Origin: Candidatus Uhrbacteria bacterium
Lineage (GTDB): Bacteria > Patescibacteriota > Patescibacteriia > GWA2-47-26
Reading direction: 5' to 3'
Length of the DNA: 64,000 nucleotides
Assembly: GCA_016187515.1 (NCBI GenBank)
Contig: JACPJN010000007.1
Location: 68,046 to 132,045 of the forward strand
Part shown: positions 1 through 64,000 of the stretch, in pieces
Layout of the letters: each line of letters opens with the position of its first letter
How positions within the stretch are numbered: the stretch's first letter is position 1
Made by a program: the position numbers and the translations under genes
The notes under the pieces: generated by a model
Told to the model about the DNA's origin: nothing
What the model saw: the letters and a program-made list of their open reading frames with translations, nothing else
The model's database searches: none

Positions 1-508
1 TGGTCACAATCAGGCCATCCTTACTCACAACAAATCCGCTCCCGCCGCCGACTTGTTGTTTTTTGGGCGGGCCTGGTGGTTGCTGCGGTGCCGGCTCCTG
101 CGGGATTTCAATCTCAAATCCAAATTGGCGAAACAGATCTTCGGGAAATGGTGAGGTCACACTGCGCTGCGCTACTTCTTTACTAATTACAATAGATACC
201 ACGGCGGGCGAGACCCGCCTGACCACCTCAACTGTAGAATCACTCTCTTGTCCCCCTCCCCTAACCCCTCCCACCAAGGGAGGGGAATTCCCTTTTGCTT
301 CCTCCCCCTTGATGGGGGAGGATTGAGGAGGGGGTGCGGCACGCGGCACGATCCATTGTAACGATGGCGGAAGTGACGCCAGCAACCTCTGCCCGATATT
401 ACCCGCGGCAACCTGGGAGGCCACAATACCGCCGGTTACTCCGGCAACGCTCCCCACCAAAAAACTGATGGTAATCGAGGCCAGAATTGTTTTGCGAAAA
501 TCATTCAT
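1..508 (-). CDS. HtrA/DegP-family trypsin-like serine protease, N-terminal part (gene continues beyond window start)
   Basis: Manual translation from ATG 508-506 gives MNDFRKTILASITISFLVGSVAGV (TM anchor), then VVRRVSPAVVSIVISKE and GGGSGFVVSKDGLIVT, a typical HtrA core. Absent from the ORF track because there is no in-window stop. Carries the in-frame family-1 repeat at 250-336. Confidence 0.6.
   Translation of the reverse strand, partial: MNDFRKTILASITISFLVGSVAGVTGGIVASQVAAGNIGQRLLASLPPSLQWIVPRAAPPPQSSPIKGEEAKGNSPPLVGGVRGGGQESDSTVEVVRRVSPAVVSIVISKEVAQRSVTSPFPEDLFRQFGFEIEIPQEPAPQQPPGPPKKQQVGGGSGFVVSKDGLIVT
250..336. repeat. Family-1 G/C-rich double-hairpin element (CCCCTCCC/GGGAGGGG stems, loops ACCA and TTGAT), in frame inside htrA
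   Basis: cccctccc..aagggagggg and cctccccc ttgat gggggagg hairpins. Same architecture as 2210-2298. Confidence 0.8.
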
Positions 509-582
509 ACTGCAACCTGATTTTACCATGCGCTGGCACGGGATTTCAATGGCGGAGCGCAAAGGACTGTCCTTGTCCAAAT

Positions 583-620
583 CAATCCCCCTCTCTTAAG
601 ATAAGAGAGGGTGGGGTGAG
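583..620. repeat. Family-1 single hairpin (ccctctcttaag/ataagagaggg), intergenic
   Basis: Perfect stem visible in the sequence. Confidence 0.6.
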
Positions 621-690
621 TTATGAACTCTCGTGATATGTGATACGTATTACGTATATCGTGATTTTATTCTATCAAACCCGCTTGCTA

Positions 691-726
691 TTGACAAAGG
701 TATTTTTCTATGCTATCATTATACGT
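691..726 (+). promoter_or_regulatory. Sigma70-like promoter (TTGACA-17-TATCAT)
   Basis: ttgaca aaggtatttttctatgc tatcat upstream of the ORF at 782. Confidence 0.4.
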
Positions 727-781
727 CATACTCGCCCTCTCCAGAAGGCGGGGATATGACTCACCTTCACGGAGGACAACC

Positions 782-1252
782 ATGGACACAGGACAGCAAG
801 ACGACAAGGCATACGGAGCGCGGCTGTTGCGCGCGATGTTGCGCACCATGACGCACGCAACGCACCCCTTCACTCGCGACCAAGCGCGGGTGATCATCCG
901 AGAAAACCGGAGACGGGAGCAGGGTGTCCTGTTCCTGGGCTACATCACCGCCGACAAAAAGTCCTCGCGGTGCGAAAGCTGCTCAAAGCCCTTGCCAGCG
1001 GGTGAGATTGCCCTGCTCCTTCTCGAGCAGACGGACGGACATCCGGGCGGAAGAGGACCGAACCACGGAGCGCACATGTACTGCCACATGCTGTGCCTCA
1101 TGGACGGCTTCACGACCCAAAACGACTCCATCCTCAAGATGGCACCGACGATCAAAAAGATTCTCGCCAGGGGGAAGGAAGAAGCGCGTCGGAGTCGCGC
1201 CGCAAGCAAGTCCGCGCCCAAGACCGACCCCGAGAAGCGCAAGCAGCGCTAG
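782..1252 (+). CDS. Hypothetical Cys/His-containing small protein (CxxC plus HMYCHMLC), basic C-tail; high GC
   Basis: ATG at 782 with GGAGGA 6 nt upstream. The track ORF 710..1252 starts inside the promoter -10, so the start was trimmed. GC near 62% versus about 50% in neighbours. Confidence 0.4.
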   Translation: MDTGQQDDKAYGARLLRAMLRTMTHATHPFTRDQARVIIRENRRREQGVLFLGYITADKKSSRCESCSKPLPAGEIALLLLEQTDGHPGGRGPNHGAHMYCHMLCLMDGFTTQNDSILKMAPTIKKILARGKEEARRSRAASKSAPKTDPEKRKQR

Positions 1253-1339
1253 CTGCACCGTCTCGCACCCGCGTCCGTGACGCACATCTCGCCTTCCGCT
1301 CCAGCGAGATCTGTGCCACGGCGCTTTTTTTATTTATTG

Positions 1340-1463
1340 CCCCTCACCTCGACCTCTCCCCCTCCAGAGGCGGGCAGGCGCGGGGAGAGGTGATGCTAAT
1401 TGATACCTTATTCAACTCCCCTCTCCCTCTGGGAGAGGGTGGCTGGAGGCCGGGTGAGGGTTT
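1340..1463. repeat. Family-1 composite element (outer stem cccctcacc/ggtgaggg enclosing inner hairpins), forms the 3' tail of the DUF559 ORF
   Basis: cctctcccc...ggggagagg and cccctctccc tct gggagaggg. Followed by a TTTTT run. Confidence 0.7.
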
Positions 1464-1790
1464 TTGGAGCATACTTAAAATAGTTTCTATCACCGCTTTA
1501 GTTTCCCTCACCGCAGCATCTGCTCCAAATCGTATCACTCGATATCCTTGACCTTCTAAATATCGCGTGCATGCCGCATCTTTTTCTATTTGCGTCCCGT
1601 GTTGGCTTCCATCAATCTCGATGATCAAAAATTTCTCCTCACAACAAAAGTCGGCAATATATTGCCCTACCGGATGTTGCCGCGGAAATTTATATCCGCC
1701 AAGTCGTCGGTCTCGCAAAAAACTCCACAATTTCCTTTCGCCGTCTGTTTGCCTGTGACGCAGTGTGCGGGCAAGTTTAACATTTGACAT
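1344..1790 (-). CDS. DUF559 (Vsr-like endonuclease fold) domain protein; C-terminal about 40 aa encoded by a repeat element
   Basis: The track ORF 1344..1844 contains RKLWSFLRDRRLGGYKFPRQHPVGQYIADFCCEEKFLIIEIDGSQH and RVIRFGADAA, which are DUF559 motifs. Start moved to ATG 1790 (MSNVKLARTL); GAGGGG from the upstream hairpin serves as the SD. Confidence 0.55.
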   Translation of the reverse strand: MSNVKLARTLRHRQTDGERKLWSFLRDRRLGGYKFPRQHPVGQYIADFCCEEKFLIIEIDGSQHGTQIEKDAACTRYLEGQGYRVIRFGADAAVRETKAVIETILSMLQKPSPGLQPPSPRGRGELNKVSISITSPRACPPLEGERSR

Positions 1791-1793
1791 ATT

Positions 1794-1833
1794 GCCCCTC
1801 ACCCCGTCCTCTCCCGCGGGGAGAGGGGTATTG
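1794..1833. repeat. Family-1 single hairpin (cctctccc gc ggggagagg) immediately upstream of the DUF559 start
   Basis: Seen directly in the sequence. Confidence 0.6.
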
Positions 1834-1840
1834 TTAAAAA

Positions 1841-2488
1841 TCAAAAATCCACCCCCTTCTGCGCCAGCACTCCTTTGTCATACGGGTGTTTTACTTTTTC
1901 CATTTTGGTTACCAGATCAGCCATTTCCGCAAGCTCGGGATATTCATTGTGTCCGGTCATCAGTAGATGCACCTCCGGCGGCTTGGCGCGGATTAAATCT
2001 TTTATATCATCCACGCTCAAAAGCATACTATCCACGGCCGACAATATCTCATCCAAAATCACCACTTGGAATTTGTTATTTGTAATTTGTGATTTCGCGA
2101 AGGCCAGGCCTTCGCGCGCGGCTTGCTCGTGATCCTCGATCGGCTTGGCATCCCCAAGGATGCGTACCCACCCTTTGCCGACGATGTGGTATTCCAAGTG
2201 TGCACCATCTTCCCCTCCCCTAACCCCTCCCACAAGGGGAGGGGGATTTTTAATTACTCCCTCTCCCTTGATGGGAGAGGGTTGGGGTGAGGGTGAGGAC
2301 TGCTCCAACCATCTAAACATCCTCCCCTCTCCGGTCTCCCACCCCGCCTCGGCCCCGCCTTTCATAAATTGCATAAACAACACGCGCTTCCCCTGTCCCA
2401 GCGCGCGCAAAGCCAGCCCAATCGCGGCTGTGCTTTTCCCTTTGCCATAACCCCAATAAATCATGACCAAACCTTGTTCCATATTCAC
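1841..2488 (-). CDS. cobA: Cob(I)yrinic acid a,c-diamide / corrinoid adenosyltransferase (CobA/BtuR/CobO family) with an in-frame repeat-encoded insertion of about 30 aa
   Basis: Contains GYGKGKSTAAIGLALRALGQGKRVLFMQFMKGG ... HLLMTGHNEYPELAEMADLVTKMEKVKHPYDKGVLAQKGVDF. The insertion SSPSPQPSPIKGEGVIKNPPPLVGGVRGGEDGAH is encoded by the repeat at 2210-2298. Confidence 0.75.
   Translation of the reverse strand: MNMEQGLVMIYWGYGKGKSTAAIGLALRALGQGKRVLFMQFMKGGAEAGWETGEGRMFRWLEQSSPSPQPSPIKGEGVIKNPPPLVGGVRGGEDGAHLEYHIVGKGWVRILGDAKPIEDHEQAAREGLAFAKSQITNNKFQVVILDEILSAVDSMLLSVDDIKDLIRAKPPEVHLLMTGHNEYPELAEMADLVTKMEKVKHPYDKGVLAQKGVDF
2210..2298. repeat. Family-1 double-hairpin element, in frame inside cobA
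   Basis: cccctccc acaa ggggagggg and ccctctccc ttgat gggagaggg. Encodes a peptide nearly identical to the htrA copy (SPIKGE..PPLVGGVRGG). Confidence 0.85.
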
Positions 2489-2530
2489 TCATTCTATCAA
2501 ATTCAAAGCGGGGGATAAACCCCCGCAATT

Positions 2531-2625
2531 TGTGTGCTATTCGTTATCAATTATTCGTGAGTCATTCGTTTTATATCCGTGATCCGTGGCCATCCGTGTG
2601 TTGTGGCATCAGCCACAACGAGAAA
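2531..2625. repeat. Word-repeat element with ATTCGT(G)/ATCCGTG words (family 5/6-like), intergenic between cobA and nrdJ
   Basis: ctattcgttatcaattattcgtgagtcattcgtt ... atccgtgatccgtggccatccgtg. Confidence 0.5.
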
Positions 2626-5077
2626 ATCCGCAAGCATTGCATTTGGCGCACCCCTCTTGAAAAGCGAGTAACCCGCCGCAATCCGGACAAGCTGGCGCAA
2701 ATCCTAGATCCATGACATCCCCGGTCCCTTTCTCCAGGACCAAGCGCACCGGTTCTTTAAGTCCGCGATCGCCCTCGGGAACCCACTGTAAATCCAATTT
2801 GCTCTGCCGGAACTTCATGTGTTTTTCCAAGATCTGTCCAATCGCGTCCGGCAGAGAAAGGATCATTTCGCCTTTATACCAAACCGGTTGCGGATCGCGA
2901 ATCCCTTTGAGCTGACGAATAACCGATTCAATGTGCACGCCGGAGCGCAAGGAGAGCGAGATCATCCGACAGATGGCTTCCAGATTGGCCGCGAAGAATC
3001 CTCCGGCCTTGCCCATTTGGGAAAACACCTCAAAAGGACCATGCTCATCCTCGTTAATGGTGATATAAAGATTGCCGTAAGCGGACTTGAGTTTATAAGT
3101 CGTACCGCGCAAAACTTCCGGGCGCGGGCGCGGCTCTAAAACATGAATCGTCTGGGCGGTCGCGGTAGCAGTCGCGGAATCAACTTTGCCTTTTCCATCC
3201 TCGGTTTTTCGGCTATTTAAATTCAGTACTTGCTCCTCGCGTGATCCGTCGCGGTAGACCGTCCCGCCTTTGCAGCCCAGCTCCCAGGCCAGCATATAAC
3301 CCTGGCGCACGTCATCGCGGGTCGCGCGGTTGGGAAAATTAATGGTTTTCGAAATGGAATTATCGGTGTGCTGCTGGAAAGCGGCTTGCATGCGGATATG
3401 GTCTTCCGCGGAAATATCCATCGCCGTAACATAAGTCCGCCGCAGATCTTCGGGCAGATCCGTACGGTGCGCAATCGTGCCTTTTTCCATAACATCCTGC
3501 ATCAGCTCCTCGCTCCACAAATTCCGCTCTTTGAGTTTGCGTTCAAAATAGGGATTGGCGTAAAGCAAACTATCGCCGCCCATGATGTTCTCTTTTTTGT
3601 AAGCCAGCGCGAAAAACGGCTCCACTCCGGAAGAACAATCAAAAAACATCGAGATTGAACCGGTGGGCGCCACCGTGGTGAGTGCGGCGTTGCGCTGGAG
3701 CCGATTCTGCCCGGTCGGCCCAAAAATACTCCCTTCCCAATTCGGGAATACTCCTTTTTTCTTGGCAAGTTCTTCGGAATAGTCATGGGCCGTATCGTTT
3801 ACTATTTTCATGACCCGCCCCGCCATAGCCAATCCTTCCGGAGAATTGTAGCCAAGGTCGAGCTGGTACAGCATGTCGGCAAAGCCCATAATTCCCAGTC
3901 CGACTCGGCGATTGTTTCTAAAAGTACGATTAACTTTTTCAACCGGGAAGTCCGACACATCTACGACATTGTCGAGCATGCGCACCGCCATTTTAGTGGC
4001 ATGGCGCAATCCTTCCTCGTCAATGGCCCCGCCTTTTACAAACTTCGCTAAGTTCACTGAACCAAGATTGCACACATCCCCGTCATGCAGCCACTGCTCG
4101 CCGCACGGGTTAGTCGCTTCCAGCCGCCCCAAGGCCGGAACCGGATTAGTCCGATTGGCCGCGTCCGGAAACAGCACGCCCGGCTCGCCGTTTAGCCAAG
4201 CCGACTCAACTATTTTATCCATGAGTTCCCGCGCCGTCAGAGTAACGTCTTCATGCGCAACATACGCGCCGCGGTTGTTGCGCTTAATTAACCGCGGTTT
4301 CATCTTTTGGCCTTTCCACTCGCAAAGCCAGGGCTCTTTGGAATTTGTTTTAACTTGCCGCATAAACTCATCCGTCATTCCCACCGACACATTGAAATTC
4401 ACGATCGTGCCTTCTTTGCGTTTGCAATCAATGAATTCCAAAATATCCGGATGGTCAACCCGCATGACTCCCATGTTCGCCCCATGCCGGCCTTGCTGTT
4501 TGATTACTCCAAACGCGGTGTTATAAGCGTGCAAAAATGAAATCGGTCCGGACGCTTGTCCGCGGCTGGCAACCGTAAGATTCCCCGCCGGACGCAAAAG
4601 ATGCCAGGCAAAGCCAAGGCCCGAACCGGCTTGCTGAAGAAGCGAGGCGTCGCGAAGCGTGCTAAAAATTCCGTCCATGCTGTCTCCAAAATGCAAAACA
4701 ATGCAGTTGGCCACTACTCGGGTCGGTCCTCCCGCATTGGTAATGGTTCTTCCGGCCGGAGTAAACTCAAATCGCGACAGGACCCCATAAAACTCCTTTT
4801 CCCACCCGCGCGTTTCTGCTTCTGTCGCGCCATACTGATATTCAACTTCCGCCAAAGCGCGGGCCAGGCGCAAAAACATTCCTTTCGGCGTTTCCACCAC
4901 CTCGCCCTTTTCATTACGCACCAAATAACGTTTTTCAATCACCCGAATCGCGTTATCGGTAAAACCGAGCTCGCGGCCGTCTTTCCAAATCTGCTCTTTG
5001 GTTACGGATTGCGCTTTGGCAAGATCGCTTTTTGTGGCGTAGGTATAGGAGGTTGAAGAGGCAACCGGCGACATATT
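2609..5077 (-). CDS. nrdJ: Adenosylcobalamin-dependent (class II) ribonucleotide reductase
   Basis: 836-aa ORF with B12-dependent RNR features across its length. Start set at ATG 5077 (MSPVASS); the track start is a GTG further upstream. Confidence 0.85.
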   Translation of the reverse strand, partial: NMSPVASSTSYTYATKSDLAKAQSVTKEQIWKDGRELGFTDNAIRVIEKRYLVRNEKGEVVETPKGMFLRLARALAEVEYQYGATEAETRGWEKEFYGVLSRFEFTPAGRTITNAGGPTRVVANCIVLHFGDSMDGIFSTLRDASLLQQAGSGLGFAWHLLRPAGNLTVASRGQASGPISFLHAYNTAFGVIKQQGRHGANMGVMRVDHPDILEFIDCKRKEGTIVNFNVSVGMTDEFMRQVKTNSKEPWLCEWKGQKMKPRLIKRNNRGAYVAHEDVTLTARELMDKIVESAWLNGEPGVLFPDAANRTNPVPALGRLEATNPCGEQWLHDGDVCNLGSVNLAKFVKGGAIDEEGLRHATKMAVRMLDNVVDVSDFPVEKVNRTFRNNRRVGLGIMGFADMLYQLDLGYNSPEGLAMAGRVMKIVNDTAHDYSEELAKKKGVFPNWEGSIFGPTGQNRLQRNAALTTVAPTGSISMFFDCSSGVEPFFALAYKKENIMGGDSLLYANPYFERKLKERNLWSEELMQDVMEKGTIAHRTDLPEDLRRTYVTAMDISAEDHIRMQAAFQQHTDNSISKTINFPNRATRDDVRQGYMLAWELGCKGGTVYRDGSREEQVLNLNSRKTEDGKGKVDSATATATAQTIHVLEPRPRPEVLRGTTYKLKSAYGNLYITINEDEHGPFEVFSQMGKAGGFFAANLEAICRMISLSLRSGVHIESVIRQLKGIRDPQPVWYKGEMILSLPDAIGQILEKHMKFRQSKLDLQWVPEGDRGLKEPVRLVLEKGTGDVMDLGFAPACPDCGGLLAFQEGCAKCNACGFSRCG

Positions 5078-5355
5078 TACTATAAAATTATGAGAGTTTT
5101 TAAAGAGAAAAAAATACACCTCCTTTGCGCTTCAAAATTGGGCGTGAAAAGTGGAGGTTTATCCCTACTCCTTATCCATTGTACGCTATCCCCTCCATGG
5201 GCTGTCAAATTTGCAAAAATACCCGCACTTTACTGCTGTTTTTCTGCCTGGCCGTCGCGACAATTTATTTTCTGTGGATAACCGTCTGAAATGTCTCGGT
5301 GGATAAAATCAAAACCGCCCCTTATGGGTCGGTTTTGATTTCGTGCTGCTTCGTT

Positions 5356-6540
5356 TTACGAACCAAGTTTGCGCCGGATAAACGCGGGGATTTCGAGATC
5401 TTCTTCGCTTTGCCCGGCGGCCGAGGCCGCGGCGGTCTTTTTGGGCTCTTCGCGGCGTACGGGTCTGGCCTCAAAGGACTTGGCGGTCTTTTCTTCGAAT
5501 TTGCGCTCCACCCGGGGCGGAGCATAAGAGGCAATCGGCTGAACCGGCGCCAGGCGAGGAGCGGACATAAATGGAATGGGCTGCGGCGCTCCGGAAAATC
5601 CAGTCGCAATTACCGTAATCTTGACCTCGTCTTTAAGGCCTTCATCCAAAACGGCTCCGAAAATCACTTTGGCGTGCGGATCAGCGCTGCTGGTAATCAG
5701 TTTGGCCGCTTCATTGACCTCATGCATGCCGAGCGATGTCCCGCCGGCAATGGTAAAGAGGACGCCTTTGGCGCCGTCAATGGAAATTTCCAAAAGCGGC
5801 GAGGCGATCGCGGCTTTGGCCGCCTCGGTCGCGCGATTTTCTCCGGTGGCCCGTCCAATGCCCATGAGCGCCGAACCCGCTTGCGACATGATGGCTTTAA
5901 CATCCGCGAAATCAACATTGATGAGTCCCGGCACGGTGATGAGCTCGGAGATCCCCTGGACCCCTTGGCGCAGCACTTCATCAACTGTATCAAAGGCCTC
6001 CAACAGCGAGGTCTTTTTATCAATAATCTGCAGCACGCGGTCATTGGGAATGGTGATAATGGTGTCGACTCGCTCGATGAGTTCCGCGTGCGCGCGTTCG
6101 GCAATCTCGCCGCGCTGACTTCCTTCAAAAGAAAACGGTTTAGTAACTACCGCGACAGTCAGCGCTCCGGAGTCCCGCGCGATCTCCGCGATAATGGGAG
6201 CGGCTCCGGAACCGGTGCCGCCGCCCAGTCCGCAAGTAATAAAGACCATATCCGCTCCTTTGACCGCGTCGCGGATTTCATTTTGCGCTTCTTCGGCCGC
6301 GCGCCGCCCGGACTCCGGATCCATTCCGGCGCCCAATCCCTTGGTAACGGTTTTGCCCAGCTGCAGCTTGCCCGGAGCAAGACAGTAATGCAGCGCTTGC
6401 AAATCGGTGTTCATGGCCACAAATTCCACACCGCGAATTTTGCTGCGCACCATCCGATTGAGCGCGCTGCCTCCTGATCCCCCGACGCCGACAACTTTGA
6501 TTTTTGCAAACGTCTCGATCTCCGGCTTGACTTCTGGCAT
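5356..6540 (-). CDS. ftsZ: Cell division GTPase FtsZ
   Basis: VVGVGGSGGSALNRMV and GLGGGTGSGAAPIIAE tubulin signature. Confidence 0.95.
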   Translation of the reverse strand: MPEVKPEIETFAKIKVVGVGGSGGSALNRMVRSKIRGVEFVAMNTDLQALHYCLAPGKLQLGKTVTKGLGAGMDPESGRRAAEEAQNEIRDAVKGADMVFITCGLGGGTGSGAAPIIAEIARDSGALTVAVVTKPFSFEGSQRGEIAERAHAELIERVDTIITIPNDRVLQIIDKKTSLLEAFDTVDEVLRQGVQGISELITVPGLINVDFADVKAIMSQAGSALMGIGRATGENRATEAAKAAIASPLLEISIDGAKGVLFTIAGGTSLGMHEVNEAAKLITSSADPHAKVIFGAVLDEGLKDEVKITVIATGFSGAPQPIPFMSAPRLAPVQPIASYAPPRVERKFEEKTAKSFEARPVRREEPKKTAAASAAGQSEEDLEIPAFIRRKLGS

Positions 6541-6550
6541 ACGTTTTCTA

Positions 6551-6628
6551 AGTTATTGGGTTATTGGGTTATTGGGTTATTTTTGAGTCAATTCGTAATA
6601 ACTCAATAACTTAGTAACTTAATAACTC
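6551..6628. repeat. Family-3 palindromic word-repeat (GTTATTG / TAATAAC words) between ftsA and ftsZ
   Basis: agttattgggttattgggttattgggttat ... aataactcaataacttagtaacttaataact. Confidence 0.8.
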
Positions 6629-7886
6629 ACGGTATTAGTGATTTAAATAATTTTTTCAAACCCATACTCACTTTGCCCAGTCCGCGAATAGATACGAACT
6701 GCGACAGGCGTCCTTTTGGCGCGCGATCTTTGGACATCTCATAACCCCACACGGTTAGTCCGACCGCGGTGGCAAAGGAAGTGTCGCTGCCCCGATCCAA
6801 AAGCGAGGAAACGCCGCCGGGATAGCCAAGGGAAGCGGGTAAACGCAGTTTTTCTTTAGCCAGCTCAACCAAGCCATTAAGCCGCGCTCCTCCGCCGGTA
6901 AAAATGATTCCGGAAGGCAGCATCGCGGAACGCCCGATTTTTTTCAGTTCCCGATCAATCCGTTCAAAGATCTCTTCCACGCGCGCCTGAATAATCTCGG
7001 CAATGTAACGGCGGGAAACCAGCTCATTTTCTCCGCCAAGATCCCCCAGGTTGATTTCTTCCTTTTTATTAATTTCCTTGGGCAGCGCGGTCCCATGTTC
7101 TATTTTTACCCGTTCCGCCACGTCAATGGAAGTACGCAGACCAATCGCGATATCAGAAGTAATATGATCACTGCCGATGGGAATGATGCCGGTGGTTAAA
7201 AGATCTCCTTCTTCAAAGACCACGTAACTCGTGGTGGATGAACCCAGATCAACCACGGCCACGCCCAATTCTTTTTGGCGCGAGCTGGTAATGGTTTCGG
7301 TGGCCGCGAGAATGGACAAGACCAGATCCTCGATATCCAAGCCGGTACGATATACGCATTTGGTTAAATTTTTAATCTGCGAACTTAACCCTTGAATAAT
7401 CTGCGCGTCCACTTCCAGCCGAATCCCGGTCATCCCGACCGGATCCTTTACGCCGGATTGCCCATCAACCGTAAACGACTTCGGGATGACGTGTAGAATT
7501 TCGTAGTTTAAGGGAGTGGCCACCGTGCGAGCCGCCTCAATCGCGCGTTCCACATCTTCCTCGGTAATCTCGCCATTGGGTTTGCCGACCGCGACCACGC
7601 CGCGAGATTCTTCGGTCAAAATATGCAGTCCGGAAATCCCGACCCAGGCCCGCTCCAGCGGCGCTCCCAGCACGCGTTCGGCTTTTTCAAGGCAGGAGGA
7701 GACCGCCGCGGTGGCATCTTCAATGGAAGAAATCACGCCTTTGGAAATACCGGCGGAGGGAACTTCAAATGCGCCGACGACCTGCAGTTCGCTTTCTTTC
7801 TCGCTTACGGACACGCGCTGACCCACGGCCAGACGAATCGCCGAAGATCCCAAATCCAGCCCGACAATAAATGGTTCGTTGTTCAT
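6627..7886 (-). CDS. ftsA: Cell division protein FtsA
   Basis: MNNEPFIVGLDLGSSAIRLAVG, an actin-like ATPase. Start trimmed from the track ORF (8057) to ATG 7886. Confidence 0.9.
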   Translation of the reverse strand: MNNEPFIVGLDLGSSAIRLAVGQRVSVSEKESELQVVGAFEVPSAGISKGVISSIEDATAAVSSCLEKAERVLGAPLERAWVGISGLHILTEESRGVVAVGKPNGEITEEDVERAIEAARTVATPLNYEILHVIPKSFTVDGQSGVKDPVGMTGIRLEVDAQIIQGLSSQIKNLTKCVYRTGLDIEDLVLSILAATETITSSRQKELGVAVVDLGSSTTSYVVFEEGDLLTTGIIPIGSDHITSDIAIGLRTSIDVAERVKIEHGTALPKEINKKEEINLGDLGGENELVSRRYIAEIIQARVEEIFERIDRELKKIGRSAMLPSGIIFTGGGARLNGLVELAKEKLRLPASLGYPGGVSSLLDRGSDTSFATAVGLTVWGYEMSKDRAPKGRLSQFVSIRGLGKVSMGLKKLFKSLIP

Positions 7887-8092
7887 ATCGGTATGTTCGG
7901 TATGTATATAGACATGATAGTCCAAAAAATGACACCCCGCAAAGGTGTCAATGTGGATATATTGGACAAAAAATGTGTTCACTGTTGTGGTTGGCGGTAT
8001 AGCAGCTCGTATCGGTGTAGTGATACGGTTTCGCCAATTGACGTACGACCACACCATTTAACGATACGGGCGGCGACACCTACACCGCCATC

Positions 8093-8452
8093 CTACTCAA
8101 TGAAATACGGCACAAAGATAAGCAGTCCGACAATTAGGGCGCCGAGGGAGGCGATAAGCACCGCCCCGGCCATCAGATCTTTAATCTCCTCCACCATCGG
8201 GTGGATGCGCGGCTTAAAAACGTCGACAAATCGCTCCAGAATACTGTTGATGATCTCCAGAGTCAGCACCAGAATAATCAGCATCACCAGCGCGACCGTC
8301 TGCCAAGGCGGCACACGAAACCAGATGATTAAGGCAATCACGACCAGCGCAGAAAAAATTTGAACTCGAAAACTCTGCTCGCGCTGCCAAGCCACCGCAA
8401 TTCCGCGCGAAGCGTAGTGGAAACTCTTTATAAGACGACGGATGCTGAGCAT
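8093..8452 (-). CDS. dgkA: Diacylglycerol kinase (prokaryotic DgkA family)
   Basis: 119 aa with 3 TM helices; ERFVDVFKPRIHPMVEEIKDLMAGAVLIAS. Confidence 0.8.
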   Translation of the reverse strand: MLSIRRLIKSFHYASRGIAVAWQREQSFRVQIFSALVVIALIIWFRVPPWQTVALVMLIILVLTLEIINSILERFVDVFKPRIHPMVEEIKDLMAGAVLIASLGALIVGLLIFVPYFIE

Positions 8453-8516
8453 AATTGATAATTAATCTAATTGACCTAATTGTTCTAATTATTCTAAACA
8501 AATCCCAATAATCCAA

Positions 8517-8894
8517 TCATTCCTTTTTCTTCACCTTTTTATAGATTGCATTAAATATAAGATTCAGCTCCTTTGCTTCTTGCCAGAGAACTCGTGCCTC
8601 ACTCGCAAGTTCTACTACGGCTACAGCAATCATGCGAAGAAAATGTTTTGCTTCCCGTGATTCTTTTTTACATATACCAATTTTGTGCCGAAAATCCTGT
8701 CCACTTTCAGCATCATCAGCTTCACAATAATTGGCTCCTATACTCGTGCCCGCACCCACCAATTGTGGAACAAGACGCTGGGTTACTGGAGTCATGGGCA
8801 CTCTCTTTGCAAATTTAATGATATCTTCCCCAAATTTCGCTGTTCGTTCTTCTAAATCCCACTTCTTATCATTGGGGCTTTCTTCTTTGGTCAT
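8517..8894 (-). CDS. Four-helix-bundle protein (23S rRNA intervening-sequence protein family)
   Basis: GAGTSIGANYCEADDAESGQDFRHKIGICKKESREAKHFLRMI. Confidence 0.7.
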   Translation of the reverse strand: MTKEESPNDKKWDLEERTAKFGEDIIKFAKRVPMTPVTQRLVPQLVGAGTSIGANYCEADDAESGQDFRHKIGICKKESREAKHFLRMIAVAVVELASEARVLWQEAKELNLIFNAIYKKVKKKE

Positions 8895-8924
8895 TGTTTA
8901 GGTCAATTAGGTAAATTAAAATAA

Positions 8925-9401
8925 TTAGGTTAATTCTTCGAGCACTTTCGCTTCTATCTTCTCCATCTTCCTCGCCTCTTTCTCTTGAACATGATCATAC
9001 TCCAGGAGGTGCAGGAAGCCATGCAAGGCCAGTCGAGCAATTTCGTAGTTCATGGTCCACCCGCACTTTTTTGCCTCGCGCTTTGCTTCCGGAAGGGAAA
9101 TAAAAATATCACCCAAGTCAACTGAAGAACGTAGGGACTTATGAACTAAAGAACTCGATTGTTCTTTCGTTCTTTTATTCTTTCGTTCTTTTGTTGTTCC
9201 AAACGCCAGCACATTCGTCGTCCTATCTTTCCCGCGATACTGACTGTTGAACGCGCGCATTTTTTCATCACCGACAAAACTGACTGATACGGCTGTACCG
9301 CTAGGATATTTTACATTCTTCGCGGCGTGCTCAATAATTTTTTTTACCACGCCGTCATATTTTTTTGCAGATGACAGTTCGTATCGAACAACAATTTCCA
9401 T
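8925..9401 (-). CDS. ybeY: rRNA maturation endoribonuclease YbeY
   Basis: HGFLHLLEYDH metal-binding motif. Contains a low-complexity insertion of about 30 aa. Confidence 0.85.
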   Translation of the reverse strand: MEIVVRYELSSAKKYDGVVKKIIEHAAKNVKYPSGTAVSVSFVGDEKMRAFNSQYRGKDRTTNVLAFGTTKERKNKRTKEQSSSLVHKSLRSSVDLGDIFISLPEAKREAKKCGWTMNYEIARLALHGFLHLLEYDHVQEKEARKMEKIEAKVLEELT

Positions 9402-9413
9402 GATTCATGATTC

Positions 9414-10316
9414 CTAATTCATAATTCTCAAACTATTGAGCATCATCGTGAAGGTCGTCCGGTAGGTTGGCCGGGCTCCGTCTTCCAGATCTTCCAGGAG
9501 GTATAGGCGCGCGGGTCCTTTGATCGCGGCGCGCCGCCGGTCCGCTCCCGCCTGGATCTCCAGCCCGGCCTTACTATCGCGCCAGGGGGAGGACGGCTCT
9601 CCCGGCCAATTTTGGCTATACCAGTCCTTAGCCGACAATCCGGCGGAATTTTCTCGCGCCTGTATCGAGAAAATCGTCCCGCCCTCGCCATCCGCGATAG
9701 TGACCTTACCAGGTGTCTCCAGATTGGTCTGGATCTGCCAGGGGGACGGAATCAGTACGGCGTAACCGAAAGAATTTTCATTAAACCAGCGCACCAGATT
9801 GGTTTCTTCCAGGCGCTCGGGGGCATTACCAGAGGCGTTATACAAGTGAAAAATCTCATGGCCGTCCAGAAACCCGTCTTTATCCGTATCGGGTTGCGTG
9901 GGGCCGCTGTGATACAAAATTTCTTCGGCATTACTTAAGCCATCCCGATCCGTATCTTCCCAGACCGGCGGAGGAGCGGGCGCCTCGGAGACGGGTTCGG
10001 TTAAAGGCGGCTCTGGCGCGGGTGGAATTTTTGGTTCTGCGCTGGGCGCTATCAGCGCTTCGGTTTCCGCCGGCGGGGCTGGAATTTCCACTGGCGGCGG
10101 CAGGACTGGCGCGGGCTTGACCCGCAGCGGACGGGTAAAGTACCAAGCCGCGGCCGCCACGACGATCAAAAACATCCCGCCCACCACAATCCAAAAGAGC
10201 GCTCGCGGAGATAATGCTAATTTTCGCGCCGCTCCCGCTTCCTTTTTCCGCGCGCCTTTCGGAATCCGGCCTCCCCAATAGGCGTCCGGAATGACATGGA
10301 TGATTAGATCGGACAT
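9414..10316 (-). CDS. Single-pass membrane protein with a Pro-rich linker and thrombospondin-type-3-like Ca-binding repeats (DxDxDG)
   Basis: TM helix, then PAPVLPPPVEIPAPP, then DTDRDGLSNAEE..DTDKDGFLDGHE. Confidence 0.6.
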   Translation of the reverse strand: MSDLIIHVIPDAYWGGRIPKGARKKEAGAARKLALSPRALFWIVVGGMFLIVVAAAAWYFTRPLRVKPAPVLPPPVEIPAPPAETEALIAPSAEPKIPPAPEPPLTEPVSEAPAPPPVWEDTDRDGLSNAEEILYHSGPTQPDTDKDGFLDGHEIFHLYNASGNAPERLEETNLVRWFNENSFGYAVLIPSPWQIQTNLETPGKVTIADGEGGTIFSIQARENSAGLSAKDWYSQNWPGEPSSPWRDSKAGLEIQAGADRRRAAIKGPARLYLLEDLEDGARPTYRTTFTMMLNSLRIMN

Positions 10317-10320
10317 AAAG

Positions 10321-10405
10321 GGAGTAAATCAAGCGAGACAAGCAAGGCAAGTAAATTAAGTACTGGACTTGCCTGATTTACCTGATTCACTTGATTTACT
10401 GACTT
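10321..10405. repeat. Family-2 palindromic word-repeat (GTAAATCAAG / CTTGATTTAC words)
   Basis: gagtaaatcaagcgagacaagcaaggcaagtaaattaag ... cctgatttacctgattcacttgatttac. Confidence 0.8.
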
Positions 10406-11115
10406 GGCACCGTAAACAGCCGCCCCTCTCCTTTGGGATTATACCCGTTGGAGACCTCGGCGCCGTCTTTATATCCATCGCCGTCCGTATCCGGATTTAA
10501 TGGATCGGTCTGATAAGTAAAAACCTCCTCACCGTCAAACAAGCCGTCATTATCCGAGTCGGGGTTTCCCGGATCAGTGCCGCGGTCTTGTTCTTCTCCA
10601 TTAGTCAGCCCATCGCCGTCAGAATCAGCATCATCACCCTCGGCCTCCTCACGCGCTGGCGGAGCCGCTTCTTCTTCCGGGGGCAAGAAAGACGCGGATC
10701 CTTCCGGGGTTTGTTCCGGGGTCTCCGGAAGCGTGGGGATGGTTGGTTCAACACTCTCGTCAAGCATAAACGCCGCGGATTGCGGAGGAAGCGGCGCCGT
10801 AGCGCGGCGGACAAAACGCAACACCCCCAAAGCCACCCCCAAGACGGCTAAAACTCCCACCACAATTCCGGCAAAAATAATCACTTTCCGAGACGCGATA
10901 AGCGGGGGCTTTACCTCGGCGGCCGTCGGCGTAGGTTGGGGTAGAGGCGGCGCTGCGGATGGGGGCGGCTCGGGCATCGGCGCCGCGGGTTTAACCGCTG
11001 GACCCCCCCCTTCGCGAAGAGGGGGATGGGCCGGTTCTATCTGGGCAAAAATATCATCCGGCTCTTTATCGCCGGTAGGTAGATTAGCCGGAGGCGTGGG
11101 TTGATCGTCAAACAT
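10396..11115 (-). CDS. Paralogous Pro-rich membrane protein with TSP3-like Ca-binding repeats
   Basis: DSDGDGLTNGEE, DSDNDGLFDGEE and DTDGDGYKDGAE repeats, with a central TM helix. Confidence 0.6.
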   Translation of the reverse strand: MFDDQPTPPANLPTGDKEPDDIFAQIEPAHPPLREGGGPAVKPAAPMPEPPPSAAPPLPQPTPTAAEVKPPLIASRKVIIFAGIVVGVLAVLGVALGVLRFVRRATAPLPPQSAAFMLDESVEPTIPTLPETPEQTPEGSASFLPPEEEAAPPAREEAEGDDADSDGDGLTNGEEQDRGTDPGNPDSDNDGLFDGEEVFTYQTDPLNPDTDGDGYKDGAEVSNGYNPKGEGRLFTVPSQ

Positions 11116-11343
11116 ATATGGGGAATTAAGAATTTAGAATGAAGAATAAGGGTTTCTTGTTGAGATTGTGTATAACTATCATGAAACCGTTGAATAATCA
11201 ATTATTCGTGGTCATTTGTCAGGCCGCCTGGTAAGCGCCTCGCCGGAATACTGCGGTTTTGGCGGCCGTCTATTCGTGTATATTCGTGTGAACCGTCGAA
11301 GGTGTTAATCCTTCAACACTCTCATCATACCACAAAAAACCGC

Positions 11344-11373
11344 TTGACACCAGGCCGAAAATAACCTATGCTA
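11344..11373 (+). promoter_or_regulatory. Sigma70-like promoter (TTGACA-17-TATGCT) for the lipoprotein gene
   Basis: cttgaca ccaggccgaaaataacc tatgct. Confidence 0.4.
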
Positions 11374-11403
11374 AAAGTGGCTCTACCAACAAAGGAGGAA
11401 GCC

Positions 11404-13728
11404 ATGCGTACCTTGACAATGACCGCGTTTTTGCTGGCGTTCTTTGCCGCCTGCGGAGGCGGCGACTCCACCACCGCGCAGGAAGGCGAGGGTGAGGAAA
11501 GCGAAGAAGGCGAGGCCGAAGGCGGACGCGAAGGTGAAGGTGAGGGCGAAGGCGAAGGTGAAGGCGAAGGTGAAGGTGAATCCGAGTCCGAAGCCGAATC
11601 CGAGTCCGAGTGCGAACGCGAGGACTGCGACGACGGCGTGGACTGCACTGACGATCGCTGGAACGCACCGTCGTGCAGGTGTATCCACACGATCGTGCCG
11701 GCGCTCTGTGAGCCGGGCGAGTACTGCGACCCCGAGGAGGGTTGCATCGAAACACCTCCGTGCGATGAGCCCTCGGACTGTCCGGACCGCGGCAGTGAAG
11801 ACGGACTTTGCCTGGATGAGGGCTGTGACCTTTCTACGGCTTCGTGCACCTACACGATCCATGACCGCGACCGGGACGGCCACGCGCCTAGGCGATGCGA
11901 AATTGAGGGTGGGGATGACTGCGACGACGATAATCCCCTGATCTATCTCGGCGCGCCAGAGCGCTGTGACGGGGAGGATAACGACTGCAACGGCGAGGTG
12001 GACGATCTTCCCGAGCTTGGCCAGCCCTGTGATGGGCGGGATGCGGACGAATGCGAGGAAGGGGTTTGGGTCTGCGAGGGCGGTGAAGGTGAGAGTGAAA
12101 GCGAGGGCGAATACGACGACCTATATTGCAACGATTTCACCAACGACAGCCGCGAGACCTGCGACGGGCTGGACAACGACTGCGATGGGGAGGTGGATGA
12201 GAACTTCAGATGGCGCGATCCGGAAACCGGATCCCAGCGCGAACTGGGACAATCCTGCACGGTTGGACTTGGTGTTTGCGAAAACACCGGCAATGTGATC
12301 TGCTCCGTATTCGGAGAATCTGCCCGCTGTCCAGTCAGCCCCTTGCCCGCAGAGTCGCCCGAGGTCTGCGATGGGCTGGACAATGACTGCGATGGCATCA
12401 CAGATAATGGTCCGCCCGAGGTCTGCGACGGGGAGGACAACGATTGCGACGGGGAGACGGACGAAGGCGTTGTCAATGCCTGCGGTACCTGCGGACCTGT
12501 ACCATCCGAGATCTGCGATGGGGAAGACAACGACTGCGATGGGGAGACGGACGAGGACTTTGGTGGAACATCCTGTGGTGTTGCTTCCACTGCCTGCATA
12601 GCTGGCGAGATCGTGGAATGCGATTGCTGTGACGGACTGGACAATGATGGGGACGGTTTGATTGACCAAAACGATCCAGATTGCCCGGCCGATGACTATT
12701 GGTGCCCGACCTCCACCGCTGGCGCGCCTGCGGTGCGCCAATCCCATACCGCCATCTGGACCGGGTCCGAAATGATGGTGTGGGGAGGATGGGGTGGTGG
12801 TTCGCCTCTCAACACCGGCGGACGATATGATCCGGAAACCAATACTTGGACTGCGACTTCCACTGTTGACGCGCCTACGCCGCACTGGCTCCATACCGCC
12901 ATCTGGACCGGGTCCGAAATGATGGTGTGGGGAGGATGGGATGATGAATTCAATCCCCTCAACACCGGCGAGCGATATGATCCGATCACCAATACCTGGA
13001 CTGCGATTTCCACTGCTGGCGCGCCTGCGGGGCGCTACTCCCACACTGCCATCTGGACCGGGTCCGAAATGATGGTGTGGGGAGGATGGGGTGGTGGTTC
13101 GCCTCTCAACACCGGTGGGCGGTATGATCCGGAAACCAATACTTGGACCCCGACTTCCACCGCTGGCGCGCCTGTGGCGCGAGGTAGCCACACCGCCATC
13201 TGGACCGGAAGTGAAATGATAGTGTGGGGAGGAGCGGATGATAGCGGTCGTTTCCACACCGGCGAGCGATATGATCCGATCACCAATACCTGGACTGCGA
13301 TTTCCACTGCTGGCGCGCCTGCGGGGCGCTACTCCCACACTGCCATCTGGACCGGAAGTGAAATGATAGTGTGGGGAGGAAGGGATTGGGACTTCATCCC
13401 CTTCAACACTGGCGGACAGTATGATCCGACAACCAACTCCTGGAGCTCGACCTCCACCGCTGGCGCACCTGTGGCGCGCACCAGCCACACCGCCATCTGG
13501 ACCGGGTCGGAAATGATGGTGTGGGGAGGAATGGATAATGGTCGGAATCTGATCAACACTGGCGGCCGGTATGATCCGACAACCGACTCCTGGAGTCCGG
13601 TCTCCACTGCTGACGCGCCTGTGGCGCGTGGCTCGTACACTGCGGTTTGGACCGGGAGTGAAATGCTGGTGTGGGGAGGATATGGTAGTGGTGGTTATCT
13701 CAACACCGGCGGGCGGTACGTGCCCTAG
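11404..13728 (+). CDS. Secreted lipoprotein: acidic low-complexity region, MopE-like Cys-rich repeats (CDGxDNDCDGxxDE), then a Kelch-type beta-propeller with about 9 repeats
   Basis: MRTLTMTAFLLAFFAACGG (lipobox) with AGGAGG 8 nt upstream. Repeated HTAIWTGSEMMVWGG..NTGGRYDPxTNTWT blades. Confidence 0.8.
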   Translation: MRTLTMTAFLLAFFAACGGGDSTTAQEGEGEESEEGEAEGGREGEGEGEGEGEGEGEGESESEAESESECEREDCDDGVDCTDDRWNAPSCRCIHTIVPALCEPGEYCDPEEGCIETPPCDEPSDCPDRGSEDGLCLDEGCDLSTASCTYTIHDRDRDGHAPRRCEIEGGDDCDDDNPLIYLGAPERCDGEDNDCNGEVDDLPELGQPCDGRDADECEEGVWVCEGGEGESESEGEYDDLYCNDFTNDSRETCDGLDNDCDGEVDENFRWRDPETGSQRELGQSCTVGLGVCENTGNVICSVFGESARCPVSPLPAESPEVCDGLDNDCDGITDNGPPEVCDGEDNDCDGETDEGVVNACGTCGPVPSEICDGEDNDCDGETDEDFGGTSCGVASTACIAGEIVECDCCDGLDNDGDGLIDQNDPDCPADDYWCPTSTAGAPAVRQSHTAIWTGSEMMVWGGWGGGSPLNTGGRYDPETNTWTATSTVDAPTPHWLHTAIWTGSEMMVWGGWDDEFNPLNTGERYDPITNTWTAISTAGAPAGRYSHTAIWTGSEMMVWGGWGGGSPLNTGGRYDPETNTWTPTSTAGAPVARGSHTAIWTGSEMIVWGGADDSGRFHTGERYDPITNTWTAISTAGAPAGRYSHTAIWTGSEMIVWGGRDWDFIPFNTGGQYDPTTNSWSSTSTAGAPVARTSHTAIWTGSEMMVWGGMDNGRNLINTGGRYDPTTDSWSPVSTADAPVARGSYTAVWTGSEMLVWGGYGSGGYLNTGGRYVP
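12700..13728 (+). repeat. Near-identical tandem DNA repeats of about 150 bp encoding Kelch blades
   Basis: cacaccgccatctggaccgggtccgaaatgatggtgtggggagg recurs with few changes. Confidence 0.8.
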
Positions 13729-13757
13729 CTCTTTTTCCGTGAGGATTGCAAAGCCGA

Positions 13758-13797
13758 GGTTCCCATTCGGGAACCCCGGCCTTTTTTTATCCCCACA
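13758..13797 (+). terminator. Rho-independent terminator after the Kelch lipoprotein gene
   Basis: ggttccc attc gggaacc ccggc followed by TTTTTTT. Confidence 0.5.
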
Positions 13798-13821
13798 TCT
13801 TTCGCTCACAATTTTAAATTC

Positions 13822-16800
13822 TTAATCTAAGGCCGCCCCCTCCTCGACTAGCACTCCACCGGAAAGAGTGGAGATGTTGCACTGATTGTCACAATAGGTA
13901 CAGCCCACTAAACCATAGCCCGGCGTACACCGAGTCCCATTGGAAGTTCCTTCATCACATTCCTCTGGATCAGTACACCGGCCACGACCGCAATCCTGGT
14001 CGCGCCGACAGGTCACGCCGTCACGATTACGATCGCCAGTGCCCACACACACCAGTCCCTGATTGAATCCGTCGCCACATTTTGCGTGCTTGCAGTCGTT
14101 AATGCAGCCATCCGCATTTTCCGCCGCATCGTTTTGCCCGTCGTTCGTGGTTCCATCGTCACACTGCTCATTTCCTTCGCGCGCGCCATTGCCGCATTGT
14201 CCTTGGGCAACTGTAGTGAGACCGCCCCAACGACATGGACCACCACTACGGCAGGCCTGCCGCCAGAGATACGGGTAGCCCTCGGGCTCTGTAAACTGTT
14301 GACTGTCATAAACATGCGTTCCATCCCACTGGATTGGCCCAGTAAATTTACAGCTACCAAATGACGTATCGCAATCAGAATCTTGGCGGCAGGGCTTTCC
14401 AAAATCCGAAGCCCCCCACACCCACATACACACCTGTGGACTCTGGCGAGTATCTCCCGCTTCGCACTGCTCATTCCACTCTTCCTGTATCTCATTGTCT
14501 CCGCACCGCGCCCCTGGCCCGGAGCAGTCAAACCGACAACACCCATAATCGCCATTGACACATGCTGCACCGCTGGAATTTGTAGAATCACATACTTCGG
14601 GTCCATTGCGCGTACCGTCGCCGCAATAGGCACTAAGTGCGGTTGCTGAACATTGACCCCACGGGAAACAATTATTATCCTCGGTGCAGATATTTCCCTG
14701 ATTAGGCCCCCCGATGCAGGTCCTAGCGCATACCGTATTGCACTTGCCATACTGACCATTTAACAGCCCATCATCACATACTTCGCTTCCTTCTCTTATG
14801 CCATTACCGCAGATTACGCCGCCTTGGCATATGTCAAGGTTGGATGTCGGGTTTTGGGATCCACCCCATATTTGCCAGTCAGTCACCTGCGGAGCATCAT
14901 TCCACTCGCACCTATTCGTGCACGCCCGTACTGCCTGGCACTGCGATGAAAGAATACAAACCCCTTCATTGTCAGCGCAGTTTTCATCATTAACACACTC
15001 CTTCGAAGGATTCAAACTGCATGAACGCAACGGAACACATGAAGAACCTCTCGCATGCAACGTACAGGTTGAACCAGAATCTGGGAACCTTGGGGCTGTT
15101 GATATTACCCCGGTTTCTGGATTACACCTTTGCCGAAATCCCCCCTCAAAGGGGGCACCAGGGTCACCACAGTATCCAAACCAACGGGCTTGCTGGACCT
15201 CTTCCTGCCCCACTTCGCAGAATTCCTGGCAATTATTCACCCCGCACGAAACCCCGGGATAATTTGCGCAGGTTCCGTCCGGGAGACATTCACCACGTTC
15301 AAGAATTCCATTGCCGCAGGTCGCCGTGGCATTGGACCATAATCCCCCGGCTGGCGCGCCCGGCGCGCTCACCCAGGAACAATTGCTCGGGGTTAGCAGG
15401 TTGGTTCCCGCCGGATCAAAATTAAACACTTCCCAGCGGCTCTGCCCGGGAGCTGGCGGACGATACAGCAGTTCAAAATCTACGCCCAATTCATAGTCCA
15501 CTGCCCCAATCGCGCGATACTGATACACGTGGGATCCAGCCGGACAGCGGTAGGTTTGGGTCTGTTCATTCCAGCAAGTCGCGGGATCAAATTGCCCGCG
15601 CTCGCCTGGAATCGCGGCACAGCCCGGCGCGAAGCTATTGAGCGGATCTTGCGGCAAGGAGGCGCCCAATGTTGCGCCAAGCGTGGCCTGCCAAGAAGGC
15701 CATTTGGAGGTGGACATGGAACGGATAAAAGTGCCGGCCTGAAGCGGCGGATAGCGTCCGTGAGTATTGCGGTAATCCTCCAGTGCGGATTGTATCGAAC
15801 TGATATGATTTAAACGCAATAGATCTCGGCGCAGCTTGTCTCGGTTGGAGTTCTCGACATTCACATTAAGCTGGAAGTTGGAAACAAACTGGTCAAACAC
15901 TTGCTGCATCGCGCTGGGCGCGTTTTCAGAAAGCGAAAGCACGTAGATATTGCTGTACACTACTTTTAATGTGGGGACGTACCTATCAGTAACCGCGTTT
16001 GTGCCAGCGACATACACCGTATTCCGGTCCCGGATCGCCTCATAACCATCCACCCCGGGATTAATTGGCGCCGGAGTTCCAGTAAAGCCCATTTGCTCAT
16101 ACCAAGTTCTGACCGGCAAACGCCTCGGGTTTGGAAATACCCGAATTCCAATGGCCTGCTGTTTTTCTGCTGATTCAACCAAAAGATACTCCTTCAGCGG
16201 AGCAGGGCCAGTATGGCTGGTGGCGATACGGAAGGTGTCCAAAGTAACCGGCGCACCCTCGTCCGCGCCTGCCGCGGGAGGACGAATCGCGCCCGGGTAA
16301 ATTAAAGCCGGCAAATCGCCTGCGAGGCCCTCCTCACCACTGTCGCGGCAGTACCAAGTGCGAAAATTCATGGGGTCTCCTCCGCCAAGGAGTGCGCCTT
16401 CGCGATCCTCAAACCGCGGCAAGGGGTGCTCAATACGCGATGGCCAGGGATTTTCGCACAGCGTGGTAATAAATTCCGCGCTCCCCTCGCGCACCGCGTC
16501 CTGATGATCCTCCGGCTGCGGAAGCGCGCTGGCGTCAGTAATTGTGGCAGTGGCATTCACGTCCGTCTCGCCATTGCGATTCCCGGCAGTTACGGTTTGA
16601 TCTGGATCAGCGTTGATCGGATCCGCAGCGTTGATGGGATCCGGCTCATTGGTAACGCTGGCCACGGTATTTTCCGCTGATCTCCAGGACCAGGCCCAGG
16701 AATATCCGGTTGTCCGCTGCAGCGCCTGCCCGCTGCTGGAGAGCGCCTCGGCCCGAACTTGGGCCTGCTGCCCGGGACGAGAAAAACCCGCGCCGCCTTC

Positions 16801-19800
16801 TCCTTCAAAAATGCTCACCGCTTCATCCGCGCCAGTTACGTTAACGCGCACGTTTTCCACGGTACAGATCTCGGATCCGGTAGTGAAGTTCCAACTTGAA
16901 TCTGTTCCGCCTTCGGCAGCGGGACCGCGGAAGGCCACGCCGAAAATCGAGCGCACTCCAGAAGCGATCAAATCATTAAGGTTCGGGTCGCCAGCAATGG
17001 TGATCTGATAATCTGTCGCGTTATCCAAAATCCGCGAAGGTTGCAGGACTAAACGACTCCCCTGTGCTGCCGATTCAACCGACGCCTTTAAGCTCAAGGA
17101 CGGATCAGCGCACCACACCGAATTTCTTGCCCGGCCCTGAAGAGTCAGGCCATCCGGACACGTCGCAGTGTTTTCAACACGCTTGGCAATTCCGATCGCT
17201 TGATCAAGATTTGCGGAATCCATGGGTTGATCAAAAGTTACTTCCAAAAGTCCATTGGGACAGGCGTCTGGCGTATTGATGCCCGGCACGCGCTCCACAA
17301 TTTTCGGGCGAAGATAACAACAGTTGTCGCTCCCGCGGCCCACGGCCTCGGATGGCCCTTGTCCGGGCGTTGGACAATCGGCTTCGCTGCGGGCCACGCA
17401 AAATACGGTAATACTGGCGCTGCCCGGCGCGCCCGCTTGTCCCTCCACCGCCGCCTCTACCGCCACCGTACTCCAAGGATTAGGCGGAGCGCAGACCGGA
17501 AAATTCTCATCCGTACAATTGCCATTGCTGCTACAGGGCGCGCGCGGTTCCTTAAATTCTCCGGTCTCTTTGCGGCAGAACTTCCGAATCCCCAAGGCCC
17601 TGGCTTGCTGAATTGGATCAATGCGCCGAGGCGACTCCGCAACCGTCCCTTCATTAAGACAGCGCGCGGAACAGCCGTCTCCGGCAGCCGTATTGCCATC
17701 ATCACAGTCCTCAAAACGATCAATCCTCCCATTGCCGCAAAACGGCGAAGGAGTTCCTTCATTAAGACACCGGGATGAACAGCCATCGCCATTGGCGCGA
17801 TTATTTAACTGATCGCATTCTTCACCGGCCTCCACTAATCCGTTGCCGCAGGTGGAAACCGGAAGAGTGCCTTTTAAAAGACACGTGGCTGGGTCGCAGA
17901 ATTCCGAAAGAAGGGGGGCACCTAAAAGGTCGCGGTAACGCTGCTGGTCTTCGGGATCACATTCTTCCCCGCGATCAATCTGCCCGTTTCCGCAAGTAGT
18001 CGCCCGAGAAGTCCCTTCATTCCGACACTGCGTAGAGCAGCCATCGCCCGGTAAAACATTGCCGTCGTCGCAATCCTCGCCATTTCCGGGTTCCGGGTCT
18101 CCGCCACTGCCGCAGCAATTGGTTTGCTCCGGAGCGACACAGCGCGCCAGCGCTCCGGCGTGCAGACAACTCGCGGTGCACCCGGGCAAGCCGGGCGGGT
18201 CGCATTCCTCGCCCGGATCAATAATACCATTCCCGCAGGCGAATCTTCCGAGAATTCCCGCGCTGGATCCCTCGTTTAAACACTGCGCTAAACAGCCATC
18301 GCCATCTATTAAATTTCCGTCATCGCAATCTTCCGCGTATTCCCGCACCCCATTGCCGCAGGAAGGCAAACGATCCACTCCGGTCCGCACTACTCCGGCA
18401 ATCATGGTATTGCCCACCACGCCGGCGACCCGATCATCTTCTTCAAGTTCCGGATCGTCAATCTTCCAACCCCAATCGTAGGACAGCGAATTTAAGCGCT
18501 GGCCCTGCGGATCGCAGGCATCCGGAGCGCTCCGCGGCTCCGCGGAAAAACTCGCGCGCGCGCCGATAAGATAGAGCGCGGCTTGCGGAGGGCTTAATTC
18601 CACGCGATCAACCTGACAGGATGACGCGCCGGTTTTAAAGGTCCAAGAAAAAGTATTGCACTGCGCGCCCGCGCACTTCCCTGGCCCGGGAGCGAGCATC
18701 GCTCCGGTTATCGCGTCACGGCCGGCCCAATTGTAGGAAAAGTTCAGTCCGGCCAGCGGCTTGCCCGGTACGGAGCTGTCGCGGCGGCTTGAATGTAGGC
18801 CAGCGCTGCCGCCTTTGAGTAAAACCCGATAAAAAGTATTGGGCAGTAAGAGATCTTCTCGCGCCGAGGTGGCCGGGTTATCGGTAAGTCCGATCTCCAG
18901 GGTATTTTCTGCGCTCTTCCAAGAAAGTGCGGGGCTCAAAACTCGCTCCGCCAAGCGGCCGGGTTTAAGACAGCGGACGGTGCAGAGCGGATCACGCTCG
19001 CCCCCATCGCAACCGATATCTTCGCCATTGTCCAGCACGCCATTGCCGCAAAGCGCGGGTTCGGATCCCTCGTTTAAGCACTGCGGTAAGCAGCCATCGC
19101 CGGAAAGGCGATTGCCATCATCACAATCTTCCGCGTACTCGCGCAAACCATTGCCGCATTGCGCGAAACGCGTTCCTTCATTAAGACAATTGGGGGAGCA
19201 GCCATCGCCCGCGTTGGTATTGCCGTCATCGCAATCCTCCGCTTCCGAGGCAAGGATCCCATCGCCGCAAGCCGGTACTGACCCGGCGGCAATTGAACCT
19301 TCATTAACACATACTTCGGAACAGCCGTCTCCGGGCCGCAGATTGCCGTCATCGCAGTCCTCGCCCAGTTCAATGCGGCCATTGCCGCAGCCCTGACCTC
19401 CGGCGGAAGAGGGACGACGCGTGCCGGTCCACTGACAAATACTGGTGCAGAGATTGCGCTTGGCCGGGGTGTTTAAAAGCGGCGAATTAGGGTCGCACTC
19501 CTCGCCCGGATCAATCTGGCCATTGCCGCAAAGCAGCGGACTTACCGGATTGCCCCGCCTTAAACAGTCCTGCGGATCGCACCACGACGCAAATTCGTGA
19601 TCAAAATTCACTTCACATTCCTCGCCCGCTTCCAAACGGCTATTGCCGCAAACCGCGAAGTTCGAACTGGTCCCCTCGCGAAGGCATTGCGCGGAACAGC
19701 CATCTCCGGCTTGTCGATTCCGATCATTATCACACTCCTCACCCGGATTAATTTTACCGTTTCCACACAGCGCGGGTCCGGTTCCCTCGTTTAAACACTG

Positions 19801-22800
19801 CGACGAACAGCCATCGCCGTTTTCCAGGTTGCCATCATCACAATCTTCTCCGCGGTCAAGACAGCGGCCGCCTTGGCAGCTCTCTCCTGGCCCGCACTCG
19901 GAAGCATTGCGGCACGCCCGTCCGTCTCCGCAGCGCAGAGAAAAGTTTGATCCCTCATTAAGACAAACTGCGGAACAGCCGTCTCCGGAAGTCGTGTTGC
20001 CATCATCACACTCTTCTCCCGTCTCCACGCTGCCATTGCCGCAAGGCACGGCCCAGAGTAACGCGTTTTGAACATTGGTCACGCTTTGGGGATGCAAAGT
20101 GTTTGAGGAGGTAAACATGGCCACATTAAACCGCGCGGCAATCTTGGCGTTGGTACAGGCCTCTCCGCAAGCCGGCCACCATTGTATTACTTGCGGGTCC
20201 ATAAATGAAATCTTGAGCTTCCCAAAACCGGTGGTCCGTGGGGGCTGCGGCGGAGTATGCGCGCGGACTCTGATCTCTTCGCCTTGGGTGTCTTCCAAGG
20301 CAATTACGGTTACGGTCCAGGGCATGTGCTTACAATACCCTCCAACACAGGCCTCGGTCACGCAAGTATTGGGCTGACCGCCGCAGTCGGCATCTACCTG
20401 GCACGGCGCGTCGTAATTGTTGGAACAATGGCTGTACCCGATCGCGCACTCCGCGTCTTCACTACAGGCCTTGCCGATCGCCGGGGAAATTCCGCTGGAA
20501 TTATAAGTAACCGCCGCGCGCTCCGGATTCTCCGTATCATAGACATCCCAGGCCCACGAATAGTCGTCCGACGACGGCACTACGCAAGGATCGTCAAGCG
20601 CCACGGGAATTGCTAAATAATCAATCGGCTCATTTTCCGTAGTGGCCTCATAAGGGCTGGGCACCACCGCGATCCCGCCGACTTGACAAAGATTATTGTC
20701 CGGATTGGACTCGTTTTTGGTTTGAAACGCAAAACAGTACGCGGCGCGCGCGTCTCCGCAGCGGGATAAGCCGTCTGGAAGCGGGATCATGGGCTGGCCT
20801 TGAAGAGCGCCGCGATCTTGCGCGGTAATTCCTCCGGTCCCGCCCAAAAGTACCACGCGATACCAGGAACCGGCTGAAAAATTATCCGACAGCCAGAAAC
20901 TAAATCCTAATCCGCCGGAATACGGCCCAAATTTACGGCCGAGCGCCTGATCTTCAACTTGGCTGCAGGCCTCCCCTTCAATCTGGACATCATCAACATA
21001 AACCGCGAAGTCCTCTCCGGAACTCGCCTCCTCGCCAACCTCATAAGGATCGCCTTCCAAAAATACGCGCACATAGCCGGGAGCATTGCCATTAGGACTG
21101 GCATCAAAGGTCATGGTTACCGACACCGGCTGCCACTCATTGGTGAGCGTAATTTCGGACCGAACTTTTTGCCAAAAACCACGGGTGGCCAGACAGGTCC
21201 TTTGTCCGGCATTGGTTTGGCTCGCGCACCCGGTGTCCGCAGTACAAGCCACTCCGCCGGATATTCCGCCGCAACGCATTCCGTCAGCGCCGCCCGCGCG
21301 TTGAATTAAAATTCCGGCGCGCTTCCCCGCCCCCGCGGCATCAACCGCTTTCATCCACGCGGTTGCCGTATATATTTTCCCGCTGGTATCGGCAATGGCA
21401 TTGGCTTGGTACCCAAACCAATGCTCATAATTTTGTTGCAGTCCGCGAGTATCTCTCCATCCTGGGCCGGTGTCGTTGTCCAGCTTGGTAAGGGCGAGCG
21501 CAAAATTGCCCGGATCCGCACTAGAAGCGCCGCGCCCAGCGCCTAGCACGGTTTCCACCCCCAACAAATCCTCGTGGCGAAGGTTTGTCGGCGGATCCAG
21601 CGTGGGCTCTGGCGGGCGGCCCCACACGGCAGTATCCGCGGTGAAATTCGGACTTCCAAAAGTGGTGTCCGCGCCATTCAACAGTTCGGTCGGCGCCGTG
21701 CACTTTTGGAGCTTAATCGTCTGCGAATTTAAGGTCGCCGGATCAACCCGGGCGTCCGGATTAAAACTCACTGCCACGGCCGCGTTAACGCATACTCCGG
21801 TATTTGATCCTCTTCCGGATTCGACAGCCGGCGACGGCGAAGGCGGATATTGCGGAAAACCTTCCGCGTCGGCTGCTTTATCGCATCCTTCAAACACCGT
21901 CGGGGTAAGCGGGGCCTGGGAGGTGGTAAACTGCCAAGCAAACGCGGACTCCCCGGGCTGCGCGCCAGCGCAGTCCGCCCTACAAGTTCCGTCTCCACAG
22001 CAAGTCAGACCTCCGAGCGCGGCGCAATCCAAGCGCGCTTCATCAGGGGCCGGCAACCGGCAATCACCAACCAAAAACGTCCGCAAATTCGAAGCGCGCG
22101 TGATCTGGCCTCCTCCAGCTTGCGGAAAATCATTTTGTATAATTACCTCTCCGGCTGGAGTCCCAGCCACGGTGTTTCCGGGCACTTGCGCGCATACTTC
22201 TTGCGCGTCCCAGCCACCGCGCGGACAAGCATCCAAACGGATACCTCCGACATTGGTGAGCGTGGCCGGTAAAGTCGGCGCCCAGGACTGATCCGCGGAA
22301 CTCCTGCGCGCCGTAAATAGCGCCCCGCGGCCGGAAGCCGGCGCGGATCCAAACCGATCTCCAAAAATGCTGACATTGGTAAACGTTGGGCCGGAGGCCG
22401 GCTCAATACAAGCTAAAAATGGCGCGGCTGACTCTTGATCTAAAACATCAAAATCCTTGGGACTGGACTGCTGACGATCATAACGCTGCACATAAAGGTA
22501 GGCGCCATCATCAAAAAGAAGATCGGAGGCGCTGCCATCTTCATCCGCGTCGTGGATATCCAAAATGCGCGGCACTTTAACCGTGATCTGTATTGGACTC
22601 CACCAACTGCTCCCGCATTGCGAAGGAAAGTCCACGTTTCCCTGCACTCCTCGCCCATCGGAAGTAACAAACCAAACCATTCCGGGGGTATCGCCGAAAT
22701 TCCGTCCGGAAATGGTGCACCCGGCCCCTGGCCCGCCGCGCGCCGGATTATCTTCCGGCGCGCCCGCGCAAACTACCGTCGTAATAATTGGCAAAGTGCC

Positions 22801-24813
22801 GGCATCCGGAGAAAGCACGGTAAAGGGAAGGGCGTTGGAGGGAACTTTTTCGGTGTTTTCAACTTGCACCTGGGTTGGGCCAAATGCCAGCGCCGGCACG
22901 CGGCTTAAAATGGCAGTCGCGGACCAGGCGTCCACGGCGCCCGGCTGTCCGCCAAACCGCGCTTGCGCCCGCAGAATCTGCTTGCCCAGGCGGCGGGTCT
23001 GCTCGCCAAACTGCACACCGGTAATATTCACTGGCGCATTCCAAAGCCCGGCGATTGGATTCACGCTGCAAATCCCGGGGTGCTCCACCTCGTTTACTTC
23101 AAATAAACCGGTCGGAGTTGACGATCCGCGCGGCGGGGGATGAACCGGAACGATCGGGCCCCGCGAGTCATTGCTGGTGTCGCGGCACAGATTATCATTG
23201 TCCGCACACCCATCAGCGACCACCGTAACCGGCCCGACCTGCGCGCCCTCCGGAAGACCGACTAAAATATAATTATCAGACCAGGTCGTGTTACCCGCGC
23301 AGGCCTCCGGAGCTTGAGCGCGGACTCCGTTATGGAAAAATGCCGCGCCCGGGGTCTGGCCAAAATTTAATCCGGCGACCGTCACGAGTGTCCCGGCTTT
23401 ACCGTCTCCCGGAGAAATGCCGGTAATCGTCAAGGGCGTAGTGCACTCTTTATCTCCATCACCATCTAGATCCGTGCAAACCCCGCCGGAACATTGGATA
23501 TTATCCGTACAACTGCTGCCGTCGCACAATCCGCAGCCGGAGGGGCCGTCTGCCGCGCTATCGCAATTCGGCCCATCTTCATCATCATCTTGAAGCGGGA
23601 ACCCTAACTGGTCGCGATTAAAGCAGTGACTGGGACGGACGATCACCCGCACCGGAGCAGACCATACCGCGTTATCATCAATATCAAAAGCGCGCGCGCG
23701 CAACTGATGCTGGGCCGGAGCCGGCGGATTCGCCGGAAAACATGGTAAGGTTAAAATAATTTCCAGCGGATAAGTGCCTTCCGGCGGAGTAAGCAGGCCG
23801 TCTAGAAGTGCCGTCCCATCCGCATAGATTTCCACGTGCTCCACTCCCCCATCATCTTTGACTCTGACCTGAACCGGCACGCAAGTGTCCACTTCCACTG
23901 CCGCGCCGTCATCCGGCGACTCAATAGTTACTTCCGGCGGCGCCACATCAATAATACTTCCCGAACGAAACTCTACCCGACAAGTTGGCGCAAATCCGCC
24001 GCAAAGCAAATCCCGGCCATCAAAGCGTTTGACGCCGTCCGCCCCGTCTCGGATCTGCACCACAAATTCAGTATCCGCGTCAAAACAGCGCCGATCTTGA
24101 TTCGGTTCCGGACACGCCGCGGATGGGCGCAATTCTACGATATTGCCAACCACGGCCGCCGGCTCCAAGGCAACCGCTGCGCCGCTGTCTTTGCGCGTAA
24201 GGTTCAGATTTCCGGCCAGGGTCTCCGGGTCGGGCGCGCCGCTAAAAAATACCCGTACCACAATGTTGCGAATCGGCACCGCTCCGGAAGGGGCAATGCG
24301 CCGCACGATAAACGCGTCGGACGGTAAAAACGGGCAATCCGGTCCGGGACAGCGAACATCCGCGGGAATCGTGAGCGGCCCTCCGGCCGCTAACTGTAAA
24401 CGATTCAATACGAATTGGACAATTCCAAACGCCGAAAGAATAATCGCGAGTCCAATCACGGAATTAACCAGCACTTTTTTGGCCTTGTCAATTTGCTCTT
24501 CATTGCCGGCCGAAGTCAGCCATAAAAAACCGCCGTAAAGAATCAAGGCCACGGCCACCAGACCGAGAAAACCCAGCGCCACGCGAATGATGCGCGCCAC
24601 AATCACTCGCGGATCAGCCGTGGGCAAAATCAGTCCGGCTTGCCCGGGAACCGCCGCGATCTCTGCGCCGGTTTGAATCTGGGAAGGCAGCGGCACGCCT
24701 TGAGCCAGCGCCGTCGGAATGGAGAATGCAGAATGAAGAATGAAGAATAAGAAAATCACTACAAACCAGCGAAATATCCATCGGCAATGTTCAATCCGGC
24801 ATTCTAAATTCAT
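13822..24813 (-). CDS. Giant (3663 aa) secreted or surface protein: N-terminal T4SS-pilin-like (VirB2/TrbC-like, two TM helices) domain, Ig-like domains, about 20 Myxococcus-type cysteine-rich repeats, and an internal type IV pilin/GspG-like globular segment
   Basis: Uninterrupted 10,992-nt ORF. N-terminus is signal peptide, then LGFLGLVAVALILYGGFLWLTSAGNEEQIDKAKKVL, then IGLAIILSAFGIV. Contains CGNGxxExGEECDDGNxxxGDGCS repeats and SIQSALEDYRNTHGRYP. Confidence 0.9.
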   Translation of the reverse strand: MNLECRIEHCRWIFRWFVVIFLFFILHSAFSIPTALAQGVPLPSQIQTGAEIAAVPGQAGLILPTADPRVIVARIIRVALGFLGLVAVALILYGGFLWLTSAGNEEQIDKAKKVLVNSVIGLAIILSAFGIVQFVLNRLQLAAGGPLTIPADVRCPGPDCPFLPSDAFIVRRIAPSGAVPIRNIVVRVFFSGAPDPETLAGNLNLTRKDSGAAVALEPAAVVGNIVELRPSAACPEPNQDRRCFDADTEFVVQIRDGADGVKRFDGRDLLCGGFAPTCRVEFRSGSIIDVAPPEVTIESPDDGAAVEVDTCVPVQVRVKDDGGVEHVEIYADGTALLDGLLTPPEGTYPLEIILTLPCFPANPPAPAQHQLRARAFDIDDNAVWSAPVRVIVRPSHCFNRDQLGFPLQDDDEDGPNCDSAADGPSGCGLCDGSSCTDNIQCSGGVCTDLDGDGDKECTTPLTITGISPGDGKAGTLVTVAGLNFGQTPGAAFFHNGVRAQAPEACAGNTTWSDNYILVGLPEGAQVGPVTVVADGCADNDNLCRDTSNDSRGPIVPVHPPPRGSSTPTGLFEVNEVEHPGICSVNPIAGLWNAPVNITGVQFGEQTRRLGKQILRAQARFGGQPGAVDAWSATAILSRVPALAFGPTQVQVENTEKVPSNALPFTVLSPDAGTLPIITTVVCAGAPEDNPARGGPGAGCTISGRNFGDTPGMVWFVTSDGRGVQGNVDFPSQCGSSWWSPIQITVKVPRILDIHDADEDGSASDLLFDDGAYLYVQRYDRQQSSPKDFDVLDQESAAPFLACIEPASGPTFTNVSIFGDRFGSAPASGRGALFTARRSSADQSWAPTLPATLTNVGGIRLDACPRGGWDAQEVCAQVPGNTVAGTPAGEVIIQNDFPQAGGGQITRASNLRTFLVGDCRLPAPDEARLDCAALGGLTCCGDGTCRADCAGAQPGESAFAWQFTTSQAPLTPTVFEGCDKAADAEGFPQYPPSPSPAVESGRGSNTGVCVNAAVAVSFNPDARVDPATLNSQTIKLQKCTAPTELLNGADTTFGSPNFTADTAVWGRPPEPTLDPPTNLRHEDLLGVETVLGAGRGASSADPGNFALALTKLDNDTGPGWRDTRGLQQNYEHWFGYQANAIADTSGKIYTATAWMKAVDAAGAGKRAGILIQRAGGADGMRCGGISGGVACTADTGCASQTNAGQRTCLATRGFWQKVRSEITLTNEWQPVSVTMTFDASPNGNAPGYVRVFLEGDPYEVGEEASSGEDFAVYVDDVQIEGEACSQVEDQALGRKFGPYSGGLGFSFWLSDNFSAGSWYRVVLLGGTGGITAQDRGALQGQPMIPLPDGLSRCGDARAAYCFAFQTKNESNPDNNLCQVGGIAVVPSPYEATTENEPIDYLAIPVALDDPCVVPSSDDYSWAWDVYDTENPERAAVTYNSSGISPAIGKACSEDAECAIGYSHCSNNYDAPCQVDADCGGQPNTCVTEACVGGYCKHMPWTVTVIALEDTQGEEIRVRAHTPPQPPRTTGFGKLKISFMDPQVIQWWPACGEACTNAKIAARFNVAMFTSSNTLHPQSVTNVQNALLWAVPCGNGSVETGEECDDGNTTSGDGCSAVCLNEGSNFSLRCGDGRACRNASECGPGESCQGGRCLDRGEDCDDGNLENGDGCSSQCLNEGTGPALCGNGKINPGEECDNDRNRQAGDGCSAQCLREGTSSNFAVCGNSRLEAGEECEVNFDHEFASWCDPQDCLRRGNPVSPLLCGNGQIDPGEECDPNSPLLNTPAKRNLCTSICQWTGTRRPSSAGGQGCGNGRIELGEDCDDGNLRPGDGCSEVCVNEGSIAAGSVPACGDGILASEAEDCDDGNTNAGDGCSPNCLNEGTRFAQCGNGLREYAEDCDDGNRLSGDGCLPQCLNEGSEPALCGNGVLDNGEDIGCDGGERDPLCTVRCLKPGRLAERVLSPALSWKSAENTLEIGLTDNPATSAREDLLLPNTFYRVLLKGGSAGLHSSRRDSSVPGKPLAGLNFSYNWAGRDAITGAMLAPGPGKCAGAQCNTFSWTFKTGASSCQVDRVELSPPQAALYLIGARASFSAEPRSAPDACDPQGQRLNSLSYDWGWKIDDPELEEDDRVAGVVGNTMIAGVVRTGVDRLPSCGNGVREYAEDCDDGNLIDGDGCLAQCLNEGSSAGILGRFACGNGIIDPGEECDPPGLPGCTASCLHAGALARCVAPEQTNCCGSGGDPEPGNGEDCDDGNVLPGDGCSTQCRNEGTSRATTCGNGQIDRGEECDPEDQQRYRDLLGAPLLSEFCDPATCLLKGTLPVSTCGNGLVEAGEECDQLNNRANGDGCSSRCLNEGTPSPFCGNGRIDRFEDCDDGNTAAGDGCSARCLNEGTVAESPRRIDPIQQARALGIRKFCRKETGEFKEPRAPCSSNGNCTDENFPVCAPPNPWSTVAVEAAVEGQAGAPGSASITVFCVARSEADCPTPGQGPSEAVGRGSDNCCYLRPKIVERVPGINTPDACPNGLLEVTFDQPMDSANLDQAIGIAKRVENTATCPDGLTLQGRARNSVWCADPSLSLKASVESAAQGSRLVLQPSRILDNATDYQITIAGDPNLNDLIASGVRSIFGVAFRGPAAEGGTDSSWNFTTGSEICTVENVRVNVTGADEAVSIFEGEGGAGFSRPGQQAQVRAEALSSSGQALQRTTGYSWAWSWRSAENTVASVTNEPDPINAADPINADPDQTVTAGNRNGETDVNATATITDASALPQPEDHQDAVREGSAEFITTLCENPWPSRIEHPLPRFEDREGALLGGGDPMNFRTWYCRDSGEEGLAGDLPALIYPGAIRPPAAGADEGAPVTLDTFRIATSHTGPAPLKEYLLVESAEKQQAIGIRVFPNPRRLPVRTWYEQMGFTGTPAPINPGVDGYEAIRDRNTVYVAGTNAVTDRYVPTLKVVYSNIYVLSLSENAPSAMQQVFDQFVSNFQLNVNVENSNRDKLRRDLLRLNHISSIQSALEDYRNTHGRYPPLQAGTFIRSMSTSKWPSWQATLGATLGASLPQDPLNSFAPGCAAIPGERGQFDPATCWNEQTQTYRCPAGSHVYQYRAIGAVDYELGVDFELLYRPPAPGQSRWEVFNFDPAGTNLLTPSNCSWVSAPGAPAGGLWSNATATCGNGILERGECLPDGTCANYPGVSCGVNNCQEFCEVGQEEVQQARWFGYCGDPGAPFEGGFRQRCNPETGVISTAPRFPDSGSTCTLHARGSSCVPLRSCSLNPSKECVNDENCADNEGVCILSSQCQAVRACTNRCEWNDAPQVTDWQIWGGSQNPTSNLDICQGGVICGNGIREGSEVCDDGLLNGQYGKCNTVCARTCIGGPNQGNICTEDNNCFPWGQCSATALSAYCGDGTRNGPEVCDSTNSSGAACVNGDYGCCRFDCSGPGARCGDNEIQEEWNEQCEAGDTRQSPQVCMWVWGASDFGKPCRQDSDCDTSFGSCKFTGPIQWDGTHVYDSQQFTEPEGYPYLWRQACRSGGPCRWGGLTTVAQGQCGNGAREGNEQCDDGTTNDGQNDAAENADGCINDCKHAKCGDGFNQGLVCVGTGDRNRDGVTCRRDQDCGRGRCTDPEECDEGTSNGTRCTPGYGLVGCTYCDNQCNISTLSGGVLVEEGAALD

Positions 24814-24832
24814 AATTCTTCATTCTCAATTC

Positions 24833-26896
24833 TCAAAATCCGCACGGCCCAGCTTGCGCCACGCCATTGCAACAATAAGGAGTGGCTGCCGTGAGATCTC
24901 CTTGACACTCGCCTGACGGGAAATAACAATTCTGGAAAAGATCTTTAACGTCCGAGTCAATCCGACTGGTATAATCGGTTTCTTCCCAAAGTCCGCCGTT
25001 TAAAATATCCGCCCGGGTTTGTCCATACGGGAAATCATCCAAATCCTCGGCCAGATTTTGACTGCCCACAGTCCACCAAGTGTCCCAGAACCCGCCGGTT
25101 AGCTTATCAGTGCCGGCCAAGTTCAGATTTCTGGAATTAAGCGTCGCGGCCGCCATGGCTCGGTTAAAGGTAATGCCCAAGGTCGTCTGTAAAGGCACTC
25201 CCGGCGTAACTGCACCGGCGGTCACCGTGGGAGTCGTGAGCGTTACCTCGGGCGCCCCGAGCAAAATCTCGTGGGAAGTATAAAATGACCAACGCACGTT
25301 ATCACCTCTGGCCGGATTTTCCGCGTTACGGCTAAAGAAAGTCGTCTCTGCTAAATCACCCGGGCCTTGCGCGGCGCCATTGCCATTGCCATCCAGCGAA
25401 TTGCCCGCGACATCTTCTATGCCGTCCAAGCCACCGGACGAGGTCGGACCGCCTTGGGAAGACAGCGTGGCGGCCAGGACCTCCCCGCGAATCTGACGGC
25501 CGCCCGGCAAGCAAAACACGTCTCCGCCGCAAGAATTAACCGCGCACCGATCTTGACTGATAAATTCCGCGGTCTGGTATTGATTGGCCAGCTCAAACCG
25601 ACCGGCCACAAAACGATACTGATTATCCGGGGCTGGCTCGGAGACCCGCATGATCTGATAGGTTCCCTTCTTAATCTCCCCTTGGTCAGTAACCGCGGTT
25701 ACTCCCGAGGCCACGGTCGGCAGAATCGGTTCGCTGAAATTAATCTGGACAATGGAGTTGCGCGGAACATCTTTTCGGCAGGGCGGACTGGCGCACGCGC
25801 TTTCATCTCCGGCATTATCCGGCAGCGGAATTACGCTGGTGATGCGCGGCGGAGTCAAATCTAAAAAGGTGCCGACTTCAAACGACCACTGATAATCCGG
25901 AAAGCGCCCGGCAAACGCGGGTAGGCCGTTTAAGAGTTTAATCCCCTCCCGCCGACAATTACCTCCGCGGGAAGCGGTGCCGCATAAATAGACCGTGTAG
26001 GGGGTGTCTTCTTCCGCGCTGCCAAAATAAGCCCGCTGCGCGTGGTTATCGCGAGATACCGGCGTGAGCACCAAAGTGCGCAAATCGGTAAAACTTACCA
26101 GCACGTCCGCGTCTCCGGCCGCGCTTCCCAAATACCGATCCTTATCGCTTTCGCGCACCGAACCCTCAATATCGGCGGTGCGGATAATTTGAATCGCGTC
26201 CGGACGCAGCGTCAGTCCCGGAACTGACTTACGTGTATCAATTACGCCATCTTGATCCGCGTCCACCGCGTCAAAATACTGCGGGTTACCTTGCGCGTCT
26301 TTTGCGAGAGTATCCGCAAAACTCGCCGGATCAACCGCGTCTTTAAAAGTAATCAAAATTCGCACGTTGCGCGGAACTCCGCGTTGTCCGCGAGTGGGAT
26401 AATGGCTCTCCACCATGCCGGAACCGAGCGCTCCTCCGCCAACTCTTGCGGCGGCAGCGGAGGGCGGCGGCAAGGGCGGCGCCTCCAATCCGGAGGTCAG
26501 CGCGCGCAGCACAAACAAAACAATGCCATAAGCCGAAAGAATAATCGCGAGCCCAATGGTCGCGTCAATCAACACCTTTTTGGCTTTTTCAATCTGCTCT
26601 TCATTGCCGGCCGAGGTCATCCAAAGATACCCGCCCCAAAGAATTAAGATGAGCGCCACGACCCCTAAAAACCCTAATGCCACTTGAATGATCTTAGCCA
26701 CAATCACCCGCGGGTCACTCACGGGCAAGATCAGTCCGGCCTGCCCGGGGACTGCCGCGATCTCCTCCCCGGTGCGGATCTCGAGGGTAGGCGGAATTTG
26801 CGCCGCGACAAAAACCGGCCATACCAAAAGTACGCCTAGGGCTATGGTAATGATTATCGCCTGAAATCGACGCATGTAATCCCAGATTATGCTCAA
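24833..26896 (-). CDS. 687-aa secreted protein with the same N-terminal T4SS-pilin-like domain plus Ig-like domains; paralogous to the N-terminus of the giant protein
   Basis: TGEEIAAVPGQAGLILPVSDPRVIVAKIIQVALGFLGVVALILILWGGYLWMTSAGNEEQIEKAKKVLIDATIGLAIILSAYGIV. Sits 20 nt upstream of the giant gene on the same strand. Confidence 0.85.
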   Translation of the reverse strand: MSIIWDYMRRFQAIIITIALGVLLVWPVFVAAQIPPTLEIRTGEEIAAVPGQAGLILPVSDPRVIVAKIIQVALGFLGVVALILILWGGYLWMTSAGNEEQIEKAKKVLIDATIGLAIILSAYGIVLFVLRALTSGLEAPPLPPPSAAAARVGGGALGSGMVESHYPTRGQRGVPRNVRILITFKDAVDPASFADTLAKDAQGNPQYFDAVDADQDGVIDTRKSVPGLTLRPDAIQIIRTADIEGSVRESDKDRYLGSAAGDADVLVSFTDLRTLVLTPVSRDNHAQRAYFGSAEEDTPYTVYLCGTASRGGNCRREGIKLLNGLPAFAGRFPDYQWSFEVGTFLDLTPPRITSVIPLPDNAGDESACASPPCRKDVPRNSIVQINFSEPILPTVASGVTAVTDQGEIKKGTYQIMRVSEPAPDNQYRFVAGRFELANQYQTAEFISQDRCAVNSCGGDVFCLPGGRQIRGEVLAATLSSQGGPTSSGGLDGIEDVAGNSLDGNGNGAAQGPGDLAETTFFSRNAENPARGDNVRWSFYTSHEILLGAPEVTLTTPTVTAGAVTPGVPLQTTLGITFNRAMAAATLNSRNLNLAGTDKLTGGFWDTWWTVGSQNLAEDLDDFPYGQTRADILNGGLWEETDYTSRIDSDVKDLFQNCYFPSGECQGDLTAATPYCCNGVAQAGPCGF

Positions 26897-27033
26897 ATTT
26901 CCTAATGATTAGTATAGCATAAAATAAAAAACCCCGCACCAGCCGTCTACGCAGGGCGCGGGCTCCGAGGAGTAGGGACAAAGTGCTGGTTTCATCCGGC
27001 CTAGGTCCCACAAACCCCGAGAAACAGACGGAA

Positions 27034-27342
27034 CTATCCACCTGCAAATACTCTGAAGCCATGTGACATGAGTTCTGTCTCTGCTGGAGTGGCTGTGCAC
27101 AGACCGTACAAGAAGGCGGTGAGCACTACCGTGATAAACGCACTGCTAGAGAGATTGGGATACCTCTCTACGAAGGCAATCACTACCCAGACCAGCAATC
27201 CAGTACCGGGGAACATAAGGAGCAAACCTAGACCTTCATCGAGATTCGCCATGGAGACCTCCTCGATTATCAGTGTACAAAAGAAGATGATAAATGTCAA
27301 CGCATACTTTCTGCCGTTCCACCTCACCCATCCATACGACAC
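27034..27342 (-). CDS. Small hydrophobic membrane protein, hypothetical
   Basis: 102-aa ORF with 3 predicted TM segments. Confidence 0.4.
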   Translation of the reverse strand: MSYGWVRWNGRKYALTFIIFFCTLIIEEVSMANLDEGLGLLLMFPGTGLLVWVVIAFVERYPNLSSSAFITVVLTAFLYGLCTATPAETELMSHGFRVFAGG

Positions 27343-27353
27343 AAAAACAACCT

Positions 27354-27387
27354 AACAAAATAAGGTCCGGCCGGACCTTATTTTGTT
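27354..27387. repeat. Perfect 34-bp palindrome aacaaaataaggtccgg|ccggaccttattttgtt (bidirectional terminator-like), copy 1
   Basis: Identical copy at 28094-28127. Confidence 0.85.
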
Positions 27388-27480
27388 ATACACAGTTTTG
27401 ACTTATTTTAGACAATTTTATACTTTAGACTATCGACTCCTTTCAATCACGGCGTCCTCCACTCCCTAATCACACTCCTT

Positions 27481-27497
27481 TGTGATATAATTCCTAC
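27481..27497 (+). promoter_or_regulatory. Extended -10 promoter (TGaTATAAT); ATG about 3 nt after the predicted TSS, so leaderless
   Basis: tgtgatataat ttcctacact ATG. Confidence 0.45.
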
Positions 27498-27500
27498 ACT

Positions 27501-28103
27501 ATGTCCGGCGCACCTCCTACACAATCCGCACAATCAAAAGAGCGGCTCGCTGATGTGCGGGATTATCTTCATGGTCTTGCGGAATGGGCGGAGTGGGCAA
27601 GCTCGGGTAAGGCCTGGATGAGCATCGCAGAGTATCAGGATTGGAAACGCCGCGAGATCATGAGAGAGAAAAAAGAAATGCTCTATGAACTAAAGCGTCG
27701 TAAATGGATTGAAACTAAAACCATCGGTAAGCGACTGGTGGGACGGCTCACCGAAGCCGGATGGCAGATGGCGCTGCGAAATCGGATACGGAACGAGGAC
27801 AAAAAATGTACCAGCGGTAACTGTTTTATAATTTTTGATATTCCCGAATCACAACGGTATATACGAAAACTGTTAAGACAGTTCATCAAAGAATGCGGCT
27901 TCAAGCGATTACAACATAGTGTATGGATTACTGACAAAGATGTGGCAAAACCTCTCCTACTCCTTCTTCAACGCCGCAAACTCAATCGCTGGGTCCAGAT
28001 AATCCAGGGTCACGTACTTACCTCTTCCACAATCGACACTATCCGAGCTATAAGGACCACTGCAAATACGAATACTTCTCATTTATATCATCCAACAAAA
28101 TAA
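27501..28103 (+). CDS. PaaX-like protein: N-terminal winged-helix plus C-terminal Cas2-fold domain
   Basis: CFIIFDIPESQRYIRKLLRQFIKECGFKRLQHSVWIT matches the Cas2/PaaX_C beta1-alpha1-beta2 pattern. The stop codon lies inside the downstream palindrome. Confidence 0.55.
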   Translation: MSGAPPTQSAQSKERLADVRDYLHGLAEWAEWASSGKAWMSIAEYQDWKRREIMREKKEMLYELKRRKWIETKTIGKRLVGRLTEAGWQMALRNRIRNEDKKCTSGNCFIIFDIPESQRYIRKLLRQFIKECGFKRLQHSVWITDKDVAKPLLLLLQRRKLNRWVQIIQGHVLTSSTIDTIRAIRTTANTNTSHLYHPTK

Positions 28104-28127
28104 GGTCCGGCCGGACCTTATTTTGTT
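28094..28127. repeat. Perfect 34-bp palindrome, copy 2 (identical to 27354-27387)
   Basis: Exact match to copy 1. Confidence 0.85.
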
Positions 28128-28151
28128 GCTAACCTTACATACTAGAATACT

Positions 28152-36820: not shown

Positions 36821-37396
36821 CTACTCGCTGACGAAGCCAACGAGAGAGTCCCGAGCCCAGGCGCCCCTGACCGCGCCGCGGCCCAGGCCGCGCCAGCCGG
36901 AAGAGCCGCGAAGGTAGAGCACGAGACCATCGCGCACGGAGCCGAGCTCCACGATGAACCGCTCGCGCTGCTCGTTCGGAAGCCCTGCGGCAATGCCCAT
37001 GAGATGCGCGACCGCGATCGGCTCCTTGCCGTTCGCCACACCCCAGGCGATCGCTTCGTTCCTCCACCAGTCGCGATTGAACTCCACGAGGTCGATCCTC
37101 ACCGACTTGTCGAGTCCCACCCACTCCTTGGCGAACTGGCGAACGATGTTGCCGGTGTCGTTGTCGAACTTGCCGAGCCGAACCGCCTCGGCAAAGTCCT
37201 CCGCCGTGTAGGCCGGAACGATGATGGTCTTCACCACCTTGCCGGCAAGCGGCGGCTTCGGCTGCTCGGGCCGCGCGATCTGGTTGATCGTCAGCGTGCG
37301 CTCACCGCGGAGCACCGCCCGCGCCACGTCCACGCCACCCACCACGTTCAGAAGCGCCTCGGTCTCGCCGAGGGTCCAGCCATCGTACTTTGCCAT
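36821..37396 (-). CDS. Hypothetical protein, compositionally foreign (GC about 65%)
   Basis: ATG 37396 (MAKYDGWTLGE) with GGGAGGA upstream. The track ORF extends to 37504. Confidence 0.5.
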   Translation of the reverse strand: MAKYDGWTLGETEALLNVVGGVDVARAVLRGERTLTINQIARPEQPKPPLAGKVVKTIIVPAYTAEDFAEAVRLGKFDNDTGNIVRQFAKEWVGLDKSVRIDLVEFNRDWWRNEAIAWGVANGKEPIAVAHLMGIAAGLPNEQRERFIVELGSVRDGLVLYLRGSSGWRGLGRGAVRGAWARDSLVGFVSE

Positions 37397-37555
37397 TGTG
37401 CTATCCTCCCGGGCTGAAAGCCCGAAAAGCAATTTGCCCCTGCCCGGGGCCCGGGTCTCCACCTCAACATAAGGAGAGCTTTTGAGCCGTTTTAGACGAA
37501 CCAAAAGCCCTCTTCATATTTTTTCAATTATAAAGAACAATCAATTATAACCCAT

Positions 37556-37951
37556 TTAAGCACGGCTGTCAAGCCACCCTTGTAGAATAAGCGCCGCAGC
37601 GGCTGAATCTTTATCGATTCTCTTGCGGTCTTTTCCATAATTTTTCATAGTTTTTTCAATCTGCGCAGTGGTAAAATGTTCATCTACAATCTCCACGCGC
37701 ACAAACTTCCGCAACTTTTCCGCAAACTTCCGCACCTTCTCCTCCATCGGCCCCCTCCCGCCTTGCCCAATCACAATCAATTCCACACCCTCTTCTTTCA
37801 CAATCTTTACAATCGCATCAACAACGTTTCGAATTTCGAATTTCGAATTTCGAATTTCAAGCATAGCGAGCGGCGCCGCCACCCGCGCCTCGCTGTCCCC
37901 AATCGCGACTCCAATTCGCTTGGTGCCGTAATCAATACCTAAAACCCTCAT
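37556..37951 (-). CDS. ruvX: Holliday-junction resolvase-like RuvX/YqgF carrying a 7-nt tandem repeat in frame
   Basis: MRVLGIDYGTKRIGVAIGD. Confidence 0.85.
   Translation of the reverse strand: MRVLGIDYGTKRIGVAIGDSEARVAAPLAMLEIRNSKFEIRNVVDAIVKIVKEEGVELIVIGQGGRGPMEEKVRKFAEKLRKFVRVEIVDEHFTTAQIEKTMKNYGKDRKRIDKDSAAAALILQGWLDSRA
37826..37857. repeat. Heptanucleotide SSR (TTCGAAT x4, self-complementary) inside ruvX, encoding EIRNSKFEIRN
   Basis: gtttcgaatttcgaatttcgaatttcgaatttcaag. Confidence 0.85.
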
Positions 37952-37962
37952 AATAATCTACT

Positions 37963-38008
37963 CTATCAAAAAAAGGGTCCCCACACCAGTGCAACCCGGT
38001 GTGGGGCA
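37963..38008 (-). terminator. Minus-strand rho-independent terminator
   Basis: ccccacaccggguugcacuggugugggg followed by acccUUUUUUU. Confidence 0.6.
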
Positions 38009-38049
38009 AACCGCCGGCGCGGTCGCTGGCATATTCTCCTCCTTACATC

Positions 38050-38487
38050 TTACACCACCTTAATAAGCCAGAGCCAGGAGACGACGAAATCGCCGTAGGC
38101 CTCACGGACGCGCGAGCCGCCGCCGTACGCATCCACGAACGGAAAAAAGGGCAGGCCGCGCGGATCAATCCATGAGGCATCGGCGATCCCGCGGGGATGC
38201 TGACCGTCGGGCGCGAAGGTCCTGGCCACCGCCTCGCGCCATTGCCCTTCCGGGATCTTGCCGCACGTCTTGAGCATGATGCGAACGTCCGCGAAGGTGG
38301 GACGGTGGCCGATCGCGACCCATCTGAACCGCTGGGTCGGCGTACCTTGGATAGTTGGTCCGCTATGTTTCCATTCACCGGCGCGGGGCTCGTCTTGCAC
38401 CATCACAAGCGGATGATTCTCCGGCGCGCCGCCGTCAAGGGTGAGCTCGAACACTTCACCTTGGGGGTAATGCGGAAGTTTATCCAT
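38050..38487 (-). CDS. Hypothetical protein, compositionally foreign (GC about 62%)
   Basis: 145-aa ORF followed by the terminator. Confidence 0.45.
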   Translation of the reverse strand: MDKLPHYPQGEVFELTLDGGAPENHPLVMVQDEPRAGEWKHSGPTIQGTPTQRFRWVAIGHRPTFADVRIMLKTCGKIPEGQWREAVARTFAPDGQHPRGIADASWIDPRGLPFFPFVDAYGGGSRVREAYGDFVVSWLWLIKVV

Positions 38488-38646
38488 GAACTACTCCTCC
38501 TGTTCTTGTTGCGTTGCCTGGTGAGCCCCGCACCACGCGGAATTTCCAAACAACCGGTGTATCCGCCTACCCTATATCCTCCCGCATTTTGACATATCTG
38601 TCAAGGGCTGACTCGGTCATGAAATTGTTCTGCCATACGCTAGTAT

Positions 38647-39504
38647 TTATGTTACCACCTCCGCCCCGCGCTTGCGCACAATCACCGTATGCTCAAAATG
38701 CGCCGAGGGTTTGCCATCGGCCGTTACGATGGTCCAGCCGTCGGGTTGCACATTGACGCGCCAGGTTCCTAAATTTACCATCGGCTCAATCGCAATCACC
38801 ATTCCCTCTTGCAGTATGCAATCCGGAAATCCTTCCACCCAAAAATTCGGGATCTCTGGCGGTTCGTGCACGCGGTAGCCCACGCCGTGTCCGACGAGTT
38901 CGCGCACAATCCCAAACCCAAATTTCTCCACATACTTTTCAATGGCTTTGGAAATATGGCTAACGCGATGACCGGCGCGCACTTGTTTGATGCCAATCTT
39001 TAACGCGCGCCCGGTTACTTTGATCAGTTCACGCACCTTGCGATCCACGCGGCCGACCATGACTGTGCGTGCCGTATCAGTATAGAGACCCCTCCTAACC
39101 TCCCCTTGTAAAGGGGAGGAAATTGTTTCATTTCTCCCCCTCTCGGAGGGGGAGTGAGAGGGGGTCCGTAGAACCGGCCACCGCATGCCGATGTCTATTT
39201 TCACAAGATCTCCATCCTTAATTACCCGCGACGGCACCGCCGGCGCGTGCACTACTTCCTGATTTAGGCACGCGCAAATCGTCGTGGTAAACGGCGGATG
39301 ATCCGGCCGCGGCGCGTAGCCCTTAAACGCCGGCTCTCCGCCGGCCTCCCGAATCATCCGCTCCGCCGCCACATCAAGTTCTTCGGTCGTTACTCCCGGC
39401 TTTACCATTTTACAAAGTCGCTCCAAAATCTTCGCCAAGCGCTTTCCGCCTTGGCGAATCAACTCCAGCTCCTTGGGGTTCTTTATAGTTGCTCCGCGTT
39501 CCAT
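38647..39504 (-). CDS. map: Type I methionine aminopeptidase with an in-frame repeat-encoded insertion of about 32 aa
   Basis: VVHAPAVPSRVIKDGDLVKIDIGM [insertion] GLYTDTARTVMVG ... HGVGYRVHEPPEIPNF ... IEPMV. Confidence 0.9.
   Translation of the reverse strand: MERGATIKNPKELELIRQGGKRLAKILERLCKMVKPGVTTEELDVAAERMIREAGGEPAFKGYAPRPDHPPFTTTICACLNQEVVHAPAVPSRVIKDGDLVKIDIGMRWPVLRTPSHSPSERGRNETISSPLQGEVRRGLYTDTARTVMVGRVDRKVRELIKVTGRALKIGIKQVRAGHRVSHISKAIEKYVEKFGFGIVRELVGHGVGYRVHEPPEIPNFWVEGFPDCILQEGMVIAIEPMVNLGTWRVNVQPDGWTIVTADGKPSAHFEHTVIVRKRGAEVVT
39085..39168. repeat. Family-1 element (cctcccctt gtaa aaggggagg / ctccccctc tc gagggggag), in frame inside map
   Basis: Seen in the sequence. Confidence 0.85.
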
Positions 39505-39642
39505 AGTCCCACTATCTTATCACAGAACGTAAAAAGAAAAAAGCCGCTCGGACTCCCCTTTGCTCCAGGGTGTCCCGCGGCTCTCGAGGTCGACCGCTCA
39601 ACTTCACGCGGCTTGACCGCTCTCCTGGCCGGTCTTTTCCAA

Positions 39643-39999
39643 TTAGGCCTGGAGCATGCGCTCCAGGTCCGCGACTGCCTGGCGAATCCGCGCGTCTTTC
39701 TGAATCCGCGCCTTAGTTTTACGGCAAGCCGTAATCACGGTCGAGTGATTCATGCCGCCAAAACGCCGGCCAATCTCCGGATAGCTCAAGTCGCACAGTT
39801 GACGCATCAGATACATCGCGATCTGGCGCGGGACGCTAATTGCGCGATGCCGCTTTGGTCCGCGCAGGTCCGCGACCGTGACGTGAAAGTAGTTGGCCAC
39901 GGTCCGCTGTACAGTTGGAGCATCCAGCGCCTCTTGACGCTGACGCGGGAAAGTGTAGCCGGGATTAAGCCCCGACCAGGTTCTACTGGCTGATTCCAT
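39643..39999 (-). CDS. Stand-alone DnaA domain IV-like (C-terminal HTH DNA-binding domain) protein
   Basis: VANYFHVTVADLRGPKRHRAISVPRQIAMYLMRQLCDLSYPEIGRRFGGMNHSTVITACRK. Has RBS GAGGAGG and a TTGACA promoter upstream. Confidence 0.65.
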   Translation of the reverse strand: MESASRTWSGLNPGYTFPRQRQEALDAPTVQRTVANYFHVTVADLRGPKRHRAISVPRQIAMYLMRQLCDLSYPEIGRRFGGMNHSTVITACRKTKARIQKDARIRQAVADLERMLQA

Positions 40000-40137
40000 T
40001 AATCTTGTCCTCCTCGCTTTTATTCTGGCATACTCTTACACCCGTGTCAACTGCAAGTCAAACCTTGCGACCAATACTTGTGAAAAAAAATACGAATCTT
40101 TTCAAAATATTTCTGGACTCTTTTCGCATTCAAATTT

Positions 40138-40791
40138 TTAAAATCCCGTTTGCAGCGCTTGCATGATATTTTCGTGGATTTTTTCAATTGAGGAAGAGGC
40201 CTCTATTTCACGCAAAATTCCGCGATGGCGGTAAAGATCCAGCAGGGGTTCGGTTTCGGCGCGGTAGATTTGCAAACGCTTGGATACGGCTTCGGGTTTG
40301 TCATCATCACGCGAAGTTAAGGGCACGCCGTCTTCATCGCAATGCCATACTCCCTCGCCGCGGGATTCTTTAGGCGGAGCATAAACCACATGATAATTAG
40401 TGCCGCATTTGGTGCAGACCAGTCGGCCGGTCATGCGCTTGAGCGCTTCGTGGTCGGAAAGATTAAGTACCAGCACCTGGGTGGCCGCGATAAATTCACC
40501 AAGCAAATCATACTGCGCGCGGTTTCGCGGGTAGCCATCCAGAATAAACCCCTTTTGCGCATCTGCCTGGTTCAAGCGCGCGCGCACCACTTGCGCGGTC
40601 AAATTATCCGGCGCCAGGTTGCCGCCGCGAATAATTTCCTCGGCGCGGCGCCCCAGCGCGGTGCCGGCCGCGATTTCCGCGCGCCAAAGCGCTCCGGCCG
40701 AAATCAAAGGGATGCTCAATTTTTCCGACAGCAATTTGCCTTGGGTGCCTTTGCCTGAACCCTGGGGGCCTAAAAGTAGAATGCGATACAT
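40138..40791 (-). CDS. adk: Adenylate kinase with a zinc lid
   Basis: LLLGPQGSGKGTQ plus CTKCGTNYH...CDEDG. Confidence 0.95.
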   Translation of the reverse strand: MYRILLLGPQGSGKGTQGKLLSEKLSIPLISAGALWRAEIAAGTALGRRAEEIIRGGNLAPDNLTAQVVRARLNQADAQKGFILDGYPRNRAQYDLLGEFIAATQVLVLNLSDHEALKRMTGRLVCTKCGTNYHVVYAPPKESRGEGVWHCDEDGVPLTSRDDDKPEAVSKRLQIYRAETEPLLDLYRHRGILREIEASSSIEKIHENIMQALQTGF

Positions 40792-40796
40792 AGTGA

Positions 40797-40874
40797 TTGA
40801 GTTATTAAGTTAAGGGTTATTAAGTTATTGAAATCACTACTTAATAACTTACTAACTCAATAACCTAATAACTC
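40797..40874. repeat. Family-3 palindromic word-repeat
   Basis: gattgagttattaagttaagggttattaagttattg ... cttaataacttactaactcaataacctaataact. Confidence 0.8.
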
Positions 40875-41676
40875 CAAATCCGGCCAAGGTTCCCAGCACA
40901 ATTGAAGGCAGCGCCGGCAAGGGGCGGCGATGACCCAACTGGAACAAGAGATCCGTGCCTAAAAGACCGAGCAGTGACCCGGCCGCGGCGCCGACGCCAA
41001 ACCAAAATCCTTCCCGCGCCGCGGCGGCCACAAATACCGCGGGGAGCGCCAGGTCTCCGGTTCCCAGAAAGAAAAAACCCTCGCCCGGGGTAACCGCGCG
41101 CAGCTTTTTAAAAAACCATCTTGGACGCTCGGGAAGGATCAGCGCGAAAATCACTCCCTTATCAAGCAGACCCTTAAACATGGTTACCATGTGGTGGGTT
41201 CCATAAACCGCGATCACATCATAGAGACCCAGAATAATCAGCACCACTGCCATTGATTCCCAAGCAATCACGCTTCCCAACGAGGCCGCGATACCGGCAA
41301 TCCCCCCGAGCATAATCACATTCTGCGCGATAATCAGAGGAAACAAGTAGCGCAGGGCAATCAGCCCCAGGGCTAAAAATAACGCCTCCTGCGGAAGATA
41401 CAGCTCCAAAAGCGCCCAAAGACCAATCAGAATCGACAAGCCAAAAATCGCTTCAAATACGACTCGGCGCCGGAGCTTGCGGATCAGAAAAAAAAGCACT
41501 GCCGTGGATAATAAAAAAGAGAAAATCAGCCGCGGCGCGGATAATTCCAGCGTTGTTCCGGAACCGACCAGGATATCGGCGCTCCTTAAGCGCGCGGCGG
41601 CCGATAAAACCAGCGCCTCGGTTGCCGCCAGCAGAAGCACGGTTTGTAAGATAAGAAAAAGCTGCTTTTTGGACAT
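40852..41676 (-). CDS. Presenilin / signal-peptide-peptidase-like intramembrane aspartyl protease homolog (A22-like)
   Basis: Polytopic membrane protein with ordered motifs LGLYDVIAVYG (YD), FLGTGDLALP (GxGD) and LPALPSI (PAL). Confidence 0.55.
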   Translation of the reverse strand: MSKKQLFLILQTVLLLAATEALVLSAAARLRSADILVGSGTTLELSAPRLIFSFLLSTAVLFFLIRKLRRRVVFEAIFGLSILIGLWALLELYLPQEALFLALGLIALRYLFPLIIAQNVIMLGGIAGIAASLGSVIAWESMAVVLIILGLYDVIAVYGTHHMVTMFKGLLDKGVIFALILPERPRWFFKKLRAVTPGEGFFFLGTGDLALPAVFVAAAAREGFWFGVGAAAGSLLGLLGTDLLFQLGHRRPLPALPSIVLGTLAGFGVIRLLS

Positions 41677-41726
41677 AAGACCTCTTGCAAAACAATATGT
41701 TCTACTGTAATTGGTTTGGCCGAGGG

Positions 41727-41963
41727 TTACTGGCCGAAAATGGCTTGCTCAATGGCCGAGGCGTCTCCTTCGGAGATTTTGAACTCGGCGCGCAGCTTAC
41801 GCAGACCTTTGCGCAACTCCGCTTCATATAGCCCGCCGGACCGCGCTTGCTTAAGCAGCTCTTTGACCTGCGCCTGTTCTTTCCAGCCCAACCGCTCGCG
41901 AAGTTTATATAAAATCGCGTTGATTTCCCGATCGGAGAGTTGTTTAGCCATATATTTAGTCAT
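41727..41963 (-). CDS. Hypothetical small protein (78 aa)
   Basis: ORF between secY and the protease gene. Confidence 0.4.
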   Translation of the reverse strand: MTKYMAKQLSDREINAILYKLRERLGWKEQAQVKELLKQARSGGLYEAELRKGLRKLRAEFKISEGDASAIEQAIFGQ

Positions 41964-42036
41964 CAGTTCACAGTCGTCAGTTCACGGCATTGTATTGGCG
42001 CAACTGTGAACCGACGTCTGACGACTGTAGACTCAA
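41958..42036. repeat. Family-4 palindromic word-repeat (CAGTTCAC / GTGAACTG words)
   Basis: tcatcagttcacagtcgtcagttcacgg ... caactgtgaaccgacgtctgacgactg. Confidence 0.75.
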
Positions 42037-43317
42037 TTAGGTTTCATACTCATGCATAGTCAGCTGCGCTTCAATCTGCGTAAGGGTCTCAATCACCACC
42101 GAGACCACGATGAGCACGCTGGTTCCGCCAATCGCGAGCGCCTGTAATCCGGTCAGCCGCTGCATGGCTAAAGGAAGTACCGCGATGACTGCCAGAAATA
42201 AGGCGCCCACGAGGATCACGCGCGAGGTGACGTATTGAAGATAAGCCGCGGTGGGCTTTCCCGGACGAATCCCGGGGACAAAGCCGCCTTGTTTTTGAAG
42301 ATTTTCGGCAATCTGACCCGGATGAAAGACCACGGCCGTATAGAAGTACGTAAAAATAAACACCAAAATAAAGTAGAGTATTCCATATACTAAATTATTT
42401 TGAAAAAAATTGACTACCCATTGCGCGAGGCGGACGACTGTGAGATTGCTGGCCTGCAGGAAAAACTGGGCAATCATTGGCGGAAAAAGCACGATGGAGA
42501 TCGCGAAGATAATCGGGATAACGCCGGCCATATTCACCTTCAGCGGCAGGTGCGTGTCCACTCCGCCATACATTTTCATGCCGCGCACGCGCCGAGCGTA
42601 GGAAACCGGGATATTGCGCTGCGCTTGAGTGATGAGCACCACGCCCACCACCGTCGTAAGCGAAAGGGCGGCAAACAGCGCGAAATTGAGCGCTTGGGTA
42701 GGATCAAAACTCACCAGCACCTGCTGCGCCGCGGTCGGCAGACCGGCGATAATGCCGGCAAAGATCAAGAGTGAGATTCCATTGCCAACCTTGCGTTCCG
42801 TGATCAACTCTCCAATCCACATCAAAAACATGGTTCCGGCCGTAAGCGTCAGGATGGTAATGATATAGGCCTGGGGAGTGAGAATTCCAATAATCTGAAT
42901 CGGCGACTGGCGCAGCAGAGTAATCAGTCCAAACCCCTGGAGAGCCGCCAGCGGAACCGCGGCGTAGCGGGTCCATTGGTTGATTTTCTGGCGACCCGCC
43001 TCGCCTTCTTTCTGAAGCGCTTCCAGCTGGGGAACGACCATGGCGAGCAGCTGAAAGATAATCGAGGAAGTAATGTAGGGCGCCACCCCCAGAGCCACTA
43101 CTGAAAAACTCTCCATGGTCCCGCCGGAAAAGACATTCAAGAGTCCTAAAATCGCGTTGCTTCGAAAAAACGCCTGCAGATTCTCGGTATTCACGCCGGG
43201 AATGGGAATGTGCGCGGCTAACCGAAAAATAAAAAGCATCGCCACCACGTACAGGATACTACGGCGCAAATCCTTAAGACGCCAGATTCGGATGATCGTG
43301 CTCAAGATGCGATTCAT
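42037..43317 (-). CDS. secY: Preprotein translocase SecY
   Basis: Start trimmed to ATG 43317 (MNRILSTIIRIW). The track ORF's first 34 aa are read-through into the family-2 repeat. Confidence 0.9.
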   Translation of the reverse strand: MNRILSTIIRIWRLKDLRRSILYVVAMLFIFRLAAHIPIPGVNTENLQAFFRSNAILGLLNVFSGGTMESFSVVALGVAPYITSSIIFQLLAMVVPQLEALQKEGEAGRQKINQWTRYAAVPLAALQGFGLITLLRQSPIQIIGILTPQAYIITILTLTAGTMFLMWIGELITERKVGNGISLLIFAGIIAGLPTAAQQVLVSFDPTQALNFALFAALSLTTVVGVVLITQAQRNIPVSYARRVRGMKMYGGVDTHLPLKVNMAGVIPIIFAISIVLFPPMIAQFFLQASNLTVVRLAQWVVNFFQNNLVYGILYFILVFIFTYFYTAVVFHPGQIAENLQKQGGFVPGIRPGKPTAAYLQYVTSRVILVGALFLAVIAVLPLAMQRLTGLQALAIGGTSVLIVVSVVIETLTQIEAQLTMHEYET

Positions 43318-43326
43318 AGTTGCGTT

Positions 43327-43407
43327 GAGTAAATCAGGTAAATCAAGCGAGACAAGTGAATCAAGTGTTTGACTGGCCTGATTTACTTGATTCACTTGAT
43401 TTACTCT
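43327..43407. repeat. Family-2 palindromic word-repeat between rplO and secY
   Basis: gagtaaatcaggtaaatcaagcgagacaagtgaatcaagtgtttgactggcctgatttacttgattcacttgatttac. Confidence 0.8.
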
Positions 43408-43843
43408 CAACAGAGCCACCGGCCTGCTCTATTTTAGCACGCGCGGACTTAGAAAGCGAACAACCCTTAACCGTTAGGGCCTTTGTCAGCGTACCCTCTC
43501 CCAGAATTTTAATCGGCGCTCGTAGATTCTGTACCAAATCAAACTTTACTAAAAGTTCCGGCGTAATTGACGTGCCGGCCGCGAAACGCTCATCAAGCAC
43601 TCCGACATTCACCACCGCGGGTCTTCGATGAATGGAAGTAAAGCCGCGCCCCTTGGGGATTCTTTGCATAATCCGCTTCAGTCCGATGCGCTTAAGTCCA
43701 CGGCGTCCGCCTGATCGCGCGCGCTGACCCTTAGTTCCCTTTCCCGCGGTAGTCCCTCGCCCGGAACCGGCGCCGCGACCAATTCGTCTGACTCTGGTGC
43801 GCGAGCCGGAAGCGGGTTTTAGATTGGAAAGCGTGAATGTCAT
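43361..43843 (-). CDS. rplO: 50S ribosomal protein L15; last about 13 aa encoded by the repeat
   Basis: MTFTLSNLKPASGSRTRVRRIGRGAGSGRGTTAGKGTKGQ. Confidence 0.9.
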   Translation of the reverse strand: MTFTLSNLKPASGSRTRVRRIGRGAGSGRGTTAGKGTKGQRARSGGRRGLKRIGLKRIMQRIPKGRGFTSIHRRPAVVNVGVLDERFAAGTSITPELLVKFDLVQNLRAPIKILGEGTLTKALTVKGCSLSKSARAKIEQAGGSVESKSSESSKSGQSNT

Positions 43844-43851
43844 ATTGGGCG

Positions 43852-43938
43852 GGATGGCCACGGATTTTCTACGGATGGCCGACGGATCACGGATCCGTGA
43901 TCTTGTGGCTATCCTGTCTTCTATCCGTGGCTATCTAT
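43852..43938. repeat. Family-6 palindromic repeat (CACGGAT / ATCCGTG words), at the position where rpmD (L30) would normally lie
   Basis: gatggccacggattttctacggatggccgacggatcacggatccgtgatcttgtggctatcc. Confidence 0.8.
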
Positions 43939-44403
43939 TTAACGCAGCTGTTCAATCGCCTGGAGCGTCGCTCTGATAATATTAATTTTATTCTTGGTCG
44001 TCCCCAGAATTTTTCCCACTACATTGGGCACTCCCGCGAGCTCAAAAACAATCCGCATCGGGCCTCCGGCTTTAATACCGGTTCCGCGCGGAGCGGGTTT
44101 TATAAGGACGAGCGCCGCGCCGGATTTGGCGCGAACTTCAAAAGGAATCGTCTCATTCATTATTGGAACCTGGATAAGATTCTTGCGCGCCCGTCGAAAC
44201 GCCTTGGCGGTGGAAAGGGCGACGTCGGCGCCTTTGCCTAAGGCAAAACCAAGCTGTCCTTTGCCATTGCCGACCAGTACCGTCGCGCGAAAAGTCAGGC
44301 GTTTTCCTCCTTTAGTCACCCGCGTAACCCTGCGCAGGTCTATCACGCGCTGCTCAAATTCTTTTTCCTCCGGTGATCGCGTACCAACTCGTCGTTCTCG
44401 CAT
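43939..44403 (-). CDS. rpsE: 30S ribosomal protein S5
   Basis: VTKGGKRLTFRATVLVGNGKGQLGFALGKG. Confidence 0.9.
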   Translation of the reverse strand: MRERRVGTRSPEEKEFEQRVIDLRRVTRVTKGGKRLTFRATVLVGNGKGQLGFALGKGADVALSTAKAFRRARKNLIQVPIMNETIPFEVRAKSGAALVLIKPAPRGTGIKAGGPMRIVFELAGVPNVVGKILGTTKNKINIIRATLQAIEQLR

Positions 44404-44439
44404 ATTGATGTATAGGACCTATAGGTCTTATGGGACTTA

Positions 44440-44811
44440 TCAAAACTTCAACCCGCCCTCGCGCGCTCCTTCCGCAAACGACCGCACTCTTCCGTGATAG
44501 GTTTTTGATCCCCGATCAAAGACCACCTGTGCAATCCCTTTTTGCAAGGCCAGCTCCGCGAATTTACGGCCCAGCGCGCGCGCGGCCTCCACTTTAATAT
44601 GTTTTGCCGCCGGCGGTCCCAATATCGCGTCGGAAACCGCTACCAGAGTTTGCTGTACTGCATCATCAACGCATTGCGCGTACATGTGTTTATTGGTGAC
44701 ATGCACGCTTAACCGCGGACGTCCGCTTTCGCCCCTGATCTTCGCGCGAACTCTTCGCGCCCGCTTTCCAGCTTTTACTTTGATACGCGTAATAGATTCC
44801 TGCATATTCAC
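44440..44811 (-). CDS. rplR: 50S ribosomal protein L18
   Basis: RPRLSVHVTNKHMYAQCVDD. Confidence 0.9.
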   Translation of the reverse strand: MNMQESITRIKVKAGKRARRVRAKIRGESGRPRLSVHVTNKHMYAQCVDDAVQQTLVAVSDAILGPPAAKHIKVEAARALGRKFAELALQKGIAQVVFDRGSKTYHGRVRSFAEGAREGGLKF

Positions 44812-44815
44812 TATA

Positions 44816-45370
44816 TTAGGCGCCCGCGCCGGCGGTCTTCGCGGCCTTACCGGCCTTTCTTCTGATCACCTCGCCGGCATACTTAATACCCTTGCCTTTA
44901 TAGGGTTCCGGCTTGCGAATCGCGCGAACTCTAGCGGCAAAGGCGCCCACGCGCGCTTTGTCAAAACTCCCCAGATTAATTGTACTCTTTTCCACCGTAC
45001 AAGTAACGCCCTCGGGGATATCCAGCTCCACCGGATGAGAAAAGCCCGCCTCGACGATAAGCTTTTTTCCCTGCACGGAAGCGCGATATCCGACTCCCAC
45101 CATTTCAAGTTTTTTCTCAAACGGAGTAAACACTCCTTGCACTAAATTGGCCAGCAGCGCCCGATGCAGTCCCCAAAGCGCGCGTTCGGCTTTTACCTGC
45201 GGATTCTTTACCGAAACCGCCAGTAATCCTTTTTCCTGGATTACCTGAACCGCCGGGTGAATTTTAAGCTGATTTTCTCCCTGGGGGCCCTTGGCCGCGA
45301 TAATATCGCCGGCAATCACTACACTGACTCCGGACGGAATTGGGATTGGTTTTTTTCCAATGCGCGACAT
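44816..45370 (-). CDS. rplF: 50S ribosomal protein L6
   Basis: MSRIGKKPIPIPSGV. Confidence 0.9.
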   Translation of the reverse strand: MSRIGKKPIPIPSGVSVVIAGDIIAAKGPQGENQLKIHPAVQVIQEKGLLAVSVKNPQVKAERALWGLHRALLANLVQGVFTPFEKKLEMVGVGYRASVQGKKLIVEAGFSHPVELDIPEGVTCTVEKSTINLGSFDKARVGAFAARVRAIRKPEPYKGKGIKYAGEVIRRKAGKAAKTAGAGA

Positions 45371-45374
45371 AATT

Positions 45375-45451
45375 TTAGTCGTCAGTCATCAGTTCACGGT
45401 TCACAGTACCGATCGATACTGTTGACTGTGAACTGACGTCTGTGAACTCAA
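45375..45451. repeat. Family-4 palindromic word-repeat
   Basis: gtcgtcagtcatcagttcacggttcacagtaccgatcgatactgttgactgtgaactgacgtctgtgaact. Confidence 0.8.
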
Positions 45452-45853
45452 TTAATAAATCTCACAGATAATCTCTCCGCCCAACTTTCTCTTGATGGCT
45501 TCTTTATCCGTCATTAATCCTTGCGGGGTCGATACAATTCTAAATCCGCGCACCACGCCGCTTTTCTTGAGATCAGCATGTCCCATGTAGATTCTGCTGC
45601 CCGGCTTTGAAATTCTTTTTAAAATATGGATCGCGTTTTTCTTACCCTCGCCGTATTTAAGGACGACCTGAAGATCGTCAAAGCTGCCTATCCGGGAGCG
45701 TACTTTCTCCGCCGACAAAATATAGCCCTCTTTAAGCAAGATCTCGGCAATCGCGAACTTGATCTTGGAGTACGGCAAACTTACCTCGGTCTTCCTGGCC
45801 AGCGAGGCGTTACGGATACGGGTGAGCATGTCAGCGATAGGATCAGTCATCAT
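45452..45853 (-). CDS. rpsH: 30S ribosomal protein S8
   Basis: MTDPIADMLTRIRNA. Confidence 0.9.
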   Translation of the reverse strand: MMTDPIADMLTRIRNASLARKTEVSLPYSKIKFAIAEILLKEGYILSAEKVRSRIGSFDDLQVVLKYGEGKKNAIHILKRISKPGSRIYMGHADLKKSGVVRGFRIVSTPQGLMTDKEAIKRKLGGEIICEIY

Positions 45854-45865
45854 AGGTTGAGGAAA

Positions 45866-45945
45866 TGAGTTATTGGGTTATTGAGTTATTCGTATCGTTT
45901 CAGCGTACTTAATAACCTAATAACTTAATAACTCTTAACTAATAT
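45866..45945. repeat. Family-3 palindromic word-repeat
   Basis: gagttattgggttattgagttattcgtatcgtttcagcgtacttaataacctaataacttaataact. Confidence 0.8.
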
Positions 45946-45946
45946 T

Positions 45947-46132
45947 TTACCAACTACTCTTCCTTATCCCCGGAATCTGCCCAACGCTGGCCAGTTCCCG
46001 AAAACAAATTCTGCATAAATCAAAATCTCGGATATATCCGCGCTTGCGCCCGCATCTCCAACACCTCCGCACGTTACGGGTGCTGAATTTTGGATTCCGT
46101 TTAGATTTTTCGATTTGCGCTGAAGTAGCCAT
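45947..46132 (-). CDS. rpsZ: 30S ribosomal protein S14, type Z (zinc-binding)
   Basis: [32 protein letters not shown]. Confidence 0.85.
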
Positions 46133-46179
46133 ACAACCACTCACGAATATTTGTGGGCTATTCGTAAACCATTGGTGCG

Positions 46180-46719
46180 TTATTTGTTACTTTCACGAAA
46201 CGGGAAGCCCATTAATTTAAGCAAAGCCAGTCCTTCTTCCCGCTTTTTGGCCGTAGTAACTACGGTGACTTCCAGGCCATGCTGATGCTCGAGTTCTCCG
46301 GCTTTAACTTCGGGAAAAGCCACCGCCTCGCGAAATCCGATCGAAAAACTTCCGCGGCGGTCAACCATTTTTGAATCCAGACCGCGGAAATCGCGGACCC
46401 GCGGCAGAGTGAGGCGCACGAATTTTTCCAGAAAATCATACATCCGCTTGCCGCGCAGCGTAACCTTAAATCCGACCGTCTGACCTTTGCGAACCTTAAA
46501 ATTGGAAATGGACTTTTTTGCCGGACGCGCGACCGGGTTCTGCCCGGCAATAGTACGCAAGGTTTCACTCATTACTTGCAGGGCCTTTTGTTCTTTAACC
46601 CCGGACGGAACTCCAATATTAAGCACCACCTTGACAATTTTTGGCACGGCCATCACGTTTTTATATCCAAAGCGCTCCTTCAATACCGAGACGACTTGGG
46701 TGCGATAGTGTTCTTGCAT
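46180..46719 (-). CDS. rplE: 50S ribosomal protein L5
   Basis: [36 protein letters not shown]. Confidence 0.9.
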
Positions 46720-46736
46720 AGACATAGACATACTGA

Positions 46737-47048
46737 TCAATCAATGATCGTGCGGCATTTTTTACAAACGCGGCGCTTTTTTTCTCCCGCTTTCATCACG
46801 TATCCTACTCGCGTGGTTTTACCGCACTTCGGACAGACCAGCGCCACTTTTGAGGACGGCAGCGGAGCGGGAAACTCCACTACTTGACCCTGTTGTCCTT
46901 GTTTGCGGGGACGAGTGTGCTTTTTGTGCAGATTAACCCCTTCCACCGTGACTGTTCCATTTTGAAGAAATACATTTAACACTTTCCCGGTTTTACCCTT
47001 CGAGGTTCCGGTTAGTATTTTTACAATGTCTCCTTTTTTAATCTTCAT
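46737..47048 (-). CDS. rplX: 50S ribosomal protein L24 with a C-terminal CxxC...CxxC zinc-ribbon-like tail
   Basis: MKIKKGDIVKILTGTSKGKTGKV ... CPKCGKTTRVGYVMKAGEKKRRVCKKCRTI. The track start at 47156 is read-through into the repeat. Confidence 0.85.
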   Translation of the reverse strand: MKIKKGDIVKILTGTSKGKTGKVLNVFLQNGTVTVEGVNLHKKHTRPRKQGQQGQVVEFPAPLPSSKVALVCPKCGKTTRVGYVMKAGEKKRRVCKKCRTIID

Positions 47049-47051
47049 ATT

Positions 47052-47128
47052 GAAGTCGTCAGTCATCAGTTCACGGTTCACAGTACCGCTCGATACTGTC
47101 GACTGTGCACTGACGTCTGTGAACTCGT
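47052..47128. repeat. Family-4 palindromic word-repeat
   Basis: gaagtcgtcagtcatcagttcacggttcacagtaccgctcgatactgtcgactgtgcactgacgtctgtgaact. Confidence 0.8.
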
Positions 47129-47499
47129 TATAGCAGTTCCGGAGCGAGCGAAACAATCTTCTGAAACCCTTTGGCTTTCAGTTCGCGCGCGACCGGTCCG
47201 AAGATGCGCGTGCCTTTGGGTTCCTTGCTCTTTTTATCCACGATTACCGCCGCGTTGTCATCAAATCTGATATAGGTACCATCCTCGCGCCGAGATTCTT
47301 TCCTGGTTCGGACCAGGACGGCGTGGACTACATCGCCCTTTTTAATTTGACTATGCGGAATCGCCTCTTTCACCGCGCAAGTGATGATATCTCCAATTCG
47401 CGCGTAACGCTTTTGGTATCCGCCAAGGACGCGAATACACTGGAGCTTTTTAGCGCCAGTATTGTCCGCCGGTACTAACATTGAGCGATGTTGAATCAT
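47128..47499 (-). CDS. rplN: 50S ribosomal protein L14
   Basis: [27 protein letters not shown]. Confidence 0.9.
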
Positions 47500-47514
47500 A
47501 TTTTAATAACTAAT

Positions 47515-47590
47515 TGCTCGCGAATGTTTACAAATGGCCCACCAATATTCGTGAGTTATTCGTAATTTATTCGTGAGTGATTCGTGTCAG
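47515..47590. repeat. Family-5 word-repeat (ATTCGTGAGT words); overlaps the rpsQ stop
   Basis: tgctcgcgaatgtttac...attcgtgagttattcgtaatttattcgtgagtgattcgtg. Confidence 0.65.
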
Positions 47591-47806
47591 AACCCGCCAG
47601 CGCTTATCTTTCGAAATTGGCCGAGTTTCTTCAATAATTACCTGATCACCCGCATGATATTCGCCTTTTTCGTCATGGACTTTGAATTTTGTGCTGACCC
47701 GATACCGCTTCTTGTATTTCGGGTGAATTTTCATCCGCTCAACTTTAACCACCACGGTTTTTTGCATTTTATCGGAAACAATCGTGCCTTGCAGTCGCCG
47801 CCTCAT
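47567..47806 (-). CDS. rpsQ: 30S ribosomal protein S17
   Basis: GTIVSDKMQKTVVVKVERMKIHPKYKKR. Confidence 0.9.
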   Translation of the reverse strand: MRRRLQGTIVSDKMQKTVVVKVERMKIHPKYKKRYRVSTKFKVHDEKGEYHAGDQVIIEETRPISKDKRWRVLTRITHE

Positions 47807-47808
47807 AT

Positions 47809-47994
47809 TTATTTTGACGGTTTATCAATAGTTAAAATGCGCGCAACGGTCTTTTTGGTCTCGCGTATTTCGCGGATATTCTTAAGCTCTCTCCGAGCCG
47901 CCTTAAAACGCAACTCCCGCATTTTATCCTTCAGTTCTTGAAAGAGTTTTTGCCGCTCTTTTTCTCCCAGTTGACGCAATTCCTTAATGGTCAT
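47809..47994 (-). CDS. rpmC: 50S ribosomal protein L29
   Basis: MTIKELRQLGEKERQKLFQELKDKMRELRFK. Confidence 0.85.
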   Translation of the reverse strand: MTIKELRQLGEKERQKLFQELKDKMRELRFKAARRELKNIREIRETKKTVARILTIDKPSK

Positions 47995-48000
47995 ATCTTG

Positions 48001-48086
48001 GGTTATGAGTTATTGGGTTATTGAGTTATTCGTATTGATTGGCCGTACTTAATAACCTAATAACTTAATAACTCTTAACTCTTATT
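48001..48086. repeat. Family-3 palindromic word-repeat
   Basis: ggttatgagttattgggttattgagttattcgtattgattggccgtacttaataacctaataacttaataact. Confidence 0.8.
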
Positions 48087-48488
48087 CACAATTATCGCTT
48101 TTACCGGCAATTTGTGACCAGCTAGCCGCAGGGCCTCGCGCGCGGAAGCGCTATCAACTCCATCAATCTCAAAGAGGATTGCCCCGGGCTTGACCGGAGC
48201 CACATAATGGTCAACCGCTCCCTTGCCTGAACCCATGGGAATATCAATGCCTTTGGTCGTGCGGGCTTTGTCCGGAAAAATGCGAATCCAGATTTTTCCG
48301 CCTTTTTTGGTATAACGGGTGAGCACTTTACGCGCCGCTTCAATCTGGCGGGAGGTAATCCAGCCGATCTCCGTGGTTTTCAGTCCGAAGGATCCAAAAC
48401 CAAGCTCCACCCGCCGAGTCGCAATGCCGGTACGCGCCCGCCGGCCTTTGTGCCATTTACGATGTTTGACTTTTTTGGGTAAAAGCAT
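48075..48488 (-). CDS. rplP: 50S ribosomal protein L16
   Basis: [16 protein letters not shown]. Confidence 0.9.
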
Positions 48489-48497
48489 ATTGTGTTG

Positions 48498-48560
48498 GGT
48501 AAATCAGGCGAGGCAGGTGAATCAAGCTCTTGATTTACTTGATTTACTTGATTTACTTGC
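48498..48560. repeat. Family-2 palindromic word-repeat
   Basis: gggtaaatcaggcgaggcaggtgaatcaagctcttgatttacttgatttacttgatttac. Confidence 0.8.
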
Positions 48561-49197
48561 GATCCTTCTCAAATATCTCCCCCCGATACACCCAAACCTT
48601 AATCCCGATCTTGCCGTAGATCGTCTGGGCTTCTCCGAAGGAATAATCAATATCCGCGCGAAGATTCTGCAGGGGAATTGAACCAAAGGAAACGGTCTCA
48701 TCGCGGGCAATTTCCGCGCCATTCAGCCGCCCGGAAACGGTAATCTTGGCGCCCAGCGCTCCGGCCTTGGAAATACGCTCCAGGGACTGCTTAATCGAAG
48801 TCCGAAACGGAATTCTTTTTTCCAGATCAAGTTTAATGCCTTCCGCCACTACCGCTCCGTGCAAAGACGGCTTGTCGATCTCTTGGATGTTAATGGTCAG
48901 CGTGGTCAGCGTTTTAAACTTCGACTTGAGCTTGCGCTTCAGCTCCTCGATCTGCGCCCCGCCGCGGCCGATAATCAGGCCCGGCTTGGCGGCAAAAATC
49001 GTGGCCACTGCTCCGGAACTGGAGCGTTCAATCTCTATTTTAACCACCCCGGCCCCGACCAATGATTTTAGGATAAAATCGCGCATCAGCACGTCATCTT
49101 TAAGATAGCCCCGCATATTCTTACGGGAGAACCATTTGGATGGCCAGGTATAAATATTGCCGATTCGGAAGGCGAAAGGATGGACTTTTTGACCCAT
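48553..49197 (-). CDS. rpsC: 30S ribosomal protein S3
   Basis: MGQKVHPFAFRIGNIYTWPSKWF. Confidence 0.9.
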   Translation of the reverse strand: MGQKVHPFAFRIGNIYTWPSKWFSRKNMRGYLKDDVLMRDFILKSLVGAGVVKIEIERSSSGAVATIFAAKPGLIIGRGGAQIEELKRKLKSKFKTLTTLTINIQEIDKPSLHGAVVAEGIKLDLEKRIPFRTSIKQSLERISKAGALGAKITVSGRLNGAEIARDETVSFGSIPLQNLRADIDYSFGEAQTIYGKIGIKVWVYRGEIFEKDRK

Positions 49198-49203
49198 GTT
49201 TTT

Positions 49204-49297
49204 GTAGTTATTAGGTTATGAGTTATTGGGTTATTAAGTTATTCGTATTGATTTCGACGCATTTAATAACCTAATAACTTAATAACTATTAACTCTT
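49204..49297. repeat. Family-3 palindromic word-repeat
   Basis: gtagttattaggttatgagttattgggttattaagttattcgtattgatttcgacgcatttaataacctaataacttaataact. Confidence 0.8.
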
Positions 49298-49621
49298 TTC
49301 TGTCAATACGATTGTTATATGGCTGGTTCGTTTGCGAATCGGAGCGGCGCGTCCCATCGCTCTGGCTCTAAAACGTTTAAGCGTTGGACCGGGATCAACA
49401 GTAATCTTCTGGATATACAATTTTTCCGGATTCATTTTTTTCCCTTCCGCGTTGGCTCTTGCGGATTGAAGAAGTTTTAAGAGCGGCCCTTTGGCGGCCT
49501 TGGTAACCACCTGCAGCTGAAGTAAGGCCTGCGCTAATGATTTTCCCCGCACCAAATCCGCAAGCAGGCGAATCTTGCGCGGTGACATTCGGATGAATCT
49601 TGCGGTGGCTTTTGCTTCCAT
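49289..49621 (-). CDS. rplV: 50S ribosomal protein L22
   Basis: MEAKATARFIRMSPRKIRLLADLVRGK. Confidence 0.9.
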   Translation of the reverse strand: MEAKATARFIRMSPRKIRLLADLVRGKSLAQALLQLQVVTKAAKGPLLKLLQSARANAEGKKMNPEKLYIQKITVDPGPTLKRFRARAMGRAAPIRKRTSHITIVLTEKS

Positions 49622-49627
49622 ACAATC

Positions 49628-49708
49628 GAGTCGTCAGTCATCAGTTCACGGTTCACAGTACGATCGGAATCAATACTGTCGACTGTGAACTGACGTCGGT
49701 GAACTACT
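49628..49708. repeat. Family-4 palindromic word-repeat
   Basis: gagtcgtcagtcatcagttcacggttcacagtacgatcggaatcaatactgtcgactgtgaactgacgtcggtgaact. Confidence 0.8.
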
Positions 49709-50039
49709 TCTTAGTTTCCGTCTTCGCCGCCTCGGTCTGCGCTTTGGCGGCCTCCGCCGCTTTGGTCTCCAGCTCGCGCTGCATCTTACCGCCGTGTCTG
49801 ACGAATTTACGCGTCAGCGCGAACTCTCCAAGCTTGTGTCCCACCATATCTTCAACGATAAAGACGGGAAGGTGATTTCTGCCATTATGCACGCCGATGG
49901 TAAACCCAACCATTTCCGGAGCGACTGTCGAGTCGCGCGACCAGGTTTTAATGACAGTTTTATCGCCCGGCCGCAGACGGCGAACTTTATTCAGCAATTT
50001 CTCATCAACAAACGGGCCTTTTTTTAAACTTCGCGACAT
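49704..50039 (-). CDS. rpsS: 30S ribosomal protein S19 with a Lys/Ala/Glu-rich C-terminal tail
   Basis: [16 protein letters not shown]. The track start at 50087 is read-through into the family-2 repeat. Confidence 0.9.
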
Positions 50040-50050
50040 ATTGTGTGTCG

Positions 50051-50128
50051 GGTAAATCAAGTAAATCAGGCGAGGCAAGTGAATCAAGCGCTTGATTTAC
50101 CTGATTTACTTGCTTCACTTGATTTACC
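50051..50128. repeat. Family-2 palindromic word-repeat
   Basis: ggtaaatcaagtaaatcaggcgaggcaagtgaatcaagcgcttgatttacctgatttacttgcttcacttgatttac. Confidence 0.8.
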
Positions 50129-50954
50129 GTCGTCTTTTTATAATTAAACTGTCAGACCATTTCTCGCGTTTGCGGGTTTTGACTCCCAAGGCCGGCTTGC
50201 CCCACGGAGTTTTTGGACGAGTCAAGCCGATCGGATTATGACCTTCTCCGCCGCCGTGGGGGTGATCGACCGGATTCATGGCCTTACCGCGCACCGTCGG
50301 CCGGCGTCCTTTGTGGCGCATCCGGCCGGCTTTTCCCCAGCGAATAAGCCGCCGATCCGGATTGGAGACCTGTCCCAGGGTCGCCGAGGCGTCTTGCGAA
50401 ACCTTGCGCACTTCCCCGGAAGGGAGCTGAACTTGCGCGTAACCATTTTCCAGAGCCAGCAGTACCGCGCTTTCTCCCGCGCTGCGAACCAGAATGCCCC
50501 GGGTGGCCGGCTCCAGTTCAATGCTAAAGATCGGCTGACCAACCGGAATGTATTTCAACGGCATGCGGTTGCCCGGTTTTGGCTCGACCGGCTTTCGCGA
50601 GGAAATCACGGCCGCTCCGACTTTAAGACCGTTGGGCGCGACAATATACCGGCGCTCGCCATCTGCGTATTTAATAAGCGCAATCCGCGCGCTGCGGTAG
50701 GGGTCATATTCAATGGCCTCCACCACGGCGGGAAGATCGTACCGATCCTGCTTAAAATCAATCAAACGATAATAGCGCTTGGCTCCGCCGACCCGATGGC
50801 GCACCGTGACTTTTCCTTGGATATTGCGGCCGGCGTGAGTGGGGAGCATGACGGTAAGCGATTTCTCCGGTTCATGCTTGGTAATATCTTCAAAGGCATC
50901 CACGCTGATATTGCGGCGTCCGGAACTGGTAGGTTTTAGAATTCGGATTGGCAT
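50124..50954 (-). CDS. rplB: 50S ribosomal protein L2
   Basis: [14 protein letters not shown]. Confidence 0.9.
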
Positions 50955-50958
50955 ATAT

Positions 50959-51040
50959 TGAGTCATCAGTCATCAGTTCACGGTTCACAGTATTGTTGGA
51001 CTCAATGCTGTTGACTGTGAACTGACGTCTGTGAACTATT
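50959..51040. repeat. Family-4 palindromic word-repeat
   Basis: tgagtcatcagtcatcagttcacggttcacagtattgttggactcaatgctgttgactgtgaactgacgtctgtgaact. Confidence 0.8.
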
Positions 51041-51461
51041 TCTTGTACACATCAATGGTTTTCCCGGCTGGTAAAGCCACCACGGCCTTTTTCCAATCCT
51101 TGGTCTGGCCTCCGGACCGGCCGAAACGCACCAGTTTACCGGCCATCCGGGTCATATTTACCGCCGTCGGCTTTATCCCGAACAGTTCCTCCACCGCTTT
51201 CATTACTTCGCCTTTGGAGGATGAAATTCCCACTTCAAAGATATACTGGCCGGACGCTTGCAGCAGGGAGGACTTTTCGGAAACATGCGGACGCAGCAGG
51301 ACGTGCGCGTATCGGCCGGCGCCCTGCGGCGCAGAGCTTAGGGCGGGAAGCGGAGAGCTTTTAGCCGCTACCGCTTGCGCTTTGCTCGCCGCGCTTTGCT
51401 CGCCGCGCTTTGCCCCAAAGGGCTTCTTTTTCCAACGAAATAATTTATCAAGAAAGGCCAT
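51036..51461 (-). CDS. rplW: 50S ribosomal protein L23 with an N-terminal extension of about 45 aa containing a 14-nt x3 tandem repeat
   Basis: HVLLRPHVSEKSS ... the L23 core. Repeat cgctttgctcgccg at 51375-51416. Confidence 0.85.
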   Translation of the reverse strand: MAFLDKLFRWKKKPFGAKRGEQSAASKAQAVAAKSSPLPALSSAPQGAGRYAHVLLRPHVSEKSSLLQASGQYIFEVGISSSKGEVMKAVEELFGIKPTAVNMTRMAGKLVRFGRSGGQTKDWKKAVVALPAGKTIDVYKK

Positions 51462-51466
51462 ATATT

Positions 51467-51540
51467 GAGTCGTCAGTCATCAGTCCACGGTTCACAGTAC
51501 CGATCGATACTGTCGACTGTGAACTGACGTCTGTGAACTA
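51467..51540. repeat. Family-4 palindromic word-repeat
   Basis: gagtcgtcagtcatcagtccacggttcacagtaccgatcgatactgtcgactgtgaactgacgtctgtgaact. Confidence 0.8.
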
Positions 51541-52167
51541 TCGTGCGTATATCTTCTCCATTTCCTTAACTCCTTCCACCGTGGTAATCAGATTTTGATG
51601 CCTTAAAATATCCACGACATTAAAGCTGCCAACCCACATCGCCGTCACACCCCGGGCATTGGCCGCCAGATGTCCCACCTCTTTTAGCGCGGAGGGCAGC
51701 GCGAGAATGGTTTTTCCGCGCTTAAGCGGCAGCTTATTCAATATCTCCATAACCGCTTTGGTTTTTTTCAGCGCCGGAGTCAAATTTTCAAGCACCAGGA
51801 ACTGCTGTCCGAAAACCTTATCGGAAAGAGCCATCGCGAGCGCGGCTCGCCTGACCTTGCGGTTGACTTTTTGCTTAAAATTACGATTGGAGCGGGGACC
51901 AAAAGTAATGCCTCCGCCGCGCCAGAGCGGTGAACGGATTGAGCCATGACGAGCGCGACCCGTGCCTTTCTGCTTCCAAGGTTTTTTACCTCCGCCGCGC
52001 ACTTCTCCGCGTTTTTTGGTATGCGCAATACTGACTCGCGCGTTAGCTTGCTGGGCAACGACGGCTTGGTGCAGCACCGCCGCCTTTGGTTTTACTCCAA
52101 ACAACGCCTGGCTTACCTCAAGCGTGCTTACTTTTTGACCTTGCTGGTTGTAAACGGGTAATTGCAT
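51538..52167 (-). CDS. rplD: 50S ribosomal protein L4
   Basis: MQLPVYNQQGQKVSTLEVSQALFG. The track start at 52209 is read-through into the family-6 repeat. Confidence 0.9.
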   Translation of the reverse strand: MQLPVYNQQGQKVSTLEVSQALFGVKPKAAVLHQAVVAQQANARVSIAHTKKRGEVRGGGKKPWKQKGTGRARHGSIRSPLWRGGGITFGPRSNRNFKQKVNRKVRRAALAMALSDKVFGQQFLVLENLTPALKKTKAVMEILNKLPLKRGKTILALPSALKEVGHLAANARGVTAMWVGSFNVVDILRHQNLITTVEGVKEMEKIYAR

Positions 52168-52169
52168 AT

Positions 52170-52242
52170 GCGGGATACTGATGGCCACGGATTTTTTACG
52201 GATGGCCAACGGATCACGGATCCGTGATCTTGTGGCTATCCA
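52170..52242. repeat. Family-6 palindromic repeat
   Basis: gatggccacggattttttacggatggccaacggatcacggatccgtgatcttgtggctatcc. Confidence 0.8.
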
Positions 52243-52838
52243 GTTATTACGACCAACCCTCCCCTCGCGCCCGGAATCGCCCCTTTGATCAGCAACTGAT
52301 TTTTATCTTTATCAACTTCCATAATTTGGAGATTCGCGACGGTAACATTTCCTCCGCCCATGCGTCCGGCCATCCGCTGTCCTTTACGCACATGCTGCAC
52401 GCCTCCGGCGCCGATTGATCCCGGCATCCGGAGCTGATCCTTGTGGCCGTGGGTCGCCGGACTGCCATGAAAGCCATGGCGTTTAACCACGCCTTGAAAC
52501 CCTTTCCCTTTGGAGACACCGGTCACCTTAACTTTGTCACCTGGCGCAAACATACTGACATCCAACACATCGCCGCGCTTGACTTCTGCATCGTGAATCA
52601 TGATCTCGCGAAGCCACCTTAACTGCGGCAACTCTTTCAAGTGTCCGCGCAGCGGTTTAGTGAGCTGCTTTTTTAGACCGCTACCAAGCTGAACCGCTTC
52701 GTAGCCGTCCTTATCTTTGGTCTTGACCTGGGTGATGTAGCAAGGCCCGGCCTGAACAATAGTTACCGGCACTACGCGGCCCTTTTCGTCCCACACCTGG
52801 GTCATGGATAATTTTTTTCCGAGGATGCACTTCACCAT
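52236..52838 (-). CDS. rplC: 50S ribosomal protein L3
   Basis: GILGKKLSMTQVWDEKGRVVPVTIVQAGPC. Confidence 0.9.
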   Translation of the reverse strand: MVKCILGKKLSMTQVWDEKGRVVPVTIVQAGPCYITQVKTKDKDGYEAVQLGSGLKKQLTKPLRGHLKELPQLRWLREIMIHDAEVKRGDVLDVSMFAPGDKVKVTGVSKGKGFQGVVKRHGFHGSPATHGHKDQLRMPGSIGAGGVQHVRKGQRMAGRMGGGNVTVANLQIMEVDKDKNQLLIKGAIPGARGGLVVITG

Positions 52839-53007
52839 AAAGCAAAAGCCAGAAACCCGCCGGATACGAGTTTCTAGCCCTTAATTACACAAAGGCCCGC
52901 TATTTTCTTGATCTCAAGTTACGCGATACGCTTTACTTTCTATGCTTCCGGCAGGTTGCGGATGTTTTCTTGAAGATCTTATCCGCCCCATTTTGAAGCA
53001 TGGTTCG

Positions 53008-53062
53008 ATTTTTCATTCGTGAGTCATTCGTAAACATTCGCGAACGATTCGTGTATACTTAC
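53008..53062. repeat. Family-5 word-repeat (CATTCGT words)
   Basis: ttttcattcgtgagtcattcgtaaacattcgcgaacgattcgtg. Confidence 0.6.
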
Positions 53063-53421
53063 ATCTTGATCTCCACGTCCACTCCGGCCGGCAGATTCAA
53101 ACTGGTCAGCGCTTCGATGGTGCGCGGCGTGGGATCAACAATATCCAGGAGTCGTTTATGGATGCGCATCTCGTACTGTTCCCGGCTATCCTTGTGCACA
53201 AACGTGGCGCGATTTACCGTATACTTGCGCTTCTCGGTCGGAAGCGGAACCGGCCCGTGAATGGCGGCGCCGGTACGCAAGGCGGTATCCATAATGGTGC
53301 GCGCTGATTGATCAATGATCTTATGATCATAAGCGCGAATCCGGATGCGAATCCGCTGATGCGTCTCTTCCTGGCTTTTTTTGGCGCTTGGACTTTGAGG
53401 ATGGTGATGAGCTTCGGTCAT
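53059..53421 (-). CDS. rpsJ: 30S ribosomal protein S10 with a His-rich N-terminal extension of about 20 aa
   Basis: [26 protein letters not shown]. Confidence 0.9.
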
Positions 53422-53434
53422 GAAAGAACAAGGT

Positions 53435-53497
53435 TTAGTTATTGAGTTATTAAGTTATTATTTACTCAATAACCCAATAACTCATAACTTAATAACT
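53435..53497. repeat. Family-3 palindromic word-repeat
   Basis: ttagttattgagttattaagttattatttactcaataacccaataactcataacttaataact. Confidence 0.8.
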
Positions 53498-54690
53498 CAC
53501 TTTATAATTTTCGTCACCACCCCGGCGCCCACGGTTTTACCGCCCTCACGGATCGCAAACCGCTGCTTCTCTTCCAGCGCCACCGGGGAGATAAGTTTGA
53601 TTTTAAGCGCTACCGTATCGCCCGGCATGACCATTTCCACTCCGGCCGGAAGCTCCGTAATGTCTCCGGTGACGTCCGTAGTGCGAATGTAGAACTGCGG
53701 CTTGTATCCTTTGAAGAACGGCTTATGCCTTCCGCCTTCTTCTTTGGTCAAACAATACACTTCCGCCTCGACTTCCGTATGCGGGGTAATCGAACCCGGC
53801 TTGGCGAGCACCATCCCGCGCTCCACTTCTTCTTTTTTGGTGCCGCGCAGCAAGATTCCGGCATTGTCCCCGGCGCGCCCTTCGTCCAATTGTTTGTTAA
53901 ACATCTCAATACCGGTTACGACGGTCTTGCGCGTGTCTCCCAAACCCACAATCTCGATTTCCTCGTTGATCTTAACCTGGCCGCGTTCAATACGGCCGGT
54001 TACGACCGTACCGCGGCCTTCAATGGAAAAGATATCCTCAATCGGCATCAGGAAGGGCTTGGCGACATCGCGCACCGGTTCAGGAATATATTCATCCAGG
54101 ATTTTGACCAACTCCAAAAGCGGTTTAGCGGACTCTTCATCCTTGGGATTCTGCAGGGCTTTGAGCGCTGAACCGCGAATAATCGGGGTGGTGTCCCCGG
54201 GAAAATCGTATTTTTTAAGCAGTTCGCGAACCTCTTCTTCCACCAGATCAATCAGCTCCTTATCTTCCACTTGATCAACTTTATTCAAAAATACCACAAT
54301 AAAAGGCACGCCGACTTGACGGGCCAGCAAAATGTGTTCGCGGGTTTGCGGCATCGGGCCGTCGGCGGCGGAAACCACCAAAATCGCGCCATCCATCTGG
54401 GCCGCGCCGGTAATCATGTTTTTTACATAATCCGCGTGCCCGGGACAGTCCACGTGAGCGTAGTGGCGCTTGTCCGATTCATACTCCACATGAGCAGTGG
54501 CAATCGTAATTCCGCGCGCCTTTTCTTCCGGCGCGTTATCAATTTGATCCACTGATTTATCCTGCGCTTTCATGCCATGCGCGCGCAGCACGTTTAAAAG
54601 CGACGCCGTCAAAGTCGTCTTGCCATGGTCAACGTGGCCAATGGTGCCCACGTTAATATGTGGTTTAGTGCGCTCAAATTTCTCGGCCAT
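53497..54690 (-). CDS. tuf: Elongation factor Tu
   Basis: [29 protein letters not shown]. Confidence 0.97.
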
Positions 54691-54698
54691 ACTTTTTT

Positions 54699-54782
54699 AG
54701 TGAGTGATTGAGTTATTAAGTTATTGAGTTATTAAGGCATGAAAAACCTAATAACCTAATAACTCAATAACTTAATAACTAC
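54699..54782. repeat. Family-3 palindromic word-repeat
   Basis: agtgagtgattgagttattaagttattgagttattaaggcatgaaaaacctaataacctaataactcaataacttaataact. Confidence 0.8.

Positions 54783-64000: not shown

Follow-up and report, generated by a model that had tools for sequence, protein, structure and literature searches.

Palindromic repeats in operons and the rplO–secY element

Operon MITEs, among them the Correia/NEMIS elements of Neisseria and the ERIC/IRU elements of enterobacteria, are short palindromes residing in transcribed spacers, and the stems of Correia elements are substrates of RNase III (PMC10969869). In the Rickettsia palindromic elements (RPEs), a palindromic repeat adds residues to an essential protein (PMC10969869). 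Contiguous heptamer repeats of the STRR type, found in heterocystous cyanobacteria and Beggiatoaceae, are of unknown function and consist of tandem 7-nt units in non-coding DNA, near or overlapping start codons (bioRxiv 10.1101/2022.06.06.494920). The RAYT-associated REP/BIME sequences of Gammaproteobacteria are intergenic palindromes at gene 3' ends in operons, where the individual REPs measure 20-40 nt, carry a conserved 5' tetranucleotide and often occur as inverted pairs. Liang, Rudd and Deutscher (Mol Cell, 2015) are said to have found that a REP lying no more than about 15 nt from a stop codon affects translation of the upstream gene.

The element considered here is an imperfect hairpin on the minus strand at 43327-43406 of a 64,000-nt stretch of DNA (the window) from a Candidatus Uhrbacteria bacterium, where it lies between rplO and secY. 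The ribosomal-protein gene clusters of the window (str, S10 and spc) are likewise on the minus strand. The arms of the element are arrays of 9-nt units (Table 1), the 5' arm being made up of GTAAATCAA, GTGAATCAA and GCGAGACAA and the 3' arm of the complementary units. Read on the minus strand, the junction runs GGC TCT GTT GAG AGT AAA TCA AGT GAA TCA AGT AAA TCA GGC CAG TCA AAC ACT TGA ttcacttgtctcgcttgatttacctgatttactcaacgcaact ATG AAT CGC. The mRNA-sense RNA of the element was predicted to fold at -36.1 kcal/mol (z -6.83), a stability matched by none of 200 shuffled sequences, and the antisense strand at -35.7 kcal/mol. Terminal inverted repeats are present in the sense that the element forms an imperfect palindrome over its full length, with ends GAGTAAATCA and TGATTTACTC. 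The right end of the palindrome reads TGATTTACTCAAC (reverse complement GTTGAGTAAATCA) and the left end GTTGAG-AG-TAAATCA; the CTCAAC of the right end is complementary to the native rplO codons GTT GAG, a match that would not be expected from simple insertion.

Table 1. Positions of the rplO–secY element, the adjoining genes and the other repeat copies in the window
Feature	Positions	Strand	Remarks
Family-2 element, 5' arm	within 43327..43406	-	GAGTAAATCA AGTGAATCA AGTAAATCAGG
Family-2 element, loop region	within 43327..43406	-	CCAGTCAAAC
Family-2 element, 3' arm	within 43327..43406	-	ACTTGATTCAC TTGTCTCGC TTGATTTAC CTGATTTACTC
rplO (L15)	43361..43843	-	160 aa; ORF and NCBI annotation (P0001)
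Element-encoded L15 codons	43364..43405	-	14 codons, SKSSESSKSGQSNT; span 5' arm, loop and start of 3' arm
rplO stop in use	43361..43363	-	TGA in first 3'-arm unit (ACT TGA TTC)
Extra AG	43404..43405	-	between GAG (43406-43408) and first TAA of the element (43401-43403)
A/C-rich stretch	43318..43326	-	AACGCAACT; from stem base to secY ATG
secY	42037..43317	-	426 aa; canonical start ATG 43315-43317 (MNRILST...)
5' extension of secY, judged spurious	43318..43419	-	34 codons, from GTG 43417-43419; unconserved
Family-2 copy	10323..10400	-	upstream 239-aa gene stops at first-unit TAA (10396-10398)
Family-2 copy upstream of lon	33139..33216	-	inverted relative to the other five; 94% complementary
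Stop of 97-aa gene upstream of the lon copy	33212..33214	-	first-unit TAA
Family-2 copy between rpsC and rplP	48499..48559	-	rpsC stop is first-unit TAA
Family-2 copy between rplB and rpsS	50052..50128	-	rplB stop is first-unit TAA; 16-aa S19 extension from 3' arm, judged spurious
Family-2 copy in rpsL 5' UTR	60371..60457	-	just 3' of promoter-like TTGACT-17-TAGGAT; 16-aa S12 extension, judged spurious
CCCCTCCC family	39061-39195; 36229-36342; 2212-2298; 253-339		map; recO; cobA-like; intergenic, respectively

Among known systems, the hairpins of the window come closest to operon MITEs. They resemble MITEs, a class of elements under about 500 bp, in being non-coding, multi-copy imperfect palindromes of about 60-150 nt that are variably present between close relatives, and in being able to alter gene ends and to form long RNA stems. 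They differ from MITEs in having arms built from tandem 7-9-nt units, an architecture found in at least eight families of unrelated sequence within one 20-kb operon. Moreover, they possess no terminal inverted repeats distinct from the body of the element, and neither a TA nor any other target-site duplication was seen at five junctions at which the filled sites were compared with the empty sites of a related genome (L003, see below), these lineages having diverged. No transposase and no IS parent was found among 10 ORFs scanned against Pfam. The parallel with REP/BIME sequences is the location of a palindrome at gene 3' ends in an operon, but the present elements are single hairpins of 60-90 nt with periodic arms; no GTAG-type head was found on the Family-2 copies, and no RAYT gene among the 10 ORFs scanned. 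With the heptamer repeats the elements share tandem 7-nt units in non-coding DNA near or overlapping start codons. The heptamer repeats are, however, contiguous on the same strand, the preprint mentions no inverted-pair hairpin, and the supply of a stop codon or a protein tail is unreported for them. In the literature searched, no description was found, for Patescibacteria, of elements of this kind or of a tandem-unit architecture across many unrelated families in a single operon.

For the coding contribution, the nearest parallel is with the RPEs. As there, a palindromic repeat adds residues to an essential protein, but Family 2 does so through a C-terminal read-through caused by a +2 offset and at gene termini only, rather than as an internal, in-frame and conserved peptide, and the host phylum is unrelated. 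Behaviour that does match the RPEs was observed for a separate family of the window, a GC-rich three-way element (CCCCTCCC...GGGAGGGG, -50 to -72 kcal/mol) which lies within, and in frame with, the coding sequences of map, recO and a cobA-like gene. The RecO protein of Parcubacteria GW2011_GWA2_47_26 (L002) is without the 22-aa segment of this family. At the corresponding place in MAP, L003 and L002 have inserts that are related yet different.

Reading frames in the Family-2 copies and the tail of L15

Six copies of Family 2, 61-87 nt long, were present in the window, and one further copy was found upstream of rpsL in L090, a syntenic contig from Hainich groundwater. Since the 9-nt unit is a multiple of three, every reading frame is uniform along an arm, and in all six copies the three frames offered 0-1, 11-17 and 31-48 open codons, respectively. 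The frame that stops first ends at the TAA or TGA of the first unit, while the third is open across the whole element. This fully open frame was used by none of the five genes abutting a copy from upstream; four of them (the 239-aa and 97-aa genes, rpsC and rplB) use the 0-codon frame, and rplO uses the frame of 14 codons. The identity of the stop codon followed the repeat family, with TAA at four Family-2 junctions and TAG at three junctions occupied by a 7-nt-unit family (rpsS, rplD and rplW), at which L003 has TAA, as has L002 where the alignment is clean. This suggests that the first unit of the element supplies or replaces the stop codon of the upstream gene.

A SecY-based scan of species-representative genomes yielded 80 Patescibacteria loci, among which the best SecY relatives were L002 (81% identity) and Uhrbacteria RIFCSPHIGHO2_02_FULL_46_47 (L003, 80%). 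Both are without the element at orthologous junctions, so that it is present or absent between related genomes. Filled and empty sites were compared by direct reading, pairwise gap placement by MAFFT being poor. The empty site of L003 reads GGT AAA GTT GAG TAA aatgt ATG AAT CGC, with L15 ending ...GGKVE and a spacer of 5 nt, and the filled site of the window reads GTT GAG AG TAA ATC ... CTCAACGCAACT ATG AAT CGC. Neither the right end of the palindrome, which is complementary to the left, nor the empty site (GTT GAG TAA) contains the extra AG. These two nucleotides shift the first-unit TAA out of frame, and L15 consequently reads on for 14 codons, ending ...AGGSVE followed by SKSSESSKSGQSNT at its first in-frame stop, a TGA in the 3' arm that lies 43 nt ahead of the secY ATG. 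The allele with the two additional nucleotides is GAGAGTAAATC and the form without AG is GAGTAAATC; the comparisons point to an L15 that, without AG, would stop at the TAA as ...GGSVE, like its relatives. The sequence-only reading had let rplO continue about 13 residues into the element with its stop inside the repeat; the location of the stop was correct, and the tail proved to be 14 residues long.

None of the 20 L15 homologues retrieved (57-79% identity) carried the tail, and 14 of them had lengths of 145-149 aa and ended a few residues from the conserved GG motif. The absence of the tail from the homologues, together with the 5-nt empty site in L003, argues that the tail is derived and that the element was added, specifically in this lineage, to a spacer that had been tiny. 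Because there is no in-frame stop ahead of the TGA, the tail must be translated, barring something unusual, and it appears to be real as far as DNA can show; the NCBI record likewise carries L15 in its 160-aa form. The C-termini of L15 are variable across Patescibacteria, with tails of up to approximately 32 aa. In one of the related loci (L025:2560-2612) the C-terminus is derived from a tandem repeat, ...LVTRNSGTRNSGTRNSGTRNSK*, and the same holds for the L15 of P0038, ...SVEGVQGVKGVKG (GVQGVKGVKG), which indicates that repeat-derived tails recur in the phylum. Such variable and repeat-encoded ends make a short hydrophilic tail on L15 plausible and probably tolerated, and we infer that it is both made and tolerated.

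The probable explanation is that a Family-2 repeat, without coding capacity of its own, came to occupy the rplO–secY spacer. The genes upstream of four other copies terminate at the first-unit TAA and gain no tail. At rplO, the extra AG moves the gene into the second frame, and ribosomes would translate 14 codons and terminate at the 3'-arm TGA, a passage that would mean unwinding the 5' arm and the loop. A universal ribosomal protein would in this way have gained a repeat-encoded tail of 14 residues via an offset of 2 nt, a clear natural case of an essential protein altered by a repeat that looks selfish.

The extra AG stands in a GAGAG context within a repeated element, an error-prone place for assemblers and polishers, and the tail could in principle stem from a 2-nt assembly or sequencing error, in which case the TAA would be the true end of L15 (...GGSVE). 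Two Logan contigs that were assembled independently from separate runs (SRR12113428; SRR12113418), which were reached through the 460-aa form of SecY in the Logan gene calls, showed 0 mismatches to the window over 4775 and 2272 nt, respectively. The matched stretch of both covers GAGAG, the element and the L15 tail, and the SRR12113428 contig recurs in 13 samples. As two runs are identical at the junction, the tail is not an artefact of one assembly; it is very unlikely that the MAG assembly alone contains an error here, and there is only a slim chance that the tail reflects an error at all. The exact L15 (with two alternative starts) and the 426-aa SecY gave no record in the contig index. A metagenome pattern for the rplO junction that allowed 0-4 nt between GAG and TAA returned 0 matches, so no AG-less allele was found.

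When a generic three-unit Family-2 pattern was searched in metagenomes, the hairpin arrangement was found in 1 of the 120 matches analysed, which was L090, and the remaining matches had no inverted array within 120 nt downstream. The L090 copy is 84% identical to a non-orthologous copy of the window and 79% identical to the orthologous one, with coding DNA being approximately 70% identical. The closer match to the non-orthologous copy would fit family turnover or gene conversion.

N-terminal extensions of SecY and the ribosomal proteins

The longest secY ORF encodes 460 aa compared to the canonical 426 aa. Its GTG start is located 12 nt upstream of the element, within rplO, and the extension reads through both arms and overlaps rplO by 59 nt. 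The element can thus be read as coding from both sides, as the sequence-only reading had proposed, with the rplO stop in the 3' arm and the secY ORF spanning both arms. That reading had also given the extension its correct length of about 34 aa, but had placed its beginning in the other arm of the repeat instead of inside rplO. SecY begins MNR... in both L002 and L003, and the alignment with a further relative (L004) opens only at residue 8. In L003, the secY ATG lies 5 nt past the rplO stop, which leaves no space for an extension.

A recurrence of the same pattern had been claimed for rpsS, rplD, rplX and rpsL. The ORFs of rpsS and rpsL do open with repeat-derived peptides, since the extensions of S19 (from TTG 50087) and S12 (from TTG 60407), 16 aa each, are in-frame TTG ATT (C/T)AC readings of a Family-2 3' arm. 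The claim failed for the other two genes, where the 36-aa extension of rplX (L24) derives from a different, 7-nt-unit family and the 14-aa extension of rplD (L4) from yet another repeat family. In L090, rpsL opens MPTIHQLIK straight after the Family-2 copy. Overall, the upstream frame was examined for 22 genes, most of them preceded by an element, and 8 of the 22 had an in-frame alternative start there.

The lengths annotated by NCBI are 426 aa for SecY, 111 aa for S19, 138 aa for S12, 209 aa for L4, 276 aa for L2, 103 aa for L24 and 67 aa for L28. Extended forms were found only in the automatic Logan calls, in which SecY has 460 aa and L2 has 280 aa. The 4-aa pseudo-extension of L2 (MTQY) opens at an ATG in the 3' end of a 7-nt-unit element (ATGACTCAATAT ATG, 50955-50966). 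A further hairpin of tandem TTAATTAG-type 8-mer units is found at 61795-61871, ahead of rpmB on the plus strand (61883-62086), and yields an apparently spurious 21-aa extension of the L28 ORF, MAIRQQTIELTNQLINQLTNF.

Judged from sequence comparison, the N-terminal extensions of SecY, S19, S12, L24, L4 and L2 are artefacts of ORF finding, which would arise from TTG, GTG or ATG codons in stop-free 3'-arm frames upstream of conserved canonical starts. The opposite view, that SecY, S19 and S12 really carry repeat-encoded leader peptides, can draw on the openness of the extension frames, on the GTG and TTG codons that they contain and on the choice of the 460-aa SecY by the Logan gene caller. It is nevertheless very improbable, considering that the relatives are without extensions, that the L003 spacer measures only 5 nt, and that translation of SecY would have to begin 59 nt inside rplO. 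In addition, the candidate upstream starts are buried in a stem of approximately -36 kcal/mol, and the canonical starts are those of the NCBI annotation. About two-thirds of the frames would be open by chance, and the occurrence of an extension in three of the six copies matches this expectation.

The artefactual reading implies that gene callers favouring the longest ORF give wrong N-termini for SecY, S19, S12, L24, L4 and L2 in this genome. The annotation hazard foreseen by the sequence-only reading is therefore a practical one, given that public automatic calls already hold a 460-aa SecY and a 280-aa L2 where NCBI has 426 aa and 276 aa. Its suggestion that some terminal tails might be real was borne out, at the level of DNA, by the C-terminus of L15, while the N-terminal cases appear artefactual.

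Origin and possible roles of the hairpins

Nearly every spacer between 40789 and 60460 is filled by a hairpin of 60-125 nt with arms of tandem 7-, 8- or 9-nt units, and the hairpins across these ribosomal-protein clusters fall into at least eight sequence-unrelated families. An ungapped hairpin scan gave 21 long hairpins for the window, or 3.3 per 10 kb, and none for a shuffled version of it; among the 80 related loci, the median density was 0.5 per 10 kb. Similarly hairpin-rich lineages were few (L080, L046, L045, L063 and L025) and each has its own unit sequences; the hairpin families of the window had no significant match in the 80 loci. Most spacers of the window measure 64-95 nt, while those of L003 are mostly 1-28 nt. 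The total minimum free energy of the 116 nt after each stop did not discriminate junctions from coding controls, and an explicit stem finder was used in its place. At 20 junctions, the base of the stem was no more than 18 nt away from the stop codon. A reduced genome of the Candidate Phyla Radiation with almost no Shine-Dalgarno sequences tolerates an 80-nt hairpin in nearly every ribosomal-protein spacer, which raises the question of translational coupling across such spacers and of why hairpins saturate these operons.

At one of these spacers (40852-40883), the end of an SPP-family membrane protein (...VIRLLS*) overlaps the 5' arm of an 8-nt-unit element. This end aligns with the native C-termini of the relatives (VKLFS in L002 and VMLVK in L004), which indicates that the stem takes in native coding sequence. 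In the tuf-rpsJ spacer of L003 (L003:842-875), TAGTTCACAGACGACGG was found right after the tuf stop, without a hairpin; it matches the 7-nt-unit family of the window over 13 nt at the family's 5' end and may be a remnant, a seed or a chance match.

The rplO–secY element is probably a dispersed, lineage-specific palindrome of the MITE/REP kind located in a formerly tiny spacer, with the coding overlap as a by-product and the N-terminal extensions as artefacts. We infer that it arrived by insertion and is essentially selfish, its mobility being deduced from the similarity of the copies and the empty site. A palindrome may be tolerated in tight operons, as it folds back on itself and thereby keeps the stop and the start close in space, and selection may filter the coding overlap to frames that stop at once. 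A search of the whole window against Rfam gave 0 matches at gathering score. Intrinsic termination, which calls for a GC-rich stem with a T-run after it, was also considered: the site was unflagged on the minus strand, and the region as a whole had 32 terminator-like sites where 26 +/- 5 are expected. The terminator reading was rejected on architecture, the 3' arm being followed by CAACGCAACTATG with no terminator signature.

Alternatively, the hairpins could be intercistronic RNA modules maintained by selection, and not selfish DNA. A stop codon at the 5' base of the stem, a fold that keeps stop and start near each other and an unstructured A/C-rich stretch before the ATG would then serve translational coupling, the stem might double as an RNase III or stability site, and the L15 tail would be a tolerated slip. 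A Shine-Dalgarno-like motif was found at only 3 of 34 starts, many of which are preceded by AAT, ATT or TAT, and translation initiation in this organism appears to be mostly independent of Shine-Dalgarno pairing. The stop codon itself is paired in the predicted stem at 11 of 20 junctions, all seven Family-2 copies (six in the window and that of L090) have their 3' end 5-11 nt ahead of an ATG, and five of the six window copies have an A/C-rich stretch ahead of it. Unrelated hairpins in L002 (L002:9880-10003) and L004 (L004:4440-4530) likewise pair the rplO stop region, ATCCCGTTAGAAG, with CTTCTAACGGGATG, the bases directly ahead of, and partly including, the secY ATG. Taken together, these features make a role in coupling, processing or stability conceivable. 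Other Patescibacteria also have analogous tandem-unit hairpins with different unit sequences, and between species Family 2 retains about 80% identity, compared to about 70% for the coding DNA of the same species.

A selected RNA module is nonetheless unlikely. The closest relatives mostly have much shorter spacers and no such hairpins, which argues that the module is not required, and one Family-2 copy is inverted relative to the five others. Across 21 spacers, the antisense folds contained 79 G.U pairs compared to 39 in the mRNA-sense folds and were the more stable in 14 of the 21. This asymmetry holds for Family-2 copies of both orientations and has the opposite sign to that expected of hairpins acting at the mRNA level. 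No covariation was seen in alignments of the paralogous copies, which are too similar to be informative. Finally, adjacency to stops and starts is to be expected in any case when approximately 80 nt are dropped into a 5-nt spacer.

More speculatively, and with lower probability still, the elements might be mobile 'intercistronic cassettes' of Patescibacteria initiating without Shine-Dalgarno pairing, which bring their own stop codon, a self-folding stem and an unstructured stretch before the next start. If this were the case, the coupling of termination and reinitiation would survive, or even depend on, insertion, and the L15 tail would be the cost of a built-in stop knocked out of frame.

The tandem 7-9-nt units of the arms also bring to mind a DNA-level or guide-RNA function, in the form of iteron-like protein-binding arrays or relatives of TIGR (tandem interspaced guide RNA) arrays. 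TIGR-Tas systems are present in Candidate Phyla Radiation bacteria, and some of them have stem-loop arrays (PMC12045711). [quoted passage not shown] Such roles are hence very doubtful, and the TIGR-array reading in particular was rejected on the architecture of dispersed single hairpins with 9-nt periodicity.

A sigma-70-like site, TTGACT-17-TAGGAT (60471-60499, minus strand), is located directly upstream of the Family-2 copy ahead of rpsL, and the same arrangement is found in L090. Transcription from this site would place the stem-loop of the copy close to the start of the rpsL mRNA. Elsewhere in the window, two nearly identical perfect 36-nt palindromes, AACAAAATAAGGTCCGGCCGGACCTTATTTTGTT (27353-27388 and 28093-28128), flank a PaaX_M-like ORF (27501-28103), the last 11 nt of which are covered by the second palindrome.

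Follow-up and report, generated by a model that had tools for sequence, protein, structure and literature searches.

In the reduced genomes of host-dependent Rickettsia, the Rickettsia palindromic elements (RPEs) proliferate and are tolerated at the ends of genes. REPINs and REP elements are mobilized by RAYT transposases in Pseudomonas and Enterobacteria (PMC3116915, PMC3733652), and one end of a REP bears a conserved tag, GTAG or CGTC, that stays unpaired (PMC3733652). The RNA hairpins of Correia MITEs are co-transcribed with genes and are substrates of RNase III (PMC10969869). Intergenic heptamers have also been described. The TAACTGA repeats of Beggiatoaceae, Cyanobacteria and Bacteroidetes lie a few nucleotides from start codons, including in ribosomal-protein operons, and most of these sites lack a ribosome-binding site (PMC4679880). 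Many bacterial genomes contain an excess of heptamer repeats, as with GGGAATC in Xanthomonas, and this has been ascribed to slippage (PMC4692102). For the repeat considered here, termed family 4, no prior description was found in the literature, neither among repeats of CPR bacteria (Patescibacteria) nor among hairpin elements of ribosomal-protein operons.

The stretch of DNA analysed, 64 kb long and hereafter called the window, comes from Candidatus Uhrbacteria, a CPR bacterium, as shown by an L2 protein 100% identical to an NCBI entry of that name, and carries the S10/spc operon on its minus strand:

54690-40138, minus strand: EF-Tu, S10, L3, L4, L23, L2, S19, L22, S3, L16, L29, S17, L14, L24, L5, S14, S8, L6, L18, S5, L15, SecY, a 74-aa ORF (orf74), a presenilin/SPP-type protease and adenylate kinase

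L23 was named through a Pfam match on the identical Logan contig L001, and L4 through its position and its synteny with two relatives (L124 and L125). The gene for L30 is absent from this operon, and no GGAGG-like Shine-Dalgarno motif is present at any of its start sites. The gene for the presenilin/SPP-type intramembrane protease (40852-41676) lies between secY and adk, inside the spc operon, and the order secY/protease/adk is kept in three of three relatives (L128-L130). The ORF of unknown function that follows secY (74-75 aa; 41727-41951 in the window) occurs in L129 and L130 and is missing in L128. The S10-L3 spacer (52839-53058) is unusually long at 220 nt, and an 18-bp stem with a U-rich tail (52883-52843) abuts the L3 start. 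This stem, GGCUAG...CUAGC, is kept in all relatives examined (spacers at 1216-1436 in L124, 1256-1418 in L125, 8136-8380 in L129 and 7731-8243 in L128). No Rfam family matches the spacer, and the stem may be an attenuator or an autoregulatory leader that is placed after S10 rather than before it.

Six junctions between genes hold a copy of family 4, and each copy occupies one intercistronic gap, from the stop codon to 3-10 nt before the next AUG (predicted folding energies in kcal/mol; scores are those of the family model):

51468..51539, minus strand: copy between L4 and L23 (rplD/rplW), dG -35.2, 104.6 bits
50961..51037, minus strand: copy between L23 and L2 (rplW/rplB), dG -30.9, 96.3 bits
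49629..49705, minus strand: copy between S19 and L22 (rpsS/rplV), dG -29.3, 86.9 bits
47053..47126, minus strand: copy between L14 and L24 (rplN/rplX), dG -32.6, 94.6 bits
45377..45448, minus strand: copy between S8 and L6 (rpsH/rplF), the one that an earlier sequence-only reading had singled out, dG -36.9, 106.6 bits
41958..42033, minus strand: variant between SecY and orf74, dG -31.7, 60.2 bits

All six copies were found where the sequence-only reading had placed them, and a repeat finder recovers them as well. The left-arm word CAGTTCACGGTTCACAGTAC occurs five times in the 64-kb window with at most one mismatch, and the right-arm word CTGTGAACTGACGTCTGTGAACT six times with at most two, whereas shuffled sequences lead one to expect 0.00 occurrences of either. 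The description of the copies as near-identical is accurate for five of them (45375, 47052, 49628, 50959 and 51467), whose arms carry about 2% substitutions. It does not extend to the copy at 41958, a rearranged variant in which the heptamer words are reordered in both arms while the stem is retained, with 67-78% ungapped identity and a score of 60 bits against 87-107 bits for the other five. The loops vary just as that reading had listed them. All six copies fall within 10 kb, which has a chance of about 0.0015 if junctions are equally likely to be occupied. No further copies are present in the rest of the window or in the 10 kb past its right end, and none of the copies examined lies inside coding sequence.

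The unit is a palindrome of about 75 nt (72-80 nt) that folds into a stem of about 28 bp with symmetric internal loops, and the predicted stability of the window copies ranges from -29 to -37 kcal/mol. Its 5' arm reads UUCACAG ACGUCAG UUCACAG UCGACAG UA, and its 3' arm reads UACUGUGAA CCGUGAA CUGAUGA CUGACGA CU. Each arm comprises four to five heptamers made of a constant CAGU (5') or ACUG (3') core and three variable bases, with a TRF period of 7 or 14. The words differ from one another (UUCACAG, ACGUCAG, UCGACAG and others) and follow the same order in five copies. An arm is a direct heptamer series with no palindrome of its own, and folding is possible only for the whole element, in which the outer GAGU...ACUC pairs and the arms are complementary over their full length. 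The element has no coding capacity and contains stop codons in several frames. Hairpins were counted with an inverted-repeat finder that tolerates G-U pairs; a gapless search misses family 4 because of its internal loops, and sliding-window RNAfold over the whole window did not separate hairpins from GC-rich coding sequence.

The fit between element and junction is close. The stem begins 0-6 nt past the stop codon and ends 3-10 nt ahead of the AUG, and the A/U-rich start context, often CAAUAUAUG, stays unpaired on its 3' side. At L4-L23 the element's 5' end joins directly onto the UAG stop (51538-51540), and the L23 AUG is at 51459-51461. The L23-L2 copy has a 13-nt variant loop, its stop UAG at 51036-51038 and the L2 AUG at 50952-50954, and the S19-L22 copy has a longer variant loop and its stop UAG at 49704-49706. 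Three window copies, together with a copy on another contig (L127, below), have a UAG stop whose AG supplies the first stem pairs. At L14-L24 the stop UAA lies 4 nt upstream of the element and the L24 AUG is at 47046-47048, and at S8-L6 the stem can be extended to 45370-45454 through flanking UAAUU/AAUUA. Directly before UUCAC, GUAG is found in three of nine copies (S19-L22, L126 and L127), and the others have AUAG, UGAG or CGAG. The 5' flank is UA in five of eight copies and UUGA or CGA in the remaining three, and the 3' flank is (C)AAUAU, AAAAUU or GAUU. No direct repeat is common to the flanks as a target-site duplication would be, a comparison of the filled site with the empty one in the relative L122 gives no clean duplication, and the flanks of eight copies define no fixed insertion target.

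Several familiar roles for intergenic hairpins were considered and rejected. The terminator-like sites include none of the six copies, whose stems have no U run behind them. Promoter-like sites are not enriched in the region. Across the whole window no Rfam family matches at its gathering score, and an E-value scan returned only sub-threshold hairpins resembling miRNAs. A ribosomal-protein autoregulatory leader also finds no match in Rfam, and it is implausible because six identical sites stand ahead of six different genes and are absent from relatives. A CRISPR array was ruled out, as the copies are spaced irregularly with whole genes between them.

The history of the sites can be read from the same operon in related genomes, listed here by the identity of their L2 to that of the window:

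L122, 91%: L23-L2 junction 8 nt, L2-S19 junction 10 nt
L123, 85%: L23-L2 junction 5 nt, L2-S19 junction 14 nt
L124, 76%: most junctions 1-12 nt; L2-S19 27 nt, S17-L14 32 nt, S3-L16 73 nt, S19-L22 107 nt
L125, 75%: nearly all junctions 1-12 nt
L130, 72%: most junctions below 12 nt, with a maximum of 22 nt

At L23-L2 the empty site reads AAGAAAUAA AUU AAUAUAUGCC, and the filled one, AAGAAAUAG-element-AAUAUAUGCC, has both flanks in common with it. Because these flanks are shared and the orthologous junctions are short, family 4 entered after the split from the nearest sampled relatives, and the window copies are recent, lineage-specific insertions into very short spacers. The relatives differ in what their junctions hold. 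S3-L16 and S19-L22 of L124 contain hairpins of that genome's own; L124, L128 and L129 have hairpins of other families at other junctions; L130 has none, and the operons of L125 and L130 are essentially without such hairpins. Occupancy that differs in this way across the clade points to turnover and not to conserved regulation, and family-4 sites are not conserved by position. Within the species, no empty/filled polymorphism and no excision product was seen.

The sequence-only reading had the copies confined to the spc/S10 region. This is true of the window and of the 10 kb to its right, but not of the family. A search of a JGI metagenome with a specific 23-nt word yielded two more copies on Uhrbacteria-like contigs:

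L126, same orientation to genes as the window copies: copy about 5 nt upstream of rpsL
L127, sense to genes: copy between a pilM-like gene and the next ORF, with the upstream UAG stop fused to the element

The L126 copy likewise begins UAGUUCAC, yet the upstream ORF stops about 100 nt earlier. Copies at unrelated loci in another species are 82-87% identical. In the L126 species the S12 protein is 82% identical and its DNA 73%, and at third codon positions identity falls to 42-47%, the level of saturation; despite this, the L126 copy is 87% identical to the window consensus. Such identity beside saturated sites implies either selection on the sequence of the element or horizontal transfer. A covariance model built from eight copies also finds, between S3 and L16 of L124, a homologue that has diverged (46 bits, 60% identity). 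Its start, UAGUU, and its end, ...AACUCAAUA-N-AUAUG, match those of family 4, and it forms a 27-bp stem and uses UUCGUAG words. Eight of its stem pairs are changed on both sides, in an alignment that was guided by the model and is therefore biased towards the structure. Judging from these comparisons, family 4 is Uhrbacteria-wide and older than its window copies, and its arm sequence is either constrained or horizontally transferred at the level of the family.

Of the two possibilities that the sequence-only reading had left, selection on the stem and recent spread, each is borne out in part. The test for compensatory substitutions that it had suggested came out at chance level among eight copies, in which 89.2% of cells are paired compared with 89.0% after shuffling and one double-sided change is seen where 0.9 is expected. 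In the absence of covariation the close copies give no evidence of selection on the stem, and recent spread, which the empty L23-L2 sites of 8 and 5 nt document, explains their similarity. Spread alone is nevertheless insufficient, given the slow change of the arms, the 87% identity across species and the stem kept in L124. Per base, the loops have gathered changes at about six times the rate of the arms (5/40 nt versus 7/320 nt, p=0.006), and the seven arm substitutions include three at unpaired internal-loop positions and one that turns a U-A pair into U-G. All nine copies are in sense orientation to the flanking genes (two-sided p=0.004). When folding energies of the mRNA and antisense strands are compared, three copies favour the mRNA, one favours the antisense strand and two are equal, and the other hairpin families likewise have no consistent preference for the mRNA strand. 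Constraint on the arms therefore cannot be assigned to RNA over DNA.

Similar arrangements are found in other phyla. A contig search with CAGTYCACRGTTCACAGT was unspecific (about 69 matches are expected by chance) and mostly returned (GTTCACA)n arrays from many phyla. The family model matches about 22 of 98 other-phyla loci retrieved through a (GTTCACA)-type word, each of them an inverted (NNNCAGT)n / (ACTGNNN)n pair; the 98 loci were chosen for one arm, and what they tell is limited to their having the inverse arm too. Hairpin-forming inverted heptamer arrays occur in Acidobacteriota, Bacteroidota, Nitrospirota, Firmicutes, Actinomycetota and Desulfobacterota (among L003-L121), with the following as examples:

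L024, 1039-1130: inverted heptamer array
L061, 5240-5330: inverted heptamer array
L029, 3760-3848: inverted heptamer array
L023, 3428-3509: inverted heptamer array
L080, 6415-6496: inverted heptamer array

Several such arrays, including those of L029, L080 and L023, exactly fill a stop-start junction of co-directional genes. These loci show that the (NNNCAGT)n / (ACTGNNN)n hairpin architecture is widespread across bacteria.

Family 4 is also not the only hairpin in the operon. About 18 of 24 operon junctions hold one, compared with about 9 of 47 junctions elsewhere in the window (p=7e-6), and these operon hairpins, 60-90 nt in size, fall into at least five families, family 4 included. The others are as follows, by junction or by window coordinates:

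EF-Tu-S10, L22-S3, L16-L29, S14-S8 and SPP-adk: GUUAUUNN octamer hairpins
40792-40875, 45862-45938, 47998-48080, 49204-49292, 53436-53499, 54703-54782, 6549-6632 and 61795-61882: family with GTTATTNN octamer arms
L2-S19, S3-L16 and L15-SecY: GUAAAUCAN nonamer hairpins
43325-43408, 48496-48559, 50049-50130, 10316-10400, 33135-33220 and 60369-60460: family with GTAAATCAN nonamer arms
S17-L14 and L5-S14: hairpins of ACGAAU-type words
L3-L4 and S5-L15: GAUCACGGAUCCGUGAUC palindrome

These families use unrelated words of 8, 9 and 11 nt, and their first word often gives the upstream gene its stop codon. This is frequently so in the GTTATTNN family, whose first word is UGA, UAA or UAG followed by GUUAU, of which several copies are 86-95% identical with the loop included, and whose words also form a hairpin at S5-L15 of the relative L129. 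At L15-SecY the L15 frame (43361-43861) runs 14 codons into the hairpin at 43325-43408, and calling SecY as the longest ORF places a spurious start inside this hairpin. The spacer between S12 and S7 holds a hairpin of 11-nt words, CACUGAACC..., in the window (59858-59942) and one of different words, CUACGAAAACUACAAAAC..., in L126 (1420-1510), another instance of a single junction occupied by different hairpin families in different species.

Palindromes are also found inside genes of the window. One family is GC-rich, with units of 80-90 nt and predicted energies of -43 to -56 kcal/mol:

2208-2296, 36259-36337, 39083-39170 and 252-334: palindromes of the form CCCTCCCC...GGGGAGGG

Members lie in frame within ORFs, at residues 65-94 of a CobA/BtuR-like protein, at residues 112-141 of an M24 methionine aminopeptidase and at residues 124-150 of RecO, between its RecO_N and RecO_C domains. 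Such in-frame palindromes fit a genome that has been invaded by palindromic elements. An A-rich hairpin of GTTCTTTC-type words (9110-9205) lies within the ORF of the YbeY endoribonuclease (residues 66-98), apparently inserted in frame. On either side of a PaaX-like gene, at 27353-27388 and 28093-28128, stand two perfect 16-bp hairpins (AACAAAATAAGGTCC-N4-GGACCTTATTTTGTT); they look like bidirectional terminators and are not related to the word-array hairpins. The window also encodes a 3663-aa ORF of unknown nature (13822-24813, minus strand), which adjoins a 786-aa Kelch-repeat protein (11368-13728) with a 150/297-nt tandem repeat inside (12706-13718). Hairpin repeats mislead gene callers and break short-read assemblies. 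In the window L24, S19, L2 and SecY were given spurious N-terminal extensions because of them, and L15 a C-terminal extension that is real.

The explanation favoured here, with somewhat better than even confidence, is that family 4 is a small non-coding, non-autonomous mobile palindrome of the REPIN/MITE kind, co-transcribed and tolerated; it is most likely not a conserved regulatory RNA. An enzyme or nucleic-acid-binding protein that acts in trans, its gene lying elsewhere in the genome, would recognize the hairpin or the word array and copy it, and machinery that reads the hairpin or its words would account for constrained arms and free loops. Insertions presumably survive only in the few non-coding bases between genes, where each copy would be transcribed within the polycistronic ribosomal-protein mRNA. 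Such an insertion might be tolerated because it folds on itself and keeps stop and start codons close in space, because stop codons come with it, both at the 5' edge and in more than one frame, and because it leaves the AAUAUG start context unpaired, with no ancestral Shine-Dalgarno sequence to disrupt. RNase III is likely to act on a 28-bp stem in so highly expressed a transcript, and the stem likely affects ribosome re-initiation, but any influence on expression, be it through cleavage by RNase III, through protected mRNA ends or through a change in translational coupling, would be a by-product, and not the reason for the element. Two observations could be turned against mobility, as the clustering of six copies may reflect a local copying process or selection in the operon, and conservation across species may reflect a function in the host.

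A rival view is that the element is an exapted intercistronic RNA module, kept for its work in the mRNA as an RNase III or other processing site that divides the long ribosomal-protein transcript, as a stabilizing 5' or 3' hairpin or as a stop-start bridge for re-initiation without Shine-Dalgarno sequences. The sense orientation of nine of nine copies would be expected of such a module, as would arms conserved across species, a stem set 0-6 nt past the stop and 3-10 nt before an AUG whose AAUAUG context is unpaired and lacks a Shine-Dalgarno sequence, the strong enrichment of hairpins at ribosomal-protein operon junctions, and the precedent of co-transcribed Correia MITEs as RNase III substrates (PMC10969869). 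However, the operons of L125 and L130 manage essentially without these hairpins, which makes them dispensable, and both the junctions occupied and the family occupying them vary between relatives. Moreover, folding energies do not single out the mRNA strand (three copies for it, one against, two equal), covariation is absent among the copies, and replication direction could equally produce the orientation bias. An exapted module is thus unlikely, although it deserves more credit than any other rival. If the arms are instead arrays that a protein reads, with S1, a Csp-like protein or another single-strand binder recognizing ACTG heptamers and the inverted arm being incidental or masking, then conservation of arm sequence beyond its pairing, the recurrence of the same CAGT/ACTG words in many phyla, and the 3' arm (GAACCGU GAACUGA UGACUGA CGACUCA) placed directly ahead of the AUG would all make sense. 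TAACTGA arrays are similarly sited near start codons (PMC4679880), and a protein-binding role has been proposed for these repeats in Beggiatoaceae and for heptamer repeats in Nostoc. Such binding is nonetheless improbable. The words are base-paired in the predicted fold and hence closed to a single-strand binder, no protein emerged as a candidate to bind them, and the unrelated 8-, 9- and 11-nt words of the other operon families mean that no single recognition word explains the phenomenon.

A further proposal is that the elements were made in place, with slippage building the arrays, template switching inverting an arm and gene conversion homogenizing nearby copies. The over-representation of heptamer repeats in bacteria, ascribed to slippage (PMC4692102), is in keeping with this, as are the six copies clustered within 10 kb and the whole-word permutations by which the variant at 41958 differs in both arms. 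Still, the copies share an order of non-identical words and part of a loop at sites that are whole genes apart, which implies the copying of a finished unit, and local conversion cannot yield copies that are 82-87% identical at unrelated loci of another species, so that this origin is highly improbable. An assembly or binning artefact that duplicated one sequence, which the sequence-only reading had raised as a way to be wrong, would account for the high similarity of the copies and for nothing more. Specific bases and the loops tell the copies apart, each copy sits between different, intact and correctly ordered ribosomal-protein genes, and Logan contigs assembled independently from other sequencing runs reproduce three copies in the same places, one contig in 14 samples, and mis-assembly is thereby excluded. 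A more ambitious version of mobility is doubtful, if a little less so than protein binding: family 4 might be one of a bacteria-wide class of mobile heptamer-array hairpins that have a conserved copying machinery and prefer stop-start junctions, and that in CPR bacteria lacking Shine-Dalgarno sequences perhaps act as working stop-hairpin-start cassettes. A cassette of this type, if real, would supply a stop codon and keep the next start within reach of the terminating ribosome, and would explain why nearly every ribosomal-protein junction can carry one.

Few gene clusters of bacteria are as tightly packed and as conserved as the ribosomal-protein operons, and CPR genomes are small and streamlined, but about three quarters of the junctions of this operon hold 60-90 nt hairpins that close relatives lack. 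Selfish palindromes, it would follow, can invade even a ribosomal-protein operon, and the translation of its genes puts up with a long stem between stop and start, or makes use of it.

As a mobile palindrome, family 4 has much in common with REPINs. Both are short, non-coding, multi-copy and extragenic, with a hairpin unit of about 70-110 nt whose tip is less conserved; both are often transcribed within operons; and in both the family persists while its sites turn over, and the potential to form a hairpin survives divergence. There are differences as well. A REPIN consists of two inverted REP palindromes and a spacer, whereas the arms of family 4 are direct heptamer arrays. The GTAG tag of REPs has an inconsistent counterpart, GUAG preceding the element in three of nine copies. 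A cognate RAYT is usually a single-copy gene flanked by the repeats; no RAYT, Y1_Tnp or other transposase or IS-like gene was found among the roughly 48 non-ribosomal ORFs of the window or on L131 (74 kb in all, roughly a tenth of the genome). The host, a CPR bacterium, has a small genome. Bacterial MITEs (Correia/NEMIS, ERIC, RUP, Nezha) are, like family 4, small, non-autonomous, gene-adjacent and co-transcribed elements with inverted ends (PMC10969869), and their insertion sites are likewise lineage-specific. It is plausible that RNase III cuts family-4 RNA as it does Correia RNA. A MITE, however, has short terminal repeats around a core, whereas family 4 is a single whole hairpin and shorter (about 75 nt); of the other features of MITEs, no target-site duplication could be identified, and no related autonomous insertion sequence with the same ends was found within 74 kb.

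Other systems resemble family 4 in part. RPEs are palindromic too, but family 4 is shorter, lies outside coding sequence and shares no sequence with them; The GC-rich palindromes in frame inside ORFs of the window are reminiscent of RPEs. The early RNase III sites of phage T7 and the REP in malE-malF are long imperfect intercistronic stems, but the analogy is functional only. Their positions are conserved and their function has been demonstrated, whereas the positions of family 4 differ between relatives. In the build of its arms family 4 matches the heptamer repeats. The cyanobacterial STRR1 (CCCCAGT) and STRR3 (CAACAGT) repeats carry the same CAGT core as the words of family 4, and STRR and TAACTGA arrays share with it the 7-nt period, the ACTG/CAGT core, the location a few nt upstream of start codons and in ribosomal-protein operons, and a context without Shine-Dalgarno sequences. 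Inverted pairs have been noted occasionally in STRR, TAACTGA and GGGAATC arrays, whereas family 4 is always paired with its inverse, and STRR and TAACTGA arrays repeat one homogeneous word to a variable length, whereas family 4 is a fixed series of different words dispersed as a unit. Family 4 thus joins the dispersed palindromic repeats of the REPIN/MITE type with the intergenic heptamer repeats of cyanobacteria, Beggiatoaceae and others, and is most likely a small palindromic mobile repeat that is built from heptamer arrays with a CAGT core.
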